Source: Mycobacteriales bacterium (GTDB lineage: Bacteria; Actinomycetota; Actinomycetes; JAFAQI01). Taken from it: a stretch of DNA of 64,000 nucleotides. The stretch lies in contig DATJSI010000085.1 in assembly GCA_035504215.1 (NCBI GenBank), positions 5,984 to 69,983 of the forward strand. The letters run 5' to 3'. A program made the translations under genes and the position numbers. Positions 1 through 64,000 of this stretch are shown here, one piece after another (the stretch's first letter is position 1; the number at the start of each line of letters is the position of its first letter). A model generated the notes under the pieces. That model ran no database searches. It was not told the origin of the DNA and saw only the letters and a list, made by a program, of their open reading frames with translations.

Positions 1-534
1 GGTCAGCTCGACCCGCACCTTCGGCTGCACGTGCCGGCGCCTCAGCCCGGTTGACGATCCCAGGTACGTCGTCGAGACCGAGTGCTCGGCGTACCCGTAC
101 CGGCCCTGGCCGGCATCGCGGGCAGCGCCGAAGATCTCGCCCAACCACGCCGCCAGCCCGGCCAGCTCGCCGACCGGCGCCTCGATGCCGGGCTGGTCCC
201 AATCGCCGTCCGTGCCACCCGCGACCAGCGGGGCCGCATCGTCGGCGACCGACGACGAGCGGGCCGCGGCCTCGGCCGCCTCGACGAGTTTCGCCGCACC
301 GTCCGCGTCGATGACATTGCGGCTCACGGAGGCCGACTGCGTGCCGTCGGCGGTCTCGACGTTGGCGACCACGGTCAGCCCGACCGTTTGGGTGACGCCG
401 TTGGTCGTCAGCGTGTTGTTGGCCCAGCGCAGGTTCGCCGCGGCGTCGTGCTCCGCGATCACCACACAGCCGTCGGCGGTCGAAGCCGCGAGCGCGCGTT
501 CGACCAGTTCCTGCGGGCTGATGCTCGTGCTCAC
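1..534 (-). CDS. pmbA: PmbA/TldE-like metalloprotease modulator, N-terminal part (gene runs off the window start)
   Basis: My own minus-strand translation from GTG at 534 (GTGA overlap with the tldD stop) stays open to position 1: VSTSISPQELVERALAASTADGCVVIAEHDAAANLRWANNTLTTNG... It is absent from the ORF track because there is no stop in the window. Position directly after tldD is typical. Confidence 0.7.
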   Translation of the reverse strand, partial: MSTSISPQELVERALAASTADGCVVIAEHDAAANLRWANNTLTTNGVTQTVGLTVVANVETADGTQSASVSRNVIDADGAAKLVEAAEAAARSSSVADDAAPLVAGGTDGDWDQPGIEAPVGELAGLAAWLGEIFGAARDAGQGRYGYAEHSVSTTYLGSSTGLRRRHVQPKVRVELT

Positions 535-2036
535 TGTGCGGCCTCCTGGGTCGCGTTGAGGATTCGTACGCCGTCGAACCGCGCGACCGGGCAGCCGTGG
601 CTCACCGCCGCCACCTGTCCCGGCTGGCCCTTGCCGCAGTTGAACGCGCCACCCAGCACGTAGGTCCCTGGGCCGCCGACCGCCGACATCGACCCCCAGA
701 AGTCGGTGGTGGTTGCCTGGTACGCCGCGTCTCGGACCTGGCCGACGATCTCGCCGTTCCTGATCCGGAAGAACCGCTGGCCGGTGAACTGGAAGTTGTA
801 GCGCTGCATGTCGATCGACCATGACTTGTCGCCGACGACGTACAAGCCGTCCTCGACGCCCGCGATCAGCTCCTCGGTCGTCGGCCCGTCGGGTGCTGCC
901 TTCAGGGAGACGTTCGCCATGCGCTGGATCGGCACGTGCAGCGGCGAGTCAGCGAACGCGCAGCCGTTGGATCGCGCGATCCCGCTCAACGCCGCCGTCC
1001 GCCGGTCGAGCTGGTAGCCGACGAGGATGCCGTCGCGGATCAGGTCCCAGGTCTGCCCTTCGACGCCTTCGTCGTCGTACCCGATCGTGGACAGGCCGTG
1101 CTCGACCTGACGGTCGCCGGTGATGTTCATGAGCTCGCTGCCGTAGCGGAGCGTCCCGAGCTTGTCCGGGGTGGCGAACGACGTGCCGGCGTAGTTCGCC
1201 TCGTACCCGAGTGCCCGGTCGAGCTCGGTCGCGTGACCGATCGACTCGTGGATCGTGAGCCAGAGGTTGGACGGGTCGACGACGAGGTCGTAGCGGCCCG
1301 GCTCGACGGTCGGCGACTTCGCCTTCTCGGCGAGGTACTCGGGGAGCGTGGAGAGGTCGTGGCCCCAGTCGTAGGTCTCGGTCAGGAACTCCCAGCCACG
1401 CCCCACGGGCGGCGCGATCGTCCGCATGGTCTCGAACCGGCCGGTGCTCTCGTCGACCCACAACGCGGTCAGCTGGCACTGCAACCGGACCCGCTGCTGG
1501 GTCGTGGTGGTGCCAGCCAGGTCAGCGAAGAACTTGGCCTCGCGCACCTGCTTGATGTGCGCGTCGACGTGCCGGACGATCTCGGCGGACAGCAACCGGT
1601 TGGACCAGTCCGCGAGCAGCTCGATCCGGTCCGCCTCACTGACGGTGAACGGGTCGACGTCGTACGCCGAGACCCAGGTCTGGTCGCCGTGACTCGGCTC
1701 GGCCGCCAGCTCGATCCGCTCCCCGGTCACCGGCTTCGAGACGGTCGCGACCTCGACCGCCTGGTCGACGAGCGCCCGCGCCGTTGCGGCGTCCACGACC
1801 AGCCCGCCGGCGAAGCCCCAGGTGCCCTCGTGTACGACGCGGACCGCGAGCCCTCGCTCGTCGTCGTCGTGGCTGGTCTCGAGCCGCGCGTCGTGCAGCG
1901 CGAGGTTGGCGGTGCGGATGCGCTCGATCCGCACATCGGCGTGTTCGACGCCGAGGTCCTGCGCCCGCTCGAGCGCGGCGGCCGCGATCTCCCGCAGGGG
2001 AAGTGCGGTGAACTCCGGGTCGATCTCGTGGACCAT
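531..2036 (-). CDS. tldD: TldD family metalloprotease
   Basis: Track ORF 531..2138. The conserved sequence starts at the internal ATG at 2036 (MVHEIDPEFTALPLREIAAAALERAQDLGVEHADVRIE...) and contains the HESIGHATELDRA metal motif. The 34 upstream codons are Arg/Pro-rich and overlap the qor 3' end. Confidence 0.9.
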   Translation of the reverse strand: MVHEIDPEFTALPLREIAAAALERAQDLGVEHADVRIERIRTANLALHDARLETSHDDDERGLAVRVVHEGTWGFAGGLVVDAATARALVDQAVEVATVSKPVTGERIELAAEPSHGDQTWVSAYDVDPFTVSEADRIELLADWSNRLLSAEIVRHVDAHIKQVREAKFFADLAGTTTTQQRVRLQCQLTALWVDESTGRFETMRTIAPPVGRGWEFLTETYDWGHDLSTLPEYLAEKAKSPTVEPGRYDLVVDPSNLWLTIHESIGHATELDRALGYEANYAGTSFATPDKLGTLRYGSELMNITGDRQVEHGLSTIGYDDEGVEGQTWDLIRDGILVGYQLDRRTAALSGIARSNGCAFADSPLHVPIQRMANVSLKAAPDGPTTEELIAGVEDGLYVVGDKSWSIDMQRYNFQFTGQRFFRIRNGEIVGQVRDAAYQATTTDFWGSMSAVGGPGTYVLGGAFNCGKGQPGQVAAVSHGCPVARFDGVRILNATQEAAQ

Positions 2037-2043
2037 GCGTCGG

Positions 2044-2997
2044 TCAGCTCCTGGGGTCGAGGACGAGCTTGCCGGTGCTGCGCCGCGACCGAAGGTCCTC
2101 GTGGGCCTTGCGGGCATCGGCGAGCGGGTAGGTCGCACCGACGATCGGGGTGAGGGTGCCGGCGGCGACCATCGAGAGCATCTCGGCCATCGGCTCCTTC
2201 ACCATGGCCGGCTTGCCCAGGCAGTGCACCAGCCAAAAGCCGATCACGCCACGACTGCGCTGGAGCAACGAGCCGGCGTCGATCGGCGACGGCGGTGTTC
2301 GGCCGGCCATGCCGAAGGTGACCAGCCGGCCGAACGGTGCGAGCGCGCCGAGGCTCGCGTCGAACGTCGGGCCGCCCACCATTTCGAGCACGATGTCGAC
2401 CGGCGCACCACCGTTTGCCTCGAGCATTGCCGACTTGAGGTCCTCGGCGCCGGCATCGACGGTCGCGTCGGCGCCGAGCGATGCGGCGAGCTCGCGCTTG
2501 TCCGGTGACGACGCGACGCCGATGATGCGTCCCGCGCCCCACACCTTCGCGAGCTGGATCGCGAGCGTCCCGACGCCGCCGGCGGCGGCGTGGACGACGA
2601 CGGTCTCGCCGGGCGCCAGGTGCGAGGACGTCCGCAGCAGGTGCCACGCGGACAGCCCTTGCACCATGAGGGCCAGCGCCTGCGCGTCGCTCACGCCCTC
2701 GGGCAGGTCGAAGCTCAGATCGGGGAAGGCGAGCGCCTTTTCGGCGTACCCGCCGGTGCCGACCAGGGAGGCGATCCGGCGACCCTCCTGGGTCGTGCCG
2801 ACCACCTCGCTGCCGGGCACCATCGGGAGCTGGGACTCGGACAGGTAGGTGTTCTCGACCTGGTGGGTGTCCGCGTAGTTGACGCCGGCGGCGGTCACGT
2901 CGACGAGATGGAACCCCTCGGCCGGTTCAGGGTCGGGGAGGTCGACCAGCTCAAGGACCTCGGGACCACCGAACTCGGTGATCTGGATGGCGCGCAT
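2044..2997 (-). CDS. NADPH:quinone oxidoreductase / zinc-type alcohol dehydrogenase-like (MDR family)
   Basis: 317 aa: MRAIQITEFGGPEVLELVDLPDP..., with nucleotide-binding stretch VVVHAAAGGVGTLAIQLAKVWGA. ATG confirmed at 2997. Confidence 0.85.
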   Translation of the reverse strand: MRAIQITEFGGPEVLELVDLPDPEPAEGFHLVDVTAAGVNYADTHQVENTYLSESQLPMVPGSEVVGTTQEGRRIASLVGTGGYAEKALAFPDLSFDLPEGVSDAQALALMVQGLSAWHLLRTSSHLAPGETVVVHAAAGGVGTLAIQLAKVWGAGRIIGVASSPDKRELAASLGADATVDAGAEDLKSAMLEANGGAPVDIVLEMVGGPTFDASLGALAPFGRLVTFGMAGRTPPSPIDAGSLLQRSRGVIGFWLVHCLGKPAMVKEPMAEMLSMVAAGTLTPIVGATYPLADARKAHEDLRSRRSTGKLVLDPRS

Positions 2998-3040
2998 CCA
3001 GCGACCCTATCGGCCGCGGACGGTCGGCCGTGCGGGTCGA

Positions 3041-3658
3041 CTACCGCATCCGGAACGGCCGCGGCGGCGGCTTGAGGTCCGCCCGCGGGCAGCTCGCGAG
3101 CGAGAGCCCGCCGAACGTGAGCGCCTCGTCGCAGAGCATCTCGACGGTCAGCCCGTTCTCCTGGCCGACCCTGGTGATGGTCGCGCGGAACAGTGTGATG
3201 TCGAAGCGGGTGGGCACCCCGTAGGCGATCTGCATGGTGCCGAGCAGAACCGCGCTGCCGGGGCCGCCGTCGAAGGAGTCCCACGGCTTGTCGTAGCGGC
3301 GCCACATGGTCGGCTCCGACCACCACAGTCCGCCGGTGCGTACGTCGTGCAGGGCCAGCTCGACGAGGACGTGGCGGGCGCTCTGTTCCGGGATGATCGC
3401 CGCAGGTCGGATCACCTCGGTGACGTCTCCGTCGTCGTACGCCTGGGTGAGCAGGGTCTCGGTCAGGTCCACGAGCAGGTCTCCGATGCCGGTCTTGCGG
3501 GGTACTCCGTCCCCGTCCGAGGTCTGGATCGAACCGGTAGACCCGGATCTGCAGGGGTCCTTGGTCCGGAGGAATAGGGCATTCCGTGCCGAATCCGAGT
3601 CGGCCGATCGGGCGCCTATCCTCGACGCCGTGACGTCGACCGACACCGAGACCGGCAC
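3041..3658 (-). CDS. conserved hypothetical protein (family not recognised); start uncertain
   Basis: Protein-like C-terminal two thirds (…HVLVELALHDVRTGGLWWSEPTMWRRYDKPWDSFDGGPGSAVLLGTMQIAYGVPTRFDITLFRATITRVGQENGL…). Candidate GTG starts at 3658 and 3646 both overlap the DUF3039 start. Confidence 0.5.
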   Translation of the reverse strand: MPVSVSVDVTASRIGARSADSDSARNALFLRTKDPCRSGSTGSIQTSDGDGVPRKTGIGDLLVDLTETLLTQAYDDGDVTEVIRPAAIIPEQSARHVLVELALHDVRTGGLWWSEPTMWRRYDKPWDSFDGGPGSAVLLGTMQIAYGVPTRFDITLFRATITRVGQENGLTVEMLCDEALTFGGLSLASCPRADLKPPPRPFRMR

Positions 3659-3911
3659 GACCGTCGAGGAACGGGTCGACCCGCGGCTGTCCGACGAGGG
3701 TGACCACGACCGGTTCGCGCACTACGCGGACCGGGACAAGATCACCGAGGCGATGGTTACCGGTACGCCGATCGTCGCGCTCTGCGGGAAGGTCTGGGTG
3801 CCGACCCGCGACCCATCCCGCTATCCGGTCTGCCCGGAGTGCAAGCGGTTGTACGAACTCGGCCCCGAAGGTCGTATGAACGAGTGGCAGGAGCGCGCCG
3901 GCCAGAGCTAG
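3630..3911 (+). CDS. DUF3039 domain-containing protein
   Basis: C-terminal part of track ORF 3306..3911: ...DHDRFAHYADRDKITEAMVTGTPIVALCGKVWVPTRDPSRYPVCPECKRLYE, the hallmark DUF3039 sequence. In-frame GTG at 3630 chosen as start; the upstream part is low-complexity. Confidence 0.75.
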   Translation: MTSTDTETGTTVEERVDPRLSDEGDHDRFAHYADRDKITEAMVTGTPIVALCGKVWVPTRDPSRYPVCPECKRLYELGPEGRMNEWQERAGQS

Positions 3912-3965
3912 CGCGGCGCCGGGCGGCGGCTGGCGGCGCTGCAGGGCAGGGCGCATACTCGACCC

Positions 3966-4730
3966 ATGGCCGTTGAGAAGTGGTTCCCTCCGCTCCCGCA
4001 GTTCGACTCGCTCGAGGAGGAGCAGCGCTACCGCAAGGAGCGGCTGGCCGCCGGCTTCCGCTTGTTCGCGAAGTTCGGCTTCGAGGAGGGTGTCGCGGGC
4101 CACATCACCGTGCGTGACCCGATCGAGCCGGACACCTTCTGGGTCAACCCCTTCGGCGTACCGTTCGCGCACGTCTCGGTCAGCTCGCTGATCCGGGTCA
4201 ACCACTCCGGCGAGGTGGTCGAGGGCAACTACCACGTCAACGAGGCCGCGTTCTGCATCCACTCGCAGGTGCATCAGGCTCGCCCGGACGTGATGGCGGC
4301 CGCGCACAGCCACTCCATCCACGGCCGCGCGCTCTCGGCGCTCGGCACGTTGCTCGAACCGATCACCCAGGACGTGTGCGCGTTCTACGACGACCACTCG
4401 CTGTTCGACGACTACACAGGGGTGGTCACCGACATCGAGGAAGGGAAGCGGATCGCCGTCGCGCTGGGGGACAACAAGGCGGTCATCCTCCGTAACCACG
4501 GCCTGCTGACGGTCGGCGAGACCGTTGACTCGGCGGTGTTCTGGTTCGCGTCGATGGAGCGGTGCTGCCAGGCCCAGCTGCTCGCCAAGGCGGCCGGCGA
4601 GGTCGTTCACATCGATCCCGAGCAGGCGAAGCAGACCCACGACTACGTCGGTAGCGAGTTCGCCGGATGGTTCTCCTTCCAGCCGCTGTGGGCGAAGATC
4701 ACCCGCGAGCAGCCCGACCTGTTCGACTGA
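3966..4730 (+). CDS. class II aldolase/adducin family protein
   Basis: 254 aa: ...GVAGHITVRDPIEPDTFWVNPFGVPFAHVSVSSLIRVN...AAHSHSIHGRALSALG...; ATG at 3966. Confidence 0.85.
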   Translation: MAVEKWFPPLPQFDSLEEEQRYRKERLAAGFRLFAKFGFEEGVAGHITVRDPIEPDTFWVNPFGVPFAHVSVSSLIRVNHSGEVVEGNYHVNEAAFCIHSQVHQARPDVMAAAHSHSIHGRALSALGTLLEPITQDVCAFYDDHSLFDDYTGVVTDIEEGKRIAVALGDNKAVILRNHGLLTVGETVDSAVFWFASMERCCQAQLLAKAAGEVVHIDPEQAKQTHDYVGSEFAGWFSFQPLWAKITREQPDLFD

Positions 4731-4750
4731 GCGTCGCCTCCGAGCAGGTC

Positions 4751-5587
4751 GTGGGTCCGGTCGTCGAGGTCGACGACGTCGGGGACCCTCGGCTCGAGGA
4801 CTACCGGTCCTTGACCGATGTGGCGCTGCGCAGGCGCAGCGAGCCGGCCGGTGGGCTGTTCATCGCCGAGGGCGCGCTCGTGATCGAACGCGCCCTCGCC
4901 GCCGGCTACCGGCTGCGCTCGGCGCTCATGACCCCGCAATGGCTGGACCGCACCGCTGCGGTGCTCGCGGGCTCGGACGCACCGGTCTATCTGGGATCCG
5001 ACGATCTGCTGTACTCGGTGACCGGCTTCCACGTCCACCGTGGCGCGCTGGCCTCGGTGCATCGGCGGCCGGTGCTCGACTTCGACCGGGTCGCCGACCG
5101 GGTACGGCGGCTCGTGGTGGTCGAGGACATCGTCAGCCACACCAACCTCGGCGCGATCTTCCGCGCCGCGGCCGCGCTCGGCATGGACGGCGTCGTCCTG
5201 TCGCCGCGATCCGCCGACCCGTTGTACCGGCGTTCGGTTCGCGTGTCCATGGGGGCGGTCTTCGCGGTCCCGTATGCCCGGGCGCCCGAGTGGCCCGGCG
5301 CGATCGAGCGGCTGCGCGGGCGTGGCTTTCGCGTGCTTGCGCTGACTCCTGCGGCCGATGCGGTCGGACTCGACCGGCTGGCCGTCCACCGCGACGAGCG
5401 GATCGCGGTCCTGCTCGGCACGGAGGGCGAAGGGTTGTCGGCACCGGCGACCGCGCTCGCGGACGAACGCGTCCGGATCCCGATGGCGGCCGGGATCGAC
5501 TCGCTGAACGTCGCCGCGGCCGCCGCGGTCGCGTTCTGGTCGTTCGGCGACCGAAGCGGGGTAGAACGAGGACATGACCAGGCCTGA
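4751..5587 (+). CDS. TrmH/SpoU family RNA 2'-O-methyltransferase
   Basis: Track ORF 4667..5587. I chose GTG at 4751 ([21 protein letters not shown]...) because it lies after the upstream stop. SpoU motifs: [51 protein letters not shown]. Confidence 0.8.
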
Positions 5588-6446
5588 TCTCCAACGCCCG
5601 ATCGAGTCCGCCGGAACGTTCACACTCGGCGGCGACCTCACGGTGCACCGGCTCGGTTTCGGCGCGATGCAGCTGACCGGGCCGGGTGTGTGGGGCGACC
5701 CGGCCGACCCCGAGGAGTGCGTGCACGTGCTCCGCCGTGCGGTCGAGCTCGGGGTCGACCTGATCGACACGGCGGACGCCTACGGCCCGTATGTGTCCGA
5801 GGACCTGATCCGTACGGCGCTGCACCCTTATCCGGATGGCCTGGTGATAGCGACCAAGGGCGGGTTCGTGCGGACCGGCCCGGGGGACTGGCACGCGGTC
5901 GGCCGCCCGGCGTACCTGCGGCAGTGCGTGGAGATGTCCCTGCGCCGGCTCCGGCTCGAACGCATCGACCTCTACCAGCTACATCGGGTCGATCCGGAGA
6001 CGCCGCTCGAGGACTCCCTCGGCGAGCTGGTCGCGATGCAGGACGAGGGCAAGATCCGCCATATCGGTCTCTCTCAGGTGGACGTCCCGACGATCGAGGC
6101 TGTCCGCAAGGTGGCCGGCGTCGTGAGCGTGCAGAACCTGTTCAACCTGGCCAACCGGTCCGATGAGACGGTCCTGGACTACTGCGAGCGGGAGAACCTG
6201 GGCTTCATCCCGTGGTTCCCGCTCGCGACCGGGCGGCTGGCGGAGCAGGGCGGCCCGTTGGCCGCTGCGGCCGGCCGGCACGACGCGACGCCGTCGCAGC
6301 TCGCGCTCGCGTGGCTGCTCCACCGCTCGCCGGCGATGCTCCCGATTCCGGGTACGTCGTCGGTCGCGCACCTCGAGGAGAACTGCGCGGCCGCTCGGAT
6401 CGAGCTCACCGACGAGGAGGGCACCGAGCTCACCGCCGCAATGTGA
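5574..6446 (+). CDS. aldo/keto reductase
   Basis: 290 aa: ...[55 protein letters not shown]... Confidence 0.85.
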
Positions 6447-6473
6447 GCCGCTCCGGCCGTTACGCTCCGAGGC

Positions 6474-8072
6474 GTGCCGGTGCTGCCCGATCGTGTGGAC
6501 CGCGAAGCGCCAGACTTCGCGGCTCGCCGCCACTCGCTGCTCGAGCTGCTCGCGGAGCACGACCAGCAGCTCGCGATCGCGAACCTCGGCGGCGGCGAGA
6601 AGTACGTCGAGCGGCACCGGGCCCGCGGCAAGCTGCTCGCCCGGGAGCGGATCGAGCTCCTCGTCGATCCCGACTCGCCGTTCCTGGAGCTCTCGCCGCT
6701 CGCGGGATGGGGGACGCCGTACGCCGTCGGGGCCAGCATCGTGACCGGTATCGGCGTCGTCGAAGGCACCGAGGTCATGGTGGTGGCCAACGACCCGACC
6801 GTCCGTGGCGGCGCCGTCAACCCGTTCACCGCTCGCCGCCAGCGCCGGGCGATGCAGATCGCCGATGAGAACCGGCTTCCCCTGATCAACCTGGTCGAGT
6901 CCGGCGGGGCAGATCTCCCCACCCAGAGCGAGATCTTCATCCCCGGCGGTGCCGGCTTCCGTGACCTGACCCGCAAGTCCGCCGCGGCGATCCCGACGGT
7001 CGCCCTGGTGTTCGGCAACTCAACCGCCGGCGGCGCGTACGTCCCCGGGATGAGTGACTACGTCGTCATGGTCGAGGACCGCGCGAAGGTCTTCCTCGGC
7101 GGGCCGCCGTTGGTGAAGATGGCCACCGGCGAGGTGTCCGACGACGAGGAGCTCGGCGGCGCGGCGATGCACGCGAGGATCAGCGGGCTGGCCGACTACC
7201 TCGCCGTCGACGAGCGGGATGCGATCCGGCTCGGCCGCCAGATCGTGCGCCGGCTCAACCGGCGCAAGCTCGGGCCGTCCCCGGCCGCGCTCTACGCCGA
7301 GCCGTTGTACGACGCGGAGGACCTGCTCGGCATGGTGCCGACCGACCTGCGCGAGCCGTTCGACCCGCGAGATGTCCTCGCCCGCGTCCTCGACGGCAGT
7401 GAGTTCGACGAGTTCAAGCCGCTCTACGGCTCGTCGCTCGTGACCGGCTTCGGCCAGCTGCACGGCTATCCGATCGGAGTCCTGGCCAATGCCCGCGGCG
7501 TGCTCTTCGCCGAGGAGAGCGAGAAGGCCGCGCAGTTCATCCAGCTTGCCAACCAGGTCGACACTCCGCTGCTGTTCCTGCAGAACACGACCGGCTACAT
7601 GGTCGGCAAGGACTACGAGCAACGCGGCATCATCAAAGCCGGCGCTCAGATGATCAACGCGGTGTCCAACAGCGACGTGCCTCACCTCACGATCACGATG
7701 GGTGCGTCGTACGGCGCCGGGAACTACGGCATGTGCGGACGGGCCTATGACCCGCGGTTCCTGTTCACCTGGCCCAACGCGAAGTCGGCGGTGATGGGTC
7801 CGGCTCAGCTGGCCGGTGTGCTCTCGATCGTGGCCCGTGCGTCGGCGGACGCGAAAGGCGAGCCGTTCGACGAGGACGCCGATCGTGCGATGCGCGAGCT
7901 GGTCGAAACCCAGATCGAAGCGGAGTCGAAGGCGCTGTTCCTCACCGCCCGGCTCTACGACGACGGGATCATCGACCCGCGTGACACGCGGACCGTTCTC
8001 GGGATCGCGCTGTCCGTGGTGCACAACCAGCCGGTTCAGGGACGCCGCGGCTACGGCGTCTTCAGGATGTAG
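6474..8072 (+). CDS. acyl-CoA carboxylase carboxyltransferase (beta) subunit, methylcrotonyl-CoA carboxylase-like
   Basis: 532 aa carboxyl-transferase domain protein (…VVANDPTVRGGAVNPFTARRQRRAMQIADENRLPLINLVESGGADL…). It sits directly upstream of the biotin carboxylase subunit. Confidence 0.9.
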   Translation: MPVLPDRVDREAPDFAARRHSLLELLAEHDQQLAIANLGGGEKYVERHRARGKLLARERIELLVDPDSPFLELSPLAGWGTPYAVGASIVTGIGVVEGTEVMVVANDPTVRGGAVNPFTARRQRRAMQIADENRLPLINLVESGGADLPTQSEIFIPGGAGFRDLTRKSAAAIPTVALVFGNSTAGGAYVPGMSDYVVMVEDRAKVFLGGPPLVKMATGEVSDDEELGGAAMHARISGLADYLAVDERDAIRLGRQIVRRLNRRKLGPSPAALYAEPLYDAEDLLGMVPTDLREPFDPRDVLARVLDGSEFDEFKPLYGSSLVTGFGQLHGYPIGVLANARGVLFAEESEKAAQFIQLANQVDTPLLFLQNTTGYMVGKDYEQRGIIKAGAQMINAVSNSDVPHLTITMGASYGAGNYGMCGRAYDPRFLFTWPNAKSAVMGPAQLAGVLSIVARASADAKGEPFDEDADRAMRELVETQIEAESKALFLTARLYDDGIIDPRDTRTVLGIALSVVHNQPVQGRRGYGVFRM

Positions 8073-8082
8073 GCGCGCGGCC

Positions 8083-10035
8083 ATGAGACGGCTCTTGGTC
8101 GCCAACCGCGGCGAGATCGCGCGCCGGATCTTCCGGACCGCGCGGTCGATGGGGATCGAGACCGTTGCCGTGTTCAGCGACGGGGACTCGGATGCTCCTT
8201 TCGCTCGCGAGGCGGATGTCGCGCTGCGGCTGCCGGGCGAGCGCGCATCCGACACCTACCTGCGCGGCGATCTCCTGGTCGAAGCGGCTCGCGTCGCGGC
8301 GGCGGATGCCGTCCATCCCGGCTACGGCTTCCTCGCCGAGAACGCAGATTTCGCGACTGCAGTCGTGGCGGCCGGCCTGACGTGGGTCGGGCCGCCGCCC
8401 GAGGCGATCGCGGCGATGGGCGAGAAGACCGAGGCGAAGCGGCTGATGGAGGCGGCCGGCGTGCCGACTCTGCCCTGGACCACGGATCCCGCGGCGGGGG
8501 ATGGCATCGGATTCCCCTTGCTCGTGAAGGCATCCGCCGGCGGCGGCGGGCGCGGCATGAGGGTGGTCCGTTCGTCCGAGTCGCTGGCCGAGGCGATCGA
8601 GTCGGCACGTCGCGAGGCCGAAACCGCGTTCGGCGACGGCACGGTCTTTCTCGAGCGCTATCTGGAGGCCTCGCGCCACATCGAGGTGCAGGTCCTGGCC
8701 GACCGGTCCGGCAATGTCGTGGCGCTGTTCGAACGCGAGTGCTCGATCCAACGGCGGCACCAGAAGATCGTCGAGGAGGCACCGTCCCCGGCCGTCGACG
8801 CCGCGCTGCGGCGCGAGCTCGGTGCCGCCGCGGTCACCGCCGCGAAGGCGGTCGGCTACGTCGGCGCCGGCACTGTTGAGTTCGTCCTTGCACCCGATGG
8901 CTCGTACTTCTTCCTCGAGATGAACACCCGACTGCAGGTCGAGCACCCGGTCACCGAGGCGATCACCGGGCTGGACCTGGTCCGCCTCCAGCTGCTGATC
9001 GCGGACGGCGAGCCGTTGCCGGCGAAGGCACTCGAGCCGACCATCGACGGCCACGCGATCGAGGTCCGGGTGTGCGCCGAGGACCCGAAGAAGGGTTACC
9101 TACCGGTCACCGGCGTGCTTCGGGAGTTCGACTTTCCCGGTGATGTCCGCGTCGACAGCGGGTTCGAGCGGGGCGACGCGGTGTCGCCTCACTACGACTC
9201 CCTGCTTGCGAAGGTCGTCGCGCACGCACCCACCCGCGCGGAAGCGGCGGCAGTCCTCTGCCGCGCGTTGCGGCGGGCCAGGATTCACGGCGTCACGACC
9301 AACCGCGACCTGCTGGCGGGGATCCTGGCCGAGCCGGACTTCCTTGCCGGCGCGGTCGACACCGGATACCTCGACCGCCACGATCCGGCCGACCTGGCAC
9401 CGACGCAAGGACCCTCGCCGGCCAACGCGATCGCGGCGGTCCTCGCGCTGCAGGTGGTGCGCCGGGGCCGAGCCTCGGTGCTTCGCGGGATTCCCAGCGG
9501 GTGGCGCAACAACCCGTCCGGATCCCTACCCGTCGTGTTGACCGAGGCAGGGGCCGAGGTCGCCGTCGACTACCGCTTCGACCGCACCGGCGGGCTGGAG
9601 GTGACCGTCGACGGGCAACCGGTCGACGTCGAGCTGCACTCGGCCGCCTACCACGTGATCGACGCAACGGTCGCGGGCGTCCGTCGCCGCTATCACGTCG
9701 TCGTACCGGCCGATGAGGCAACGATCGACGTCGACTCCGACGTGGGCAGCTCAGAGTTCGCCGTCGTCCCGCGGTTCGGGGCGACCGTTGCCGCACCGAC
9801 TGCGGGTTCGCTGGTCGCGCCCATGCCGGGCACCGTCGTACGAGTGCTCGTCGAGCCCGGCGCGAAGGTGGCTCGCGATCAGCCGCTGGTCGTGCTCGAC
9901 GCCATGAAGATGGAGCACACGGTGGCGAGCCCGGCCGATGGCACCGTCGTGGAGATGCGCGTCACGGCGGGCCACCAGGTCGACGCGGGCGCGATTCTGG
10001 CCGTCGTCGACACCGGCGGCGAACCGGCCGCCTGA
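8083..10035 (+). CDS. acyl-CoA carboxylase biotin carboxylase/BCCP (alpha) subunit
   Basis: In-frame ATG at 8083 inside track ORF 7816..10035: MRRLLVANRGEIARRIFRTARSMGIETVAVFSD... ATP-grasp region present; C-terminal biotinylation motif VVLDAMKMEH. Confidence 0.9.
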   Translation: MRRLLVANRGEIARRIFRTARSMGIETVAVFSDGDSDAPFAREADVALRLPGERASDTYLRGDLLVEAARVAAADAVHPGYGFLAENADFATAVVAAGLTWVGPPPEAIAAMGEKTEAKRLMEAAGVPTLPWTTDPAAGDGIGFPLLVKASAGGGGRGMRVVRSSESLAEAIESARREAETAFGDGTVFLERYLEASRHIEVQVLADRSGNVVALFERECSIQRRHQKIVEEAPSPAVDAALRRELGAAAVTAAKAVGYVGAGTVEFVLAPDGSYFFLEMNTRLQVEHPVTEAITGLDLVRLQLLIADGEPLPAKALEPTIDGHAIEVRVCAEDPKKGYLPVTGVLREFDFPGDVRVDSGFERGDAVSPHYDSLLAKVVAHAPTRAEAAAVLCRALRRARIHGVTTNRDLLAGILAEPDFLAGAVDTGYLDRHDPADLAPTQGPSPANAIAAVLALQVVRRGRASVLRGIPSGWRNNPSGSLPVVLTEAGAEVAVDYRFDRTGGLEVTVDGQPVDVELHSAAYHVIDATVAGVRRRYHVVVPADEATIDVDSDVGSSEFAVVPRFGATVAAPTAGSLVAPMPGTVVRVLVEPGAKVARDQPLVVLDAMKMEHTVASPADGTVVEMRVTAGHQVDAGAILAVVDTGGEPAA

Positions 10036-10097
10036 GGCCGGGAACGCCTCGGTTCCCCGGTGCGTCCAACCCGCGAGATCACTCCGGGAGGCGCGAC

Positions 10098-11078
10098 ATG
10101 GCAGAGCACCGCAGGGCCCGCATCATCGGGTACGGCATATTTGCCGCCGTACTGGCAGTGATCGTGAGCGCCCTCGCGTTGGGCGGCAACCACGGGAGCA
10201 ACGAGTCGGCCGGGGGTGCTGGGTCGACCTCCACTGCCGGATCGCACAACGCACCGAGCCGGACGTCCACGTTCGGCGTGGGTGCGGGCGCTCCCGCGGT
10301 GCCGGTTCCGGCGGCGACGGCGGCCCCTTCGGGTGCGACGGGTGTCCAGGGGTCGACGCAGGAAGGCCTGACGGTGCAGACGGCGGCCGATGCGGTCACC
10401 GCCACCCGGGTCGTGAAGACCGGACGGCTCGACCTGCGCGTGTCCCGCGGGCAGGTCCAGTCGACCGTCACGAAGCTGGTGAGCCTGACCACGTCGCTTG
10501 GTGGATACGTGTCGCAGAGCAGCACCGAGACGATCGCCGGTGAACCCGCCGGACAGCTGACCTTGCGGATCCCGGTTGCCAGCTTCGACAACGCCGTCAT
10601 CGCTGCAGAAAAGCTCGGTCATGTCGAGTCGTTGACGACCAACGCGCACGATGTCACCGGCAAGGTCGTCGATCTCGGTGCGCGCATCACTGCGTTGCGG
10701 CAGACCCGTGCGACCTACCTGACGATCCTCGGCCGGGCCCGAACCATCGGCGCGACGCTTGAGGTGCAGCAGCGGGTCGAGGACGTGCAGTCGCAGATCG
10801 ACGAGCTCCAGGGCGAGCTGAACGTGCTCCGCAACCAGAGCGCCGACGGGACGTTGACCGTCTCGGTCGACCAACCCACCCTGATTGCGCCCCGTCACCA
10901 GGTTCACCACAAGGGCGGGATCGGCAAGGCCTGGCACGACTCGGTGAGCCGGTTCGCCCGCGGTTTCGATGCGATCGTCGGCGCACTCGGGCCGCTGCTG
11001 CTGGTGGTCCTCGTGCTCGCGGTGCTGGCCGGGATCGCAACTCTCGGCTACCGCGGCGTGCGGCGCGCGACGTCCTGA
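10098..11078 (+). CDS. DUF4349 domain-containing membrane-anchored protein
   Basis: N- and C-terminal TM segments with a central coiled-coil region: TGRLDLRVSRGQVQSTVTKLVSLTTSLGGYVSQSS...LTLRIPVASFD...VTGKVVDLGARITALRQTRATYLTIL. GGGAGG RBS before ATG 10098. Confidence 0.7.
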   Translation: MAEHRRARIIGYGIFAAVLAVIVSALALGGNHGSNESAGGAGSTSTAGSHNAPSRTSTFGVGAGAPAVPVPAATAAPSGATGVQGSTQEGLTVQTAADAVTATRVVKTGRLDLRVSRGQVQSTVTKLVSLTTSLGGYVSQSSTETIAGEPAGQLTLRIPVASFDNAVIAAEKLGHVESLTTNAHDVTGKVVDLGARITALRQTRATYLTILGRARTIGATLEVQQRVEDVQSQIDELQGELNVLRNQSADGTLTVSVDQPTLIAPRHQVHHKGGIGKAWHDSVSRFARGFDAIVGALGPLLLVVLVLAVLAGIATLGYRGVRRATS

Positions 11079-11100
11079 CTCCGAACCGTATTCTGTTCGC

Positions 11101-12239
<1,139 letters not shown>

Positions 12240-12243
<4 letters not shown>

Positions 12244-13199
12244 CCGGCTACGGGATCACCTTCCCGTTCGAGGGCGTTCCGCTGATCGAGCAGCGGGACC
12301 TGGTCGAGCGGCTGCCCGATCTCGGCTACACCGACCTGTGGTCGGCCGAGTCGCACGCGACCGACGGCTTCACCCCACTGGCGCTGGCAAGCGTCTGGGC
12401 GCCACGACTGCGGCTGGGTACGGCGATCATCCCCGTCTACACCCGCGGGCCCGCGACGTTGGCGATGTCGGCGGCGACCATGGCAGCCGCGGCTCCGGGT
12501 CGATTCGTGCTGGGGATCGGTTCGTCCTCGAATGTGATCGTCGAGCAGTGGAACGACGTTCCGTTCGAGTCGCCGTACCAGAAGGTGCGCGACATGTTGC
12601 GTTTCCTACGTGCCGCGCTCTCGGGGGAGAAGGTCACCGAGAACTACGAGACGTTCTCGGTGAAGGGGTTCCGGCTCAACACGCCTCCCGAGGTGCCGCC
12701 CAGGATCTTGATCGCCGCGTTGCGCAGCGGGATGTTACGGCTGGCCGGGCGGGAGGCCGATGGAGCGATCGTCAACTGGCTCTCGCCGGAGGACGTCAGC
12801 ACCGTCGCGCCGTACGTTCGGGAGGACAACCCCGACAAGGAGATCGCCGCGCGGATCTTCGTCGCGCCGACCGCCGACGTCGAACCCGCTCGGACGATCG
12901 CACGGTTCGCCATCGCGGCGTACCTCACCGTGCCGGTCTATCGGGCCTTCCACGAGTGGCTCGGCCGCACCGAGCTGATGGCGGGCATGCAGGACGCGTG
13001 GGCGGCGGGGGACCGCAAGGGCGCGCTGACCGCAATCCCGGACGAGCTGGTCGACACCCTCGTCGTGCACGGCGAGCCCGCGGCGTGCCGCGAGCGGATC
13101 CAGGCCTACGTCGAGGCCGGCATCACGACCCCGGTGATTGCCCTGCTTCCCGTCGGTGTCTCGCCCACGCAGGCCGCGGCCGACCTTGCGCCGCGTTGA
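12240..13199 (+). CDS. LLM class F420-dependent (luciferase-like) oxidoreductase
   Basis: ATG at 12240 (ATGA overlap with the ACAD stop): MTGYGITFPFEGVPLIEQRDLVERLPDLGYTDLWSAESHATDGFTPLALAS... Confidence 0.8.
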
Positions 13200-13212
13200 T
13201 GAGGATGCGCTG

Positions 13213-13986
13213 ATGAGCGATCTGGTTCTGTACGACGTCGACGGCGGGGTCGCGCTTCTCACTCTGAACCGTCCCGACAAGCTCAATGCGTGGACCCTCG
13301 ACATGGGTCGCGACTACTTGGCCCGCATGGAGCAGGCCGCGACCGACCCGGACGTGCGCGTCGTCGTCGTGACCGGGGCAGGGCGCGGCTTCTGTGCGGG
13401 CGCAGACCTGTCGCTGTTGACCGAGCTGGTGGCCGGCGCCGCGCCGCCGCAGGACGGTCTGCGGCCCGAGGACCAGGTCGAGCCCACCGTTCCCAAGCCG
13501 GTGATCGCCGCGATCAACGGGCCGTGCGTCGGTCTAGGCCTGACCCGGGCGATGTACTGCGACCTGCGGTTCCTCGCTGCCGGCACCGAGCTGTCGACTG
13601 CCTTCGCCAGACGCGGGCTGGTCGCCGAGCACGGGATGTCCTGGATGCTGCCGCGCCTCGTCGGGTGGTCGCGGGCGGTGGATCTGCTGATGTCAGGTCG
13701 GTCAGTCGGCTCCGACGAGGCGCTGGCGATCGGACTGGTCGACCGGATCGCCGACGACGCCCTCGGCGCGGCGCTGGACTACGCGCGGGAGATCGTCCGG
13801 TGCTGCTCACCGGCGGCGCTGCGTGACATCAAGCAGCAGCTATGGGCGGATGCCGAGGCAACCTTCCGCGAGGCACTCGACCGCTCGGCCGGCCTGATGC
13901 TGGCCTCGTTCTCCAGGCCGGACCTCGCGGAAGGTGTCGTCAGCTTTCTCGAGAAGCGCGCACCCGACTTCCCACCGTTGCGCTGA
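13213..13986 (+). CDS. enoyl-CoA hydratase/isomerase family protein
   Basis: ATG at 13213: MSDLVLYDVDGGVALLTLNRPDKLNAWT...VVVTGAGRGFCAGADLSLL... (crotonase fold motifs). Confidence 0.85.
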   Translation: MSDLVLYDVDGGVALLTLNRPDKLNAWTLDMGRDYLARMEQAATDPDVRVVVVTGAGRGFCAGADLSLLTELVAGAAPPQDGLRPEDQVEPTVPKPVIAAINGPCVGLGLTRAMYCDLRFLAAGTELSTAFARRGLVAEHGMSWMLPRLVGWSRAVDLLMSGRSVGSDEALAIGLVDRIADDALGAALDYAREIVRCCSPAALRDIKQQLWADAEATFREALDRSAGLMLASFSRPDLAEGVVSFLEKRAPDFPPLR

Positions 13987-14018
13987 CCCGCGTTCGCGCC
14001 GGGCCACTCCGGACATGG

Positions 14019-14058
14019 TTCGGCCGGGGCACCTGCGTCCGAAGGCGCCCCGGCCGAA
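14019..14058. terminator. 12-bp perfect inverted repeat between convergent genes (candidate bidirectional terminator hairpin)
   Basis: TTCGGCCGGGGC (14019-14030), 16-nt loop, GCCCCGGCCGAA (14047-14058). It lies between the enoyl-CoA hydratase stop and the satP stop. There is no clear U-tract. Confidence 0.5.
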
Positions 14059-14102
14059 ACGTGGCGGTCCGGGCCCGGGGACCCGTTCCGCACGGCCGCG
14101 GT

Positions 14103-14729
14103 CTAGGGCCGCGTGAGCGGCCAGACCGGAATGAGTGGCCGGCCGAAGGTGGTGTTCGTTACCCCGGCGAACGACGCGTACCAGGCCGCCGCCGCCGTAG
14201 CGACACCGAACCAGCCACCCGCCTTCGTCATCCCGTCCGGCACCGTGGCGGTTGGGCTGGAGTGGAACGCCCCGATGGTCAGCAGCACGAACGTGATTGT
14301 CAGCAGTGCGAAGACCACGAAAACGGCGCCGTTGGTCCGAAGGGAGGCGATCGTCATGTAGAAGGTGAAGATGCACCAGCCGAGCAGGAAGGTGCCGACG
14401 ACAACCGGTCCATCGGCCGCCGTGAACCCACCGTGCACGTTCAGATACCAGAAGGCGATCCAGAACGCACCGTACGACGAGAACGCGGTCGCACCGAACG
14501 TGTTGTTGCGCTTGAACTCCCACATCCCGGCGAGCAGCTGCGCACCACCGCCATAGGCGAGTGCCAGCGAGATCGCGGAGAACGCGCCGGCCGCCCAAGT
14601 GTTGGTGTTGTGCAAGCTGAGGATGAGAGTGGTCATCGCGAAGCCCGCGAGCCCGAGCGGAGCGGGATCCGCCACCGTGGGTAAGGCCACGGGTTGAGCC
14701 GCAGGTTGAACGGCAGTCGTTTCGGCCAT
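14103..14729 (-). CDS. satP: GPR1/FUN34/YaaH family acetate (succinate-acetate/proton) transporter
   Basis: 208 aa: ...ADPAPLGLAGFAMTTLILSLHNTN...LAYGGGAQLLAGMWEFKRNNTFGATAFSSYGAFWIAFW... It lies 3 nt downstream of acs. Confidence 0.85.
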   Translation of the reverse strand: MAETTAVQPAAQPVALPTVADPAPLGLAGFAMTTLILSLHNTNTWAAGAFSAISLALAYGGGAQLLAGMWEFKRNNTFGATAFSSYGAFWIAFWYLNVHGGFTAADGPVVVGTFLLGWCIFTFYMTIASLRTNGAVFVVFALLTITFVLLTIGAFHSSPTATVPDGMTKAGGWFGVATAAAAWYASFAGVTNTTFGRPLIPVWPLTRP

Positions 14730-14732
14730 GCG

Positions 14733-16724
<1,992 letters not shown>

Positions 16725-16894
16725 GTGTTCGTCCCTTCGGTAACGGTGTGGAGTTTTGACGACACCCGTGCAGGTAGCAACGACCTGCCGGGCACGAGAC
16801 GCCGAACGTCACGAAGCCTGCGCCGAGCGGCACGTGGGCCGCGACGAACGGCATTCGGTGTCCCGGGCATCAGGACAGGTAGTGGCCACTGCCA

Positions 16895-18661
16895 CTATGC
16901 CCAGCCGGTCTCCCGGGCTACCGCAGTAGGGGGTGCGGTCGGCCAGGTCCGTGGCATCGGGCCGCGCAGTCCCTCGGGCAGATGGAGCACGAGCATCTTG
17001 CCGGCGACGTCCTCCGGCAACGACCCCGGAGTGAGCAGCGAGACGACGATCATGACGAGGAAGCTCGTCGGCACTGTCCAGATCGCGGGCAGGCCGAGCA
17101 GGACCGCGGGCCAGCCCGTCTGGCCGCCGCCGAGCATGGTGATCGCGATCGCCGTCGCGGAGGTCAGCCCGCCCACGACCAGACCTGCGAGGCAGCCGGT
17201 CCGGCTGAGCCGCCGCCACCAGATGCCGAGCAGCAGCAGCGGGCAGAACGTCGACGCGGCGATCGCGAACGCCCAGCCGACCAGCAGGTTGAGCGAGAAC
17301 CCACCGACCCGCAGCCCGGCGCCGATCGCCAGCGCGCCGGCGACCACGGAACACCAGCGGAAGGTGCGCACGCTCCCGTCCAGCAGGTCGTGGGAGAGCG
17401 CCCCGGCGACGCTGATCAGCAGGCCCGACGAGGTGGACAGGAAGGCGGCAAACGCTCCCGCCGCGACCAGCGCCGCGAGGGTGACGCCACCCGGTCCCGC
17501 GACCGCGAGCTTCGGCAGGACCAGGACCACCGAGTCGGTGTTGGCGGTCAGGTAGAGACCGGGCGCCTCGAGTCGCCCGAGCACGCCGAATACCACCGGG
17601 AACAGGTAGAAGCAGCTGACCAGCAGCAGGACGATGGCGGTCGTGCGCCGCGCCGATCGGCCGTCGCGGTTGGTGTAGAAGCGAACCAGGATGTGCGGCA
17701 GGCCGACCGTGCCGAGGAAGGTGGCGAGGATCAAGCCGTACGTCGCCGCCAGCGGATGTTGTTCACCGGAGCCCGCTCTCGCGAACGGCATCGACCACTG
17801 CCGTCCGGTCAGCTCGTCGAGGCCGACCGCGCTGGGCGCGGCGGCGCCGGCCGGGAAGCGCAGCTTCGCACCACGCCCGGCGCTGTGCCGCCCGGAGGTC
17901 AACCTGACCGCGCCGTCGACCGTGCGCCCGTCCAACGTGCCGGACGCAGTCACGACCACCGGCTTGCGCACCGTGAAGTCGATCGGTTCCGTGACCGAGA
18001 CCGTCGTCGCGACGGGGAAGGTCGCACCCACCGGCCGGTCGAGCGCATCCGCGCGGGCGTGCGTCAGCGACAGCAGCACGATCGCGGGCACGGCGATCGC
18101 GACGATCTTCAACCAGAACTGGAAGGCCTGGACGACAGTGATCCCCTTCATGCCACCGGCCGCGATGTTGGCGGTGACGATGGCACCGAGGGCAACGACC
18201 CCTACCCAGTACGGCGAACCCACCACGACCTGCAACGTGATGCCGGCGCCTTTGAGCTGGGGGAGCAGGTAGAACCAACCGATGACCAGCACGAAGACGG
18301 TGCCGACCTTCCGGAGCAACGGCGACTCGAGCCTGCCCTCGGCGAAGTCGGGGATCGTGTACGCACCGAAGCGCCGCAGCGGTGCCGCGACGAACAACAG
18401 CAGCACGAGGTACCCGGTCGCATAACCGACCGGGTACCAGAGCGCGCCGACTCCGTTGACGTAGACCAGCCCGGCGACGCCGAGGAACGACGCCGCGGAC
18501 AGGTACTCGCCGGAGATCGCTGAGGCGTTGACCAGTGACGGCACGGCGCGAGCAGCGACCAGGAAGTCGGCGGGCGTTCGCGCCACCCGCATCCCGCGGG
18601 CACCGAGAGCGACCGTGATCAGGGTGATCGCGACGACCGCCGCGATCCCGGACCCGTTCAC
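16895..18661 (-). CDS. actP: sodium:solute symporter family cation/acetate symporter (ActP-like)
   Basis: 588 aa polytopic protein: ...ADFLVAARAVPSLVNASAISGEYLSAASFLGVAGLVYVNGVGALWYPVGY... GTG at 18661 overlaps (GTGA) the stop of the upstream small membrane protein. Confidence 0.85.
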   Translation of the reverse strand: MNGSGIAAVVAITLITVALGARGMRVARTPADFLVAARAVPSLVNASAISGEYLSAASFLGVAGLVYVNGVGALWYPVGYATGYLVLLLFVAAPLRRFGAYTIPDFAEGRLESPLLRKVGTVFVLVIGWFYLLPQLKGAGITLQVVVGSPYWVGVVALGAIVTANIAAGGMKGITVVQAFQFWLKIVAIAVPAIVLLSLTHARADALDRPVGATFPVATTVSVTEPIDFTVRKPVVVTASGTLDGRTVDGAVRLTSGRHSAGRGAKLRFPAGAAAPSAVGLDELTGRQWSMPFARAGSGEQHPLAATYGLILATFLGTVGLPHILVRFYTNRDGRSARRTTAIVLLLVSCFYLFPVVFGVLGRLEAPGLYLTANTDSVVLVLPKLAVAGPGGVTLAALVAAGAFAAFLSTSSGLLISVAGALSHDLLDGSVRTFRWCSVVAGALAIGAGLRVGGFSLNLLVGWAFAIAASTFCPLLLLGIWWRRLSRTGCLAGLVVGGLTSATAIAITMLGGGQTGWPAVLLGLPAIWTVPTSFLVMIVVSLLTPGSLPEDVAGKMLVLHLPEGLRGPMPRTWPTAPPTAVARETGWA

Positions 18662-19041
18662 GTCGGCCGGCTCAGCAGCTCGGCGAAGCGGCGCTCGAGC
18701 CGCTCGGCAAGGTGCACGTACCCCCAGCCCAACACGACCAGCACCGGGTAGATGCCGCCGCCGAGCACGAGAAGCGGCACCGGAAGCCCGTGCACGGTGG
18801 CATGCACCACGCTCGGGAACAGCGCCGCAATGATTGGCAGCGAACCGATCACGGCGATCGTCAACGCGGCGAATCCGATCGTCAGCCCGAGCTGGGCCCG
18901 GATCAGCCCTGTGATGAGCACAACGCCGTACGGGTTGTCCGTGCTCAGGTCCGAGACGTCGGGCAGGGGTCGCGCGCCGGCCGCGCCTACCGACGGTGCC
19001 TGGACGACCTGGCGGCCCGGCCGGATCGGGTCGAGGGTCAC
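18658..19041 (-). CDS. small two-TM membrane protein, DUF485-like partner of the symporter
   Basis: I chose GTG at 19041, which lies 7 nt after the response-regulator stop, inside track ORF 18658..19236. Hydrophobic core LITGLIRAQLGLTIGFAALTIAVIGSLPIIAAL...VPLLVLGGGIYPVLVVLGWGYV. Position upstream of actP is typical of DUF485. Confidence 0.55.
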   Translation of the reverse strand: MTLDPIRPGRQVVQAPSVGAAGARPLPDVSDLSTDNPYGVVLITGLIRAQLGLTIGFAALTIAVIGSLPIIAALFPSVVHATVHGLPVPLLVLGGGIYPVLVVLGWGYVHLAERLERRFAELLSRPT

Positions 19042-19048
19042 CGAGCGG

Positions 19049-19798
19049 TCACCGCAGGCCGCCGCGCCTCGCCGCCCGGACCAAGCGGTCCCGCAGCTCG
19101 CGGGTGTGCCGGCGAGCGACCGGCAGCTCGGTCCGGCCGATCCGCACGGTGGACGTGCCCGCTTCGGTGCTGATCTCGGTGATGTGCCGGATCGACACGA
19201 GGTAGCCGCGGTGAATGCGGGCGAAGCCGTGGTCATCCCAGCGGTCGGCGAGCAGTGAGATCGTCAGGCGGACGAGGTAGTTGGCGCCGCTCACCGTGTG
19301 CAGCCGGACGTAGTCGCCTTGTGCCTCTACCCAGGCGATGTCGGAGCGGTCGATCAGCCGGGTCGTGCCGCCGGTGTCCACCGGGATCATGCTCAGGTCG
19401 TCGGGCACGGAGCGGTTGGCGGCCTTCGACTCGCAGATCCGGTCAAGGGTCTCCGCGAGGCGGTCCGCGGACGGTGGCTTGAGAAGGTAGTCGCTGGCGC
19501 GTACCTCGAAGGCCTCGAGCGCGTGCTCGTCGTACGCCGTGACGAAGACGACCGAGGGCGGGTCCGAAAAGCGCAGCAGCAAGCGAGCCAGCTCGAGGCC
19601 ATCGAGTCTGGGCATCCGTACGTCGAGCATGAGCACGTCATAGTCGTGGTCGCGCAGCTTGCGCAGCGCTGCGGTCGCATCGCTCGCGACGTCGACCGAG
19701 CCGACGCGGTCATCGGCCTGGAGCAGGAAGACCAGCTCGTCGAGCGCCGGCGCCTCGTCGTCGACGGCGAGGACGGATAGCTGCGTGGCCGCGGTCAT
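19049..19798 (-). CDS. LytR/AlgR (LytTR) family response regulator
   Basis: Receiver domain (LSVLAVDDEAPALDELVFLL...YDVLMLDVRMPRLDGLELA) plus a C-terminal LytTR DNA-binding domain (...IAWVEAQGDYVRLHT...IHRGYLVSIRHI). Confidence 0.9.
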   Translation of the reverse strand: MTAATQLSVLAVDDEAPALDELVFLLQADDRVGSVDVASDATAALRKLRDHDYDVLMLDVRMPRLDGLELARLLLRFSDPPSVVFVTAYDEHALEAFEVRASDYLLKPPSADRLAETLDRICESKAANRSVPDDLSMIPVDTGGTTRLIDRSDIAWVEAQGDYVRLHTVSGANYLVRLTISLLADRWDDHGFARIHRGYLVSIRHITEISTEAGTSTVRIGRTELPVARRHTRELRDRLVRAARRGGLR

Positions 19799-20979
19799 GT
19801 CGCGCGCACCCCGACCTTGAACTTCGGCACCCGCATCACCACTCTCGTCCCGAGCCCGACCTCGGTCTCGACCCTGAGCCCGAACCCCGGGCCGAAGACC
19901 CGGCGCAGCCGCTCGTCGACGTTGCGCAGGCCGACGCCATCACCCGTGCGGCCGGCCAGCTGCTCGCGCAGCCGTCCCGGGTCCATGCCCACGCCATCGT
20001 CCTCCACCGCGATCACGGCCTCCGTGTCACCGTCCTGCACGATCAGCGAGATGTGACCGTCACCACCCGCCGCCTCGATGCCATGCCGTACGGCGTTCTC
20101 GACCAGGGGTTGAAGGGTCAGGCACGGCATGGCGACCGGAAGCACCTCGGGCGCCACCCGCAGCGTCACGTCGAGTCGATCGCCGAAGCGTGCCCGCTCG
20201 AGCTCGAGATAGGTCTCGACCAGGCGCAGCTCCTCGGCGAGGGTCGCGTACGGGCCGTGGGTTCTGAACGTGTAGCGGATGAAGTCCGCGAAACCGATCA
20301 GCAGCTCGCGCGCCCGTTCCGGGTCGGAGCGGATGTAGGACTCGATCGCCGTGAGCGCGTTGTAGACGAAGTGCGGCGAGATCTGGGCGCGCAAAAACTT
20401 CAGCTCGGCCTGCATCGCGCGGGTCTTCGACAGGTCGAGCTCGGCGAGCTCGAGCTGCGACGAGGCGAAGGCGGCAACCTCGCCGGCGGCTCGAAGCAGG
20501 TCCGGCCGGGCCCGCTCGTCGAGCACCGCAATGGCCCCGACCACCCGGTCCGACACCTGCAGCGGGACGACGACTCCCGAGGCCAGTGGGCAGTAGGCCG
20601 CGCCACAGACCAGCTCGCTCGACTGGATCAACCGGGCGCGCGCGTCCGCGACTACCTGGGCGAGCAGCGGTGCGACGAGCCCGACATGGGTCTCATCGGC
20701 TCCGTCGCTGGCGAGTACGCCGGCGGCGTCGCCGATCACCAGCGCCGGCGTCCCTAGCAGCTTGCGCAGCGGCGGCGCCGACTTCGTCGCGCTCTCCGCG
20801 GTCAGGCCGGCTCGCAGGCCGCCGGCCGCCGTACTCGCGGTGTGCAAGGTCGCGTACGTGGTGCGCTGGGCCGAGGTGCCGAGCTTCTTGCTGCCGCGGA
20901 TGAAGTACTGGGCGGCCAGGATCAGCGCGATCACGACAACGGCGAGCGCGGCGACGAGCACCGAATCCTTCACGGGCAC
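19795..20979 (-). CDS. LytS/YehU-type sensor histidine kinase
   Basis: N-terminal TM, GAF-like region, His_kinase motif LRAQISPHFVYNALTAIESYI and HATPase motif LQPLVENAVRHG...DDGVGM. 4-nt overlap with the response regulator. Confidence 0.85.
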   Translation of the reverse strand: MPVKDSVLVAALAVVVIALILAAQYFIRGSKKLGTSAQRTTYATLHTASTAAGGLRAGLTAESATKSAPPLRKLLGTPALVIGDAAGVLASDGADETHVGLVAPLLAQVVADARARLIQSSELVCGAAYCPLASGVVVPLQVSDRVVGAIAVLDERARPDLLRAAGEVAAFASSQLELAELDLSKTRAMQAELKFLRAQISPHFVYNALTAIESYIRSDPERARELLIGFADFIRYTFRTHGPYATLAEELRLVETYLELERARFGDRLDVTLRVAPEVLPVAMPCLTLQPLVENAVRHGIEAAGGDGHISLIVQDGDTEAVIAVEDDGVGMDPGRLREQLAGRTGDGVGLRNVDERLRRVFGPGFGLRVETEVGLGTRVVMRVPKFKVGVRAT

Positions 20980-21056
20980 CCTGTCCGGCGCTGGTCAAGA
21001 CCGGCCTCCGGCGTCACCATAACGCCAGGGCCCCGCCGCGACGCCGTTAACGCCGG

Positions 21057-21083
21057 GTGAACCGATCCGGCTGCTCATCCGTG
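21057..21083 (+). promoter_or_regulatory. possible ECF-type autoregulatory promoter (GTGAACC-N16/17-CCGTG)
   Basis: A GAAC-containing -35-like element (21057-21063) and a CGT-containing -10-like element (21079-21083) lie just upstream of the sigma-factor GTG at 21092. This is pattern resemblance only. Confidence 0.25.
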
Positions 21084-21091
21084 GGTGAAAG

Positions 21092-21616
21092 GTGATCACC
21101 GCTGTGGACGCCGACGACGAAGCCGCGCTACGCGAGCTGTACGACGCGCATGCCGGCGCGCTGCTCGCGTACTCGCTGCGGCTCACGAACGGCGACCGGG
21201 GCCGGGCCGAGGACGTCGTACAGGAGACGATGCTGCGCGCCTGGCGGCATCGCGAGTCGCTCGACGAGAGTCGTGGCCCGGTGCGGCCGTGGCTGTTCAC
21301 CGTCGCGCACCACGTCGCGATCGACGCGCACCGCGCCCGATCCGCCCGGCCGAACGAGGTCGGCGACGCGGTCCTCGCGACCGTGCCGGCCGCGGATGAG
21401 ATCGACGTCCGCCTGGACCGGCTGCTGATCGCCGACGCCATGGCCGCGCTTTCACCCGAGCACCAGGCGGTGCTCGTCGAGACTTACTACCGCGGGCAGT
21501 CGGTCGCCGCGGCGGCAACCGCGCTCGGCGTCCCGCCGGGCACGGTGAAGTCGCGGACCTTCTACGCCCTGCGGGCGCTGAAGCTTGCGCTGGCCGAACG
21601 GGGGGTGACGACATGA
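21092..21616 (+). CDS. ECF (group 4) sigma-70 family RNA polymerase sigma factor
   Basis: 174 aa: ...LRELYDAHAGALLAYSLRLTNGDRGRAEDVVQETMLRAWRH...RPWLFTVAHHVAIDAHR... (regions 2 and 4). GAAAGG RBS. Confidence 0.9.
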   Translation: MITAVDADDEAALRELYDAHAGALLAYSLRLTNGDRGRAEDVVQETMLRAWRHRESLDESRGPVRPWLFTVAHHVAIDAHRARSARPNEVGDAVLATVPAADEIDVRLDRLLIADAMAALSPEHQAVLVETYYRGQSVAAAATALGVPPGTVKSRTFYALRALKLALAERGVTT

Positions 21617-22272
21617 CCTGCGAGGAGACCGTCGTGTCGCTCGGCGTCTATGTGGTCGGAGCGCTCGACCCGGCCGAGCGGGCAGAAGTCGACGCGCACC
21701 TCGAGCAGTGCGCGGCCTGCCGGGCCGAGCTGGCATCGCTCGCCGGGTTGCCGGAGTTGCTGGACCGGCTCTCGATCGAGGACTTCCCGCTCGAGTTGAT
21801 GGCGGCACCCGCCGACCTGTTCGACCGGGTCGCCGCGCGTGCGCGCGAAGAGGACGAGCAGCGGACCCGCCGTGGCCTGCTGAGCACGACGTACCGCCGG
21901 CTCACCGCGGTCGCGGCCGCCGCCGTACTGGTGGCCGGTGCGAGCGTGGGCGCGGTCGCTCTCGCCCATCACGACCAGCACCCGCGGTCGAGCTTCACGG
22001 CCACCCAGAGCGGGGTCACGATGCGGGTGACCTTGGCCTCGCAGGCGTCCGGGACCGGGCTGAACGTCACCGTGTCGGGGCTGCCCCGTGACGAGCACTG
22101 CCAGCTGATCGCGGTCGGGAAGGACGGCACCCGTGACGTCGCGGGTCGCTGGGACGCGACGTACTCGGGCTGGGCGCAGGAGACCGGCTCGACCCGGTTG
22201 CCGCGTTCCGAGCTCGCTCAGCTGATCCTGCTGGGCAACGGCGGGACCCGGCTGGCCACGGTCAACGTCTGA
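21613..22272 (+). CDS. zinc-binding (ZAS) anti-sigma factor, single-pass membrane protein
   Basis: ATGA overlap with the sigma gene. H-x3-C-x2-C motif HLEQCAACRAEL; central TM LTAVAAAAVLVAGASVGAVALA. Confidence 0.75.
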   Translation: MTCEETVVSLGVYVVGALDPAERAEVDAHLEQCAACRAELASLAGLPELLDRLSIEDFPLELMAAPADLFDRVAARAREEDEQRTRRGLLSTTYRRLTAVAAAAVLVAGASVGAVALAHHDQHPRSSFTATQSGVTMRVTLASQASGTGLNVTVSGLPRDEHCQLIAVGKDGTRDVAGRWDATYSGWAQETGSTRLPRSELAQLILLGNGGTRLATVNV

Positions 22273-22449
22273 CCCGGTGAGCAGGCGCCCGGGTTAGCCC
22301 GCTGGCGGTCGCCGATAGCCCGAATGGCCGAACGCCGGCCGGCGGGCGAATGCGCTGCAGGGACGGTTCGTACGGCGGGCGGCCGCGGGACGATCGAAGG
22401 ACCTGCCGCTCGACTCGGGGGGCGGCTGTTGCAGGAGCTAGCTACTTCG

Positions 22450-22827
22450 ATGAGTCCGTCCTATCAGCAGATCGATCTGGAGCCGACCGGCACCGCGCCG
22501 GGCGAGGCTCGCCGGGTCGTGCGCCAGATGCTGCTGCCGCTGGTGTCGGAGGACGTGACCGACACCGCTGAGCTGCTGGTCTCCGAGCTCGTGACGAACG
22601 CGATCACGCACGGTGCCGGGACGATCACGGTGTCGATCATTTGCGACGACGAGGAGTTGTCGGTCACGGTGAGCGACGACGAGCCCACCCAGCCGCTGCT
22701 TCAGCCCGAGCGGCTGATGGCGCTGGGCGGTCGCGGCATGCGGTTGGTCGAGTCCCTCGCCGGCGAGTGGGGGGTCAAGCCGCGGATCGGCAGCCCGGGC
22801 AAGGACGTGTGGTTCCGCCTGCCGTAG
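22450..22827 (+). CDS. ATP-binding protein, RsbW/SpoIIAB-like anti-sigma regulatory Ser kinase (HATPase_c_2)
   Basis: In-frame ATG at 22450 (GCAGGAG RBS) of track ORF 22324..22827: ...GEARRVVRQMLL...TAELLVSELVTNAITHGAGTITVSI...LSVTVSDD...GGRGMRLVESLAGEWGV...GKDVWFRL. Confidence 0.7.
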   Translation: MSPSYQQIDLEPTGTAPGEARRVVRQMLLPLVSEDVTDTAELLVSELVTNAITHGAGTITVSIICDDEELSVTVSDDEPTQPLLQPERLMALGGRGMRLVESLAGEWGVKPRIGSPGKDVWFRLP

Positions 22828-22843
22828 GCGGGTGCCCTGAGGC

Positions 22844-23008
22844 TCAGCGCTCGCAGGCCGCCGGCTCCGGATCGGCACGGCTGAGGCAGATCGGTTGCGG
22901 CGCGCCGTCGCAGCACGGCTCGTAGTACAGGCAGGCCGGGCAGCGGTTGTGGGCCTGCTCGGCGTACATCTGTTCACCGCAGTTGGGGCAGGGGAGCTCG
23001 AGCGCCAT
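22844..23008 (-). CDS. 54-aa cysteine-rich (double CxxC, zinc-ribbon-like) small protein
   Basis: ATG at 23008 inside track ORF 22844..23125: MALELPCPNCGEQMYAEQAHNRCPACLYYEPCCDGAPQPICLSRADPEPAACER. It has 8 Cys, including CPNC and CPAC. It is divergent from imuA' and shares the LexA-box intergenic region. Confidence 0.45.
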   Translation of the reverse strand: MALELPCPNCGEQMYAEQAHNRCPACLYYEPCCDGAPQPICLSRADPEPAACER

Positions 23009-23077
23009 CGCGCGATCGTAGGGTGAGCGCGGCGAGGATCCCGGCGGGCGCAGTCGCGACACGCGGGCTTGACCGGA

Positions 23078-23093
23078 TCGAACGTATGTTCGA
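23078..23093. promoter_or_regulatory. LexA (SOS) box, perfect actinobacterial consensus TCGAAC-N4-GTTCGA
   Basis: TCGAACGTATGTTCGA read directly at 23078-23093. It lies upstream of or overlapping the imuA' start and 70 nt upstream of the divergent Cys-rich ORF. Confidence 0.8.
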
Positions 23094-23844
23094 GACTCGG
23101 GGTGTGATCGACGCCCTGACCCCACTCACCGAAATCGTCGGGGCAGACCGTTCGCGGGTCCCGGCACTTCGGGTCAGCCCGGCCCTGGCTCCGGTGCTGC
23201 CGGACGGGTTGCGGCGAGGGAGCACGATCGCGGTCAGTGGCTCGGTGTCACTGCTGCTGGCCACCGTGGGAGCGGCTTCCGCCGACGGGGCGTGGTGCGC
23301 GCTGGTGGCCATGCCGACGATCAGTGCCGAGGCCGCCCGTGGCTTCGGCATCGAGCTGGCCCGGCTGCCGATGGTGCCGAGCCCCGGTCCGGACTGGGTC
23401 GCGGTGGTGGGCGCGCTGCTCGACGCGGTCGACGTGGTGGTCGCGCGGGTGCCGGACCGGCTGACCGACGGTGACATCCGGCGACTGGCCGCCCGGGTCC
23501 GGGCCAAGGGCGCGGTCTTCGTTCCCTACCGGGCAGCGGCGCGTCCGGCCGGAGCACCGGTGTGGCCGCACGCCGAACTGTCACTACGGGCCGAGGCTGC
23601 GGACTGGGACGGGATCGGGACCGGGTACGGCCGGCTGCGGCGGCGCCGGGTGACGGTGTGCGCGGACGGTCGAGGTCGTCCGCGCTCGACCGGCCTGTGG
23701 TTGCCGGCCGCAACCGGCGGGACCGAGCCGGTCGTCGCTGCGGTTGTCGAGCCGGTTGTCGAGCCGGTGCCGTTCGCCGGCCCGCCGATCGTCGTGGCCG
23801 AGCCGCCGGTCGAACGCGGGTCGCGGCTCGTGGCGGTTCGCTGA
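23086..23844 (+). CDS. imuA': ImuA' (mutasome accessory protein, RecA-fold-like)
   Basis: Track ORF 23023..23844. Sequence ...LPDGLRRGSTIAVSGSVSLLLATVGAASADGAWCALVAMPTISAEAARGFGIELARL...VVVARVP..., and position directly upstream of imuB. The start is ambiguous: ATG 23086 inside the LexA box, or GTG 23104. Confidence 0.75.
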   Translation: MFETRGVIDALTPLTEIVGADRSRVPALRVSPALAPVLPDGLRRGSTIAVSGSVSLLLATVGAASADGAWCALVAMPTISAEAARGFGIELARLPMVPSPGPDWVAVVGALLDAVDVVVARVPDRLTDGDIRRLAARVRAKGAVFVPYRAAARPAGAPVWPHAELSLRAEAADWDGIGTGYGRLRRRRVTVCADGRGRPRSTGLWLPAATGGTEPVVAAVVEPVVEPVPFAGPPIVVAEPPVERGSRLVAVR

Positions 23845-23856
23845 AGTGGCGACACC

Positions 23857-25434
23857 ATGACCGGTACGCCGCCGCGCCTGGCCACCCTGTGGTGCCCGGA
23901 CTGGCCGGTGACCACGGCCCGGATGACCGGCGACGTTCCCGGCGACGCGGCGGTCGCGGTGGTCACGGCCAACCAGGTCCTCGCCTGCTCGGCGGTCGCC
24001 CGTGGATCCGGCGTACGACGGGGGATGCGCCGGCGTGAGGCCCAAGCCCGCTGCCCCGAGCTGGTAGTGGTCGCGCGCGACGAGCCGGCCGAGGCGCGCT
24101 GCTTCGAGCCGGTGATCGCCGCGGTGGAGGCGGTGGTGCCGGCGGTCGAGGTGATGCGGCCGGGCCTGGTCTCGGTCGGAGTCCGTGGGCCGATCCGGCG
24201 CTTCGCGGGCGAGCCGGAGCTGGTCGACTCGCTGTGGCAGGCAGTGGGCTGGCTGGCCGAGGACGATGCCCGGATCGGCATCGCGGACGGAGCGTTCGCG
24301 GCCGAGCAGGCCGCCCGGCGCGGGGTCATCGTGCCGGCCGGTGGGTCGGCGGAGTTCCTGGCCGATTTCCCGATCGCCACACTGAGCGCGTTCGGCAACG
24401 CCGAGCTGGTGGATCTGTTGCAACGGCTGGGGATTCACACCCTCGGTGAGTTCGCCACCCTGCCGGCGCGGGATGTCCTGATGCGGTTCGGGCCGGCCGG
24501 CGCGTGGGCGCACCGGCAGGCCGGCGGGCGGGACGACCGGCCGATCGTCGTGCGGGAGCCGCCGGCCGAGTGCACCGTGACGGTGGAGCTCGACACCCCG
24601 GTGGACCGGGTCGACGTGGTCGCGTTCAGCGCCCGCAGTGCGGCCGAGCGGTTCATCGCCGATCTCGGCGCCCGTGGCCTGTCATGTGCGTGCTTCGAGC
24701 TCGAGGCGTTCACCGACAACGGCGAGACGATGGCGCGGCGATGGCGGCATCCCGGCGTGCTCACCGCGCCCGACGTCGTCGACCGGATCCGCTGGCAGCT
24801 CGAGGGCTGGCTGCACGGTGGGACCGGCGCCGGTGGGCAGTGCCCGACCGCGGGGATCACCCGGCTGCGGTTCGTCCCGGTCGAGACCGTGCCGACCGGC
24901 GCCCATCAGCAGGCGCTGTGGGGCGGTCCGGGCGAGGCCGGCGAGCGTGCGCACCGGGCGCTCGCCCGGGTGCAGACCATGCTGGGGCTCGGCTCGGTGG
25001 TGGTGCCCTCGGTCGAGGGTGGGCGTGGCCCGATCGACCGGACCCGGCTGGTGCCGTGGGGCGAGGACCGCCCGCCCGACCGCGAGCCGGACCGGCCGTG
25101 GCCGGGACGGCTGCCGGCTCCCGCACCGTCGGTGCTGATCGACCCACCGGCGTCGGTCGCCGTACTCGACGAGGTGGGGCAGCCGGTGGTGGTCACCGAG
25201 CGCGGCGGGCTGGTCCGCCCGCCGGCGCGGATCGGTCTCGGCGGCCAGCCCGCAGTGGCCGTGACGTCCTGGGCCGGTCCGTGGCCGGTCGACGAGCGGT
25301 GGTGGGACCCCGAGCAGTCCAGCCGGGTGGCCCGGTTACAGCTGGTCGACGTTCGCGGCCGCGCCTACCTCGTCGCCGGCGAGATGCGCCGTACCGATCG
25401 TCCGGTCTGGACGCTGGAAGGCGTCTACGACTGA
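23857..25434 (+). CDS. imuB: ImuB (catalytically inactive Y-family polymerase-like mutasome subunit)
   Basis: 525 aa: MTGTPPRLATLWCPDWPVTTAR...AVVTANQVLACSAVARGSGVRRGMRRREAQARCPELVVV... This is a typical ImuB N-terminus; ATG at 23857. Confidence 0.85.
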   Translation: MTGTPPRLATLWCPDWPVTTARMTGDVPGDAAVAVVTANQVLACSAVARGSGVRRGMRRREAQARCPELVVVARDEPAEARCFEPVIAAVEAVVPAVEVMRPGLVSVGVRGPIRRFAGEPELVDSLWQAVGWLAEDDARIGIADGAFAAEQAARRGVIVPAGGSAEFLADFPIATLSAFGNAELVDLLQRLGIHTLGEFATLPARDVLMRFGPAGAWAHRQAGGRDDRPIVVREPPAECTVTVELDTPVDRVDVVAFSARSAAERFIADLGARGLSCACFELEAFTDNGETMARRWRHPGVLTAPDVVDRIRWQLEGWLHGGTGAGGQCPTAGITRLRFVPVETVPTGAHQQALWGGPGEAGERAHRALARVQTMLGLGSVVVPSVEGGRGPIDRTRLVPWGEDRPPDREPDRPWPGRLPAPAPSVLIDPPASVAVLDEVGQPVVVTERGGLVRPPARIGLGGQPAVAVTSWAGPWPVDERWWDPEQSSRVARLQLVDVRGRAYLVAGEMRRTDRPVWTLEGVYD

Positions 25435-25619
25435 GGTGCGCGGCGTCGCATCGAGTGATCGGCGAGACGAAGCGGACGACACCGTTCACGCATCCGCCAG
25501 AACGCCGACCTCGACCCGAGTTCAGCGAGTGCACGGAGGCCATGGTCGGGTAATGGACCGGGCTACCGCACCGGCTCCCTGTGGAAACGGCGAAGGGCTG
25601 TCTCTGGGCTGAGCTATAG

Positions 25620-25635
25620 TCGAACATGTGTTCGA
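25620..25635. promoter_or_regulatory. LexA (SOS) box, perfect consensus, preceded by TATAGT -10-like hexamer
   Basis: TCGAACATGTGTTCGA at 25620-25635. TATAGT at 25615-25620 overlaps the first base of the box. The GTG start of the DUF222 ORF (25628) lies inside the box. Confidence 0.8.
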
Positions 25636-26998
25636 ACTCGGGTTGGCGGGGCCGCCGGCGGATTGGGAACCGATCCCGGCCGAGGTCTGGGCCGAGCTGG
25701 GTCCGCCGTCCGCGGAGGGGTTGCCGGACGGGGTGAGTGCGGAGTGGGTGGACTCGTGTGACCGGCTGGTGGATCGGGCGGTGGCGGCGGGTCCGGGTCC
25801 GGCCTCGTTGGCATGGTTGACCGCGGTCCCGGCCGAGGTGCTTTCCGAGACCGCGCGCAGTGTGGCGTTGCGGGAGCTGACCGCGCTGGGCGGGTTCGTC
25901 GAGGCGGCACGGGCGGAGCTGACCGCGGTGATCGCCGGCCCGCTGCCAACGACGCAAGCGGAGGTGGATGAGCAGTCGTTCGCCGCCCACGAGGTTGCGG
26001 TCGCGACCACCAGCAGCGTGTATGCGGCGGATCGGCTGATCGGGTTGTCCCGGGACCTGGCGACGGTGTTGCGGGCTTCCCGGGAGGCGATGCGGGCGGG
26101 CCGTCTCACGCTTGCGCAGGCGCGGGTGTTGCACGACGCGACCTACCAGCTGCCGGCCGAGATTGCCCGCAAGGTGGAGGCCCGGGTGCTCCCGCGCGCG
26201 CACGGCCAGTCCACCGCCCGGTTCCGGGCAGGTGTGCGCCGGGCGGTCGCGGCGCTGGACCCTGCCTTCGCCGCCAGGGCGAAAGCGGCCCGGGCCGAGG
26301 TGCGGGTCTGTCATGAGCTCGGTGACGACGGGACCGGTGAGCTGTATGTGCGGGGCCCGTTGGAAATCACCACCGAGATCCACATGGCATTGACTGCCTA
26401 CGCCGCGAAAACCGCAGACACCCTCGGCGGGACCGCTGATCAGCGCAAGCTCGCCGGACTTCGCGACATGGCGGAGACCTACCTGGGCGAACCCGGCGTG
26501 CCGCGCCGGCACGGCCGGATTCCGACCGTGAACGTCGTGATCGAGCTGCCCACCCTGCTCGGGCTCAACGCGCACCCGGCCGAGATCCCCGGGATCGGGC
26601 CGCTACCCGCCGAGGCAGCGCTGTGGCTGCTCGCCGACGGCGCGCCGTTGCGCCGGCTGGTCACCGACCCGCTCACCGGGCACCTGCTCGACTACGGCAC
26701 CAGCACCTACACCGTGCCGCCCGCGCTCGCCGACCAGCTGATCGCCCGCTACATCCACTCCGCCGGTCCGCACAGCACGGTCGATGCGTCCCTGACCGAC
26801 ATGGAACACAACATCCCGCACGATGCCCGCGGCCCGACCGACCCGTGGAACAACACCCCGGTCGACCGGCGCTGGCACAACGCGAAAACCCACGGCGACT
26901 GGACGTATACGAAGGACGAGAACGGCGTCATCACCTGGACCAGTCCCACCGGACTCACCGTCCGCATCGAACCCCACGACTATCGGTTAGGGCCCTAG
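25628..26998 (+). CDS. DUF222 / HNH-endonuclease-like protein (REP13E12-type family), cysteine-less HNH region
   Basis: 456 aa with DUF222-like N-terminal and middle regions. C-terminus ...LTDMEHNIPHDARGPTDPWNNTPVDRRWHNAKTHGDWTYTKDENGVITWTSPTGLTVRIEP matches the family's D-x-D-H...N...H-x-x-K...W-T-S-P-T-G layout but contains no Cys. Confidence 0.8.
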   Translation: MFELGLAGPPADWEPIPAEVWAELGPPSAEGLPDGVSAEWVDSCDRLVDRAVAAGPGPASLAWLTAVPAEVLSETARSVALRELTALGGFVEAARAELTAVIAGPLPTTQAEVDEQSFAAHEVAVATTSSVYAADRLIGLSRDLATVLRASREAMRAGRLTLAQARVLHDATYQLPAEIARKVEARVLPRAHGQSTARFRAGVRRAVAALDPAFAARAKAARAEVRVCHELGDDGTGELYVRGPLEITTEIHMALTAYAAKTADTLGGTADQRKLAGLRDMAETYLGEPGVPRRHGRIPTVNVVIELPTLLGLNAHPAEIPGIGPLPAEAALWLLADGAPLRRLVTDPLTGHLLDYGTSTYTVPPALADQLIARYIHSAGPHSTVDASLTDMEHNIPHDARGPTDPWNNTPVDRRWHNAKTHGDWTYTKDENGVITWTSPTGLTVRIEPHDYRLGP

Positions 26999-27001
26999 GC
27001 A

Positions 27002-30000
27002 GTGGGCTGGGAAAACCCGCCGATGCCGTGGCGGGAGCTCGAGCGCAAGCTTTCCGGCCGACCGCCGCCGAAGGGAAAGTCGGGTAAGTCAGGGGAGCTG
27101 CACGGCGACGGCGGCGACTCGGTGGCTTGGTCACGGCACCGCCCGGCGTACGAACCGGTGCCGCTGGTGCGCCCCGACAAACCCGTGCCGTATGCCGAGC
27201 TGCACGCGCACTCCTCGTTCAGCCACCTCGACGGCGCGAGCCTGCCCGAAGAGCTGGTCGAAGAAGCCGTGCGGCTCGGGCTGTCCGGGCTGGCCGTGAC
27301 CGACCACAACGGGATGTACGGCGTGGTCCGCTTCGCCGAGGCCGCACAGAGCTTCGGTCTGGCGACCATCCATGGCGCCGAGCTCTCCTTGGACCTGCCG
27401 ATGCCACGGACGACCACGCAGCGGGCGGTCGGGGCTCGGTCGTCGATGGCCGATCCACCCGGCCGGCACCTGCTCGTGCTCGCCCGCGAACCGATCGGCT
27501 ACGCCCGGCTGTGCCGGGCAATCAGCGCGGCCCAGCGTCGTGGCGGGGCAAAGGGTCATCCGGTCTATGACCTCGACGAGCTCACCGAGCTCGCCGGCGG
27601 GCACTGGCTGGTGCTGACCGGTTGCCGCAAGGGGCCGGTGCGGGCCGCGCTGGAAGCGGGAGAGCCCGGCTGCCTCGCGGTCGATGCGGCGCGCGCCGCG
27701 TTAGCGGAGCTGGTCGAGCGGTTCGGTCGCGACAACGTCGTGGTCGAGCTCGGCTACGCCCGAGATCCCCTGGCCGACGAGCGCTACGACGTACTGGCCG
27801 AACTCGCCGCGGCCGAGCAGCTACCGATCGTCGCGACCACCGCGGCGCACTACCACGGTCCGGCGCGCCGCCCGCTCGCGACCGCAATGGCCGCGGTCCG
27901 CGCCCGGCGCAGCCTTGCCGAGCTCGACGGCTGGCTGCCCGCTTGGGCCGACCAGATGCTGCGGACCGGCGCCGAGATGGCCGAGCGGTTCGCGCGGTGG
28001 CCGGGCGCGGTCGAGATGGCGGCGCGGCTCGGTGCCGAGCTGGCCTTTCCGATCCAGCTGATCGCCCCGCAGCTACCGCCGTTCCCGGTGCCACCCGGAT
28101 ATGACGAGATGAGCTACCTGCGCGAGCTGACGATGCGCGGCGCGACCACGCGCTACGGCCCGCGTGGCCCGGACACCGAGAAGGCCTACGCCCAGATCGA
28201 GCACGAGCTGACGGTGATCGGGGAGCTGAACTTCCCCGGCTACTTCCTGGTCGTGTGGGACATCGTGCGGTTCGCGCGCGAGAACGGCATCCTCTGCCAG
28301 GGCAGGGGCTCGGCGGCCTGCTCCGCGGTCTGTTACGCGCTCGGGATCACCGCGGTCGACGCCGTCCGCTATGAGTTGCTGTTCGAGCGTTTCCTCGCCG
28401 CTGAGCGCGGCGAGCCGCCGGACATCGACGTCGACATCGAGTCCGGCCGGCGCGAGGAGGTCATCCAGTACGTCTACGACCTGCACGGCCGCGATCATGC
28501 CGCGCAGGTCGCCAACGTCATCACCTACCGGCCGCGCTCGGCTCTGCGCGACGTTGCGAAGGCGCTGGGCTACTCCACCGGGCAGCAGGACGCGTGGAGC
28601 AAGCTGATCGAGCACGGCTTTGACATGGCGGGGATCACCGCGCCGGACGACACCCCGGTGCCGGCGACGGTGCTCGAGCTGGCCGCGGAGCTGCGTGACG
28701 CACCGCGGCACCTGGGCATCCACTCCGGCGGCATGGTGATCTGCGACCGGCCGATCATCGAGGTCTGCCCGGTCGAGTGGGGCCGGATGCCGAACCGCAC
28801 CGTGCTGCAGTGGGACAAGGACGACTGCGCGGCGATCGGGTTGGTGAAGTTCGACCTGCTCGGCCTCGGCATGCTCTCCGCGCTGCGTTACTCCTTCGAG
28901 CTGATCGCGGACTGGCACGGTACGTCGTACGACCTCGCGTCCATCCCCAAAGAAGCACCGTGCGTCTACGACATGGTGTGCAAGGCCGACACGGTCGGGG
29001 TGTTCCAGATCGAGTCCCGGGCGCAGATGGCGACCTTGCCGCGGTTACGCCCGCGCTGCTTCTACGACCTGGTGATCGAGGTCGCGCTGATCCGGCCCGG
29101 GCCGATCCAGGGCGACTCGGTGCACCCCTATATCCGTCGCCGGCACGGCCAGGAAGCCGTGACCTACCCGCACCCCTCGCTCGAGGGTGCGCTCGGGCGC
29201 ACGCTCGGCATCCCGCTGTTCCAGGAGCAGCTCATGCAGGTCGCGGTCGCGGCCGCCGACTTCACCCCGGCCGAGGCCGACCAGCTGCGTCGCGCGATGG
29301 GGTCGAAGCGGTCGGACGCGCGGATCGACGCGTTGCGCCAGCGGTTGTACGACGGGATGGCCGCCAACGGCATCACCGGGATCGCCGCGGATGAGATCTT
29401 CGAGAAGATCCGTGCGTTCGCCTCCTTCGGTTTCGCGGAGAGCCACGCGATCTCCTTCGCGCTGCTGGTCTACGCCTCGTCCTGGCTGAAGCTGCACTAC
29501 CCGGCGGCGTTCTGCGCGGCGTTGCTCAACGCCCAGCCGATGGGCTTCTACTCGCCGCAGTCGCTGGTCGCCGACGCGCGCCGGCACGGGGTCGAGACCC
29601 GCAAGCCGGACATCAACATCTCGCGGGCGACCGCCACGCTGGAGGCCGGCGACGGCCGGTCGCAGTGTGCGTGTCTCGACGCGCCTCAGCCGGCGGTCCG
29701 GCTCGGACTGTCCAGCGTCCGGACGATCGGTGACGACCTGGCTGAGCGAATCGTTGCCGAGCGCGACGCAGCCGGGCCGTTCACCTCGATGGCCGACCTG
29801 GCCCATCGGATCGGCCTGTCGAGCGACCAGGTCGAGGCGCTCGCGACAGCGGGAGCGTTCGACGGCTTCGGGGTCGCGCGTCGCGATGCGCTGTGGACCG
29901 CCGGCGCGGCGGCTGCGGTACGCCCCGGTCAGTTCGACCTGGTCGCGGTCGACGAGACCGCCGTACCGGACCTTCCTGACATGACCGAGCCGGAACAGAT

Positions 30001-30394
30001 GATCGCCGACCTGTGGGCCACCGGCGTCACGACCGAGCAGTACCCCACCGCGCTGGTCCGCGACCGGCTGGACCGGATGGGGATCATCACCGCAGCCGGT
30101 CTGCGTGGGATCCCGGACCACACCCGGGTGCGGGTCGGGGGAGTGGTCACGCATCGCCAGCGGCCGGCCACTGCCCGCGGGGTGACCTTCGTCAACCTCG
30201 AGGACGAGACCGGGATGGTCAACGTCATCTGTTCGATGCAGGTCTGGGCAAAGTACCGAAAGGTCGCCCGTGGGAGTGCCGCGTTAGTGGTCCGCGGGAT
30301 GCTTCAGCACTCAGAAGGCGTGGTCAACGTCATGGCCGAGCGCATCGAGCCGCTCCAGCTCGGCGTCCGGCCCGCTGCTCGCAACTTCCGTTGA
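27002..30394 (+). CDS. dnaE2: error-prone DNA polymerase III alpha-like subunit DnaE2
   Basis: 1130 aa. The N-terminus MGWENPPMPWRELERKLSGRPP... resembles the mycobacterial DnaE2 N-terminus. PHP motif PYAELHAHSSFSHLDGAS. GTG at 27002 is 3 nt after the DUF222 stop. Confidence 0.95.
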   Translation: MGWENPPMPWRELERKLSGRPPPKGKSGKSGELHGDGGDSVAWSRHRPAYEPVPLVRPDKPVPYAELHAHSSFSHLDGASLPEELVEEAVRLGLSGLAVTDHNGMYGVVRFAEAAQSFGLATIHGAELSLDLPMPRTTTQRAVGARSSMADPPGRHLLVLAREPIGYARLCRAISAAQRRGGAKGHPVYDLDELTELAGGHWLVLTGCRKGPVRAALEAGEPGCLAVDAARAALAELVERFGRDNVVVELGYARDPLADERYDVLAELAAAEQLPIVATTAAHYHGPARRPLATAMAAVRARRSLAELDGWLPAWADQMLRTGAEMAERFARWPGAVEMAARLGAELAFPIQLIAPQLPPFPVPPGYDEMSYLRELTMRGATTRYGPRGPDTEKAYAQIEHELTVIGELNFPGYFLVVWDIVRFARENGILCQGRGSAACSAVCYALGITAVDAVRYELLFERFLAAERGEPPDIDVDIESGRREEVIQYVYDLHGRDHAAQVANVITYRPRSALRDVAKALGYSTGQQDAWSKLIEHGFDMAGITAPDDTPVPATVLELAAELRDAPRHLGIHSGGMVICDRPIIEVCPVEWGRMPNRTVLQWDKDDCAAIGLVKFDLLGLGMLSALRYSFELIADWHGTSYDLASIPKEAPCVYDMVCKADTVGVFQIESRAQMATLPRLRPRCFYDLVIEVALIRPGPIQGDSVHPYIRRRHGQEAVTYPHPSLEGALGRTLGIPLFQEQLMQVAVAAADFTPAEADQLRRAMGSKRSDARIDALRQRLYDGMAANGITGIAADEIFEKIRAFASFGFAESHAISFALLVYASSWLKLHYPAAFCAALLNAQPMGFYSPQSLVADARRHGVETRKPDINISRATATLEAGDGRSQCACLDAPQPAVRLGLSSVRTIGDDLAERIVAERDAAGPFTSMADLAHRIGLSSDQVEALATAGAFDGFGVARRDALWTAGAAAAVRPGQFDLVAVDETAVPDLPDMTEPEQMIADLWATGVTTEQYPTALVRDRLDRMGIITAAGLRGIPDHTRVRVGGVVTHRQRPATARGVTFVNLEDETGMVNVICSMQVWAKYRKVARGSAALVVRGMLQHSEGVVNVMAERIEPLQLGVRPAARNFR

Positions 30395-31273
30395 GCCGTT
30401 GCCGGTGCGCTGCCAGGGTTGCGTCACGGCCAGCCAGACCAGGAAGACCGCACCCAACACCGAGACCAGCGTCCAGCCGAGCGCGTCGGTGCCGAGCCCG
30501 ACGTACTTCAGCCCCGAGGCGAAGATCACGAAGGTGATCGCCGGCCGGATGTAGCGGTCAGGTGCCCGCGAGGACAGCACCGAGCCGACCAGTACGGCGG
30601 GGACGCTGCCGATGATCAGCGAGGTCGTGACCGCGAACTCGACGTGGCCGAACGCGAGCGCGCCCAGCGCAGCGGCGGTCGTCAGCGGGAGCGCCTGGGT
30701 GAGGTCCGTGCCCACCAGCTGGTTGGCGCCGAGCATCGGGTAGAGGAACAGCAGCAGCACGATCATCAACGAACCCGAGCCGACCGAGGTCATGCCGACG
30801 ACCAGCCCACCGATCATGCCGATCAGGACGGTGCGCGCCGGGTGGACGATGATGTCGCTCACCACGCCTTGGCGCTGCTGACCCGACCGCCGGTCGAGCA
30901 CGAAGCGCAGCACCATCGCGGCGGCGCCGACGAGCAGCGCGGCTCCGAGGATGCGCTCGATGTTCGTCTGGGCGTTGGACGAGTTGCCGAGCTCGTGCAG
31001 GATGAACGCGCCCAGAAACGCCATCGGCACCGAGCCGCTCGACATCAGCGCGACCAGCTTCATGTTGACGGTGCCCTTGCGGTAGTGCACCGCGGCACCC
31101 AGCGGTCGCATGACGACCGCAGCCACCAGGTCGCTCGAGATCGCCTTGAGCGGCTCGACGTTGAACAGCAAGATCAGCATCGGCGTCATGAGCGCGCCGC
31201 CGCCGGCGCCGGTCATGCCCACCAGCAGGCCGACGATGGCACTGCCCAGCACGATGTACGGGTCGACGTGCAT
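30311..31273 (-). CDS. sulfite exporter TauE/SafE family membrane protein
   Basis: ATG at 31273 inside track ORF 30311..31321: MHVDPYIVLGSAIVGLLVGMTGAGGGALMTPMLILLFNVEPLKAISSDL... The non-hydrophobic C-terminal tail overlaps the dnaE2 3' end by 84 nt. Confidence 0.8.
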   Translation of the reverse strand: MHVDPYIVLGSAIVGLLVGMTGAGGGALMTPMLILLFNVEPLKAISSDLVAAVVMRPLGAAVHYRKGTVNMKLVALMSSGSVPMAFLGAFILHELGNSSNAQTNIERILGAALLVGAAAMVLRFVLDRRSGQQRQGVVSDIIVHPARTVLIGMIGGLVVGMTSVGSGSLMIVLLLFLYPMLGANQLVGTDLTQALPLTTAAALGALAFGHVEFAVTTSLIIGSVPAVLVGSVLSSRAPDRYIRPAITFVIFASGLKYVGLGTDALGWTLVSVLGAVFLVWLAVTQPWQRTGNGSTEVASSGPDAELERLDALGHDVDHAF

Positions 31274-31286
31274 CTCGCCTCGCAGA

Positions 31287-31354
31287 CTATTGTTGACCAA
31301 CTTTGTGTAGAACAATAGCACCCGTCAGGGCATTGTCAACCAACTCTGTGTAGA
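31287..31354. repeat. two ~22-nt direct repeats plus an 8-bp inverted repeat in the AT-richer tauE/cspA divergent region
   Basis: R1 TTGTTGACCAACTTTGTGTAGA (31290-31311) and R2 TTGTCAACCAACTCTGTGTAGA (31333-31354). CTATTGTT (31287-31294) and AACAATAG (31311-31318) bracket R1. Confidence 0.5.
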
Positions 31355-31527
31355 TTCCGCGCGGGAGATGGGATTCGGCGGCCGAACCTGTTAGCCTTGA
31401 TCCCGCAGGTCGCAGTTCTCGTTGTGCTTAGCTCGCGGGATCTCCCCGCGGGCATTTTGCTTTTCGCCGAAAAGCACCCGCGGCGGCCGAGTCCCGCTCC
31501 GCGGGGCGTCCCAGCAAGGAAAGTGCG

Positions 31528-31731
31528 ATGGCACAAGGCACGGTCAAGTGGTTCAACTCCGAGAAGGGCTACGGCTTCATCGCTCCGGCGGATGGCAGCC
31601 CGGACGTCTTCGTTCACTTCTCGGCGATCCAGTCTGACGGCTACAAGACGCTCGACGAGGGCGCGACCGTGGAGTTCGACACGACGCAGGGCCAGAAGGG
31701 CCTGCAGGCGGAGAACGTCCGGGTCGTCTGA
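31528..31731 (+). CDS. cspA: cold-shock protein (CspA family)
   Basis: 67 aa: [67 protein letters not shown] (RNP1/RNP2 motifs). AAGGAAAG RBS. Confidence 0.95.
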
Positions 31732-31748
31732 CCCGTCACGGCACTGGC

Positions 31749-31781
31749 GGCGCCGACCGGTCTCCGGTCGGCGCCGTTTGC
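31749..31781 (+). terminator. rho-independent terminator of cspA
   Basis: GGCGCCGACCGG-tctc-CCGGTCGGCGCC (perfect 12-bp stem) followed by GTTTG, 18 nt after the cspA stop. Confidence 0.7.
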
Positions 31782-31908
31782 CGTATTGAGCCGAAAGTCC
31801 GGGCCGGTTGGACCGTTCGGCCGCAGGTCGTAGACCGTTTGCTCAGAGATTTCTCAGTGTTCGGTCCGGGAGTTCAAGCCCTTCAGGTTGAGCACCGACA
31901 CTTCAGCC

Positions 31909-32577
31909 ATGAGCGAGCACCCGAGCGACACCTCGGCCGTCGAACGGCCTCGCCTCGGCGCGATCATGCGCCACCTCGGCCTCAGCATCCTGATGGCCAA
32001 CATCATCCCCAGCGCGCTGTTCTACCTCTGCCTGGTGGCCGGAAATGTGTGGACCGCACTGATCGCCGCCCTGGTCTGGTGCTACGGATCGATGGCCTGG
32101 CGATGGAGCACCCGGCGCCGGGCCTCCGGCCTGTTGCTGCTCACCGTCGTCGGCCTGACCGCGAAGACCGCGTTGGCGCTCGCCAGCCACAGCACGTTCC
32201 TCTACTTCCTGCAGCCGGCGATCACCGACTGGGCAGTCGCGGCGATGTTCCTGCTCTCGCTGAAGACCGCCCGCCCGATCGTCGGCCGGCTGGCCGGTGA
32301 CTTCTTCCCGATGAGCGAGGACGTCGCCTCGCGGCCGCGGATCCAGCGCTTGTTCTGGCAGCTGACGCTGTTCTGGGCGTTCATCTGCCTCGCGAAGGCG
32401 GTGGTGACGGTCTGGCTGCTGGAGTCGCTCCCGCTGGTGACCTTCGTCGCGATGAAGGAAGTCGCCGTCCTTGCCATGATTCTCGTCGGAACGGGTATCA
32501 CGGTCGCAGCGGCCGTGCGGGTCGCCCGGTCCGAGGGGCTGCTGCACGTCGGATTGCCGCTGACGCCTGCTGGGTAG
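31909..32577 (+). CDS. polytopic membrane protein (resembles the VC0807 / septation-protein-A-like family)
   Basis: Track ORF begins at TTG 31888; I preferred ATG 31909. Multiple TM helices (LGLSILMANIIPSALFYLCLVAG, WTALIAALVWCYGSMAW, LLLLTVVGLTAKTALALA...). The family call is tentative. Confidence 0.6.
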   Translation: MSEHPSDTSAVERPRLGAIMRHLGLSILMANIIPSALFYLCLVAGNVWTALIAALVWCYGSMAWRWSTRRRASGLLLLTVVGLTAKTALALASHSTFLYFLQPAITDWAVAAMFLLSLKTARPIVGRLAGDFFPMSEDVASRPRIQRLFWQLTLFWAFICLAKAVVTVWLLESLPLVTFVAMKEVAVLAMILVGTGITVAAAVRVARSEGLLHVGLPLTPAG

Positions 32578-32586
32578 CCTCGGGTC

Positions 32587-34647
32587 GTGGACCCGCGGCC
32601 TGTCGGCGGGCGTGTCGCTGTCAGCGTGATCGTCCCCGTATTCAACCCAGGCTCGTCGATCGAGGTCTGTATCGACTCGTTGCTGGCTCAGAGCCTGCCC
32701 CCTGAACAGTACGAAGTGGTTTTCGTCGACGACGGGTCGACGGACGCTGCACCGGGCCGCCTGGACGAGGTCGCGGATAAGGCTGCCAACGTGCGGGTGT
32801 TCCATGAGCCACCTTCGGGCTGGCCGGGTCGGCCGCGCAACATCGGGATCGACAACGCGGTGGGCGACTACGTCTTCTTCTGCGACCAGGACGACTGGCT
32901 CGCACCCGAAGCATTGGCACGCATGGCTGACTTCGCGGACTCCGCCGGCGCGGACGTTCTCAACGCGAAGACCATCGGCCACCACCGCGCGGTGCCGCGA
33001 AGTCTCTACCGAGAGAACGACACCAACGCGACGTTATGGACGCGTCCGTTGATGTCGAGCCTGTCGCCGCACAAGCTCTTTCGCCGCAGCTTCCTCGACG
33101 AGCACGGCCTGCGGTTCCCGGAGGGCAGGCGCCGGCTCGAGGACCACGTGCTCGTCGTCCGCGCGTACTTTCTCGCCAAACGCATCGCGATCCTCGCCGA
33201 CTACCCGTGCTACCACCATGTCCGCCGACCGGGGGACGCCAACGCTGCCTACAGCGTGCCCGATCCGGCCGCTTACTACGGCTATCTCCGCGAGGTGCTC
33301 GACATCATCGAGGCGCACACCGAGCCCGGACCGGGTCGCGACGTACTGCTCGAGCGTCCCTTCACCCACGAGATGCTCGACTGGCTCAGCCATCCGAGAC
33401 GCGTGGGGGCCGTGTCGCAGGACTACTACGAGCGGCGGTTCCGGGAGGTCCGAAACCTGATGCTCGAGCGGTTCGCCCCCAGCTTCGCCGACCGGCTCGC
33501 CCTGGTGTACCGGGTCCGAGCCGGGCTGGTCCGGGACGACCGGTACGACCGGTTGAAGGACGTGAACACCGCCTTCCGGCGGTTGCACGGCCGGGCCGTG
33601 CTCAGGTCGCTGCGCTGGGACAGCGACCGCTGGCGAGCCGAGATCGAGGCGACGGCGGTCCTCGAGGACGGTACGCCGATCAGCTTTGCCCCGACCGAGG
33701 ACGGCCGGCTGCTCGTCGATCCACGGTTGCTGCCCGCGGATCTGCGTGCGAAGTTCCCGGTCGCGATCGAGCACGGCGTGCTCGCCGGGCAGGCTGAGGT
33801 GGTCGTCGTCGAGCGTGCGTCCCACGAGGAGTGGTTCGTTCCGGCGCAGCTGCAGGCCGAGCTCCGCGAGATTCCGGACCAGCCGGGGTCGAATCGCCAC
33901 GTGGTGATCCGCGGGTCGGCCGAGTTCGACCCCTCGACGCTGGCCGGCGGGCGACCGCTCGCCAACGGGGTATGGGATGTCCTCGTCCGGTTCGTCAGCC
34001 TGGGTGTCGAGCTCAGGGCGCGGCTGGCGTCGGACGCCGAAACCCAGCGCCCGCTGCCGTCGGCGGCGGTGATCGGGCCGAGGCCGGTCACCGTCATCCC
34101 GTACCTGACCGAGGGTCGCAGCACGCTCGCCTTCGATGTCGGGCAGCGGGTGCACACGTTGGTCGAGTCGGTCCTGTCCCGGCCGATCGGCACGGCGGTC
34201 ATCGCACGGGACGAGGTGTGGGCACCCGTCGAGGTGGACGTCGCGCCGCAGGCCTCTCAGCGGTCCTTGAGACTCCAGCTCCGTGGCGGCGACGCCGTGG
34301 TGGGGCGCTGCGAGGCAGCCGTCGTCGCCGGGCCGGACGGAGCCCGACTGCGGATGGGGAGGGTGCCGAAACCGACGTCCGGCGGTACTCGGCTCTCGCA
34401 CGGCGCCGGTCGCTACTCGGTGACCATGCAGTCGCGCGCCCGCGACGAGCCATCGCTGGTAGGCGTCGTCGACATCAACCGGATCGGCCGCATCGTCGCG
34501 GCCGACTTCAGCGCGGCGCAGCGCGCGGCGGTCGTGGCGCTACCCGGCGGGTTCGGCAAGGTCGGGCCGTTCATGCGCGTGGTGAAGGCGATCCGGCGCC
34601 GGGTGGCTCGGCTGAGGCATTCTCGACAGCGCACCATGCCTATGTAA
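32587..34647 (+). CDS. family 2 glycosyltransferase with ~450-aa uncharacterised C-terminal extension
   Basis: N-terminal GT-A motifs: VSVIVPVFNPGSSIEVCIDSLLAQSL...YEVVFVDDGSTD...YVFFCDQDDWL. The rest (aa ~230-686) matches no domain I recognise. Confidence 0.8.
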   Translation: MDPRPVGGRVAVSVIVPVFNPGSSIEVCIDSLLAQSLPPEQYEVVFVDDGSTDAAPGRLDEVADKAANVRVFHEPPSGWPGRPRNIGIDNAVGDYVFFCDQDDWLAPEALARMADFADSAGADVLNAKTIGHHRAVPRSLYRENDTNATLWTRPLMSSLSPHKLFRRSFLDEHGLRFPEGRRRLEDHVLVVRAYFLAKRIAILADYPCYHHVRRPGDANAAYSVPDPAAYYGYLREVLDIIEAHTEPGPGRDVLLERPFTHEMLDWLSHPRRVGAVSQDYYERRFREVRNLMLERFAPSFADRLALVYRVRAGLVRDDRYDRLKDVNTAFRRLHGRAVLRSLRWDSDRWRAEIEATAVLEDGTPISFAPTEDGRLLVDPRLLPADLRAKFPVAIEHGVLAGQAEVVVVERASHEEWFVPAQLQAELREIPDQPGSNRHVVIRGSAEFDPSTLAGGRPLANGVWDVLVRFVSLGVELRARLASDAETQRPLPSAAVIGPRPVTVIPYLTEGRSTLAFDVGQRVHTLVESVLSRPIGTAVIARDEVWAPVEVDVAPQASQRSLRLQLRGGDAVVGRCEAAVVAGPDGARLRMGRVPKPTSGGTRLSHGAGRYSVTMQSRARDEPSLVGVVDINRIGRIVAADFSAAQRAAVVALPGGFGKVGPFMRVVKAIRRRVARLRHSRQRTMPM

Positions 34648-34681
34648 TACGTTGGCACGTCACCTGCGCTGAGGAGGCGTC

Positions 34682-35353
34682 GTGCGAATCGGTGGACGGG
34701 TTCCCGTAGTCCTTGCGGCGGCCGCCGCGCTCACGCTGATCGGAGGGGTGGCCGGCGCCGCGGTCGCCTCCCACTCGTCGTCCGCGAAGGCGTGCGTCAC
34801 GTCGAGTGGCGCGCTGCGGCTTCGATCCGGAGGCAAGTGCGCGACCGGTGAGAAGGCGATCACGCTCGACTCCCGGGGCCCGGCCGGTGCTCGCGGGCCG
34901 CGCGGTCCCCGGGGACCGGCCGGTGCCGACGGCGACGCCGTACGGATCGACTTCAGCCAGACCGATCCCGAAGCCAGCACCGTCACCCATGCACTAGCCA
35001 CGTCCGGGCCGGCGACCCTGATCGCGTCGTGTCAGGGGACCGCGGCGACGACCACGTCACTCGTGCTGACCCTGAACGGCGGGACGGATCCACTCAGCTA
35101 CACCGCATCCGTCGTCTCGAGTCCGGTGGACGACGGCACGACGCCGGCGGCCGCCGTGCTCGACCAAGGGTCGAGCGCATCCCTGACGACCACGTCACTG
35201 CCGACGCTCACCACGACGTCGTCGGTGTCCGACATTGTCACGATCGTCATCGCAGCCCAGAGCGGTGAGCAGATCACCGGAACCCTCGACGTCGAGCTCA
35301 GCACCGCGGACAGCCCGGCTTGCGCGGTCAACGGAACGTTGGCCTCGGCATGA
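34682..35353 (+). CDS. secreted protein with short collagen-like (G-X-Y)7 tract
   Basis: GAGGAGG RBS before GTG 34682. Signal-like N-terminus VPVVLAAAAALTLIGGVAGAAVA. Paired Cys (KACVTSSGALRLRSGGKCATGE), then GPAGARGPRGPRGPAGADGDA (34877-34939). Thr/Ser-rich C-terminal domain. Confidence 0.6.
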   Translation: MRIGGRVPVVLAAAAALTLIGGVAGAAVASHSSSAKACVTSSGALRLRSGGKCATGEKAITLDSRGPAGARGPRGPRGPAGADGDAVRIDFSQTDPEASTVTHALATSGPATLIASCQGTAATTTSLVLTLNGGTDPLSYTASVVSSPVDDGTTPAAAVLDQGSSASLTTTSLPTLTTTSSVSDIVTIVIAAQSGEQITGTLDVELSTADSPACAVNGTLASA

Positions 35354-35385
35354 CGGGGGGCCGGAACGAAGAAAGGGTCCCAACA

Positions 35386-37035
35386 ATGAACACTCGATCC
35401 CGGCGTCGCGCCGCCCTCGCGTCGATCGCCTCGCTGGTCGCGCTCGGTGGCGCCGCGCTGGTTCCGGCGGCTGCACACGCCGACACTTCCTCGACGGTCA
35501 CCGTCGTCGGGACCAGTGATGTCTTCGACTCCGATCTCATGCAGCAGGTGATCAAGCCGGGCTTCGAGAAGGCGTATCCGCAGTACACGTTGAACTACGT
35601 CAGCCAGGGCACCGGTGCGGCCATCAGCTATGCCGAAGCCGGTACGGCGAGCGCGCTGCTCGTCCACGCTGCGTCACTGGAGAACCAGTTCGTGGCGTCG
35701 GGCTACTCCTACGAGCAGTACGGCCGGGCGATCTTCTACGGCGACTACGTCTTGTTGGGGCCGGCATCGGATCCCGCCGGCGTGATGAGCGGCGGCAACC
35801 CTGCGCACAACATCGTGGACGCGTTCCAGAGGATCGCGGCCGCCGGCCAGGACGGAAACGTCAACTACGTCTCGCGCGGCGGCACCCCGGGTACGACCGT
35901 CGAGGAGCACACGATCTGGGGTCTCACCACGGGCGTCACGACCTGCCCGGTCAGCACGGCGAACGGCGGCGGCGCGGTTCCGAACGCGGACAGCAACTGC
36001 GCGTCACCAACGCTGCCGTCGTGGTATCACACGACCGGACTCACGCAGGGCCCGAACGTCGTGAACGCCGACGCATGCAACTACACCGGCGGGAACTGCT
36101 ACGTCCTGACCGACCGTGCGACCTTCCAGTACCTCGAGTCGGAGGGTGCGCTCAGCAACCTGCACGTGGTCGACAACGACCCGAACACCGGGCCGGGTGG
36201 CGCCAATCTGTTGGTGAACTCGTTCCACGCATATGCGATCAACCCCGCGGCGTTCAGCTCCGACCCGAACGTGCACATCAACCTGCAGGGCGCGCTGGCC
36301 TTCCTCGACTGGCTCACCTCGCCCACCGGGCAGACCGCCGTCAACAACTACCAGGCGAACGACCCGGGCGGACGGTCGTTCAAGGAGGATGCGGCCCCCG
36401 CGTTGTCCGCAACCGCCGCCTCGACATCAGTGAAGGGCGGTCACAAGCTGACGATCACCGGGTCGTTGAGTAACAAGGTCCCGGGCACGCCTCCGCTAGC
36501 CGGCGTGCAGGTGACGCTGTCCGCGACTCCGACCGGCGGCAAGGCAGCTCTCGCAGCCACGACAACGACCAGTGCGAGCGGCAAGTTCACGTTCCACTAC
36601 GTGCCGACGGGGACTGCGTCGTACACCGTTTCCAGCCCGCAGATCAGCCAGGTCGAGATCCCGGCGTCGGCGTCCTTCGGCCCGCTGTACGGCGACATCC
36701 TGCAGCCGACCTCGGCGAAGGTTAAGGGCACGATCCATGTCGTCGGCGCGGTGGCGATCTCTTCGGCCAAGGCGCGCAAGGGCGTTGTCACGATCAGGGG
36801 CGGTCTGTCGCCCGCGGTCAGTGGCTCTGGCGCGAAATTGCGCATTTACGCAGGGCATGCCTCGGCGTCCGGCGAGCGGGTGGTCAGGACAGTGGCGCTG
36901 AAGCACGGGGCAAAGCGCTTCACCGTGAAGATCAAGCTCGCACGCGGGAGGACCTGGAAGGTTAGGGTCAAGTACGTGAATGCCGGCGTGATCGTCGCAG
37001 GTTCGTCTGCGACGAAGTCGGTGCACGTGACCTGA
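35386..37035 (+). CDS. TupA-like tungstate/molybdate-family substrate-binding protein with long C-terminal beta-sandwich-like extension
   Basis: ATG 35386 (GAAAGGG RBS). Tat-like signal MNTRSRRRAALASIASLVALGGAALVPAAAHA. PBP core ...VVGTSDVFDSDLMQQVIKPGFEKAYPQYTLNYVSQGTGAAISYAEAGTASALLVHAASLENQFVASGYS...GDYVLLGPASDPAGV...VSRGGTPGTTVEE resembles TupA. A further ~200 aa are repeat-like (…KLTITGSL…VQVTLSATPTGG…GKFTFHYVPTG…). Confidence 0.75.
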   Translation: MNTRSRRRAALASIASLVALGGAALVPAAAHADTSSTVTVVGTSDVFDSDLMQQVIKPGFEKAYPQYTLNYVSQGTGAAISYAEAGTASALLVHAASLENQFVASGYSYEQYGRAIFYGDYVLLGPASDPAGVMSGGNPAHNIVDAFQRIAAAGQDGNVNYVSRGGTPGTTVEEHTIWGLTTGVTTCPVSTANGGGAVPNADSNCASPTLPSWYHTTGLTQGPNVVNADACNYTGGNCYVLTDRATFQYLESEGALSNLHVVDNDPNTGPGGANLLVNSFHAYAINPAAFSSDPNVHINLQGALAFLDWLTSPTGQTAVNNYQANDPGGRSFKEDAAPALSATAASTSVKGGHKLTITGSLSNKVPGTPPLAGVQVTLSATPTGGKAALAATTTTSASGKFTFHYVPTGTASYTVSSPQISQVEIPASASFGPLYGDILQPTSAKVKGTIHVVGAVAISSAKARKGVVTIRGGLSPAVSGSGAKLRIYAGHASASGERVVRTVALKHGAKRFTVKIKLARGRTWKVRVKYVNAGVIVAGSSATKSVHVT

Positions 37036-37037
37036 GC

Positions 37038-38300
37038 ATGCCGCGTACCTTGCTTCGCCGAGCACTGGCGGTGGTGCTGGCGCTCGGCGGGGTGGTCGCC
37101 GTTGCGATGCCTGCTGCGGCCGCGGAGTCCTGCCCGACCGGTGACCCGTGTATCGCGGTCCACCTGCAAGGTGGCACGAAGTACGTGACGGCGACCCAGA
37201 TCACCAGCGAGGCCACGGCGGCGGCAGACGCAGATGCCGCCAACGCGGTTCAGGACGTCCAGTACCCGGAGACGGCAACGGTCGCCGGGCCGTACGTCGC
37301 ACTCGGCCTGTCCGAGAACGCCTTGCTGGCCGACCTGCTCGGCTCGTCCGCCTCGGGGGTGACCTTCACCGAGCTGACCCGTCCCTACGACGGAAGCCAC
37401 TCCTTGCTGCAGGCATCCGCCGGTGACCTGTCCGCACCCTCGAGCTTTGTCGGCGGCTTGCTGCCCGTCTTCTACGTCGACGGCCCGCAGATCCTCTACG
37501 CGCGCCCGATTCGGAGCTCCTCGGACAACGCGGCGGCCGACGACGAGATCGAAAGCGCCCAGGGCGGCCCGCTCGACCTATATGTCCACACCGGCCCGCT
37601 CCTCACGGTGACCGCCTCCGCCGATCCGATGACGGCGAAGGTAGGCCAGTCGATCACCCTCGACGCGTCCAGCAGCGGCGACAGCGTCACGCCGACGTAC
37701 ACGTGGCGGCTGTTCCCGAGCGACCAGAAGATCGGGGTGGGGGCACGGATCACCCATGCCTTCGCCGTCGCGGGCACCTACGAGGTCTTGCTGAGCGCGC
37801 AGGGAGCGGATGACTCCGGCGGCTTCGCCGACCCGCTGTTCGTGACGGTAGGGCACGCGCGGGTGTCGCCATCGCACTCCCCGAGCCCGGGCGGGAGCCG
37901 CACGCCGACCCCGAGCCCGTCGTTGCATCCGAGCAGTACGCCGAGCCCGTCCACGAGTGCTCTGGGCGGGCGGTCCGGTGGGTCTACGCGGTCGCCGAGC
38001 CCTGGAACGAGCGGATCGGGCGTTGCGTCCGGCCGATCAACGCCGCCTCCTAGCAGCCTTGCCGGCCGTCCGGTCGTGAGCGGCCGGTTGATCGGCCAGG
38101 GTGTCGCGCTGCTCAGCGCCCCGAGTGCTCCCGCCGTCGGGACCCAGGCCGAGGGATCGGCGGCCACGCCGCTCTCGTCGGGTTGGCGCGTGAGCTCCGC
38201 TGCGGCGGCGATCGCCGCGATAATGCTGCTGTTCGGCCTGGGGGCGGCACGTGAGCTGCGCTGGGCGAGGCGGCGGAGAAGCGCGGTGAGACAGCATTGA
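37038..38300 (+). CDS. PKD-domain surface protein with Pro/Ser-rich stalk and C-terminal TM anchor
   Basis: Signal peptide (ALAVVLALGGVVAVAMPAAAAE). PKD-like segment VTASADPMTAKVGQSITLDASSSGDSVTPTYTWRLFPSDQKIGVGARITHAFAVAGTYEVLLSAQGADDSG. SPSHSPSPGGSRTPTPSPS linker. C-terminal AAAAIAAIMLLFGLGAA + RELRWARRRR. Confidence 0.7.
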   Translation: MPRTLLRRALAVVLALGGVVAVAMPAAAAESCPTGDPCIAVHLQGGTKYVTATQITSEATAAADADAANAVQDVQYPETATVAGPYVALGLSENALLADLLGSSASGVTFTELTRPYDGSHSLLQASAGDLSAPSSFVGGLLPVFYVDGPQILYARPIRSSSDNAAADDEIESAQGGPLDLYVHTGPLLTVTASADPMTAKVGQSITLDASSSGDSVTPTYTWRLFPSDQKIGVGARITHAFAVAGTYEVLLSAQGADDSGGFADPLFVTVGHARVSPSHSPSPGGSRTPTPSPSLHPSSTPSPSTSALGGRSGGSTRSPSPGTSGSGVASGRSTPPPSSLAGRPVVSGRLIGQGVALLSAPSAPAVGTQAEGSAATPLSSGWRVSSAAAAIAAIMLLFGLGAARELRWARRRRSAVRQH

Positions 38301-38310
38301 GGCCGGCGCC

Positions 38311-38937
38311 GTGACCCATGCCATCGAGCAAGCCATCTTCGACGTCGCGCGCTCGCTCGAGGTGCCGGTTCTCATCCTCGCGCTGATCGCCCTCGCGGGT
38401 GTCATCGTCGAGCTCGGCGGCTTCGCGGTCGAGCTGCGCACTCGCCAGCGGCGCCGCTTCCCGCGGCTCTCGACGGCGGCGGCCGATGCGCAGAAGGCGA
38501 TCGCGGACGGCGACCGGTCCATCGCCAAGACCGCGCTCGGCGCGGTCGCCTGGAGCGGCGCGATGGCAGCGACCTTCGACACGATCGCCGACCAGGCCGG
38601 CGAGCCGGGAGCCGACACGCGAATCGCGAAGGCGCTTGCCGACTTCGACTTCGACTCGCAGCGCCGGCTGGCGCGCACCCGCCTGCTGGTCAGGGCCGGC
38701 CCGGCACTCGGCCTGATGGGCACCCTGATCCCGCTCTCGCCCGCCCTGGAGGGACTGCGCAACGGCAACACCACCGCACTCAGCCAGAACCTGCGGGTGG
38801 CATTCAGTGTGACGGTGCTCGGCCTGCTCATCGGAGCGATCGCGTTTGCCTTGTCGCTGTACCGCGACCGGATGTACGGGCAGGACCTGTCCGACCTCGA
38901 GTACGTCGCGGCCGTTCTCACGGACGAGCGGCGATGA
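38311..38937 (+). CDS. MotA/TolQ/ExbB proton-channel family protein
   Basis: 208 aa with three TM helices. Family-typical core RTRLLVRAGPALGLMGTLIPLSPALEGL...NLRVAFSVTVLGLLIGAIAFALSLY. GTG at 38311. Confidence 0.8.
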   Translation: MTHAIEQAIFDVARSLEVPVLILALIALAGVIVELGGFAVELRTRQRRRFPRLSTAAADAQKAIADGDRSIAKTALGAVAWSGAMAATFDTIADQAGEPGADTRIAKALADFDFDSQRRLARTRLLVRAGPALGLMGTLIPLSPALEGLRNGNTTALSQNLRVAFSVTVLGLLIGAIAFALSLYRDRMYGQDLSDLEYVAAVLTDERR

Positions 38938-39257
38938 TCAAGGTCACGCCGCGTGCGCGGCTGCGCGAGGACCGCGCCGGCGACCCGCTCGACGGGTTGG
39001 TCAACCTCTTCGACCTCGGAATCGTGCTCGCGGTCGCGTTCCTGTTGGCCGCACTTGCCTCGCTCAATCTGACCAAGGCGTTCACCAAGAACGGCCTGCA
39101 TCCGGTCAGCCCGAATACGATCACCATCTCGCCGGGCCAGACCGTGCACACGCTTCCTAGTCCTGGAGCCAAGACGATCGGGCCGGGCGTCAAGGTCGGC
39201 ACGGTGTACCGGTTGCCGTCCGGGAAGCTGGTGTACGTAACCGGCCCGGCGAAGTGA
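38934..39257 (+). CDS. DUF2149-like single-TM protein (ExbD/TolR-like topology)
   Basis: ATGA-coupled to the ExbB-like gene. 107 aa with TM GLVNLFDLGIVLAVAFLLAAL carrying an intramembrane Asp, followed by a small soluble domain ...ITISPGQTVHTLPSPGAKTIGPGVKVGTVYRLPSGKLVYVTG. Confidence 0.65.
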   Translation: MIKVTPRARLREDRAGDPLDGLVNLFDLGIVLAVAFLLAALASLNLTKAFTKNGLHPVSPNTITISPGQTVHTLPSPGAKTIGPGVKVGTVYRLPSGKLVYVTGPAK

Positions 39258-39279
39258 CCGCTCCGCCGGGCAGTGCGCG

Positions 39280-39999
39280 GTGACGTTCATCTGGCGCGGG
39301 TTTCGGCAGGCCTGGCATCTCATCGTCTCGGGCGACCCGAACCTTCGGCACGTCACGTGGGTCACGCTCGAGGTCGCGATCGTCGCCACAGTCGTGGCAG
39401 TCGTGCTCGGGCTGCCGTGCGGCCTTGTCCTCGGCCTCGGCCGGTTCCGCGGCCGCCGGCTCGGCATCGTGCTTGCCAATGCGGGGCTCGGGCTCCCGCC
39501 GGTCATGGTCGGGCTCGTGCTCGCGCTGCTGATGTTCCCGGAGGCACCACTCGGGCGCTTCCATCTCCTGTTCACGTTGCACGGCGTCTACATCGCGCAG
39601 TCGGTCCTGTCGTTCCCAGTCGTCGTGGCACTCAGCTGCTCGGCGCTCAGGGCGGTGCCGGAGGGTCTGCTCGACCAGGCGCGCGCGTTCGATGCGAGCC
39701 GGCGACAGTTATGGGTGCTCGCGCTGCGCGAGGCGCGGGTCGGCGTGCTCACGGCCGTGATCGCGGCAGTCGGGTCGGCGTTGTCCGAGGTCGGCGCCGT
39801 CGTACTCGTCGGTGGCAACATCTACGGCAACGACCAAACCCTCGCCAGCGCAACGATCTTTGCCGTCGACCAGGCTCAGTTTGCTTACGCGATGGCGCTC
39901 GGCATCATCCTGCTCGGCTTGATCCTGGTGGTCGCGGCGGCGCTGACCTTCGTCCAGCAGGGCTCGGCGGCACGCGTCCGTATCCGGCCGCCGTCATGA
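39280..39999 (+). CDS. ABC transporter permease, TupB-like (tungstate/oxyanion)
   Basis: 239 aa. BPD_transp_1-like region with EAA-type loop ...EGLLDQARAFDASRRQLWVLALREARVGVLTAVIAAVGSALSEVGAVVLVGGNI... Confidence 0.8.
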   Translation: MTFIWRGFRQAWHLIVSGDPNLRHVTWVTLEVAIVATVVAVVLGLPCGLVLGLGRFRGRRLGIVLANAGLGLPPVMVGLVLALLMFPEAPLGRFHLLFTLHGVYIAQSVLSFPVVVALSCSALRAVPEGLLDQARAFDASRRQLWVLALREARVGVLTAVIAAVGSALSEVGAVVLVGGNIYGNDQTLASATIFAVDQAQFAYAMALGIILLGLILVVAAALTFVQQGSAARVRIRPPS

Positions 40000-40925
40000 C
40001 CCGATCACAGGTGGTGCTGCGGGTCAGCGGCCTGTCCGTACGCCGCCAGGGCGCCGAAGTCGTGCGCAACGTGAGCCTGGACATCGGTGCCGGCGAGGTC
40101 GTCGCGGTGCTGGGGCCGAACGGAGCGGGAAAGAGCACGCTGCTCGCGGCGATCGCCGGAGTGCTCGCACCGGCGGCCGGCGACGTGCAGCGCAACGGCC
40201 GGATCGCGACCGCGATGCAGTCCCCGGACCTCGCCCGCCGCTCCGCGCTGGCCAACGTCGAGCTGGCCCTTGCGTGGTGGGGCGTCCCGCGGCGTGAGCG
40301 GAGGAGCCGCGCTCACGCGGCGCTGGACGCGATGCAGGCAACGCACCTGGCCGATCGGGCGGCCGCCGCGATGTCAGGTGGCGAGCGGCGGCGGGTGCAC
40401 ATCGCGCGCGCGCTCGCACTGCGCCCCGATCTGCTCGTTCTCGACGAGCCGTTCGCGGGGCTCGACTCGCTGAGCCGCGGCGCGCTGCTCGACGACACCG
40501 CCTCCGTGCTTCGCGACCCGGACCGCGCCGCTCTGATCGTCGTGCACGACCGGTCCGAGGCATGGGCGCTCGCCGACCGGCTCGTCGTCCTGCTCGACGG
40601 CAGAGTCGCCGCGATGGGCCGCCCGAAGGAGGTGCTCGACGCGCCGCCAACGGCGCCGGTGGCTCGCTTTCTCGGCTTCAGCGGCCGGATCCGCCAGGGG
40701 GACGGCTGGCTGCTCACGCGGCCCAGCCACGTGTCCGTCCAACCGGACGGGCCGTTCGCTGCCGTCGTACGCCGCCAGGTGCCGGTCGAGGACGGCGTTC
40801 GGCTCGCGCTCGACGTCGAGGGGGGTGAGCTCTGGACGGTCGTCGCAGAACCCGGTCCGGGTGTGGGTGCCTCCGTGCGCGTGTGCGTCAACGGGGGAGT
40901 ACGTTTCCCCGCCGACGGCGAATAG
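39996..40925 (+). CDS. ABC transporter ATP-binding protein, TupC-like, with C-terminal TOBE-like domain
   Basis: ATG 39996 (ATGA overlap with the permease stop). Walker A GPNGAGKST, signature MSGGERRRVHIARAL, Walker B LLVLDEPFAGLD. ~90-aa C-terminal beta domain. Confidence 0.85.
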   Translation: MTRSQVVLRVSGLSVRRQGAEVVRNVSLDIGAGEVVAVLGPNGAGKSTLLAAIAGVLAPAAGDVQRNGRIATAMQSPDLARRSALANVELALAWWGVPRRERRSRAHAALDAMQATHLADRAAAAMSGGERRRVHIARALALRPDLLVLDEPFAGLDSLSRGALLDDTASVLRDPDRAALIVVHDRSEAWALADRLVVLLDGRVAAMGRPKEVLDAPPTAPVARFLGFSGRIRQGDGWLLTRPSHVSVQPDGPFAAVVRRQVPVEDGVRLALDVEGGELWTVVAEPGPGVGASVRVCVNGGVRFPADGE

Positions 40926-40935
40926 GGTTGGGGAC

Positions 40936-41310
40936 GTGCCCGAGCTGCTGCGCATCGGCGAGGTTTCCAAGGCGCTCGGCGTGAGCATCGACACGTTGCG
41001 CCGGTGGGAGGCGGACGGGCGGGTCAAGTTCGTGCGCCGGGGCAACCAGCGCATGCTGCCGGCCAACCAGCTCGGCAAGCTGCTGCGCTCGCAGGCGGGG
41101 GCGACCAATCGCTCGAGCGCGCGCAACCGGATGAGCGGCATCGTCGTGTCGGTCGACCGCGACGGTGTCATGGCGAAGGTCGAGATGGCGTGCGGCGACT
41201 ACCGCATCGTGTCACTGATGAGCCGGGAGGCGGCCGACGACCTCAAGCTCGAGCCCGGCGTGTTCGCAACCGCTGTCGTCAAGGCCACGAACGTCATCGT
41301 CGATCGCTGA
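40936..41310 (+). CDS. MerR/excisionase-type HTH + TOBE (molybdate/tungstate-sensing) transcriptional regulator
   Basis: GTG 40936 within track ORF 40825..41310. HTH LLRIGEVSKALGVSIDTLRRWEADGRV. TOBE SARNRMSGIVVSVDRDGVMAKVEMACGDYRIVSLMSREAADDLKLEPGVFATAVVKATNVIV. Confidence 0.75.
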   Translation: MPELLRIGEVSKALGVSIDTLRRWEADGRVKFVRRGNQRMLPANQLGKLLRSQAGATNRSSARNRMSGIVVSVDRDGVMAKVEMACGDYRIVSLMSREAADDLKLEPGVFATAVVKATNVIVDR

Positions 41311-41853
41311 CTCGCCGGTCTTCTCGGCAACGGGTGCGGGTCGGTGGGTGACTCGCATGACGAGCACCAGCGCCCCTGAGAGCAACACCAGATCGCCCAC
41401 GCTCAACATGTTCTGGAACGGCAGCCACGACGGCGTGACCATGATGTCGCCGAGCCACGCCAGATGCGGATGGGCAACGACGCCGGAGTTCTGGAAGCCG
41501 ACCCGCGGATGGATGCCCGCTGCGTGCAGTGCCCCTGCCGACGCCGGCAGGGTGCCGTCGTTGACCGTGATCGCGAGCGCGTTGGCGCCGGCTCCCAGTG
41601 CGATCAGCAGCATCCCCGGCAGCCGGCGGTTCGCCCAGACGACGGCAGCGAGCATTCCGTACGACGCGATGTGCGCACCCACCGCGATGCCGTGCGGCAT
41701 CCCGGGCCAGATCGTGATGATGAGGACCTGGACGGCGAGGGCGACCAGCGCCAGCGGAACCCATCGAAGCCGGATCTCGGCCAGCCGGCGCAGGTTGCCG
41801 CCGGTCAGCGGGACCATGACGACGATCAGAAGCGCGCAGAAGCCGAGAAACAT
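41212..41853 (-). CDS. DUF5317-like polytopic membrane protein
   Basis: MFLGFCALLIVVMVPLTGGNLRRLAEIRLRWVPLALVALAVQVLIITIWP...; several TM helices. Its hydrophilic tail overlaps the convergent TOBE-regulator gene by 99 nt, so the true stop context is uncertain. Confidence 0.6.
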   Translation of the reverse strand: MFLGFCALLIVVMVPLTGGNLRRLAEIRLRWVPLALVALAVQVLIITIWPGMPHGIAVGAHIASYGMLAAVVWANRRLPGMLLIALGAGANALAITVNDGTLPASAGALHAAGIHPRVGFQNSGVVAHPHLAWLGDIMVTPSWLPFQNMLSVGDLVLLSGALVLVMRVTHRPAPVAEKTGESAIDDDVRGLDDSGCEHAGLELEVVGRLPAHQ

Positions 41854-41860
41854 CGCTCGC

Positions 41861-43894
41861 TCACAACACCTGGAGCTTCGGCCGGGTGGAGACCACGGTG
41901 GTCTCGTCGCGCTGGTTGAGCCAGGCGTTGAAGGCCTCCGCCGTCAATGGCCGGGCCAACCGGTATCCCTGGATCGAATCGCAGTCGATCGATGCGAGCA
42001 ACGCCCACGCGGCGTCCGACTCGACGCCTTCGGCCGTGACCTCGAGTCCGAAGCGGTGACCGAGGTCGACGATCGCGCGGACCAGGATCTCGTCCTTCGG
42101 GTCCTCGCCGAGGTCGGCCACGAAGGACCGGTCGATCTTGATCTCGTCGACCGGCAGGCTCTTCAGGTAGGCCATCGACGAGTAGCCGGTTCCGAAGTCG
42201 TCGATCGCGATCCGGCATCCGAGCCGGCGCAGGTTGGCCATCTGTCGAAGGTTCTGCTCGCGCTCGCTTACCATGTCGGACTCGGTGAGCTCGAGCGTCA
42301 GCCAGGACGGGTCGACGCCGCTGCGCTGCAGCGCGCTGTGCACCCGCTCGACGAAACGGACGTCGTGCATCGTGCGCGGCGAGACGTTCATCGACAGGCC
42401 GATCTCGCGGCCGGCCCGATGCCAGGCGGAGAGATGGGCAAGAGACTGCTCGAGCAGGGCGTAGGTGAGCGTGTCGAGCATGCCGGCGCCTTCGGCGATG
42501 TCGATGAACTCGTCCGGTGACAGCACGCCCGCGTGCGTATGCCGCCAACGGGCGAGGGCCTCGACGCCGACGACCTGCCCGGTGATCGCGTGACACATCG
42601 GCTGGTAGAGCGGGAAGACCTCGCCGGACTCGATGCCGCGGTGCAGGTCCGCGACGAGCGACAGGCGTTCGACCGAGTGATCGTCCCGTGAGCCGTCGTA
42701 GATCATGATGCTGCCGCGGGCGGACTTCGCGTCGTACAACGCGACGTCGGCACGTTTGAGCAGCAGGTCCTCGTCCGCACCGTCGCGCGGAGCCAGCGCG
42801 ATGCCGACGCTGCACTGCGCCGAGAGATCCGCGCCGGCGAGCGGGAAGGTCTGGTCGAACGCGTCCCGCAACCGCGCCGCGACGTCGATCGCGGCCGCCT
42901 CGCTGTCGACGTGGTAGGCGAGGATGGCGAACTCGTCGCCGCCGAGCCGGGCGATGAAGTCGCCCGCGCGCAGGGCGCCACGCAGCCGGCTCGAGACCTC
43001 GACCAGCAGCCGGTCACCCGCGTAGTGGCCCAGCGTGTCGTTGATCTCCTTGAAGTGGTCGAGGTCGACCAGCATGACCGCAACCGGCACCTGGGCGAGG
43101 TGCTCGCAGGCCTGCTTCAGCCGCATCAGCAACGAGGTGCGGTTCGGCAGCTCGGTCAGCGCGTCGTGCAGCGCCTCGTGCTCGCGCTCGGAGGCCAACC
43201 GCGCACTGCGGTGAACGGCGACCAGCGGCACCATCAGCAACGGCAGAGCGGCGACCGACCATGCGAGTGACTGTGCGACAACCGGTGCCAGTGCAAGCAG
43301 GACACCGTCGGTCGGGATGTGCGACCGGAAGTCGGCGAGGACGAGCCGGCGGATCGGCATGCGGGTCGCAAGCGCGACCGCGATGCCGGTCAGGCCGTTG
43401 TTCAGAACGAAGAAGGCCGCACAGCTCAGCAGGGCGGCCGGAAGCTGGGTGGGTGCGAAAGGCGTCGGATGGCCGAACGCCGACTGGCCGACCATCGCGG
43501 TGAAGACGGTGCGGGTCGCCAGCAGCGCGAGGGTGTACTGCGCGACGTTGAACACCAAGCGGTCCCATGCGCGGCGCTTGCGGGCCTCGTCGACGAACAG
43601 CGCCAGGGCCTGGGCCGCGCAGGCGACACCTGGATCGGTGAGGAACAACAGCGCTACGGCGATGGTGCTTGAAATCGACAGCTCGTCACCGGCGTCGGCG
43701 CCGCGGGAGACGGGGATCGGGCGCAGCTCACCGATCACGAGGAACGCACAGGCAACGACCAGAGCGGGGAGCCGGCTGCCGAGATTGGTCCACGGGACTC
43801 GTGCGCACGACACGGCCAGCAGTGGGATGCCCAGTAGAGAGACCGCGGCCATGTAGGCGCGAAGCCATGATCGCTGGGGTGGTGTCACCGTCAT
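41861..43894 (-). CDS. membrane-anchored GGDEF + EAL (diguanylate cyclase/phosphodiesterase) protein
   Basis: ATG 43894 within track ORF 41861..43993. Polytopic N-terminus. GGDEF motif RLGGDEFAILAY. EAL domain (VGVEALARW...DDFGTGYSSMAYLKSLPVDEIKIDRSFV). Confidence 0.85.
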   Translation of the reverse strand: MTVTPPQRSWLRAYMAAVSLLGIPLLAVSCARVPWTNLGSRLPALVVACAFLVIGELRPIPVSRGADAGDELSISSTIAVALLFLTDPGVACAAQALALFVDEARKRRAWDRLVFNVAQYTLALLATRTVFTAMVGQSAFGHPTPFAPTQLPAALLSCAAFFVLNNGLTGIAVALATRMPIRRLVLADFRSHIPTDGVLLALAPVVAQSLAWSVAALPLLMVPLVAVHRSARLASEREHEALHDALTELPNRTSLLMRLKQACEHLAQVPVAVMLVDLDHFKEINDTLGHYAGDRLLVEVSSRLRGALRAGDFIARLGGDEFAILAYHVDSEAAAIDVAARLRDAFDQTFPLAGADLSAQCSVGIALAPRDGADEDLLLKRADVALYDAKSARGSIMIYDGSRDDHSVERLSLVADLHRGIESGEVFPLYQPMCHAITGQVVGVEALARWRHTHAGVLSPDEFIDIAEGAGMLDTLTYALLEQSLAHLSAWHRAGREIGLSMNVSPRTMHDVRFVERVHSALQRSGVDPSWLTLELTESDMVSEREQNLRQMANLRRLGCRIAIDDFGTGYSSMAYLKSLPVDEIKIDRSFVADLGEDPKDEILVRAIVDLGHRFGLEVTAEGVESDAAWALLASIDCDSIQGYRLARPLTAEAFNAWLNQRDETTVVSTRPKLQVL

Positions 43895-44083
43895 TCCTGC
43901 CCGTGAGAGTGATGGAGTCAGGTGTCCGCGTGGGCGACGGACGACCCGACAGTGCTGTCTAGAACTTGTGGCCGGCCGGGATGGCCGAACCACGAGAACC
44001 GACGCTGTCGGTTCCCTTGGATGTGGTTACCGTGTCCACGGCTAACCCCCTTCTCGTGGTCTGAGTGATGAGGAAGCCGCCGG

Positions 44084-44161
44084 TCAGAACTTCCAGCCGG
44101 CACCGCCCACTGTCACAACCGTCACGACAGCGGTAGCAGCGATGGCCAGCCGGGTGAGCAT
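44084..44161 (-). CDS. possible 25-aa hydrophobic micro-protein
   Basis: My own minus-strand translation: ATG(44161) MLTRLAIAATAVVTVVTVGGAGWKF TGA(44084-44086). It is too short for the ORF track. A purine-rich GGAGAGGGGG lies ~20 nt upstream, which is far for an SD. There is no homology evidence. Confidence 0.2.
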   Translation of the reverse strand: MLTRLAIAATAVVTVVTVGGAGWKF

Positions 44162-44406
44162 GCTACGCACAGATAAAGCACCCCCTCTCCCCGCGCGAGA
44201 TTGGTTTATCAAGAATCGCAACGGTTACTTACGAACGCACTCGCCCATCCGGCGCATTCGGCGGGGCCAATGGCGCAACCGGGGACTCGCCTAGCACATC
44301 CCGCTTCGATACGGCTCGGCCATGACGGTGAAACCCGCGACCGTGACCCACCCGCGAATCCGGCGATCACTCAGGCGAAGGCTGCGGTCGTCCGTGCTGG
44401 TCCTTC

Positions 44407-44616
44407 TCAGTCGACGCCGAGCAAAACCTCGGTCGACTTGATGATTGCGGTGACCCGGCCGCCGGGCGCGAGCGCGAGCTCCTCAACCGCCTGCTTGGTC
44501 ACGGAGGCGGTCACCTGCTGGCCACCATCGAGGTCGACCGTGACGATCGTCATCACGGCACCGACGTCGATCGACGACACCGTGCCGGTGAGCTGGTTGC
44601 GAGCGGACAGGCGCAT
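44407..44616 (-). CDS. mop: molybdopterin/molybdate-binding Mop (single TOBE domain) protein
   Basis: 69 aa: MRLSARNQLTGTVSSIDVGAVMTIVTVDLDGGQQVTASVTKQAVEELALAPGGRVTAIIKSTEVLLGV, a canonical Mop/TOBE sequence. Confidence 0.85.
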   Translation of the reverse strand: MRLSARNQLTGTVSSIDVGAVMTIVTVDLDGGQQVTASVTKQAVEELALAPGGRVTAIIKSTEVLLGVD

Positions 44617-44706
44617 GGCTGCCTCCGGTTGCGGGCGATGCGCCCGAGCGTAGACGGCCGCGTCTGACCTGCGCGGAGGACGCCCGGCGGGCGTTCGGAC
44701 CTACGG

Positions 44707-44731
44707 CCCTATCGGGTTGGTGCCGATAGGG
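44707..44731. promoter_or_regulatory. 9-bp perfect palindrome with 7-nt spacer (operator or SD-occluding hairpin)
   Basis: CCCTATCGG-gttggtg-CCGATAGGG at 44707-44731, in the mop/CHASE-GGDEF-EAL divergent region. The right arm overlaps the GGGAAG purine tract 6 nt before ATG 44737. Confidence 0.4.
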
Positions 44732-44736
44732 AAGAA

Positions 44737-47637
44737 ATGCCCGACTTGGGCGGTCGATCGAGCGGGATGGAGGTCACCGTTCCGGTGAGGCGCGGGGCAA
44801 CGCCGTCATCGCCCGCCGGCCGCAGCCACGATTTCGGGCTCGCCCCGCGGCTGGCGGGGCTCTTCCGCGCCCTGACCTGGGTGCTGCTCGTCGTCGGCGT
44901 CGCCGGCTCGGCGCTCGCGGCATCGGCCTGGCGCTCCAACGCGGATCACGACGCCCGGCACGCCTTCGACGTACGGTCCGCGGACGTTGCCGCCTCGGTG
45001 TCCTCATCGCTCGCGCGTCTCGACGACCTCACCGCCACCATGCGCGCCGCGATCTCGACCGACCCGACGATGACCACCAGCGAGTGGGCGCGGTGGTCGA
45101 GGGATCTGAGCGTCACGCACCGCTACCCGGGATCGCTCGGCCTGGCGTACGCGGAGGTAGTGCCGGCCGGCCGGCTGGCGGCCTACGAGCGAACCGTGCA
45201 GTCGGACCCGCCGGCGGGCGCCGGAGCGGTCAAGCGGTTCGTCATCACGCCGCCGGGAACCCGGGCCAGCTACTGCTTCATCCGCCTGCGCAGCGGCAAG
45301 AGCCTGCTGAGCGAGCTCCCTCCCGGCCTGGACCTCTGCGCGATCGGCGGCAGCTCGATCTTCACGAAGCCGCGGGACACCGGGCAGTTCCAGGTCACGC
45401 CGGTCGAGGTCGGCCCGGGTGACTCGGTGGCGGCGATCTTCGCTCCGGTCTATCGCAGCGGGACCGTCCCTCCGACGGTGCCGCTGCGGCGCGCCGAGTT
45501 CTCCGGCGTGGTCGGCGGGCTGTTCGACGTCCACGCCCTGCTGGCATCCGCCGTCGGGCGTTATGCCGGGTTGAGCGCGACCTTGTCCCGCCGCGACGTC
45601 GGTGTGCCGACGACCGCGGGCGCGGCAATGCCCGGACTGTCGAAGACGCTCGGGCGCACGAAAGGCGCGACGGTCGGATCGGTAGGAACGAAACCCCGCA
45701 CCGCGGTTGTGTCGCGCAACGTGACCTTTGACTCCGACGGGTTCTGGACGATTCAGGTGTTGGGATCCGACGCGTCCGCCCTGCGCGCCGCGGACCGGCA
45801 GGCGCTGTTCGGCTTGGTGATCGGCATCCTGTTCACGCTGATGGCTTTCGCTCTCGCCCGCCTGCTCGTCCGTGGCCGCCAGCGCGCCCTCGACCTGGTC
45901 GCGACCCGGACCGCTGACCTGAGCACCTCCGAGAGCCGGTTCCGCTCGCTCGCGGCGGCGTCGTACATGGGGATTCTCGAGACCGACGGCGATGGCCGGT
46001 TCCGCTACGCCAACCGGCGCCTGGAGCGCATCCTCGGCCGCAGCGCAGAGGACATGACGGACCTCGGCTGGCTCTCGGCGTTCGCACCTGGCGATCGGGA
46101 GCGGTTGCTCGCTGAGCTCACCGGAGCGGTCGAGGGCCCCACCGGCGGCGTCGATGCACGGCTCGGCGACGACGACGGCTCCCGGTGGGTGCGGGTCACC
46201 ACCGCTCAGATGGTGAAGGACGGCGTGCTCACCGGCTTCGTGTCGTCGGTGGAGGACGTGACCGAGGAGGTCGTCGCCACCGAGCGGCTCAAGGCGGCGG
46301 CGAAGCACGATTCCCTCACCGGGTTGCCGAACCGCGCCTACTTCCTCGAGCTGCTGGCCGACGGCCTTGCGGACATCAGGGCGCACGGCGGACAGTTCGC
46401 CGTACTGTTCATCGACCTCGACCGGTTCAAGCAGGTCAATGACACCCACGGCCATGCCGTCGGTGACGAGCTGCTCGTGGCGACCGCGGAACGGATCGCG
46501 CACGCGCTGCGCCCCGGAGACCGCGTGGCGCGGCTCGGCGGCGACGAGTTCGCCGTACTGATGAGGCAGGTCGACGAAGCCGGTGCGGTGGCGGTCGTGG
46601 ACCGGCTGCAGGCCGCGGTGGCCCGGCCCTTCAGCTTCGGTACGGCGGACGCGATCATCGGCGCGAGCGTCGGCATGGTGCTGGTCGACGACCCGAGCGG
46701 TGACCCTGCGTCGATCCTGCAGGACGCCGACATGGCGATGTACCGCGCGAAGGAGGGGCTGTCCCGGTTCGAGATCTTCGACGTGTCGTTGCGTGCCAGC
46801 GTCCTCGAGCGGTTCGAGACCGAGCAGGCGTTGCGGGTCGCCCTCGACCGCGACGAGCTCGTGCTCTGCTACCAGCCGGTGGTCCGCCTTGCCGACCGGG
46901 ATGTCGTCGGGGGAGAGGCGCTACTGCGCTGGAGGCACCCGACCCGCGGACTGCTCTATCCGGGGCGGTTCCTTCCGCTTGCCGAGACGACCGGTCTGGT
47001 CGTCCCGATCGGGGACTGGACGATGCGTACGGCGATGGCCGCCGCAGCCGATTGGCCCGCCGAGCGGGCGATGGCGGTGTCGATCAACTTCTCGGCGCAG
47101 CAGCTGACGTCGTCCAACTTGTTGCCCACCGTCGAGGACCTCCTGATGCGGCACTCGATCGAGCCCAGCCGGCTGTGTGTGGAAGTGCTCGAAACCCATC
47201 TGCTCGACAACGACAACATCAGCGTGCTCGCGGAGATGAAGCGACTCGGCGTACGAATCGCGATCGACGACTTCGGCAGCGGCTACAGCAGCCTGCTCTA
47301 CCTCAAGCGGATGGCGGCGGACGTCATCAAGATCGACCGTGCCCTCGTCACTGACCTGGTCGACGGCGCGGATGACCGCGTGATCGTTGCAAAGGTGATC
47401 GAGCTCGCGCACGAGCTCGGCATGAGCGTCGTCGCGGAGGGCGTCGAGAGTGCGGCGCAGGCGGACATCCTGTGCGAGCTCGGGTGCGACTACGCGCAGG
47501 GGTTCGCCTGGTCGCCGGCGCTGCGCTCGGAGGACTTCACCCGGTACATCGCCTCGTCCGCGGCTCGCAGCACCGCGAGCCCGCTCGGGGTGGACGCCGT
47601 GATCGCCTCGAGCCCGGTGCTGACACCGAGTGAGTAG
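44737..47637 (+). CDS. CHASE-like sensor / PAS / GGDEF / EAL multidomain c-di-GMP protein
   Basis: 966 aa. TM, extracytoplasmic domain, second TM (LFGLVIGILFTLMAFALARLLV), PAS (…FRSLAAASYMGILETDGDGRFRYANRRLERILG…), GGDEF (RLGGDEFAVLM) and EAL (GGEALLRW…DDFGSGYSSLLYLKRMAADVIKIDRALV). The start is uncertain. Confidence 0.85.
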   Translation: MPDLGGRSSGMEVTVPVRRGATPSSPAGRSHDFGLAPRLAGLFRALTWVLLVVGVAGSALAASAWRSNADHDARHAFDVRSADVAASVSSSLARLDDLTATMRAAISTDPTMTTSEWARWSRDLSVTHRYPGSLGLAYAEVVPAGRLAAYERTVQSDPPAGAGAVKRFVITPPGTRASYCFIRLRSGKSLLSELPPGLDLCAIGGSSIFTKPRDTGQFQVTPVEVGPGDSVAAIFAPVYRSGTVPPTVPLRRAEFSGVVGGLFDVHALLASAVGRYAGLSATLSRRDVGVPTTAGAAMPGLSKTLGRTKGATVGSVGTKPRTAVVSRNVTFDSDGFWTIQVLGSDASALRAADRQALFGLVIGILFTLMAFALARLLVRGRQRALDLVATRTADLSTSESRFRSLAAASYMGILETDGDGRFRYANRRLERILGRSAEDMTDLGWLSAFAPGDRERLLAELTGAVEGPTGGVDARLGDDDGSRWVRVTTAQMVKDGVLTGFVSSVEDVTEEVVATERLKAAAKHDSLTGLPNRAYFLELLADGLADIRAHGGQFAVLFIDLDRFKQVNDTHGHAVGDELLVATAERIAHALRPGDRVARLGGDEFAVLMRQVDEAGAVAVVDRLQAAVARPFSFGTADAIIGASVGMVLVDDPSGDPASILQDADMAMYRAKEGLSRFEIFDVSLRASVLERFETEQALRVALDRDELVLCYQPVVRLADRDVVGGEALLRWRHPTRGLLYPGRFLPLAETTGLVVPIGDWTMRTAMAAAADWPAERAMAVSINFSAQQLTSSNLLPTVEDLLMRHSIEPSRLCVEVLETHLLDNDNISVLAEMKRLGVRIAIDDFGSGYSSLLYLKRMAADVIKIDRALVTDLVDGADDRVIVAKVIELAHELGMSVVAEGVESAAQADILCELGCDYAQGFAWSPALRSEDFTRYIASSAARSTASPLGVDAVIASSPVLTPSE

Positions 47638-48983
47638 CCGATCACGTCGAACGGACGCGAGAAGGCCTCCGAGATTCGCGCGCTGAGCATCTTCGCGCTC
47701 TCAGGGGTGAGGTCCTCGGCGAGCACCACGAACTCGTCGCCGCCGAGGCGAGCGACGGTGTCTCTCGAGCGCACCTGCTCGACCAGCCGGCCGGCTGCCT
47801 GCTGGAGTACCGAGTCACCCACCAGATGCCCGAAGGTGTCATTGACCGCCTTGAACCCGTCCAGGTCGCAGAACAGCACTGTCGTCGTACGCCCATGACG
47901 CTGGGCGCGTGAGACGGCGGCGTCCAGGCGCTGGAGCAGCAACCGGCGATTCGGCAGGCCGGTCAGCGGATCGTGGCTGGCTTGGTGTTGCAGGTCGGCC
48001 TCGCGCTGGCGCCGGTCGCTGATGTCCTCACTGTGGATGAGCAGGAAGCGCGAGCGCGCATCGCCGGGGTCGATCACGGTGGCCGTGAGGCACACCCAGA
48101 TCTGCTGGTCGTCGGCCCGAAGGAATCGGCACTCGAGGCGGAAGTCGCTGAGGGCTCCGTCCCTTGCCTGTTCGAGCGCGGTGCGCAGGGCGCCGGCATC
48201 CTCGGCCGCGATCAGCGCGTCGATCGGGCACTGGATCAGCTCCGGGCTGGAGTAGCCGAGCACCCGGCCGAAGGCGTCGTTCGCGCGCTGGAACCGGCCG
48301 AGCTCGGCCGGGTTGAGGCTGACCAGCGCCATGCCGGTCGCCGAGCCGTCGAAGGAGAAGCGGAACGCCGCCTCGCTTGCCGCCAGCCGGGCCTGCTCGC
48401 GTTGCAGGTCCTCGCGCTCGGCGTGTACCTGCTCGGTGAGCCGCGCGCTGGAGATCGCGATTCCGGCCTGCAGCGCGAGGGCCTCGAGCAGCTCTCGCTG
48501 GATCAGGTCCGGGAGCTGACCGCTGTCGGGCACGTCGACGCTCAACAGGCCGACCAGCTCGCCGCCCGGAGCGGTGAGCTGTGCGAACAGCAGGTCGAGC
48601 GGGTGCCAGGCGTCGGGGTCGTCGCTGATCGGCAGGTCTGGGATCCAGACGTTCGAGCGCGGCGTGGTCGCCCGCTGGTGCGGGATGAAGCGCAGGGTTC
48701 CCCATTCGTCCGCCCGCGACATCTCGGCGAAGACCTCTTCCTTGCCCATCGAGGTGCCCAGCAGCTCGCGCGCGGCCTCCTCCGAGCCGGCCACCGCGAC
48801 GACCTCGAACGAGCCGTCCGGGCGCCGCAGGTTGACCGCCGCGACGCCGAAGCCGAGGTACTCCACCACTGCGTTCGCGATCGCATCCAGGGTGTCCGCC
48901 AGGCGCGAGCCCGCGTGGATCCGCGCGCCCAGCCCCGACAGCACGGCGACCAGGTCGCGCTCGGAGGACAGGACGCGGCTCAT
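47490..48983 (-). CDS. GAF / PAS / GGDEF diguanylate cyclase
   Basis: 497 aa: GAF-like N-terminus, PAS, then GGDEF domain (…DPLTGLPNRRLL…RLGGDEFVVLAEDL…ADEAMYRVKSS). ATG at 48983. Confidence 0.85.
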   Translation of the reverse strand: MSRVLSSERDLVAVLSGLGARIHAGSRLADTLDAIANAVVEYLGFGVAAVNLRRPDGSFEVVAVAGSEEAARELLGTSMGKEEVFAEMSRADEWGTLRFIPHQRATTPRSNVWIPDLPISDDPDAWHPLDLLFAQLTAPGGELVGLLSVDVPDSGQLPDLIQRELLEALALQAGIAISSARLTEQVHAEREDLQREQARLAASEAAFRFSFDGSATGMALVSLNPAELGRFQRANDAFGRVLGYSSPELIQCPIDALIAAEDAGALRTALEQARDGALSDFRLECRFLRADDQQIWVCLTATVIDPGDARSRFLLIHSEDISDRRQREADLQHQASHDPLTGLPNRRLLLQRLDAAVSRAQRHGRTTTVLFCDLDGFKAVNDTFGHLVGDSVLQQAAGRLVEQVRSRDTVARLGGDEFVVLAEDLTPESAKMLSARISEAFSRPFDVIGYSLGVSTGLEAITASTPSGLAVLRAADEAMYRVKSSERSAGDQANPCA

Positions 48984-49077
48984 GCCCTAGAACATCGGCA
49001 CGGCGCGCAACGAGGTGCAGCATCGCCGGCGCCTCGCCGGTGCCGAGCCCGCGCGCCAGATCAGGCCGTTCTAGGGC
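48984..49077 (-). promoter_or_regulatory. nested-helix structured element abutting the start codon of the GAF-PAS-GGDEF gene
   Basis: Outer 10-bp perfect inverted repeat GCCCTAGAAC (48984-48993) / GTTCTAGGGC (49068-49077). Inner GGCGCGC (49002-49008) / GCGCGCC (49051-49057). Apical CCGGCG-cct-CGCCGG (49026-49040). Confidence 0.4.
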
Positions 49078-49183
49078 AGACCGGACAATCCGTCGACCCG
49101 CGCCGGGCCCAACCCGGCGGTGCCGTACGGTATCCCGCGTGACCGGCGACGCCCCCGACATCGGACGCTCGGGCCGCTAGCCG

Positions 49184-50374
49184 ATGGGGTTCGACGAGCT
49201 CTGGTCGGCGCTCGATCCGGTCGGCAGGGATCCGCGAACCGGTGGCTACCGGCGGTACGCGTGGACCGACCAGGATCAGGAGCTTCGCGAATGGTTCGCC
49301 GCCGAGTGCGGCGCGAGAGGGCTCGACCTGACCGTCGATCGGGCCGGCAACCAATGGGCGTGGTGGGGCGACCCCGACCAGGCTGCCCGCGCCGGCCGGC
49401 CTGGAGTCGTCACGGGCTCGCACCTGGACTCGGTGCCGGACGGCGGTGCCTACGACGGACCGCTGGGCGTCGTCTCCGGTCTGCTGGCGATCGACACCTT
49501 GCGCGCCAAGCGCTTCGAGCCCACGCGGCCGATCGGCGTCGCGTGCTTCTCCGACGAGGAGGGCGCCCGATTCGGGGTTGCCTGTGTCGGTTCGCGGCTG
49601 GTTACCGGCGCGCTCGAGCCGGACCGCGCCCGGGCGCTTGCGGATGACGACGGCACCAGCCTGGCCGATGCGATGGCTCGAGCCGGCCAGCGGCCGGACG
49701 CGGTCGGGCGCGACGACGAAGCCCTGGCCCGGGTCGGCTGCTTCGTCGAGCTGCACGTCGAGCAAGGACGGGATCTCGTCGACCGGGACCGCAGCGTCGG
49801 CGTCGCCTCGGCGATCCTTCCCCACGGGCGATGGCGGCTCGACCTGGTCGGCGAGGCAAACCATGCCGGCACGACCCGGCTCGCAGACCGCAAGGACCCG
49901 ATGCTCGCGCTCGCCGCAGTCGTCGCGACTGCCCGGCGGGAGGCCGAGCAGCGCGGTTGTCTCGCGACGGTCGGCAAGGTCGTGGTCGACCCGAACGGTG
50001 TCAATGCGATCCCCTCCCGTGTGACGGCGTGGCTGGATGCGAGGGGCGAGGACGTCGACCAGGTGCGCGCGCTGGTCGAGCACGTCGGGCGGGCCGCAGG
50101 TGTGCGCGCCACCGAGGAGTCGTTCACCTCCGCGACCCGCTTCGATCCCTCGCTTGCCGAGCGGCTCGCGCAGCATCTGCAGGATGCGCCCATCCTCGCT
50201 ACCGGGGCCGGACACGACGCCGGCATCCTCGCTGCGGCCGGCATCCCGTCCGCGATGCTGTTCGTGCGCAACCCCAGCGGGGTCTCGCACTCACCGAGCG
50301 AGCATGCCGAACGCACCGACTGCCTGGCAGGCATCGACGCACTGGCGGCCGTAGTGGAGGATCTGGCCCGATGA
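49184..50374 (+). CDS. M20-family amidohydrolase (allantoate amidohydrolase / N-carbamoyl-amino-acid hydrolase type)
   Basis: 396 aa: ...GGYRRYAWTDQDQELREWFAAECGARGLDLTVDRAGNQWAWWG...VVTGSHLDSVPDGGAYDGPLGVVSGLLAID... Confidence 0.85.
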   Translation: MGFDELWSALDPVGRDPRTGGYRRYAWTDQDQELREWFAAECGARGLDLTVDRAGNQWAWWGDPDQAARAGRPGVVTGSHLDSVPDGGAYDGPLGVVSGLLAIDTLRAKRFEPTRPIGVACFSDEEGARFGVACVGSRLVTGALEPDRARALADDDGTSLADAMARAGQRPDAVGRDDEALARVGCFVELHVEQGRDLVDRDRSVGVASAILPHGRWRLDLVGEANHAGTTRLADRKDPMLALAAVVATARREAEQRGCLATVGKVVVDPNGVNAIPSRVTAWLDARGEDVDQVRALVEHVGRAAGVRATEESFTSATRFDPSLAERLAQHLQDAPILATGAGHDAGILAAAGIPSAMLFVRNPSGVSHSPSEHAERTDCLAGIDALAAVVEDLAR

Positions 50375-51684
50375 AGTGGTTCGCGCAGTGCGCCTGGCTG
50401 CCAACCGGCGTCGCCCGCGACGTGCTGATCGAAGCCGATCAGGGCCGCCTCACGGCGATCGAGCCCGGGGGTGCTCCCGGCGATGCGAGCCGGCTGCCGG
50501 GCATCGTCGTACCTGGATTCGCCAACGGTCACAGCCATGCCTTCCACCGCGCGCTGCGCGGGCGAACCCAAGCCGGCGGCGGCACCTTCTGGACCTGGCG
50601 CGAGGCGATGTACTCGGTCGCCGGCCGGTTGGACCCCGACTCCTACCTGGCGCTCGCCCGCGCGACGTACGCCGAGATGGTGCTGTCCGGTATCACCAGC
50701 GTGGGGGAGTTCCACTACCTGCACCACGCGCCCGGAGGCGAGCGGTACGCCGAAGAGAACGTGATGGCCGAGGCGCTGCGCCAGGCGGCCTCGGACGCGG
50801 GCATCCGGATGACCCTGCTCGACACCTGTTACCTCACCGGCGGACTCGAGGCCGGCGGGCACAAGCCCCTCGCCGGGCCACAACTGCGATTCAGCGACGG
50901 GGATGTCGGGCGCTGGGCGGAGCGGGTCGAGCAACTGGCCGAGTCGGACGGGATGCGGGTAGGGGTCGCGATCCACTCCGTGCGTGCGGTGCCGAGAGCG
51001 TCACTGGGTGCGGTGAGCTTCGTGGCCGCCGGCCGGCCGTTACACGCACATGTGTCGGAGCAACCGGCCGAGAACGCGGCCTGCCAGGCCTATTACGGAG
51101 CGACCGCCACCACGCTCCTCGACGACGAAGGTGCGCTCGGCCCGACGACCACGGCCGTACACGCCACCCACCTCACCGACGGCGACGTCGAGTTGCTCGG
51201 GCACGCCCGAACCACGATCTGCTTCTGCCCGACCACCGAGCGCGACCTGGCGGACGGGATCGGTCCGGCGACTCGGCTGCGTGCGGCCGGCTGCCCGATC
51301 ACGGTCGGCACCGACCAGCATGCGATGACCGACCTGCTCGAAGAGGCCCGGGCGCTCGAGATGGACGAGCGGCTGGCAAGCGGCGAGCGCGGACGGTTCA
51401 CCCCCGCCGAGCTTCTGACCGCCATGACCGGGCACGCCGCCGTCGGCTGGCCCGAGGCCGGCCGGCTCGAGGTCGGCGCCGCGGCAGATCTCGTCGCGGT
51501 CCGGCTGGACACGGTACGCACCGCAGGCTGTGCTCCCGAGCAGGCACTGCTCGCCGCCACCGCCGCCGACGTCGACACAGTCATCGTCGCGGGCCGTCCG
51601 GTCGTCGAAGGGGGCGCCCACCGGCTGGGCGACGTCGCCGCGCTGCTCGCCGCATCGATCGAGCCGATGTGGGTAGGTGGCTGA
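50371..51684 (+). CDS. hutF: formimidoylglutamate deiminase
   Basis: ATG 50371 (ATGA overlap): MKWFAQCAWLPTGVARDVLIEADQGRLTAIEPGG...GIVVPGFANGHSHAFHRALRGRTQ...GTFWTWREAMY..., an amidohydrolase-superfamily HutF-like N-terminus. Confidence 0.8.
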   Translation: MKWFAQCAWLPTGVARDVLIEADQGRLTAIEPGGAPGDASRLPGIVVPGFANGHSHAFHRALRGRTQAGGGTFWTWREAMYSVAGRLDPDSYLALARATYAEMVLSGITSVGEFHYLHHAPGGERYAEENVMAEALRQAASDAGIRMTLLDTCYLTGGLEAGGHKPLAGPQLRFSDGDVGRWAERVEQLAESDGMRVGVAIHSVRAVPRASLGAVSFVAAGRPLHAHVSEQPAENAACQAYYGATATTLLDDEGALGPTTTAVHATHLTDGDVELLGHARTTICFCPTTERDLADGIGPATRLRAAGCPITVGTDQHAMTDLLEEARALEMDERLASGERGRFTPAELLTAMTGHAAVGWPEAGRLEVGAAADLVAVRLDTVRTAGCAPEQALLAATAADVDTVIVAGRPVVEGGAHRLGDVAALLAASIEPMWVGG

Positions 51685-51729
51685 GCGGGCATAACGTGGC
51701 CCGGAGATCGTCGACGAAGCGGGCAGCGA

Positions 51730-52602
51730 ATGAACCTCGGCGTACACGTGTCGAACTTCACCTGGTCGGGTGGGCCGGCGGAGCTCGCGCGCGACCTGAC
51801 CAACGTCGCGATTGCCGCCGAGGACAACGGCTTCCACAAGCTCAGCGTGATGGACCACATGTGGCAGATCGGTCACATCGGCCCGCCGGAGCACGAGATG
51901 CTCGAGGCCTACACGACGCTCGGCTATCTCGCCGCGCGTACGTCGAAGATCGACCTGCTCGCCTGGGTGACAGCGGTGGTCTACCGCGAGCCCGGCCTGC
52001 TCGCGAAGGCGGTGACGACGCTCGACGTGCTGTCCGAGGGCCGGGCGTACCTGGGCATCGGCGCTGCCTGGTTCGAGGACGAGGCCCGCGGGCTCGGCCT
52101 GACCTTCCCATCGACCTCGGAGCGTTTCGAGCGGCTCGAGGAGGCGCTGCAGATCTGCCTGCAGATGTGGAGCGACGACGACGGCCCGTACGACGGCAAG
52201 CATTACCGGCTGGCCCGGACGCTCTGCTCACCGCAGCCGCTGCGCCGGCCGCATCCTCCGATCATGATCGGCGGCAGCGGCGAGCGAAAGACGCTGCGGC
52301 TGGTCGCGCAATACGCCCAGGCGTGCAACCTCTTCATGTCGCCGGACCTGCCGCACAAGCTCGACGTCCTCCGCGCCCACTGCGAGACGGTCGGTCGCGA
52401 CTACGACGAGATCGAGAAGACGGTCATGGGACCGCTCGACCCGGGGCCGGACGGGTCGAAGGTCGACGGCCTGCTCACCAGCTTGCGCGAGCTCGCCGCG
52501 CTCGGTATCACCCACTACCACGGCTCGGTACCCGAGGTCGCAACGCTCAAGCCGCTCGAACTGCTGGGCGACCAGGTGGTGCCGGTGGTCGCCGAGTTCT
52601 GA
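51730..52602 (+). CDS. LLM class F420-dependent oxidoreductase
   Basis: 290 aa: MNLGVHVSNFTWSGGPAELARDLTNVAIAAEDNGFHKLSVMDHMWQIGHIGPPEHEMLEAYTTLGYLAARTSKIDL... Confidence 0.8.
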   Translation: MNLGVHVSNFTWSGGPAELARDLTNVAIAAEDNGFHKLSVMDHMWQIGHIGPPEHEMLEAYTTLGYLAARTSKIDLLAWVTAVVYREPGLLAKAVTTLDVLSEGRAYLGIGAAWFEDEARGLGLTFPSTSERFERLEEALQICLQMWSDDDGPYDGKHYRLARTLCSPQPLRRPHPPIMIGGSGERKTLRLVAQYAQACNLFMSPDLPHKLDVLRAHCETVGRDYDEIEKTVMGPLDPGPDGSKVDGLLTSLRELAALGITHYHGSVPEVATLKPLELLGDQVVPVVAEF

Positions 52603-52669
52603 AAAAAGGTCCGCCGACTACTCCGGATGCCACACACGGGCACTCATCCGGCAATAACCTGGTCTGAGC

Positions 52670-53155
52670 ATGAGGCTCTACCACCAGACCAACAATCCGA
52701 CCGCGGTCCTGCCCGGAGCGCCTGCCGAGTACGACGACGTCGAGCTCGTGCTGTCCCGTACCAGTGCCCGGTCGAAGGACGCTGACGTCGTCATCCGGAT
52801 CGAGCTGCCTGATGCCGATATCGATCGGCTGGCCTCGCATGGTGCGGGGCGGTGGATCACTACCAACGCCGAGCTGCGCAGGCTGGGCGCCGAGGTCGAC
52901 TGCGCGTCCGAGGCCGACCGCGAGCGGGCCTCGGTCTACGAGCTGGCGGTGGAGCGCCGCAAGACCGTTCAGACCATCCTTCGACTCCGGCAGTACATCG
53001 ACCACGCCGAGGACCGGCCGGAGGCCTCCCGGTACACGCTGATGCTGCGCGCCCACCAGGACGTGCTCACCGATCTCGACAACGCGATCGAGGAGGGCGC
53101 TCGCCGGTACGGCGTGCGGCACCTCGACTCCTATCAGCATCAGCTGAGCGCCTGA
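52670..53155 (+). CDS. hypothetical protein (no family recognised)
   Basis: 161-aa ORF with host-like G/C third-position bias; predicted helical C-terminal half (…ASVYELAVERRKTVQTILRLRQYIDHAEDRPEASRYTLMLRAHQDVLTDLDNAIEEGARRYG…). Confidence 0.5.
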   Translation: MRLYHQTNNPTAVLPGAPAEYDDVELVLSRTSARSKDADVVIRIELPDADIDRLASHGAGRWITTNAELRRLGAEVDCASEADRERASVYELAVERRKTVQTILRLRQYIDHAEDRPEASRYTLMLRAHQDVLTDLDNAIEEGARRYGVRHLDSYQHQLSA

Positions 53156-53180
53156 CCGACTGAGCGTCGCGCCCGACGGG

Positions 53181-53957
53181 TCAGCTCTGCGTCGCCGGCG
53201 TCTGGTTCTTGAACGCCGCTTGGGCCAGCGGATGGTCGGCATCGAGCACGAGTGGCTTACCCGCGTCAGCAGCCGCCTCCGCCTGGGCATGGATCGGTGC
53301 GTTCGCAGCGGACCACAGCACCGAGACCCGCCCATCTCCGCTTCCGCGGCGGGAAACCGGCGCGACGGCGACCTCGGCGCCGTTCGTGTCGTTCACGAAC
53401 AAGGTGAAGTCGTCCTGCTTGAAGGTCGTGATGTCGATGATCGGCTTCGGGTAGTGGTGGTAGCCGGAGCCGGCCATGAGGACGCCCGTGTGCAGCTCGG
53501 CAGGAAGCGGTACGCACGCGTTGAACAACCCGTCAGTCCATGCCTGGACACCGTTCGCGTCGACGATCGGCGTCGTCAGCAAGGTCTCGGCGTCGGCGTA
53601 CCCGAGGGCGGCGTAGCCGGGCAGGGTCTGCGGGAAGCCGGCGCAGAGCCGGGCGGCGTACTGACGGAGCAGGTCGACCTTCGCCGGATCGGCGCAGAAC
53701 TGCGCGGACCACTCGATTCCCGCCAGGCCGAGGAGCAGCAACCAGCCGGTGTCGTCCTTGACCCAGACCCCGCCGCCGTGGTGGTCCTGGTACGGCGGGT
53801 CGCCGAAGAACCAGGGTTGGGTCTGAGCGACCAGCTTGATCATCGCGGCCCGGCTGGCCCGGTACGCAGGGGTGTCCTCGCGCTCGGGGTGGTCGCCGAC
53901 GTCAATGGTCCAGGGGTGGTCTTCTGACTCGGTGTGCACACCGCTCGATCCGGTCAT
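53181..53957 (-). CDS. hypothetical protein (no family recognised)
   Basis: ATG 53957 preceded by AGGAGG, within track ORF 53181..53999. Sequence MTGSSGVHTESEDHPWTIDVGDHPEREDTPAYRASRAAMIKLVAQTQPWFFGDPPYQDHHGGGVWVKDDTGW... Confidence 0.55.
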   Translation of the reverse strand: MTGSSGVHTESEDHPWTIDVGDHPEREDTPAYRASRAAMIKLVAQTQPWFFGDPPYQDHHGGGVWVKDDTGWLLLLGLAGIEWSAQFCADPAKVDLLRQYAARLCAGFPQTLPGYAALGYADAETLLTTPIVDANGVQAWTDGLFNACVPLPAELHTGVLMAGSGYHHYPKPIIDITTFKQDDFTLFVNDTNGAEVAVAPVSRRGSGDGRVSVLWSAANAPIHAQAEAAADAGKPLVLDADHPLAQAAFKNQTPATQS

Positions 53958-54013
53958 GGCAGCCTCCTGACTGCCAGGCACCGTAGCCGCGGCGCGCAAG
54001 CCGCGCTAGCGGG

Positions 54014-54523
54014 TCAGTAGCCGTAGCCTCCGCCACCGCCGCTGCTGCTCGAGGAGCTGCTCGGCGCGGGTGCCGGGGTGCCGGACCCGGTGATCGGGTT
54101 GCCGCTCGCGTTCAGCGCCCACCAGGTGCCCCAGGTGTCCTTCTCGCCCTGGCCGTGCGTCTGGCCCGGCGCCGAGTCGTTCGTGAACGTGAAGGCAGGA
54201 TGGCCGTTGATCACGACCTGGCTGCCGCCCTTCATCACCGGCGGCCAGAACGCCTGGCAGGAGGCGTCGCATTTCTGGTTGCTGGCGGTGTCGCCGACGA
54301 GCTCGTAGATCGTGAGGCCCTTCGAGTCGACCAGCACCTTGCCGAGGCTGGTCGAGTGGGTCTGCAGGCTGGCCGGCGCGACATTCGTGCCCGGCGCAAT
54401 CGTCGACCCGCCGCCACCACCGCCGCTCCCGCCGCTGCTGCTGCTCCCACACGCGGCCGCGGTCAGGGCGAGCGCGGCGAGCGCCGCCCCCGTGCCCCAC
54501 TTGCCGATGCTGTTCACGGTCAT
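54014..54523 (-). CDS. lipoprotein with COG4315-like repeat (Y-x-[FWY]-x-x-D type)
   Basis: Lipobox LALTAAAC. Gly/Ser linker. ...LGKVLVDSKGLTIYELVGD...CDASCQAFWPPV...INGHPAFTFTNDSAPGQTHGQGEKDTWGTWWAL...; Ser/Gly-rich tail ending GGGGGYGY. Confidence 0.7.
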   Translation of the reverse strand: MTVNSIGKWGTGAALAALALTAAACGSSSSGGSGGGGGGSTIAPGTNVAPASLQTHSTSLGKVLVDSKGLTIYELVGDTASNQKCDASCQAFWPPVMKGGSQVVINGHPAFTFTNDSAPGQTHGQGEKDTWGTWWALNASGNPITGSGTPAPAPSSSSSSSGGGGGYGY

Positions 54524-54655
54524 CTCCTACCCGTCTGTCACTGACCGCGGTTGCTGCGGCCCCACCCCTCTCACGGACCGGCAGGCACCGCGGTTCGACC
54601 GGGCACGGGCAAGCATGGCGAGGTCGTTCTGCGCGCTCTCGCCTAGCCTTTTCCC

Positions 54656-55294
54656 GTGGCGGCGGACTGGGTGACCATCTCCTCGCTCGCGACCGCGGGC
54701 GGGACGTTGGTGCTGGCGCTCGCCACCTTCTCGTCGACTCGCTCGGCCAACCGAGCAGCCCGGGTCGCCGAGGAGTCGCTGCTCGCCGGCATCAGGCCGC
54801 TTCTGGTGCCATCCCGGCTCGAGGACGCTGCGCTCAAGGTCGGCTTCGCGGACGGTCACTGGGCGTATGTGCAGGGCTCGTCAGGGACGGCCGAGGTGAC
54901 CAATGACGCGATCTACCTCACGATGTCCTTGCGCAACGTCGGCACCGGCGTCGCCGTCATGCACGGCTGGCGGCTCGAGCCCGACGCCAGTCCCGCGGAC
55001 CTGCGACGGCCCGAGCTCTCGTCGTTTCGGCGACTCACTCGTGACCTCTACCTCGGCCCCGGCGACATCGGCTTCTGGCAAGGGGCGATCAGGGAGCCGA
55101 CCGAGCCGGACTTTCTCGCCGCCCGTAAGGAGATCGAGGCCCGAGAGCGCATCGTCATCTCGCTCCTCTACGGCGACCTGCACGGCGGCCAGCGGATGAT
55201 CAGCTTGTTCTCGTTGCTTCCGCGGGCGGCGGACGACGGCTGGCTTGCCACGATCGGACGGCACTGGAACGTCGACCGGCCGGATCCGCGCTGA
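54656..55294 (+). CDS. hypothetical N-terminally membrane-anchored protein
   Basis: GTG 54656. TM WVTISSLATAGGTLVLALATF followed by ~180 aa with no family I recognise. Confidence 0.5.
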   Translation: MAADWVTISSLATAGGTLVLALATFSSTRSANRAARVAEESLLAGIRPLLVPSRLEDAALKVGFADGHWAYVQGSSGTAEVTNDAIYLTMSLRNVGTGVAVMHGWRLEPDASPADLRRPELSSFRRLTRDLYLGPGDIGFWQGAIREPTEPDFLAARKEIEARERIVISLLYGDLHGGQRMISLFSLLPRAADDGWLATIGRHWNVDRPDPR

Positions 55295-55315
55295 GGATCA
55301 GGCGGTGCCGTTGAG

Positions 55316-55401
55316 TGGGCAAGGGGGGACTTGAACCCCCACGTCCGTTAATAGGACACCAGCACCTCAAGCTGGCGCGTCTGCCATTCCGCCACTTGCC
55401 C
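55316..55401 (-). tRNA. tRNA-Leu (anticodon GAG), type II with long variable arm
   Basis: Folded by hand from the minus-strand sequence GGGCAAGTGGCGGAATGGCAGACGCGCCAGCTTGAGGTGCTGGTGTCCTATTAACGGACGTGGGGGTTCAAGTCCCCCCTTGCCCA. Acceptor GGGCAAG/CTTGCCC, anticodon stem CCAGC/GCTGG with loop TTGAGGT, T-arm GGGGG-TTCAAGT-CCCCC, discriminator A. CCA is not encoded. Confidence 0.9.
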
Positions 55402-55448
55402 TTTGACCGGCCCGGCGAGTCTATAGGAGGGCAACCGAGCGGCCGGGC

Positions 55449-56540
55449 CTACTTGTACGCGACCGCGTACATGCTCGCGAGCTTCAGCACCATGTCGAGG
55501 TACCAGACCGCGTGGTTGTAGTGCAGGATCGCCCCGTTCAGTGCGCCCGCGCCACGACCGGCGCCGTTCGCGCAGAGGTAGTGCGCGGCGGTGTAGATCG
55601 CGTCGGCGGGGTTCATGATGTTCTTCACGCCGTCGTGGTTGCCGTCCACGGCGTACGCCGCGAACGTCGCCGGCAAGAACTGCATCGGCCCCATGGCGCC
55701 CGCCGAAGACGTCGAGTCGTTGCGGCCGTGCCCACTCTCGACCTGACCGATCGCGGCGAGCACGGTCCAGGACAGCCCGGGGCAGGTCGTCGCCGCGCCG
55801 CGGTAGAGCGCGAGGAAGTGGGCGGACGGCGGCAGGATGTGCAGGCCGGCAATGCTCCGGTTCGTGATCGACGCGAAGTTCGAGCTCGCGGCGGCAAGTG
55901 CTGCTTCCGCGGCACGAACCGCGGCCAGCTGCTTGTCGGCGTGGCGCAGCAGCGCGGACTCCTCGGAGAGCAGGAGCTCGACCCGGTCGGCGGCGGCGGC
56001 GACCCCGCGCTCGGTGCCGATCTTGATGTGCTCGCGGTGCAGCGCCGCGTTGGCCGCCTGCAGCGCCTGTTGGGCCTGCGACGCGGCTGCATGGACGGTC
56101 GTGACCTGTGCATCGATCGCGCGCGAGGCCAGCTCGTTGCTGTCGAACAGGTTGGTGATGCTGCCCGACTTCAGCAGCGACGCATCGGCAGCCAGCGTGC
56201 CGCCCGACTCGTAGAGGGCCTGGATCCGGCTGACCAGCGAGGCTTGCGCGGCATCGGCCTGACCGGAGAGGTCGGCGCTGCGCTGATCGGCGCTGATCGA
56301 TGCGTTCACGCTGTCCTCGACGGCGCCGAAGGCCGCCGCGTAGCGGTGCTCCGCCGCGATCGCCTTCTTCTGCAGCCCGTGCACCTTCTTGAGCAGGGTC
56401 TGGACCTGTGCGCTGAGCTGACCCGAGGTCTCGGCCTGGGCCGGAGTGAGCACCAGGGGCCCGGCCGCGAAGACGCCGGCGGCGAGCATCGCGACTCCGG
56501 CGACGAGCGCGCGGCGACGCGTCGTGAAGGACCTCACCAA
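55449..56540 (-). CDS. secreted lytic transglycosylase (SLT domain) with N-terminal coiled-coil region
   Basis: Signal peptide. Long Ala/Gln-rich helical region. C-terminal ...CPGLSWTVLAAIGQVESGHGRN...GAMGPMQFLPATFAAYAVDGNHDG...ADAIYTAAHYLCANG. Start is TTG 56540 or GTG 56537. Confidence 0.8.
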   Translation of the reverse strand: MVRSFTTRRRALVAGVAMLAAGVFAAGPLVLTPAQAETSGQLSAQVQTLLKKVHGLQKKAIAAEHRYAAAFGAVEDSVNASISADQRSADLSGQADAAQASLVSRIQALYESGGTLAADASLLKSGSITNLFDSNELASRAIDAQVTTVHAAASQAQQALQAANAALHREHIKIGTERGVAAAADRVELLLSEESALLRHADKQLAAVRAAEAALAAASSNFASITNRSIAGLHILPPSAHFLALYRGAATTCPGLSWTVLAAIGQVESGHGRNDSTSSAGAMGPMQFLPATFAAYAVDGNHDGVKNIMNPADAIYTAAHYLCANGAGRGAGALNGAILHYNHAVWYLDMVLKLASMYAVAYK

Positions 56541-56623
56541 GGGGAATTCGGCTGAACGGCGGCACTACTGAAGCCAGCCGGCGAGTACCGTCAAAGCAGG
56601 GGCTCGACGGAGAAAGGCGACAA

Positions 56624-57649
56624 ATGGGACGGCGGCCGGGCGCTTTCGCTGCGTTGCTGGCCGCAGCCGCCGTCGGCCTCGCCGCCTGCGGGAGCACGGG
56701 CGGGCTGGCCTCGGTCAGCACCGATCCGGGCGGCACCAACAACCCACACCAGGCACCGGCCGCCGAGCTGTCCAGCGCCGTCACCAACCTCGGCGCGGGC
56801 ACTGCGCTCACCCTGACCGCGTCGGCGGTCGCCCCGGCCCGGCTGCTCGATCGGTACGGCCTGAAGGTGCTGGCCGGTGCCCGGCTTTCGGTCGAGCTGG
56901 TCGCCCCCAAGGGCAAGACGGTCGGCGACCTGAACGCTGCGAACGGGTCCTCGGCTTCGGTTGACCTGACGTTGCGTGCCGGCACCACGACGTACGTCGA
57001 GCTGCGCAGCATCGATCAGATGCTGTACCTGCGGGTCGACGTCAAGGACCTGCTGGCCGCAGTCGGGGACTCCGCGCGGTACGACGCGCTGGTCGCCAAG
57101 GCCGACGCGCTGTCCGACTTCGCTAAGGCGCTGGTCGGCGGGAAGTGGGTGTCCCTCCCACTCGCGTCGCTGAGCATGTTGCCTTTGCAGCGCTCGATTG
57201 GCTTCAACCCCCTTGCCGCTCTGCATGGCCTGCTCACCGACGGCGGGCACGTGACGCGAACCGCCACGGGTTCGACCGACCGGCTGGTCCTGCGCGAGCA
57301 GGTATCGGCGTTCGCCGCCGAGCTCCGCGTCTTGATGCATTCGTTCGCACCGCACCGACCCGCCCGGCTGCCCCGCCTACACGGGATCGCACACAGGTCG
57401 GTCACGTTGGATGCCGCGGTTCGTGAGGGCGCGCTCAGCTCGCTCACGGTGAACCTCGACCAGCTGGCACCGCATGCCCGCGTGGCCTGGCCGCTGACCG
57501 TCACCTTCGCGCGAAGCGGACCGGCAGTCATCAAGCCGTCGGGAGCGGTCGCGCCGGACCTCCCCGGCCTGCTCGGTCTCGCGAACCTCTTCGGCCAGGG
57601 CGGTGGCAACGGGATGAGCGGGCTGCTCGGCGGGTTGACCAGCAGCTGA
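56624..57649 (+). CDS. putative lipoprotein
   Basis: GGAGAAAGG RBS. Lipobox AAAVGLAAC. 341 aa with no family I recognise confidently. Confidence 0.6.
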   Translation: MGRRPGAFAALLAAAAVGLAACGSTGGLASVSTDPGGTNNPHQAPAAELSSAVTNLGAGTALTLTASAVAPARLLDRYGLKVLAGARLSVELVAPKGKTVGDLNAANGSSASVDLTLRAGTTTYVELRSIDQMLYLRVDVKDLLAAVGDSARYDALVAKADALSDFAKALVGGKWVSLPLASLSMLPLQRSIGFNPLAALHGLLTDGGHVTRTATGSTDRLVLREQVSAFAAELRVLMHSFAPHRPARLPRLHGIAHRSVTLDAAVREGALSSLTVNLDQLAPHARVAWPLTVTFARSGPAVIKPSGAVAPDLPGLLGLANLFGQGGGNGMSGLLGGLTSS

Positions 57650-57674
57650 GCCGGGAATCACCGGATACGGTGCA

Positions 57675-58982
57675 GTGGTGAGTGAGAGTGGCTTGACCGA
57701 GGCCGCCGAGGCAGAGGTCGTCGAGATCTGCCGGTCGCTGATCAGGATCGACTCATCGAACCCGACCAGCAACGAACGCAAGGTGGCGGAGTGGGTCGCC
57801 GAGCAGCTGACCGACGCCGGCCTCTCTCCACAGGTCCACGAGTCGGAGCCCGGCCGGGCGAGCGTCGTGGCGCGGTGGCCGGGTGCCGACTCGAGTCGTG
57901 AAGCGCTGCTCATCCACGGCCATCTTGACGTCGTACCGGCGAACGCCGACGACTGGCAGGTCGACCCGTTCGCCGCGGAGGTCCGCGACGGGTGCATTTG
58001 GGGGCGCGGCGCGGTCGACATGAAGGACATGGACGCGATGACGCTCGCCGTCCTTCGCGACTGGGTTCGCCAGGGCAAGCGGCCCCCACGCGACATCGTC
58101 CTCGCCTTCGTCGCGGACGAGGAGGCAGGCGGCGTGTACGGCGCGCACTTCCTCGTCGATCATCATGCGGATCTGTTCGAGGGCTGCACAGAGGCCGTCA
58201 GCGAGGTGGGCGGCTACTCGATGACGATCGGCGGCCGCCGGCTCTACGCGATTCAGACCGCGGAGAAAGGCATCGCCTGGCTGCGGCTGGTGGCCAAGGG
58301 GCGAGCGGGGCACGGCTCGATGCTCAATGACGACAATGCTGTGACCGCGGTTGCGGAGGCAGTGGCCCGGGTCGGTCGGCACAGCTTCCCGATCGAGCTC
58401 GGCCCGACCGTCACCGAGTTCCTCAAAGAGATCTGTGCGGCGCTGGAAATCGACTTCGACGAGAACGACGTCGAAAGCGCGCTCGACAAGCTCGGCCCGC
58501 TCGCGAAGATGATCGGCGCGACCGTCCGGCACACCGTCAATCCGACGATGCTCGAGGCCGGCTACAAGCAGAACGTCATCCCCGGCGTCGCCTACGCCTA
58601 CCTCGACGGCCGCTACCTGCCCGGCGGCGAGGACCAATTCATGGCGGAGATCTCTCGCCTGGCGGGGCCGGAGGTCGCGGTCGAGATCGTGCAGCGCCAG
58701 ATCGCCTACGAGACGACCTTCGACGGCGACCTGGTCGCGGCGATGTCGGCCGCCGTACTCGCGGAGGACCCCGACGGCCGCGTCGTGCCGTACTGCATGT
58801 CCGGTGGCACGGACGCGAAGTCCTTCTCGGAGCTGGGGATTCGATGCTTCGGTTTCTCGCCGCTGAAGCTCCCGGCCGACCTCGACTTCATGGGGCTGTT
58901 CCATGGCGTCGACGAGCGCGTGCCGATCGACGGCCTGCAGTTCGGCGTCCGCGCGCTCAGCCGCTTTCTCGCGACCTGCTGA
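57675..58982 (+). CDS. M20/M25/M40 family metallopeptidase (dipeptidase-like)
   Basis: 435 aa: ...LLIHGHLDVVPANADDWQVDPFAAEVRDGCIWGRGAVDMKDMDAM...VADEEAGGVYGAHFLV... Confidence 0.85.
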   Translation: MVSESGLTEAAEAEVVEICRSLIRIDSSNPTSNERKVAEWVAEQLTDAGLSPQVHESEPGRASVVARWPGADSSREALLIHGHLDVVPANADDWQVDPFAAEVRDGCIWGRGAVDMKDMDAMTLAVLRDWVRQGKRPPRDIVLAFVADEEAGGVYGAHFLVDHHADLFEGCTEAVSEVGGYSMTIGGRRLYAIQTAEKGIAWLRLVAKGRAGHGSMLNDDNAVTAVAEAVARVGRHSFPIELGPTVTEFLKEICAALEIDFDENDVESALDKLGPLAKMIGATVRHTVNPTMLEAGYKQNVIPGVAYAYLDGRYLPGGEDQFMAEISRLAGPEVAVEIVQRQIAYETTFDGDLVAAMSAAVLAEDPDGRVVPYCMSGGTDAKSFSELGIRCFGFSPLKLPADLDFMGLFHGVDERVPIDGLQFGVRALSRFLATC

Positions 58983-59175
58983 CGAGGGTGGACCGCACCC
59001 GCAAGATCGGGCGGCGCAACACGATCCTGCGGCGGCCGTCGGGGTAGAGCCGGAGCCGGGCGAGCTCCCAGCGGCCGTACTCTGCGGCATCGGTCAGCAA
59101 CCGCCGCGCCACGTTGCGCGAGACATGGCGCGGCAGATCCATCCGCTGGTACTCGTAGTCGACCACTGCGGCCAC
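58957..59175 (-). CDS. DUF5703-like small conserved actinobacterial protein
   Basis: 72 aa: ...YEYQRMDLPRHVSRNVARRLLTDAAEYGRWELARLRLYPDGRRRIVLRRPILRV. GTG at 59175. Its 3' end overlaps the M20 gene end by 26 nt. Confidence 0.65.
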   Translation of the reverse strand: MAAVVDYEYQRMDLPRHVSRNVARRLLTDAAEYGRWELARLRLYPDGRRRIVLRRPILRVRSTLVSRSRESG

Positions 59176-59215
59176 CGTAGCGCGCGGCGCCCGGCGTACC
59201 CATCGCCTTGCCGGG

Positions 59216-61090
59216 CTATCCCTGTTCGCGCAGGAGGGTCGCGAGCCGAGTTCGTCTCGGCCGCGCGCCTACCTCGCGAACGCCGTGCGTCAGCGCGGTG
59301 CCGGCCGCATGCACGACCGAGAGGTGGCGCTGCGCGCGGGTGAGCGCGGTGTAGACCAGCGGCCGGGACAGCATCCCGCTCGCCTCCGGCGGGAACACCG
59401 CGACGATGGCCGCCCACTCGGATCCCTGCGCCCGATGGACGGTCAATGCCCAGCCGTGCACCAGGTCGCCCAGCAGCTTGGCGGGCACGGCGACCGGACC
59501 GGCGCCGAAGTCGACCTGCAGCGCACCGTCGGCCACGTCGCCGACGACCCCGACCTCGCCATTGGCGAAGCCGTCGTCGAGATGGTTGGCGGTCGCCACG
59601 ACGCGGTCGCCGGCGTCGAATGCGCCGAGCGTGCCGGTGCCGGGGTTGAGGGCGGCCTTCAGCGCCGCGTTGAGCGCAACCGTGCCGGCCGCCCCGCGAT
59701 GGACGGGCGTCACGACCTGGATCTCACTCGCGGGGATCCCGAGCGCGCGCGGAATCGAATCCGTGACCAGCTGTTGGACCCGCCGGGCGGCGTCGCCACT
59801 GCCCTCGGCAGGTACGACGACGACCTCCCGGGTCGGGTCGTCGACCGCCGGAAGCTCGCCACGACGCACGGCGGAGGCCACCCTTGCGATCGAGCCACCT
59901 TCGGCCTGGCGATGCAGCGTCGTGAGCTCGGTCGCGGGGACCGCTCCCGCGTCGAGGACGTCGCCGAGCACCCGGCCGGGCCCGATCGACGGAAGCTGCG
60001 CGGGATCGCCGACCAGCAGCAGGTGCGTGGTATCGGCACACGCGGCGACGAGCGCCGCCGCCAGCTCCACGTCGAGCATCGACGCCTCGTCGACCACGAC
60101 GACGTCGGCGTCGAGCGGCCAACCCTCGCCGCGGACGAAGTCCCCGGTTCGGGCCCGGGCGCCGAGCAGGCGGTGCAGGGTCGACGCGGGTTCGCCGGTG
60201 AGCTCCTCGAGCCGCTTCGCCGCCCGCCCGGTCGGCGCCGCGAGGGCGATCCGTTTGCCGCGCTTGCGGCTCAGCTCGACGAGTGCACGAACGGTCCGGC
60301 TCTTGCCCGTGCCCGGGCCGCCGTGCAGGACGCTTACGCCGTGCGCGGCGACCGTTCTGATCGCGGCGTGCTGCGCAGGGTCGAGCTCGTCGGCAACGGC
60401 CGCGAGATCCGAGTCGTCCGCGATCGGCTGTGCAGTTGCCACGAGCCGCAGCAACCCCTCGGCGACGGTGTCCTCGGCGACCGCGTAGCGGAGCAGGGCG
60501 ATTGCCGGCGCCGCGTCCGGCTCGGCCTCCACGGCGTCGTACGCGACGACGGAGCCCTCATCCACCGCCGCCGCGATCGCCTGGGTCGGCTCAGGGATGT
60601 CGACCCCTGCCAGCGCCGCGATCGCGGTCGGCTCCGGCATCAGGGTGTGGCCGTCCCGGGCTGCGCGGCCCAGCGCCCACGCGGTGACGGCACGACCGCG
60701 CCGCGGATCCTCCTTGGTGGGACGCTCGTCGAGCGTCGCGATCGCGAAGCGGTCGGCCTCGCGCACCTCGACGCCGGGAACGCCGAGCAGCCGCCACGGG
60801 TCGCTGCGCAGCTCGTCGGGAGCCGCCCGCCCGTAGAGGTCGACCGCACCGAACGCGAGCCGAGCCGGCAGTCCCGCGGCAAACAGCAGTTCGGCAACCG
60901 CCAGTCGCGGACGTGCGTCGTCGAAGGCGCGGACCAGGCGCTGTGCCTTGGCGGCGGTCGTGATCGCGGTGAGCGCCTCGGGCGTCACGTCGTCGGGACC
61001 GTTGATGTGCGCGGCCGGGAGCTGGGCGGACAGCTTCCCGAGACCAGGCCACAGGCCGGCCGCACAGAACGCCTCGAACGCCGTATCCAC
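59216..61090 (-). CDS. RecD-like (SF1) ATP-dependent DNA helicase
   Basis: 624 aa. Walker A VLHGGPGTGKSRTV, Walker B VVVVDEASMLDV, C-terminal ...WALTVHRAQGSEW...LVYTALTRAQRHLSVV. Confidence 0.85.
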   Translation of the reverse strand: MDTAFEAFCAAGLWPGLGKLSAQLPAAHINGPDDVTPEALTAITTAAKAQRLVRAFDDARPRLAVAELLFAAGLPARLAFGAVDLYGRAAPDELRSDPWRLLGVPGVEVREADRFAIATLDERPTKEDPRRGRAVTAWALGRAARDGHTLMPEPTAIAALAGVDIPEPTQAIAAAVDEGSVVAYDAVEAEPDAAPAIALLRYAVAEDTVAEGLLRLVATAQPIADDSDLAAVADELDPAQHAAIRTVAAHGVSVLHGGPGTGKSRTVRALVELSRKRGKRIALAAPTGRAAKRLEELTGEPASTLHRLLGARARTGDFVRGEGWPLDADVVVVDEASMLDVELAAALVAACADTTHLLLVGDPAQLPSIGPGRVLGDVLDAGAVPATELTTLHRQAEGGSIARVASAVRRGELPAVDDPTREVVVVPAEGSGDAARRVQQLVTDSIPRALGIPASEIQVVTPVHRGAAGTVALNAALKAALNPGTGTLGAFDAGDRVVATANHLDDGFANGEVGVVGDVADGALQVDFGAGPVAVPAKLLGDLVHGWALTVHRAQGSEWAAIVAVFPPEASGMLSRPLVYTALTRAQRHLSVVHAAGTALTHGVREVGARPRRTRLATLLREQG

Positions 61091-61118
61091 CTGGGCGAGC
61101 GTAGGTGGTGATCCGGAC

Positions 61119-62102
61119 TCAGGAACCGAGTGCCGCCGGCCCCTCGGGATAACCCATGACCGGCGTCGAAATGTCGTCGAGCGCCCGGCGGATCTCGTCC
61201 GGCAGCACGGTGGCCTCGGCTTCGAGCGATGCCTTCAGCTGACCCGCGGTGCGGGCACCAACGATCGGCGCGACGACGCCGGGACGGTCACGGACCCAGG
61301 CGAGTGACACGGCGAGCGGGGAGACCCCGAGCCCGTCCGCGGCGGTGAGGACCGCCCCGACGATGCGGCTGGCCCGCTCGTCGAGGTACGGCGTGACGAA
61401 CCGGTTGTAGTCGGCGGTCGTCGCGCGCGACTCGGCCGGGGTGCCGCCCTGGTACTTGCCGGTCAGCACCCCGCGCCCGAGCGGAGACCAGGGCAGGATC
61501 CCGATCCATAGGTTGAGGGCGGCCGGGACGACCTCGCGCTCGATCCCGCGCTCGAGCAGCGAGTACTCGACCTGGGTCGAGGCGATCGTCGCGCGACCCG
61601 GCCAGGCGCGCTGCCACGCGGCCGCCTTTGCGGTCTGCCAGCCCGTGTAGTTGCTGATCCCGACATATCTCGTGCGGCCGGACGCCACCGCCGAGTCGAG
61701 CGCGCCGAGCGTTTCCTCGAGCGGCGTGCGCGGATCCCACGAATGCATCTGCCACAGGTCGACGTGATCGGTGTTCAGCCGCTTCAGCGATGCGTCGAGC
61801 GCATCGAGCAGGTGCCGGCGGGAGGCGTCGCGGTCGCGGTCTCCGCCGCGAACGCTGACCGCCTTCGTGGCGATGACGAGGTCTTCGCGGTTGACGACCG
61901 TGCCCAGCAGCCGGCCGAGGATTGCCTCGCTCTCGCCCTCGGCGTAGACGTCGGCGGTGTCGACCAGCGTGCCGCCGGCCTCGACAAAGGCAGCCAGCTG
62001 GTTCGAGGCGTCGTCCTCATCGGTGTCGCGCCCCCAGCCCATCGTGCCGAGCGCGAGGTGTGAGACGTAGAGACCGGTGCTGCCGAGCCGCCGCTGTTTC
62101 AT
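61119..62102 (-). CDS. aldo/keto reductase
   Basis: ATG 62102 inside track ORF 61119..62147: MKQRRLGSTGLYVSHLALGTMGWGRDTDEDDASNQLAAFVEAGGTLVDTADVYAEGESE... Confidence 0.85.
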   Translation of the reverse strand: MKQRRLGSTGLYVSHLALGTMGWGRDTDEDDASNQLAAFVEAGGTLVDTADVYAEGESEAILGRLLGTVVNREDLVIATKAVSVRGGDRDRDASRRHLLDALDASLKRLNTDHVDLWQMHSWDPRTPLEETLGALDSAVASGRTRYVGISNYTGWQTAKAAAWQRAWPGRATIASTQVEYSLLERGIEREVVPAALNLWIGILPWSPLGRGVLTGKYQGGTPAESRATTADYNRFVTPYLDERASRIVGAVLTAADGLGVSPLAVSLAWVRDRPGVVAPIVGARTAGQLKASLEAEATVLPDEIRRALDDISTPVMGYPEGPAALGS

Positions 62103-62182
62103 GGCCGGAGGGTATCCGCGGCACCGACGGGCATCGACCCGCGACACGGCCGCGGCCGGAACCGCCTCAGTAGGCTGCGCGA

Positions 62183-63232
62183 ATGCGACTCGGACTGAAC
62201 CTCGGCTACTGGGGCCTGGTGAGCGACGCGGACAACGTCGGGTTGGTCCAGGAGGCCGAGCGGCTCGGCTTCAGCTGTGTGTGGACCGCTGAGGCCTACG
62301 GGAGCGATGCCGCAACGGTCCTGACCTGGATCGCCGCGCACACGACGACGATCGACCTCGGCAGCGCGATCTTCCAGATCCCCGGCCGTACGCCGGCGAT
62401 GACCGCCATGACGGCCGCGACGATCGACACCTTGTCGGGCGGCCGGTTCCGGCTCGGCCTCGGGGTCTCCGGCCCACAGGTCTCCGAGGGCTGGCACGGC
62501 GTACGGTTCGACAAGCCGCTCGGCCGGACCCGGGAGTACATCGACATCGTCCGCCTCGCGCTGTCGCGGGAACGGGTGGCCTACGACGGCGAGCACTTCA
62601 CGCTCCCGCTGCCGGACGGCCCGGGCAAGGCCCTGAAGATGATCATCCATCCGGTCCGCGAGTACATGCCGATCTACCTGGCCGCGATCGGGCCGAAGAA
62701 CCTCGAGCTCGCGGGGGAGAAGTGCGACGGCTGGCTGGCGATCTTCTACGACCCGCAGTTCGCTCCCGAGCTGGTCGCGTCGATCGACGCGGGCAGGGCC
62801 AACGCGGGTCGTACCGATGCTCCGTTCGACATCGCACCGACCATGCCGGTGATCGTCGGGGACGACATCGGCGAAGCCGCCGGCCCGGCCCGCGGCTTTG
62901 CCGCGCTCTACATCGGCGGCATGGGCTCCCGGGAGCAGAACTTCTACAACCGGCTCGCCGCCCGGATGGGCTTCGAGGCCGAGGCGGCCACGATCCAGGA
63001 CCTGTACCTCGACCGCAAGTACGACGAGGCGGCCGCCGCGGTGCCGTTGGAGTTCATTGATCGGACCTCCCTGCTCGGGCCGGTCGAGCGGATCGCTGAC
63101 GGGATGCAGGCACTCGCCGCCTCCGGCGTCACGACCCTCAACATCAGCTGCTACGGCGCTACCCAGGACGACCGGATCGCGACCGTCCGGGCTGCTGCGC
63201 AGGCACTCGACAAGTCCGGCGTCGGCGAGTAG
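62183..63232 (+). CDS. LLM class F420-dependent oxidoreductase
   Basis: 349 aa: MRLGLNLGYWGLVSDADNVGLVQEAERLGFSCVWTAEAYGSDAATVLTWIAAHTTTIDLGSAIFQIPGRTPAMTAM... Confidence 0.85.
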   Translation: MRLGLNLGYWGLVSDADNVGLVQEAERLGFSCVWTAEAYGSDAATVLTWIAAHTTTIDLGSAIFQIPGRTPAMTAMTAATIDTLSGGRFRLGLGVSGPQVSEGWHGVRFDKPLGRTREYIDIVRLALSRERVAYDGEHFTLPLPDGPGKALKMIIHPVREYMPIYLAAIGPKNLELAGEKCDGWLAIFYDPQFAPELVASIDAGRANAGRTDAPFDIAPTMPVIVGDDIGEAAGPARGFAALYIGGMGSREQNFYNRLAARMGFEAEAATIQDLYLDRKYDEAAAAVPLEFIDRTSLLGPVERIADGMQALAASGVTTLNISCYGATQDDRIATVRAAAQALDKSGVGE

Positions 63233-63250
63233 CCGGCGGCGACGCGCACG

Positions 63251-63274
63251 ATGACGCGATGACGCGATGACCAC
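63251..63274 (+). repeat. tandem 8-nt repeat generating three stacked ATGs
   Basis: ATGACGCG ATGACGCG ATGACCAC at 63251-63274. The ATGs at 63251 and 63259 each open a 3-codon ORF (MTR-stop) whose TGA overlaps the next ATG (ATGA). The third ATG (63267) opens the phosphatase gene. Confidence 0.6.
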
Positions 63275-63962
63275 GGTTCTGCTGGTCCGGCACGGCGTGA
63301 CGGACGCCAACAACAGCGGGGTGCTGGCCGGCTGGACGGCCGGCGTGAGCCTCACCGACAAGGGTCGCGAGCAGGTCGGCGCCCTCGCGGCCCGCCTGGC
63401 CGGCGTACCGATCACCGCGATCGTCTCCAGCCCGTTGCCGCGCTGCCGCGAGACCGCGGACCTGCTGGCCGGCGGCCGTGAGCTCGAGGTCGACCTCGAC
63501 GAGCGGCTCGGTGAGGTCCGCTACGGCGACTGGGAGGGCCAGTCGCTGAAGACCCTTGCCAAAGACCCGCTTTGGAAGGTCGTGCAGAGCCATGCCAGCG
63601 CGGCACGCTTCCCTGGTGGCGAGGCCCTGCGCGAGACCCAGGACCGCGCGGTGGATGCGATCCGCAGCCGTAACCTCGCGCTCGGCGACGGCGCGACCTG
63701 GATCGCGGTCAGTCACGGGGACGTCATCAAGGCGGTCCTCGCCGACGCGCTGGGCATGCACCTCGACGCGTTTCAGCGGATCCAGGTTGACCCGGCCTCG
63801 GTGTCCGTCGTGCGCTACACCACGCTGCGCCCGTTCGTCCTGCGGATGAACGACACCGGTGGCGCGGTCGCCGACCTGATGCCCCCCAAACGCCGCGGCG
63901 GCCGCCGGCGCAGACCGAGCTCGGACGCCGCCGTCGGCGGCGGCGCCGGGGCCGCGACATAG
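63267..63962 (+). CDS. histidine phosphatase family protein (MSMEG_4193-type putative phosphomutase)
   Basis: 231 aa: MTTVLLVRHGVTDANNSGVLAGWTAGVSLTDKGREQV...SSPLPRCRETADLL... (RHG catalytic motif). Confidence 0.85.
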   Translation: MTTVLLVRHGVTDANNSGVLAGWTAGVSLTDKGREQVGALAARLAGVPITAIVSSPLPRCRETADLLAGGRELEVDLDERLGEVRYGDWEGQSLKTLAKDPLWKVVQSHASAARFPGGEALRETQDRAVDAIRSRNLALGDGATWIAVSHGDVIKAVLADALGMHLDAFQRIQVDPASVSVVRYTTLRPFVLRMNDTGGAVADLMPPKRRGGRRRRPSSDAAVGGGAGAAT

Positions 63963-63971
63963 GGTGATCGC

Positions 63972-64000
63972 GTGGCTGGTCGGGAGTTCGCGTTCGACCC
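63972..64000 (+). CDS. start of a further ORF (possibly DUF3090-like), truncated by window end
   Basis: GTG 63972 then AGREFAFDP. Only 9 codons are visible. The call rests on the usual DUF3090 neighbour of this phosphomutase family. Confidence 0.3.

Follow-up and report, generated by a model that had tools for sequence, protein, structure and literature searches.

Probable lineage-specific insertion of a self-regulated DUF222 cassette into an imuA'-imuB-dnaE2 operon of a Mycobacteriales bacterium

An open reading frame (ORF) of the DUF222 family separates imuB from dnaE2 in the 64,000-nucleotide stretch of Mycobacteriales DNA analysed here (the window), which raises the question of whether its product belongs to the mutasome encoded around it or whether the gene arrived there as an independent unit. 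The known imuA'-imuB/dnaE2 cassette of Actinomycetota is described as having three components (Warner et al. 2010; Erill et al. 2006, both as cited in PMC3381160), and the initial annotation had proposed the DUF222 protein as a fourth mutasome-associated component. We consider instead that a self-regulated SOS cassette carrying the DUF222 gene was inserted into the operon in this lineage, a reading to which we assign a probability of about 0.78.

The DUF222 gene and its regulatory unit

The features of the locus, in window coordinates, are the following.

23078-23093, + strand: LexA box TCGAACGTATGTTCGA at the imuA' promoter/start, overlapping the in-frame ATG at 23086
23086-23844, + strand: imuA', NCBIfam NF058630 (ImuA'), E = 2e-44
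23857-25434, + strand: imuB, Pfam IMS, with the TGA stop at 25432-25434
25435-25597, no strand: spacer of 163 nt from the imuB stop to the conserved promoter unit
25598-25620, + strand: RecA-NDp-like promoter, cTGTCTctg (TGTC at 25599-25602), 8 nt, -10 element TATAGT (25615-25620)
25620-25635, + strand: perfect LexA box TCGAACATGTGTTCGA, overlapping the GTG start at 25628
25628-26998, + strand: DUF222/HNH-like ORF, GTG start, 456 aa, Pfam PF02720
26750-26902, + strand: Cys-less HNH-like region of predicted beta-beta-alpha topology, residues 375-425, colinear in alignment with canonical DUF222+HNH proteins (PF01844 falls within the P0118 part of this alignment)
27002-30394, + strand: dnaE2, 3 nt past the DUF222 stop, NF004225, 1491 bits

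The layout reported in the initial annotation was confirmed at every point, including the 193 nt between the imuB stop and the DUF222 start (25435-25627) and the junction with dnaE2, where the TAG stop (26996-26998) is followed by GCA and the dnaE2 GTG. The genes on either side are genuine imuA', imuB and dnaE2. The window ImuB is 79-84% identical to the ImuB proteins of two related loci (L027 and L028). The dnaE2 product scores as an NCBIfam 'error-prone DNA polymerase', and its N-terminus MGW(E/Q)NPPMPWRELER is kept from residue 1 in L027 and other relatives, so that the start at 27002 is real. For imuA', both ATG 23086 and GTG 23104 are candidate starts, and the longest ORF begins at 23023. 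The DUF222 ORF has a GC3 of 0.88, similar to that of its neighbours, and its more than 110 homologue clusters indicate a real gene on the + strand. The spacer at 25435-25597 showed no similarity to any DUF222-family or imuB locus, no Rfam match and no terminator-like site on the + strand.

The promoter fits the published RecA-NDp consensus, tTGTCRgtg-8nt-TAnnnT (PMC5656591), except for a T in place of R, and the spacing and core are kept in 15-17 of the 17 full-length family copies. The LexA box that had been noted at the start of the gene is invariant in all 17 of these copies and overlaps the start codon in each, which accounts for the N-terminal MF[DE] of the family proteins. Only two GAAC-N4-GTTC sites occur in the 64 kb, at the DUF222 start and at the imuA' start. 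The LexA operator and the -10 element share one base, the start codon lies 7 nt downstream of the -10 element, and the DUF222 mRNA is probably leaderless. Together, the LexA box and promoter motifs suggest that the unit is induced by DNA damage.

The full-length copies thus share TGTC, a fixed spacing, TAnnnT, the LexA box and the ORF. At the DNA level, the window copy is homologous to two relatives (L015 and L025) only over 25606-26999, and in all copies the downstream sequence diverges right after the stop codon. The unit therefore appears compact and self-regulated, comprising a RecA-NDp-type (PafBC-type) promoter, a LexA operator and an ORF at whose stop the family homology ends.

A multi-copy family in unrelated contexts

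As part of the main reading, and with the same confidence, we regard the ORF as one copy of a chromosomal multi-copy DUF222/HNH-like family of Frankiaceae/Mycobacteriales metagenome-assembled genomes (MAGs), related to the 13E12 genes of M. tuberculosis. Seven MAGs carry 2-3 family loci each, many of the copies lying at contig ends, and the window holds one. The closest relatives of the window protein are 67-78% identical and occur in at least three other contexts. These relatives precede an Aminotran_5 gene with dapB/pnp/rpsO alongside (L015, L025, L026 and L109), or adjoin a chorismate-binding enzyme gene (L107) or a DUF4389 gene (L108); the copies of L015 and L107 are 86% identical and lie in different genomic places. 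Copies often end 7-44 nt upstream of a co-directional gene.

The 13E12 genes of M. tuberculosis (REP13E12; Rv0336, Rv0515, Rv1702c and Rv2100) likewise encode proteins with DUF222 at the N-terminus and an HNH-type C-terminus and are present in several chromosomal copies. They are LexA-bound and carry RecA-NDp promoters (PMC3381160), so this mode of control is already known in M. tuberculosis, as the initial annotation had correctly stated for LexA; it is direct there, whereas in the window family it is represented by the motifs. REP13E12 is a near-identical DNA repeat of ~1.4 kb carrying a phage attB site, whereas members of the window family are 50-78% identical in protein and 66-78% in DNA. 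The window family also differs from 13E12 in the overlap between LexA box and start codon, seen in all of its copies, and the window copy in that it lies inside a mutasome operon.

The free-standing HNH-type gene, its several copies per genome, the differing contexts of close relatives and the sharp unit boundaries would also suit a selfish, homing-endonuclease-like gene. Its nuclease, induced together with RecA, would cut a target, and recombinational repair or gene conversion would then place copies of the gene at further sites, among them the imuB-dnaE2 spacer. REP13E12 is itself handled as an insertion or repeat element in the M. tuberculosis literature (PMC3381160, PMC10589994), and the Aminotran_5 slot may hold distinct family lineages (L006 versus L015) in a weakly supported tree. 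However, neither terminal repeats nor target-site duplications were found around the family unit, and no target-site signature or flank conservation was detected. None of the copies looked like a recent, near-identical duplicate, phages gave no family match and plasmids a single weak partial one. The same slots are occupied, with catalytic residues intact, across genomes diverged to 50-77% identity, which looks more like stable residence than a cycle of invasion and decay. We therefore consider a homing-like origin unlikely.

The Cys-less HNH-like region

PF02720 (DUF222) matches residues 94-374 with 38.5 bits against a cut-off of 24.4, from position 17 to position 305 of the 306-position profile. 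Canonical DUF222-HNH proteins of Actinomycetota (P0118 and P0120, with PF02720 and PF01844) are colinear with the window protein over ~90% of its length (35% identity, E 1e-50) and share the catalytic D-x-[DE]-H ... N ... H-x-x-K pattern. Some canonical proteins also start with MF[DE], implying the same position of the LexA box at the start. In contrast to P0118 and P0120, the window protein gave no Pfam HNH match, either as a whole or for residues 360-456 at E<=10. All the C-terminal landmarks described in the initial annotation (D-x-E-H, N-N, W-H-N-A-K and W-T-S-P-T-G) were found. The absence of C-terminal cysteines that it reported extends over the last 228 aa, C44 and C228 being the only cysteines of the protein.

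Alignment with the canonical proteins, which the initial annotation had suggested, bore out a loss of the zinc ligands with retention of the catalytic H-N-H residues. The C-x4-C ... C-x2-H zinc site of the McrA/13E12-type subgroup is replaced in the window family, and the ligand columns hold S378, S383, D413 and W416 where canonical proteins, including 13E12, have C/C/C/H. Among 121 family sequences, 94 read SSDW or SSEW at these columns and only 2 read CCCH; S378, S383 and W416 are themselves conserved. H394, N408 and H417 align with the DH, N and H of the canonical proteins and are kept in 119, 116 and 119 of the 121 sequences, respectively, and all five catalytic columns (D391, H394, N408, H417 and K420) in 116-119 of them, over an identity range of 35-78%. 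The Cys-less family also conserves a C-terminal motif, HDYRLGP, which P0118 and P0120 both lack.

The AlphaFold2 model has a pLDDT of 82.6 overall and ~80-90 in the HNH-like region, with predicted strands at 391-394 and 409-412 and a helix at 414-422. Foldseek searches with this model returned nothing at E<=0.001 and no significant HNH match, only weak local matches to McrA, IscB and phage HNH proteins (probability 0.9 over 36-52 residues), so that sequence homology and predicted topology are the basis for assigning the HNH fold. The DNase domain of colicin E9 is a zinc-finger-free HNH domain, with a beta-beta-alpha-metal active site and no structural Cys4/Cys3His zinc finger. The window protein is predicted to resemble it in this respect, whereas no sequence or significant Foldseek similarity was detectable between the two and their domain contexts differ.

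Could the loss of the zinc finger have inactivated the HNH region, leaving an ORF kept only as the carrier of a dnaE2 promoter? The missing Pfam match, the loss of every zinc-ligand cysteine and a dN/dS of 0.2-0.4, higher than usual for core enzymes, fit such a dead remnant. It is nevertheless very improbable in view of the conserved catalytic and replacement residues, the predicted beta-beta-alpha topology with its regional pLDDT and the full-length ORF retained in at least 17 loci. The sequence comparisons indicate that purifying selection acts on an intact gene, and that the protein is probably a zinc-independent, active beta-beta-alpha-metal nuclease whose structural zinc site is replaced by a Ser/Ser/Asp/Trp core. 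They also indicate that the cysteine loss is a clade-wide property and not an adaptation to DnaE2, because the whole clade is Cys-less and sits in unrelated contexts.

Linkage to the mutasome genes and origin of the arrangement

Synteny was compared at 109 loci, comprising 80 imuB loci from metagenomes and 29 family loci (24 genome loci and 5 further contigs). None of the 80 imuB loci contained a DUF222 homologue, between imuB and dnaE2 or otherwise, and imuA', imuB or dnaE2 was found near none of the 24 genome loci and none of the 5 contigs. With the arrangement in 0 of 109 related loci, synteny does not support a new mutasome part. The window operon shares with the known cassette its three genes and the LexA box at the operon head, which most related loci have in an equivalent place before imuA', and differs from it by the DUF222 gene. 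At the closest imuB locus, L027 (79% identity for both ImuB and DnaE2), imuA'-imuB is followed by a 42-nt spacer and dnaE2, and a single LexA box lies upstream of imuA'. This junction is an empty site and supports the view of the DUF222 gene of the window as an insertion, although close relatives are thinly sampled, a single imuB-dnaE2 junction being informative above 65% ImuB identity. At loci where dnaE2 lies apart from imuB, a separate LexA box is usually present 24-50 nt upstream of dnaE2.

The pattern agrees with the first half of what the initial annotation had itself set against its proposal, a unique arrangement arising from a repeat-family insertion; the second half concerns near-identical copies elsewhere in the same genome, of which the 64 kb analysed here cover one locus of the family. 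Recruitment of a Cys-less HNH-like protein to ImuA'/ImuB/DnaE2, where it would process nicks or lesions, for example, and be translated together with DnaE2, is hardly credible, since its intact gene, 3-nt gap on the same strand, likely shared LexA-controlled transcript and the LexA binding of both DUF222 and mutasome genes in M. tuberculosis, including several top-ranked ChIP-seq peaks (PMC3381160), are set against the lack of linkage, the DUF222-free site of the closest relative and a window copy that equals family members of other contexts in promoter, termini, catalytic and replaced residues. Beta-clamp-motif expressions matched neither the DUF222 protein nor the ImuB control and allow no inference. 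The link between the DUF222 gene and the mutasome would thus be one of co-regulation and local co-transcription, the gene order giving no sign of a dedicated partnership.

The earlier view that dnaE2 has no promoter space of its own holds as far as the 3-nt gap is concerned. The 3' end of the DUF222 coding sequence could contain a promoter, although a sigma-70 scan found none. No terminator was found between the two genes, and DUF222 transcription probably reads into dnaE2. Under the insertion reading, an ancestral imuA'-imuB-dnaE2 operon would have had a short imuB-dnaE2 spacer, into which the family unit came in the window lineage only, co-oriented with the operon and stopping 3 nt short of dnaE2. 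The insertion would have been tolerated because LexA-repressed, damage-induced transcription from the cassette itself reads into dnaE2, which would thereby have stayed in the SOS regulon.

A further proposal, more tentative and on balance doubtful, is that the Cys-less cassette can relocate and works as a self-contained damage-response module (PafBC-type promoter, LexA operator and leaderless nuclease gene) that tends to sit directly upstream of co-directional genes, brings them into the DNA-damage regulon and here took over SOS control of dnaE2. Within that proposal, local co-option of the nuclease to create or process mutasome substrates is a smaller possibility still.

The locus thus gives no apparent sign of a new mutasome component. 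The link of DUF222/HNH genes to the DNA-damage regulon, through LexA and RecA-NDp, reaches well beyond Mycobacterium and is built into the first codons of the gene. In a sizeable subfamily, the catalytic residues of HNH persist without the structural zinc site, which makes it a clean test case for the contribution of the zinc finger. The cassette would be an example of an operon absorbing an insertion without loss of regulation, because the insert carries the same regulatory logic. If such cassettes do move and rewire downstream genes into the SOS response, they would represent a new route of damage-regulon evolution.

The imuB-dnaE2 junction in the window and in relatives

The initial annotation had placed a DUF222 gene beginning at a LexA box between imuB and dnaE2, and its coordinates and features at this junction proved correct, including the LexA box, as follows.

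Features of the window locus
23078-23093: LexA box at the imuA' start, GAAC-N4-GTTC
ends at 25434, + strand: imuB, Pfam IMS
193 nt: spacer between imuB and the DUF222 ORF
25620-25635: LexA box TCGAACATGTGTTCGA, a perfect 16-nt palindrome overlapping the DUF222 GTG start
25628-26998, + strand: DUF222 ORF, GTG start, 456 aa, Pfam DUF222 score 38.5 bits (cut-off 24.4)
GTG at 27002, + strand: dnaE2, NCBIfam 'error-prone DNA polymerase' at 1491 bits

The TAG stop of the DUF222 ORF is followed by GCA and then by the GTG of dnaE2, which leaves a gap of 3 nt. A dnaE2 start near residue ~60, where the NCBIfam model begins, was rejected, because the N-terminal extension, MGW(E/Q)NPPMPWRELER, is kept from residue 1 among relatives at many loci; the start at 27002 is thus genuine. 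Besides the site at the DUF222 start, the sole GAAC-N4-GTTC in the 64 kb is the one at the imuA' start. The GC3 of the DUF222 ORF (0.88) equals that of its neighbours. No Rfam match was found in 25200-27200, and the sigma-70 promoter/terminator scan returned neither a canonical promoter nor a + strand terminator. When the 193-nt spacer was compared with all loci by blastn-short, the LexA box was the sole match, and 25435-25597 matched no locus.

Several further observations concern gene starts and flanks. The LexA box of imuA' overlaps an in-frame ATG at 23086 (MFET...), just as the boxes of the DUF222 family overlap their start codons; another candidate start, the GTG at 23104, follows TTGACC-17 nt-GAGACT, and the start of the longest ORF, at 23023, is unlikely to be correct. 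The publicly annotated version of the DUF222 ORF (P0003, 309 aa, 68% coverage) is seemingly N-terminally truncated and lacks the LexA-box-coupled GTG start favoured by family conservation. Directly upstream of imuA', 21092-22827 holds genes for an ECF sigma factor, a zf-HC2 anti-sigma factor and HATPase_c_2. In the closest relative, L028, imuA' is likewise preceded by the HATPase_c_2 gene, which in the imuB locus L027 lies ~7.7 kb upstream of imuA'.

An imuB-anchored scan of 80 metagenome loci, whose ImuB is 44-84% identical, found no DUF222 homologue in any of them. The dnaE2 gene was found downstream of imuB in ~35 of the 80, directly adjacent in most. Nine loci (L034, L039, L043, L044, L080, L091, L099, L100 and L101) carried 1-4 kb of putatively unrelated genes between imuB and dnaE2, and in 7/9 of these a separate LexA box lay 24-50 nt ahead of dnaE2. 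The sole informative junction among close relatives is that of L027 (ImuB 79%, DnaE2 79%), which is also the closest relative to be informative. There a 42-nt spacer separates the imuB TGA from the ATG of dnaE2, and the only LexA box stands ahead of imuA'; this junction is an empty site.

The family itself was represented by 24 loci in 185,579 species-representative genomes, all of them Frankiaceae/Mycobacteriales MAGs; many of the 24 sit at the end of a contig, and seven MAGs carry 2-3 apiece. None of the 24 had imuA', imuB or dnaE2 within 8 kb. Together with the 0/80 imuB loci and the empty site in L027, this indicates that the window arrangement arose by insertion, in this lineage only, into an imuA'-imuB-dnaE2 operon that is ancestral. 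The suggestion that the DUF222 protein is a fourth component of the ImuA'/ImuB/DnaE2 mutasome is not supported by these comparisons, since the gene lacks conserved linkage, the sole testable mark of a mutasome accessory factor. A beta-clamp motif regex found no motif in the DUF222 protein but is uninformative, as it failed on its ImuB positive control as well.

A compact gene unit with its own predicted damage-responsive promoter

At the DNA level, the window copy resembles its closest relatives over 25606-26999 only, and beyond the stop codon every copy diverges at once. We aligned the 5' ends of 17 full-length copies and found an invariant layout.

Promoter layout in the 17 full-length copies
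-29 to -25: promoter motif TGTC(R), then fixed spacing
-13 to -8: -10 element TAnnnT
LexA operator: TCGAAC-N4-GTTCGA, overlapping the -10 element by its last T
Start codon: made up of the final two bases of the spacer and the G of GTTC

Because the start codon lies within the LexA box, the N-terminal MF[DE] is conserved. The motif and spacing equal the RecA-NDp consensus, tTGTCRgtg-8nt-TAnnnT (PMC5656591); PafBC activates damage genes via this motif (PMC6789036). In the window the sequence is cTGTCTctg-8nt-TATAGT. This promoter was recognised solely by comparing family copies, not by the sigma-70 scan. As the start codon follows the -10 element by 7 nt, the mRNA is probably leaderless.

The positions of the copies were further examined on five contigs holding the closest homologues (67-76% identical). 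In three, the family gene lies directly upstream of an Aminotran_5 gene, with dapB, an M16 peptidase gene, pnp and rpsO visibly nearby in two; in the other two it adjoins a chorismate-binding enzyme gene and a DUF4389 gene, respectively. The window had been joined to the Aminotran_5 group by tblastx flank clustering, an assignment excluded on inspection as GC-rich chance matches only. A tblastn search found no match in phages and one weak partial match in plasmids; the family is not phage- or plasmid-borne.

Candidate routes of movement are homing or gene conversion, as against rare illegitimate events. Neither terminal repeats nor target duplications were observed at family copies, which are 50-78% identical, not near-identical. 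Copies occupy the same slots in genomes that have diverged, and close relatives are also found in different places (L015 and L107, 86% identical). In L006, the copy in the Aminotran_5 slot (compare L015, L025, L026, L109 and L002) is ~50% identical to the window protein and groups with paralogues of other slots in a neighbour-joining tree. This grouping suggests that the slot was re-occupied or that paralogues underwent gene conversion, in a tree whose bootstrap values (7-61%) are weak and possibly reflect a rooting artefact, so that it is indicative only and pairwise identities were relied on.

Four loci, which represent two chromosomal slots (L005, L006, L009 and L015), carry a DDE (rve-type) insertion sequence ~36 nt ahead of the DUF222 start, and in L013 the element lies within the 5' end of the family gene. 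Its terminal inverted repeats are 46 nt long and made of 25-26-nt GTCACCGAnGTCCTGA repeats. In L006 (6502-7931) the promoter-motif 14-mer GTTGATCTTGTCGT lies on both sides of the element, which may prefer a RecA-NDp-like motif as target.

A probable HNH-derived C-terminus with a replaced zinc site

A search of 5.8 billion proteins gave 163 matches. Among the best 120, ~110 were 45-78% identical to the DUF222 protein, and nearly all came from soil metagenomes and MAGs labelled Mycobacteriales or Frankiaceae. DUF222 was present in nearly all of the matches listed, the Pfam HNH domain in one alone, the canonical DUF222+HNH protein P0118. The window gene is a homologue of the DUF222-HNH/13E12 proteins and a Pfam DUF222 member. 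Its protein is colinear with P0118 and P0120, a second canonical protein (35% identity, E 1e-50), and its C-terminus aligns residue for residue with their HNH domain. The canonical pattern is C-x4-C ... C-D-L-D-H ... N-L-x-x-L-C-x-x-H-H-x-x-K, and that of the window is S378-x4-S383 ... T-D391-M-E-H394 ... N408-N-T-P-V-D413-R-R-W416-H417-N-A-K420.

The zinc ligands are lost and the catalytic columns kept: at the four ligand positions, 94/121 sequences have S/S/(D or E)/W and 2/121 have C/C/C/H, and D391, H394, N408, H417 and K420 are retained in 116-119/121. The claim of the initial annotation that the last ~150 aa lack Cys also holds, the only cysteines being C44 and C228. The protein carries the catalytic residues of HNH proteins, lacks their zinc ligands and is not matched by the Pfam HNH model. 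A wider profile search of 1.84 billion representatives placed 24,509 representative clusters in the DUF222 superfamily at E<=1e-3; the best 150 clusters comprised roughly 40 Cys-less variants, in which W416 is almost always present and residue 413 varies, and 99 canonical CCCH forms.

The AlphaFold2 model (pLDDT 82.6) is helical in its N-terminal two-thirds and places strands at 391-394 and 409-412 and a helix at 414-422, the beta-beta-alpha order expected for an HNH site. Foldseek returned no significant match for the whole-protein model against PDB or the C-terminal model against PDB and BFVD, with HNH proteins among the weak local matches, and a profile search of PDB sequences gave nothing meaningful. 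The dN/dS against close relatives is 0.2-0.4. We infer a functional nuclease of HNH descent with a replaced structural zinc site. That column 413 varies speaks against a new set of metal ligands, and the conserved W416 suggests that the former zinc site is filled hydrophobically.

Likely consequences for dnaE2 and for the family

The cassette lies in sense orientation in the operon, 3 nt from dnaE2, with no terminator-like site detected. Damage-induced transcription from its promoter would read into dnaE2, possibly supplemented by read-through from the imuA' promoter. Such read-through would keep dnaE2 under SOS control, and the insertion would be tolerated. Further slots, among them the Aminotran_5 and PIG-L-like ones, likewise place the family gene directly upstream of a co-directional gene, with gaps of 7-44 nt. 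Judged from gene context, the insertion into the mutasome operon appears to be a local curiosity and no pointer to a new mutasome part. The regulatory logic of the cassette is already known from M. tuberculosis 13E12 genes (PMC3381160), and here it occurs in a distant lineage in a fixed, compact form.

Follow-up and report, generated by a model that had tools for sequence, protein, structure and literature searches.

The genes described here lie in a window of 64,000 nucleotides, by which we mean the whole stretch of DNA analyzed. An ORF check of positions 35386-41310 bore out the coordinates of seven co-directional genes (Table 1), all free of internal stops and with GC3 values of 0.85 to 0.94. 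The preliminary description had counted eight ORFs; the six gaps that it listed (2, 10, -4, 22, -4, and 10 nt) are exact, but six gaps join seven ORFs. A collagen-like ORF that precedes the cluster is kept, in the comparison of related loci, in the nearest relatives only. Two junctions are ATGA stop/start overlaps (MotA-like/DUF2149 and permease/ATPase), and a simple consensus scan found no terminator-like site on the + strand within the cluster, a result that speaks against separate transcription units. The host is a soil actinobacterium and is presumed to have a single membrane.

Table 1. Genes of the cluster and its surroundings, with the profile matches and scores on which their assignment is based
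Product	Length (aa)	Coordinates	Strand	Evidence and remarks
Collagen-like secreted protein		34682-35353	co-directional with cluster	eighth ORF, 32 nt upstream of binding-protein gene
Secreted TupA-related substrate-binding protein	549	35386-37035	+	PBP_like_2 9e-15; CarboxypepD_reg 3e-8
Type-I anchored surface protein (PKD protein)	420	37038-38300	+	PKD_4 7e-7
MotA/TolQ/ExbB-family membrane protein (MotA-like)	208	38311-38937	+	PF01618 32.7 bits vs 22.9, E 7e-8
DUF2149 protein	107	38934-39257	+	PF09919 53.8 bits vs 27.1; ATGA start overlaps MotA-like stop by 4 nt
ABC importer permease	239	39280-39999	+	BPD_transp_1; closest TupB, then ModB
ABC transporter ATP-binding protein	309	39996-40925	+	ABC_tran 2.5e-29; ATGA start overlaps permease stop (-4)
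MerR-type HTH + TOBE (Mop) regulator	124	40936-41310	+	TOBE 2e-12; MerR 3e-9; Mop 55.6 bits vs 55
Stand-alone Mop/TOBE protein (molbindin-type)	69	44407-44616	-	TOBE 3e-19; Mop 81 bits vs 55

What do these genes encode? The secreted binding protein, the permease, the ATPase, and the TOBE-domain regulator would together make up a Tup-like oxyanion ABC importer. The binding protein has an RR-containing signal peptide, and its top solved relatives are the TupA structures 3lr1, 3muq, and 5my5. Its family also retains the equivalents of TupA R118 and T124 (SRGGTPGT). It departs from TupA, however, in a four-Cys insertion, in a C-terminal Ig-like (CarboxypepD_reg) tail, and in the oxyanion-binding motif TTTS, which is GTSD here and in 49 of 52 homologues; its score on the TupA equivalog model is 65 bits, where the cut-off is 400. 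It carries neither the lipobox of a lipid-anchored protein nor a membrane anchor, and among its homologues a lipobox occurs in 3 of 49 and a C-terminal transmembrane (TM) helix in none. Lacking both, these binding proteins would need a tether. The permease scores above the cut-off of NF038017 (175 bits), and TupB is its top specific model (127 bits, under a cut-off of 320), ahead of ModB (92 bits). The TupA and TupB calls made earlier are therefore sound as statements of relatedness, but not at the equivalog level, where both scores fall far under the cut-offs. Two further departures from TupABC are the insertion of three genes, described below, and the number of permease genes, which is one or two per related locus and two in many relatives.

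The MerR/TOBE protein is likely to be the operon's molybdate/tungstate-responsive regulator, and in 33 of 67 related genomes a homologue, on either strand, is found no more than 7 kb from the motor genes described below. The stand-alone Mop protein probably belongs to the same Mo/W regulon; homologues occur near the cluster in several related loci (L005, L008, L010, L011, L029, L046, and L085). Because of the TOBE regulator and Mop, tungstate or molybdate is the likely substrate of the importer, although the ligand is made uncertain by a binding-site motif unlike that of TupA.

Between the binding-protein and permease genes lies a second set, the PKD, MotA-like, and DUF2149 genes, whose products may constitute a motor. 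Profile searches support the family calls made earlier for the latter two, MotA/ExbB (PF01618) and DUF2149 (PF09919). By hydropathy, the MotA-like protein consists of TM1, an 85-aa cytoplasmic loop, TM2, and TM3; its conserved core is RTRLLVRAGPALGLMGTLIPLSPAL, and it matches the MotA structure 8gqy weakly. The Thr of its GLMGT motif aligns with ExbB T148 (GLFGT) and that of SVTV with ExbB T181 (LATA), both being conserved in the family alignment of 74 MotA-like homologues. The hhalign comparison of this family with ExbB/TolQ is weak (45 columns, E 0.024). Identity with the Zorya anti-phage proteins ZorA/ZorB was also considered; PADLOC, run on four of the proteins, gave no match.

The DUF2149 protein has an Arg-rich cytoplasmic N terminus, a conserved GDPLDGLVNLFD motif that runs into a single TM helix (residues 28-46 by hydropathy), D27 near the inner end of this helix, and an outer part of small size that ends in a conserved G.G..VG.VYRL..G.LVYV beta-hairpin. 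D27 is invariant within this actinobacterial clade, and an Asp occupies its position in 137 of 142 representatives of the DUF2149 family, in which N24 is near-invariant. Profile comparison places D27 opposite ExbD D25, over only 21 columns and with a probability of 14%. How far does the likeness to ExbD extend? In ExbD and TolR, the periplasmic part folds into an alpha/beta domain of some 90 residues. On the DUF2149 protein, PF02472 (ExbD/TolR) gave no match, PF09919 being the sole hit at E <= 0.01, and no sequence relatives were found in the PDB. The structure model is confident for the helix only; the outer part was modeled as about 60 residues with three short strands at pLDDT 50-70, and no ExbD fold was seen in it. 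The label "ExbD-like" given in the preliminary description thus holds for the N-terminal helix and its Asp only. Values of dN/dS are 0.13 for the MotA-like gene (against the related locus L011), 0.075 for the DUF2149 gene, and 0.15 for the permease gene, so that purifying selection on these two genes is at least as strong as on the permease.

From its N terminus, the PKD protein comprises a signal peptide, a conserved N-terminal domain for which the search found no fold match, the PKD domain, a linker of about 100 aa (65% Pro/Ser/Thr/Gly), a conserved juxtamembrane motif (GRLIG..VALL), a C-terminal TM helix (385-403 by hydropathy), and a cytoplasmic motif, GAARELRW. The upstream ORFs extracted from the 80 loci include 69 that exceed 250 aa; a P/S/T/G-rich linker is present in 55 of these, and in 61 a Glu follows the last hydrophobic stretch by no more than 4 residues. 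The PKD protein accompanies the MotA-like/DUF2149 pair even where ABC genes are absent, and a second actinobacterial subfamily combines a different ectodomain with the same layout of linker and C-terminal anchor. We found no description in the literature of this constant third partner with its linker, C-terminal anchor, and conserved Glu.

Is the union of these genes with an ABC importer a local accident? Sufficient flanking sequence was available for 67 related species genomes, all of them Actinomycetota; 61 of these have the motor, binding-protein, permease, and ATPase genes within about 6 kb, a strong association of the kind that the preliminary description had led one to expect. The association survives altered gene order in L021, L048, and L088, and the MotA-like gene adjoins the DUF2149 gene in all 80 actinobacterial loci. 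Carriers include Solirubrobacterales, Nocardioides, Frondihabitans, Mycobacteriales, and Frankiaceae, and reading frames are intact and motifs conserved across at least 80 species genomes. The layout of motor plus importer is not a chance arrangement. Motor genes do occur without adjoining ABC genes in six genomes, five with the triad (Aeromicrobium L019, L022, and L044, as well as L056 and L064) and one with the pair alone (L082). The second subfamily, which adjoins glycosyltransferases, also lacks ABC genes.

In a distant branch of the pair, the DUF2149 gene adjoins the MotA-like gene in 52 of 53 loci and the neighbor is a CobN-like (de)chelatase in 50 of 53; Tup-like genes stand beside the pair in 0 of 53. 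Of the context classes sampled, all those with a nameable function concern the handling of metals outside the cytoplasm. The best-known relatives are HmuU and HmuV of the Bacteroidota heme operon hmuYRSTUV, together with the BtuS-type CobN clusters. Their two families are those of the present pair, and the genes are likewise adjacent, with the MotA/TolQ/ExbB-family member first; the signature motifs GP.LGLMGTLIP and DP..G..NLFD are shared, and the operons, as here, serve the acquisition of a scarce metal. A CobN-like (de)chelatase is present in such clusters, accompanied in most cases by a polytopic HmuT and frequently by a TonB-dependent receptor, whereas no match to any of these was found in the 80 actinobacterial loci. 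This clade instead pairs a PKD surface protein with a Tup-like ABC importer, and its hosts, unlike those of hmu, are Actinomycetota with presumably one membrane. The same gene pair is found in methanogens as COG4744/arCOG03208 (DUF2149), which comparative genomics has annotated as "linked to TolQ", an annotation that includes no function, partner, or ABC link (PMC9425974). The pairing of MotA-like and DUF2149 proteins is accordingly known already, if uncharacterized, and it is too widely used for the role once proposed for it here, that of a dedicated accessory of an oxyanion importer; the association with the importer stands, but the specificity does not. What does appear new is that the pair is joined to an ABC importer, and in bacteria with presumably one membrane, a combination for which we found no describing paper.

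ExbB/ExbD-type motors are understood as carriers of energy to the outer membrane. With the ExbB-ExbD-TonB and TolQ-TolR-TolA systems the cluster has in common an ExbB-family protein of three TM helices with two pore-facing Thr residues, a single-pass partner whose membrane Asp aligns with that of ExbD, and a third protein whose single TM helix is combined with a long, flexible linker that reaches outward. It appears to lack the ExbD/TolR periplasmic domain (no PF02472 match), and it differs further in having no TonB_C/TolA domain (a profile search found no TonB_C in any cluster protein), no TonB-dependent receptor, and presumably no outer membrane. The PKD protein, moreover, is anchored by its C terminus, the opposite membrane orientation to TonB, and the client would be the binding protein of an ABC importer.

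How might the two sets of genes work together? The reading we prefer, with a probability of roughly 0.45, is that of a composite uptake system in which a TonB-like, proton-driven mechanical module acts on the secreted, unanchored binding protein. The ExbB-like and DUF2149 proteins would form a stator of the 5:2 type. Proton flow past D27, opposite the conserved Thr residues of TM2 and TM3 of the ExbB-like protein, would produce a movement that is handed to the anchor of the PKD protein, which has a conserved Glu at the inner end of its helix. In a TonB-like role, the PKD protein may grip or pull the binding protein, thereby delivering it, loaded, to the permease or making it release a very tightly held ligand. 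ATP hydrolysis would then carry the oxyanion across the membrane.

A composite uptake system is favored by the protein families, the two ATGA overlaps, and the lack of a + strand terminator-like site in the consensus scan; by the co-location in 61 of 67 genomes, changed gene orders included; and by dN/dS values of the motor genes at or under that of the permease. The alignments of D27 with D25 and of the Thr residues with T148 and T181 point the same way, as do an upstream partner in which flexible linker, C-terminal helix, and conserved Glu are nearly always combined, the repetition of the linker-plus-anchor layout in the second subfamily, and the TOBE regulator and Mop genes nearby in several lineages. 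Against it count the small, low-confidence outer part of DUF2149 without an ExbD fold, the orientation of the PKD protein and its lack of TonB_C, its N-terminal domain without a fold match, the six genomes in which the motor has no adjoining ABC genes, the fact that ABC importers are not known to require a second source of energy, the weak profile similarity to ExbB/ExbD, and the difference in binding-site motif from TupA.

What else might such a motor do? Instead of serving a tether, it may power metal-ligand exchange outside the cytoplasm, an idea that we consider unlikely. ATP is absent outside the membrane, and the work for which cytoplasmic class I chelatases rely on AAA+ partners would come instead from the DUF2149 motor. 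Its target would be the CobN-like (de)chelatase in hmu/btu contexts and the binding protein here, where it would free Mo or W from mineral or organic complexes or dislodge an oxyanion held with extreme tightness. The frequent CobN-like neighbors of the distant branch suit this idea, particularly as a TonB-dependent receptor or HmuT-like gene was not detected in 12 of those 50 loci. Here the motor adjoins a binding protein of the high-affinity type, and CobN-like proteins and binding proteins both handle metals outside the cytoplasm. HmuS, furthermore, is a de-chelatase without an assigned energy source (PMC12583661). Exchange would, however, offer no reason for the constant presence of an anchored, linker-bearing PKD protein, and a profile search found no chelatase-like domain in the cluster.

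Could the three genes form an independent envelope module that merely shares an operon with the importer, devoted to secretion, motility, or the upkeep of wall or surface, as in Tol or Gld systems? The triads and the lone pair without adjoining ABC genes would fit, as would the second subfamily beside glycosyltransferases, but the usual position of the motor between binding-protein and permease genes, an association that persists when gene order changes, and the metal-handling character of every sampled context with a nameable function make this improbable. A sensor that couples membrane energization, or ligand occupancy of the surface proteins, to signaling or importer gating, akin to TonB-dependent surface signaling and doing no work on the substrate itself, seems highly improbable. 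The PKD protein does bear a short conserved cytoplasmic motif (RELRW), a regulator gene is adjacent, and both this window and its closest relatives have c-di-GMP genes nearby. Yet no sigma/anti-sigma or kinase domain was found in the conserved block, and the c-di-GMP genes are not conserved beside the cluster in related loci with listed neighbors. Incomplete Ton systems in Actinobacteria have been proposed to be probably nonfunctional (PMC12204202), and the absence of TonB_C and of a TonB-dependent receptor would agree with a vestigial Ton remnant in a single-membrane lineage. That the motor is such a remnant is scarcely credible in view of the strong purifying selection on its genes, the intact frames and conserved motifs in so many species, and the translational coupling through the 4-nt overlap.

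Why would a composite uptake system matter? A conserved motor, under selection and within the operon of an ABC importer in presumed single-membrane bacteria, would give such an importer a second energy source. If the coupling is real, soil bacteria would have a new route for scavenging trace metals, one that applies the proton motive force to a secreted binding protein. A broader proposal, rather doubtful at present, is that DUF2149 motors in general use protons to work mechanically on proteins that handle metals beyond the cytoplasmic membrane, no outer membrane being required. Were it true, the PKD/ExbB-like/DUF2149 trio of soil Actinomycetota would energize capture or hand-over by the secreted binding protein and, in a cell with one membrane, would be the first force transducer of the ExbB/ExbD type to work for an ABC importer; the same logic would make the HmuS de-chelatase, and not the HmuR receptor, the client of HmuU/HmuV. 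The widespread DUF2149 family, including HmuV of gut and oral Bacteroidota (heme-iron acquisition), would thereby be offered a testable role. Genetic work may be feasible in culture, since the full cluster occurs in Frondihabitans sp. PhB188 (L053), a strain recorded as an isolate.

Seven open reading frames, all in one direction, make up the cluster at 35386-41310. None has an internal stop, their third-position G+C is 0.85 to 0.94, and G+C is about 70% across the whole window. The preliminary description had counted eight frames, which was a miscount, but its gaps of 2, 10, -4, 22, -4, and 10 nt are exact on remeasurement, and its family assignments are supported by Pfam and NCBIfam profile matches, with MotA_ExbB and DUF2149 both above their cutoffs. 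Is the cluster transcribed as a unit? A consensus scan of 34000-42000 found no terminator-like site on the plus strand, a result consistent with a single transcription unit; the lone terminator-like site is on the minus strand. The scan, which fits low-GC sigma-70 promoters better, returned no promoter-like sites. Rfam gave no match to a Moco or other riboswitch in 30000-46000. Several palindromes occur upstream because the coding region of the collagen-like repeat there is GC rich; all the operator-like inverted repeats fall within it and are uninformative.

Genes of the cluster, its surroundings, and related loci (L-numbers; other genomes or metagenome contigs), with dN/dS against the closest relative (dS about 0.7-0.8)
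Feature	Position	Strand	Evidence or remarks	dN/dS
ImuB-like IMS-family protein	23857-25434	+		
DUF222 protein	25628-26998	+	between ImuB-like and DnaE2-like genes	
DnaE2-like polymerase III alpha	27002-30394	+		
TarS-like family-2 glycosyltransferase	32587-34647	+	GT2 plus TarS linker domain; directly upstream; conserved upstream in L008, L009	
Collagen-like secreted protein	34682-35353	+	223 aa; short GPRGPRGPAG repeat; co-directional, 32 nt upstream of binding-protein gene	
Binding protein	35386-37035	+	PBP_like_2 plus CarboxypepD_reg Ig-like tail; best solved relatives TupA 3lr1, 3muq, 5my5	0.23
PKD protein	37038-38300	+	PKD_4, E 7e-7	0.32
MotA-like protein	38311-38937	+	PF01618, 32.7 bits (cutoff 22.9)	0.13
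DUF2149 protein	38934-39257	+	PF09919, 53.8 bits (cutoff 27.1)	0.075
Permease	39280-39999	+	TupB best specific model (127 bits), next ModB (92 bits)	0.15
ATPase	39996-40925	+	ABC_tran	0.31
Regulator	40936-41310	+	MerR HTH plus TOBE/Mop	0.08
DUF5317 membrane protein	41212-41853	-	position kept in closest relatives L008-L010	
GGDEF-EAL protein	41861-43993	-	position kept in closest relatives L008-L010	
Stand-alone Mop protein	44407-44616	-	69 aa; opposite strand, 3 kb downstream of cluster	
CHASE-PAS-GGDEF-EAL protein	44737-47637	+		
PAS-GGDEF protein	47490-48983	-		
Second DUF2149 gene, L018	17031-17348			
DUF2149 gene, L091	4906-5448		180 aa	
Second MotA-DUF2149 subfamily, L092	6084-9570			
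Second MotA-DUF2149 subfamily, L093	8001-9555			

The putative motor is encoded by the MotA-like and DUF2149 genes. The MotA-like protein consists of a hydrophobic TM1, an 85-residue loop starting RTRQRRRF, a Pro/Gly-rich TM2, and a hydrophobic TM3. The Thr residues of its GLMGT and SVTV motifs align with ExbB T148 and T181, and a PDB sequence search with it gave only weak MotA matches. The DUF2149 protein begins with a basic N terminus, followed by the GDPLDGLVNLFD motif leading into a single helix, and has an outer part of about 60 residues with a conserved beta-hairpin at its end. Its membrane Asp, D27, is invariant in the Actinomycetota clade, and across the wider family 137 of 142 representatives have an Asp there. 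Is this protein ExbD-like, as had been proposed? The helix and its Asp are, since profile comparison with ExbD/TolR places D27 on ExbD D25, but only the helix aligns (21 columns, 14% probability). PF02472 is not matched, a PDB sequence search finds no solved relative, and the structure model (mean pLDDT, 65.7) is confident for the helix alone. The term therefore applies to the membrane part and not to the outer part. A search for natural DUF2149 fusions, whether with a permease or with a partner, gave one MotA-DUF2149 fusion, possibly a frameshift, and nothing else informative.

The PKD protein runs from a signal peptide through a conserved N-terminal domain, the PKD domain, and a linker (about 100 residues, 65% Pro/Ser/Thr/Gly) to a conserved juxtamembrane motif and a single C-terminal TM helix, after which comes a cytoplasmic GAARELRW motif. 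A homologue search gave 12 matches only and was dominated by low-complexity words. The N-terminal domain, modeled from an 11-sequence alignment at pLDDT 62, has no Foldseek match at an E value of 0.001 or below; the top matches, ubiquitin-like repeats at an E value of 0.14, were not trusted. The architecture of the tail recurs. Among 69 loci with an extractable upstream open reading frame longer than 250 aa, 55 encode a linker rich in Pro, Ser, Thr, or Gly, and 61 have a Glu within four residues past the last hydrophobic stretch, typically in the form LGAGRELRGRR.

The binding protein has an Arg-rich signal peptide and neither lipobox nor membrane anchor. Its homologues carry a conserved GTSD at the position of the oxyanion-binding TTTS of TupA, keep the SRGGTPGT segment (the equivalents of TupA R118 and T124), and share an insertion with four conserved Cys. 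It scores 65 bits on the TupA model, for which the cutoff is 400, and thus represents a distinct TupA-related subfamily. What is imported? Molybdate or tungstate is most likely, judging from the nearest relatives (TupA and TupB), the TOBE regulator, and Mop genes nearby in several lineages. Given the GTSD motif and the subthreshold scores, however, the substrate may instead be a different oxyanion or an oxyanion complex.

How widespread is this arrangement? Relatives of DUF2149 number more than 5,000 at 90% clustering and form 284 clusters at 50%, and in a scan with a single genome for each species, at least 400 genomes carried one. The statistics that follow are for the 80 closest of these (alignment A3) and describe this clade, not the whole family. 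All 80 are Actinomycetota, mostly Solirubrobacterales, with Nocardioides, Aeromicrobium, Frondihabitans, Mycobacteriales, and Frankiaceae among the remainder; the relatives nearest to the window are two MAGs, one of an uncultured Actinomycetota (95% identity) and the other of Frankiaceae (92%). Six-frame open reading frames of these loci were searched with the window proteins. The MotA-like gene adjoins DUF2149 in 80/80 loci. Flanks were long enough in 67 loci; in 61 of these (91%), genes for the binding protein, the ATPase, and one or more permeases lie within about 6 kb, bearing out the expectation of enrichment beside such importers in other genomes, and 33 of the 67 have the MerR-TOBE regulator within 7 kb. 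The association is kept despite rearranged gene order in L021, L048, and L088, and metagenome contigs with independent gene calls and Pfam labels display the same gene block. In L018, a Solirubrobacterales genome, the Tup-linked DUF2149 gene is followed about 7 kb downstream by another.

Outside this clade, the pair keeps other company. In Bacteroidota it corresponds to HmuU/HmuV of the heme operon hmuYRSTUV, adjoining the CobN-like de-chelatase HmuS, and in methanogens COG4744/arCOG03208 has been noted as "linked to TolQ" (PMC9425974). A scan seeded with distant DUF2149 sequences yielded 53 metagenome loci of at least 6 kb. There, the neighbors of DUF2149 include MotA-like (52/53), CobN-like (50/53), and HmuT-like (39/53) genes and TonB-dependent receptors (16/53), and a Tup-like permease, binding protein, PKD protein, or TOBE regulator in none (0/53). 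Conversely, CobN-like, HmuT-like, or receptor genes are found in 0/80 actinobacterial loci. The earlier interpretation of the pair as a dedicated importer accessory finds support at each point open to computation, with the qualification that the pair also occurs away from oxyanion importers. HmuU/HmuV have been proposed to energize the HmuR receptor. Twelve loci with MotA, DUF2149, and CobN and no detected receptor or HmuT (L096, L099, L102, L103, L113, L137, L143, L144, L152, L156, L158, and L159) fit that idea poorly and point to the CobN-like protein as partner. A second actinobacterial subfamily (L092 and L093) has a longer MotA (322 aa) and a DUF2149 that is also longer, at about 190 aa, and has a tail rich in Pro and Thr; its membrane Asp is substituted in 16/118 members. 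The 640-aa upstream partner in L092 has a differing ectodomain but the same overall layout as the PKD protein, from a signal peptide through a low-complexity linker to an anchor at the C terminus. Glycosyltransferases adjoin this locus, and adjacent ABC genes are absent. In all three contexts the MotA-like protein bears the signature GP.LGLMGTLIP..PAL, and the pair thus appears to be a portable motor with differing extracytoplasmic clients, of which those that can be named handle metals. The L091 DUF2149 gene lies in a CobN/cobalamin-synthesis context; the first ~80 residues of its product, TM helix included, appear in exact tandem duplication, either real or an assembly artifact.

What might the motor do beside an importer? 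The solved ExbB-ExbD, TolQ-TolR, and MotA-MotB complexes are the model for a 5:2 assembly driven by proton passage. By analogy, the MotA-like and DUF2149 proteins would form such an assembly, and proton passage at the DUF2149 Asp would drive a movement that reaches the PKD protein at its C-terminal anchor. Acting as a TonB-like arm, the PKD protein would retain or tug the binding protein, itself unanchored, and so deliver it to the permease or make it unload; the importer would in this way be energized by protons. What is observed comprises family membership, conserved co-location of closely packed and partly overlapping genes, purifying selection, conservation at the Asp, Thr, and Glu positions, and a secreted, unanchored binding protein. 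We prefer the reading in which movement passes to the PKD protein as an arm on the binding protein and give it somewhat less than an even chance (about 0.45).

Alternatively, the motor may work directly on metal-ligand exchange. The CobN contexts of the pair suggest such work, and we hold this to be unlikely, though the strongest of the alternatives. The PKD, MotA-like, and DUF2149 genes occur alone in Aeromicrobium (three species), L056, and L064, and L082 has the MotA-like/DUF2149 pair only; this makes the trio the core unit. That it is an independent envelope module is nonetheless improbable, and a role as a sensor is more doubtful again. Least credible is a vestigial remnant: with dN/dS values of 0.075 (DUF2149) and 0.13 (MotA-like), the motor genes are not, by this measure, decaying.

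In working outline the proposed system resembles the Ton system, but it does not belong there: the cluster has no match to the ExbD domain profile, no TonB_C, and no receptor, the anchor orientation is opposite, and an outer membrane is presumably absent. It has the gene pair in common with Hmu but none of the remaining Hmu parts, and its importer is Tup-like, yet below the TupA and TupB equivalog cutoffs. A full-text literature search found no paper tying ExbB-type proteins to Tup/Mod importers or PKD partners in Actinomycetota, and the cluster is therefore regarded as a new, conserved partnership of a motor pair that is itself known but uncharacterized. A recent survey called the incomplete Ton systems of Actinobacteria "likely non-functional" (PMC12204202).

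As for the surroundings, conservation of the collagen-like gene in its place is confined to the closest relatives (L008, L009, L011, L013, and L017), and the TarS-like glycosyltransferase may modify wall polymers or Pro/Ser/Thr-rich surface proteins. For the four proteins searched, PADLOC gave no match to an anti-phage defense system. Genes for c-di-GMP proteins are dense directly downstream (41212-48983), and a damage-inducible mutasome-type cassette occupies 23857-30394 on the plus strand.
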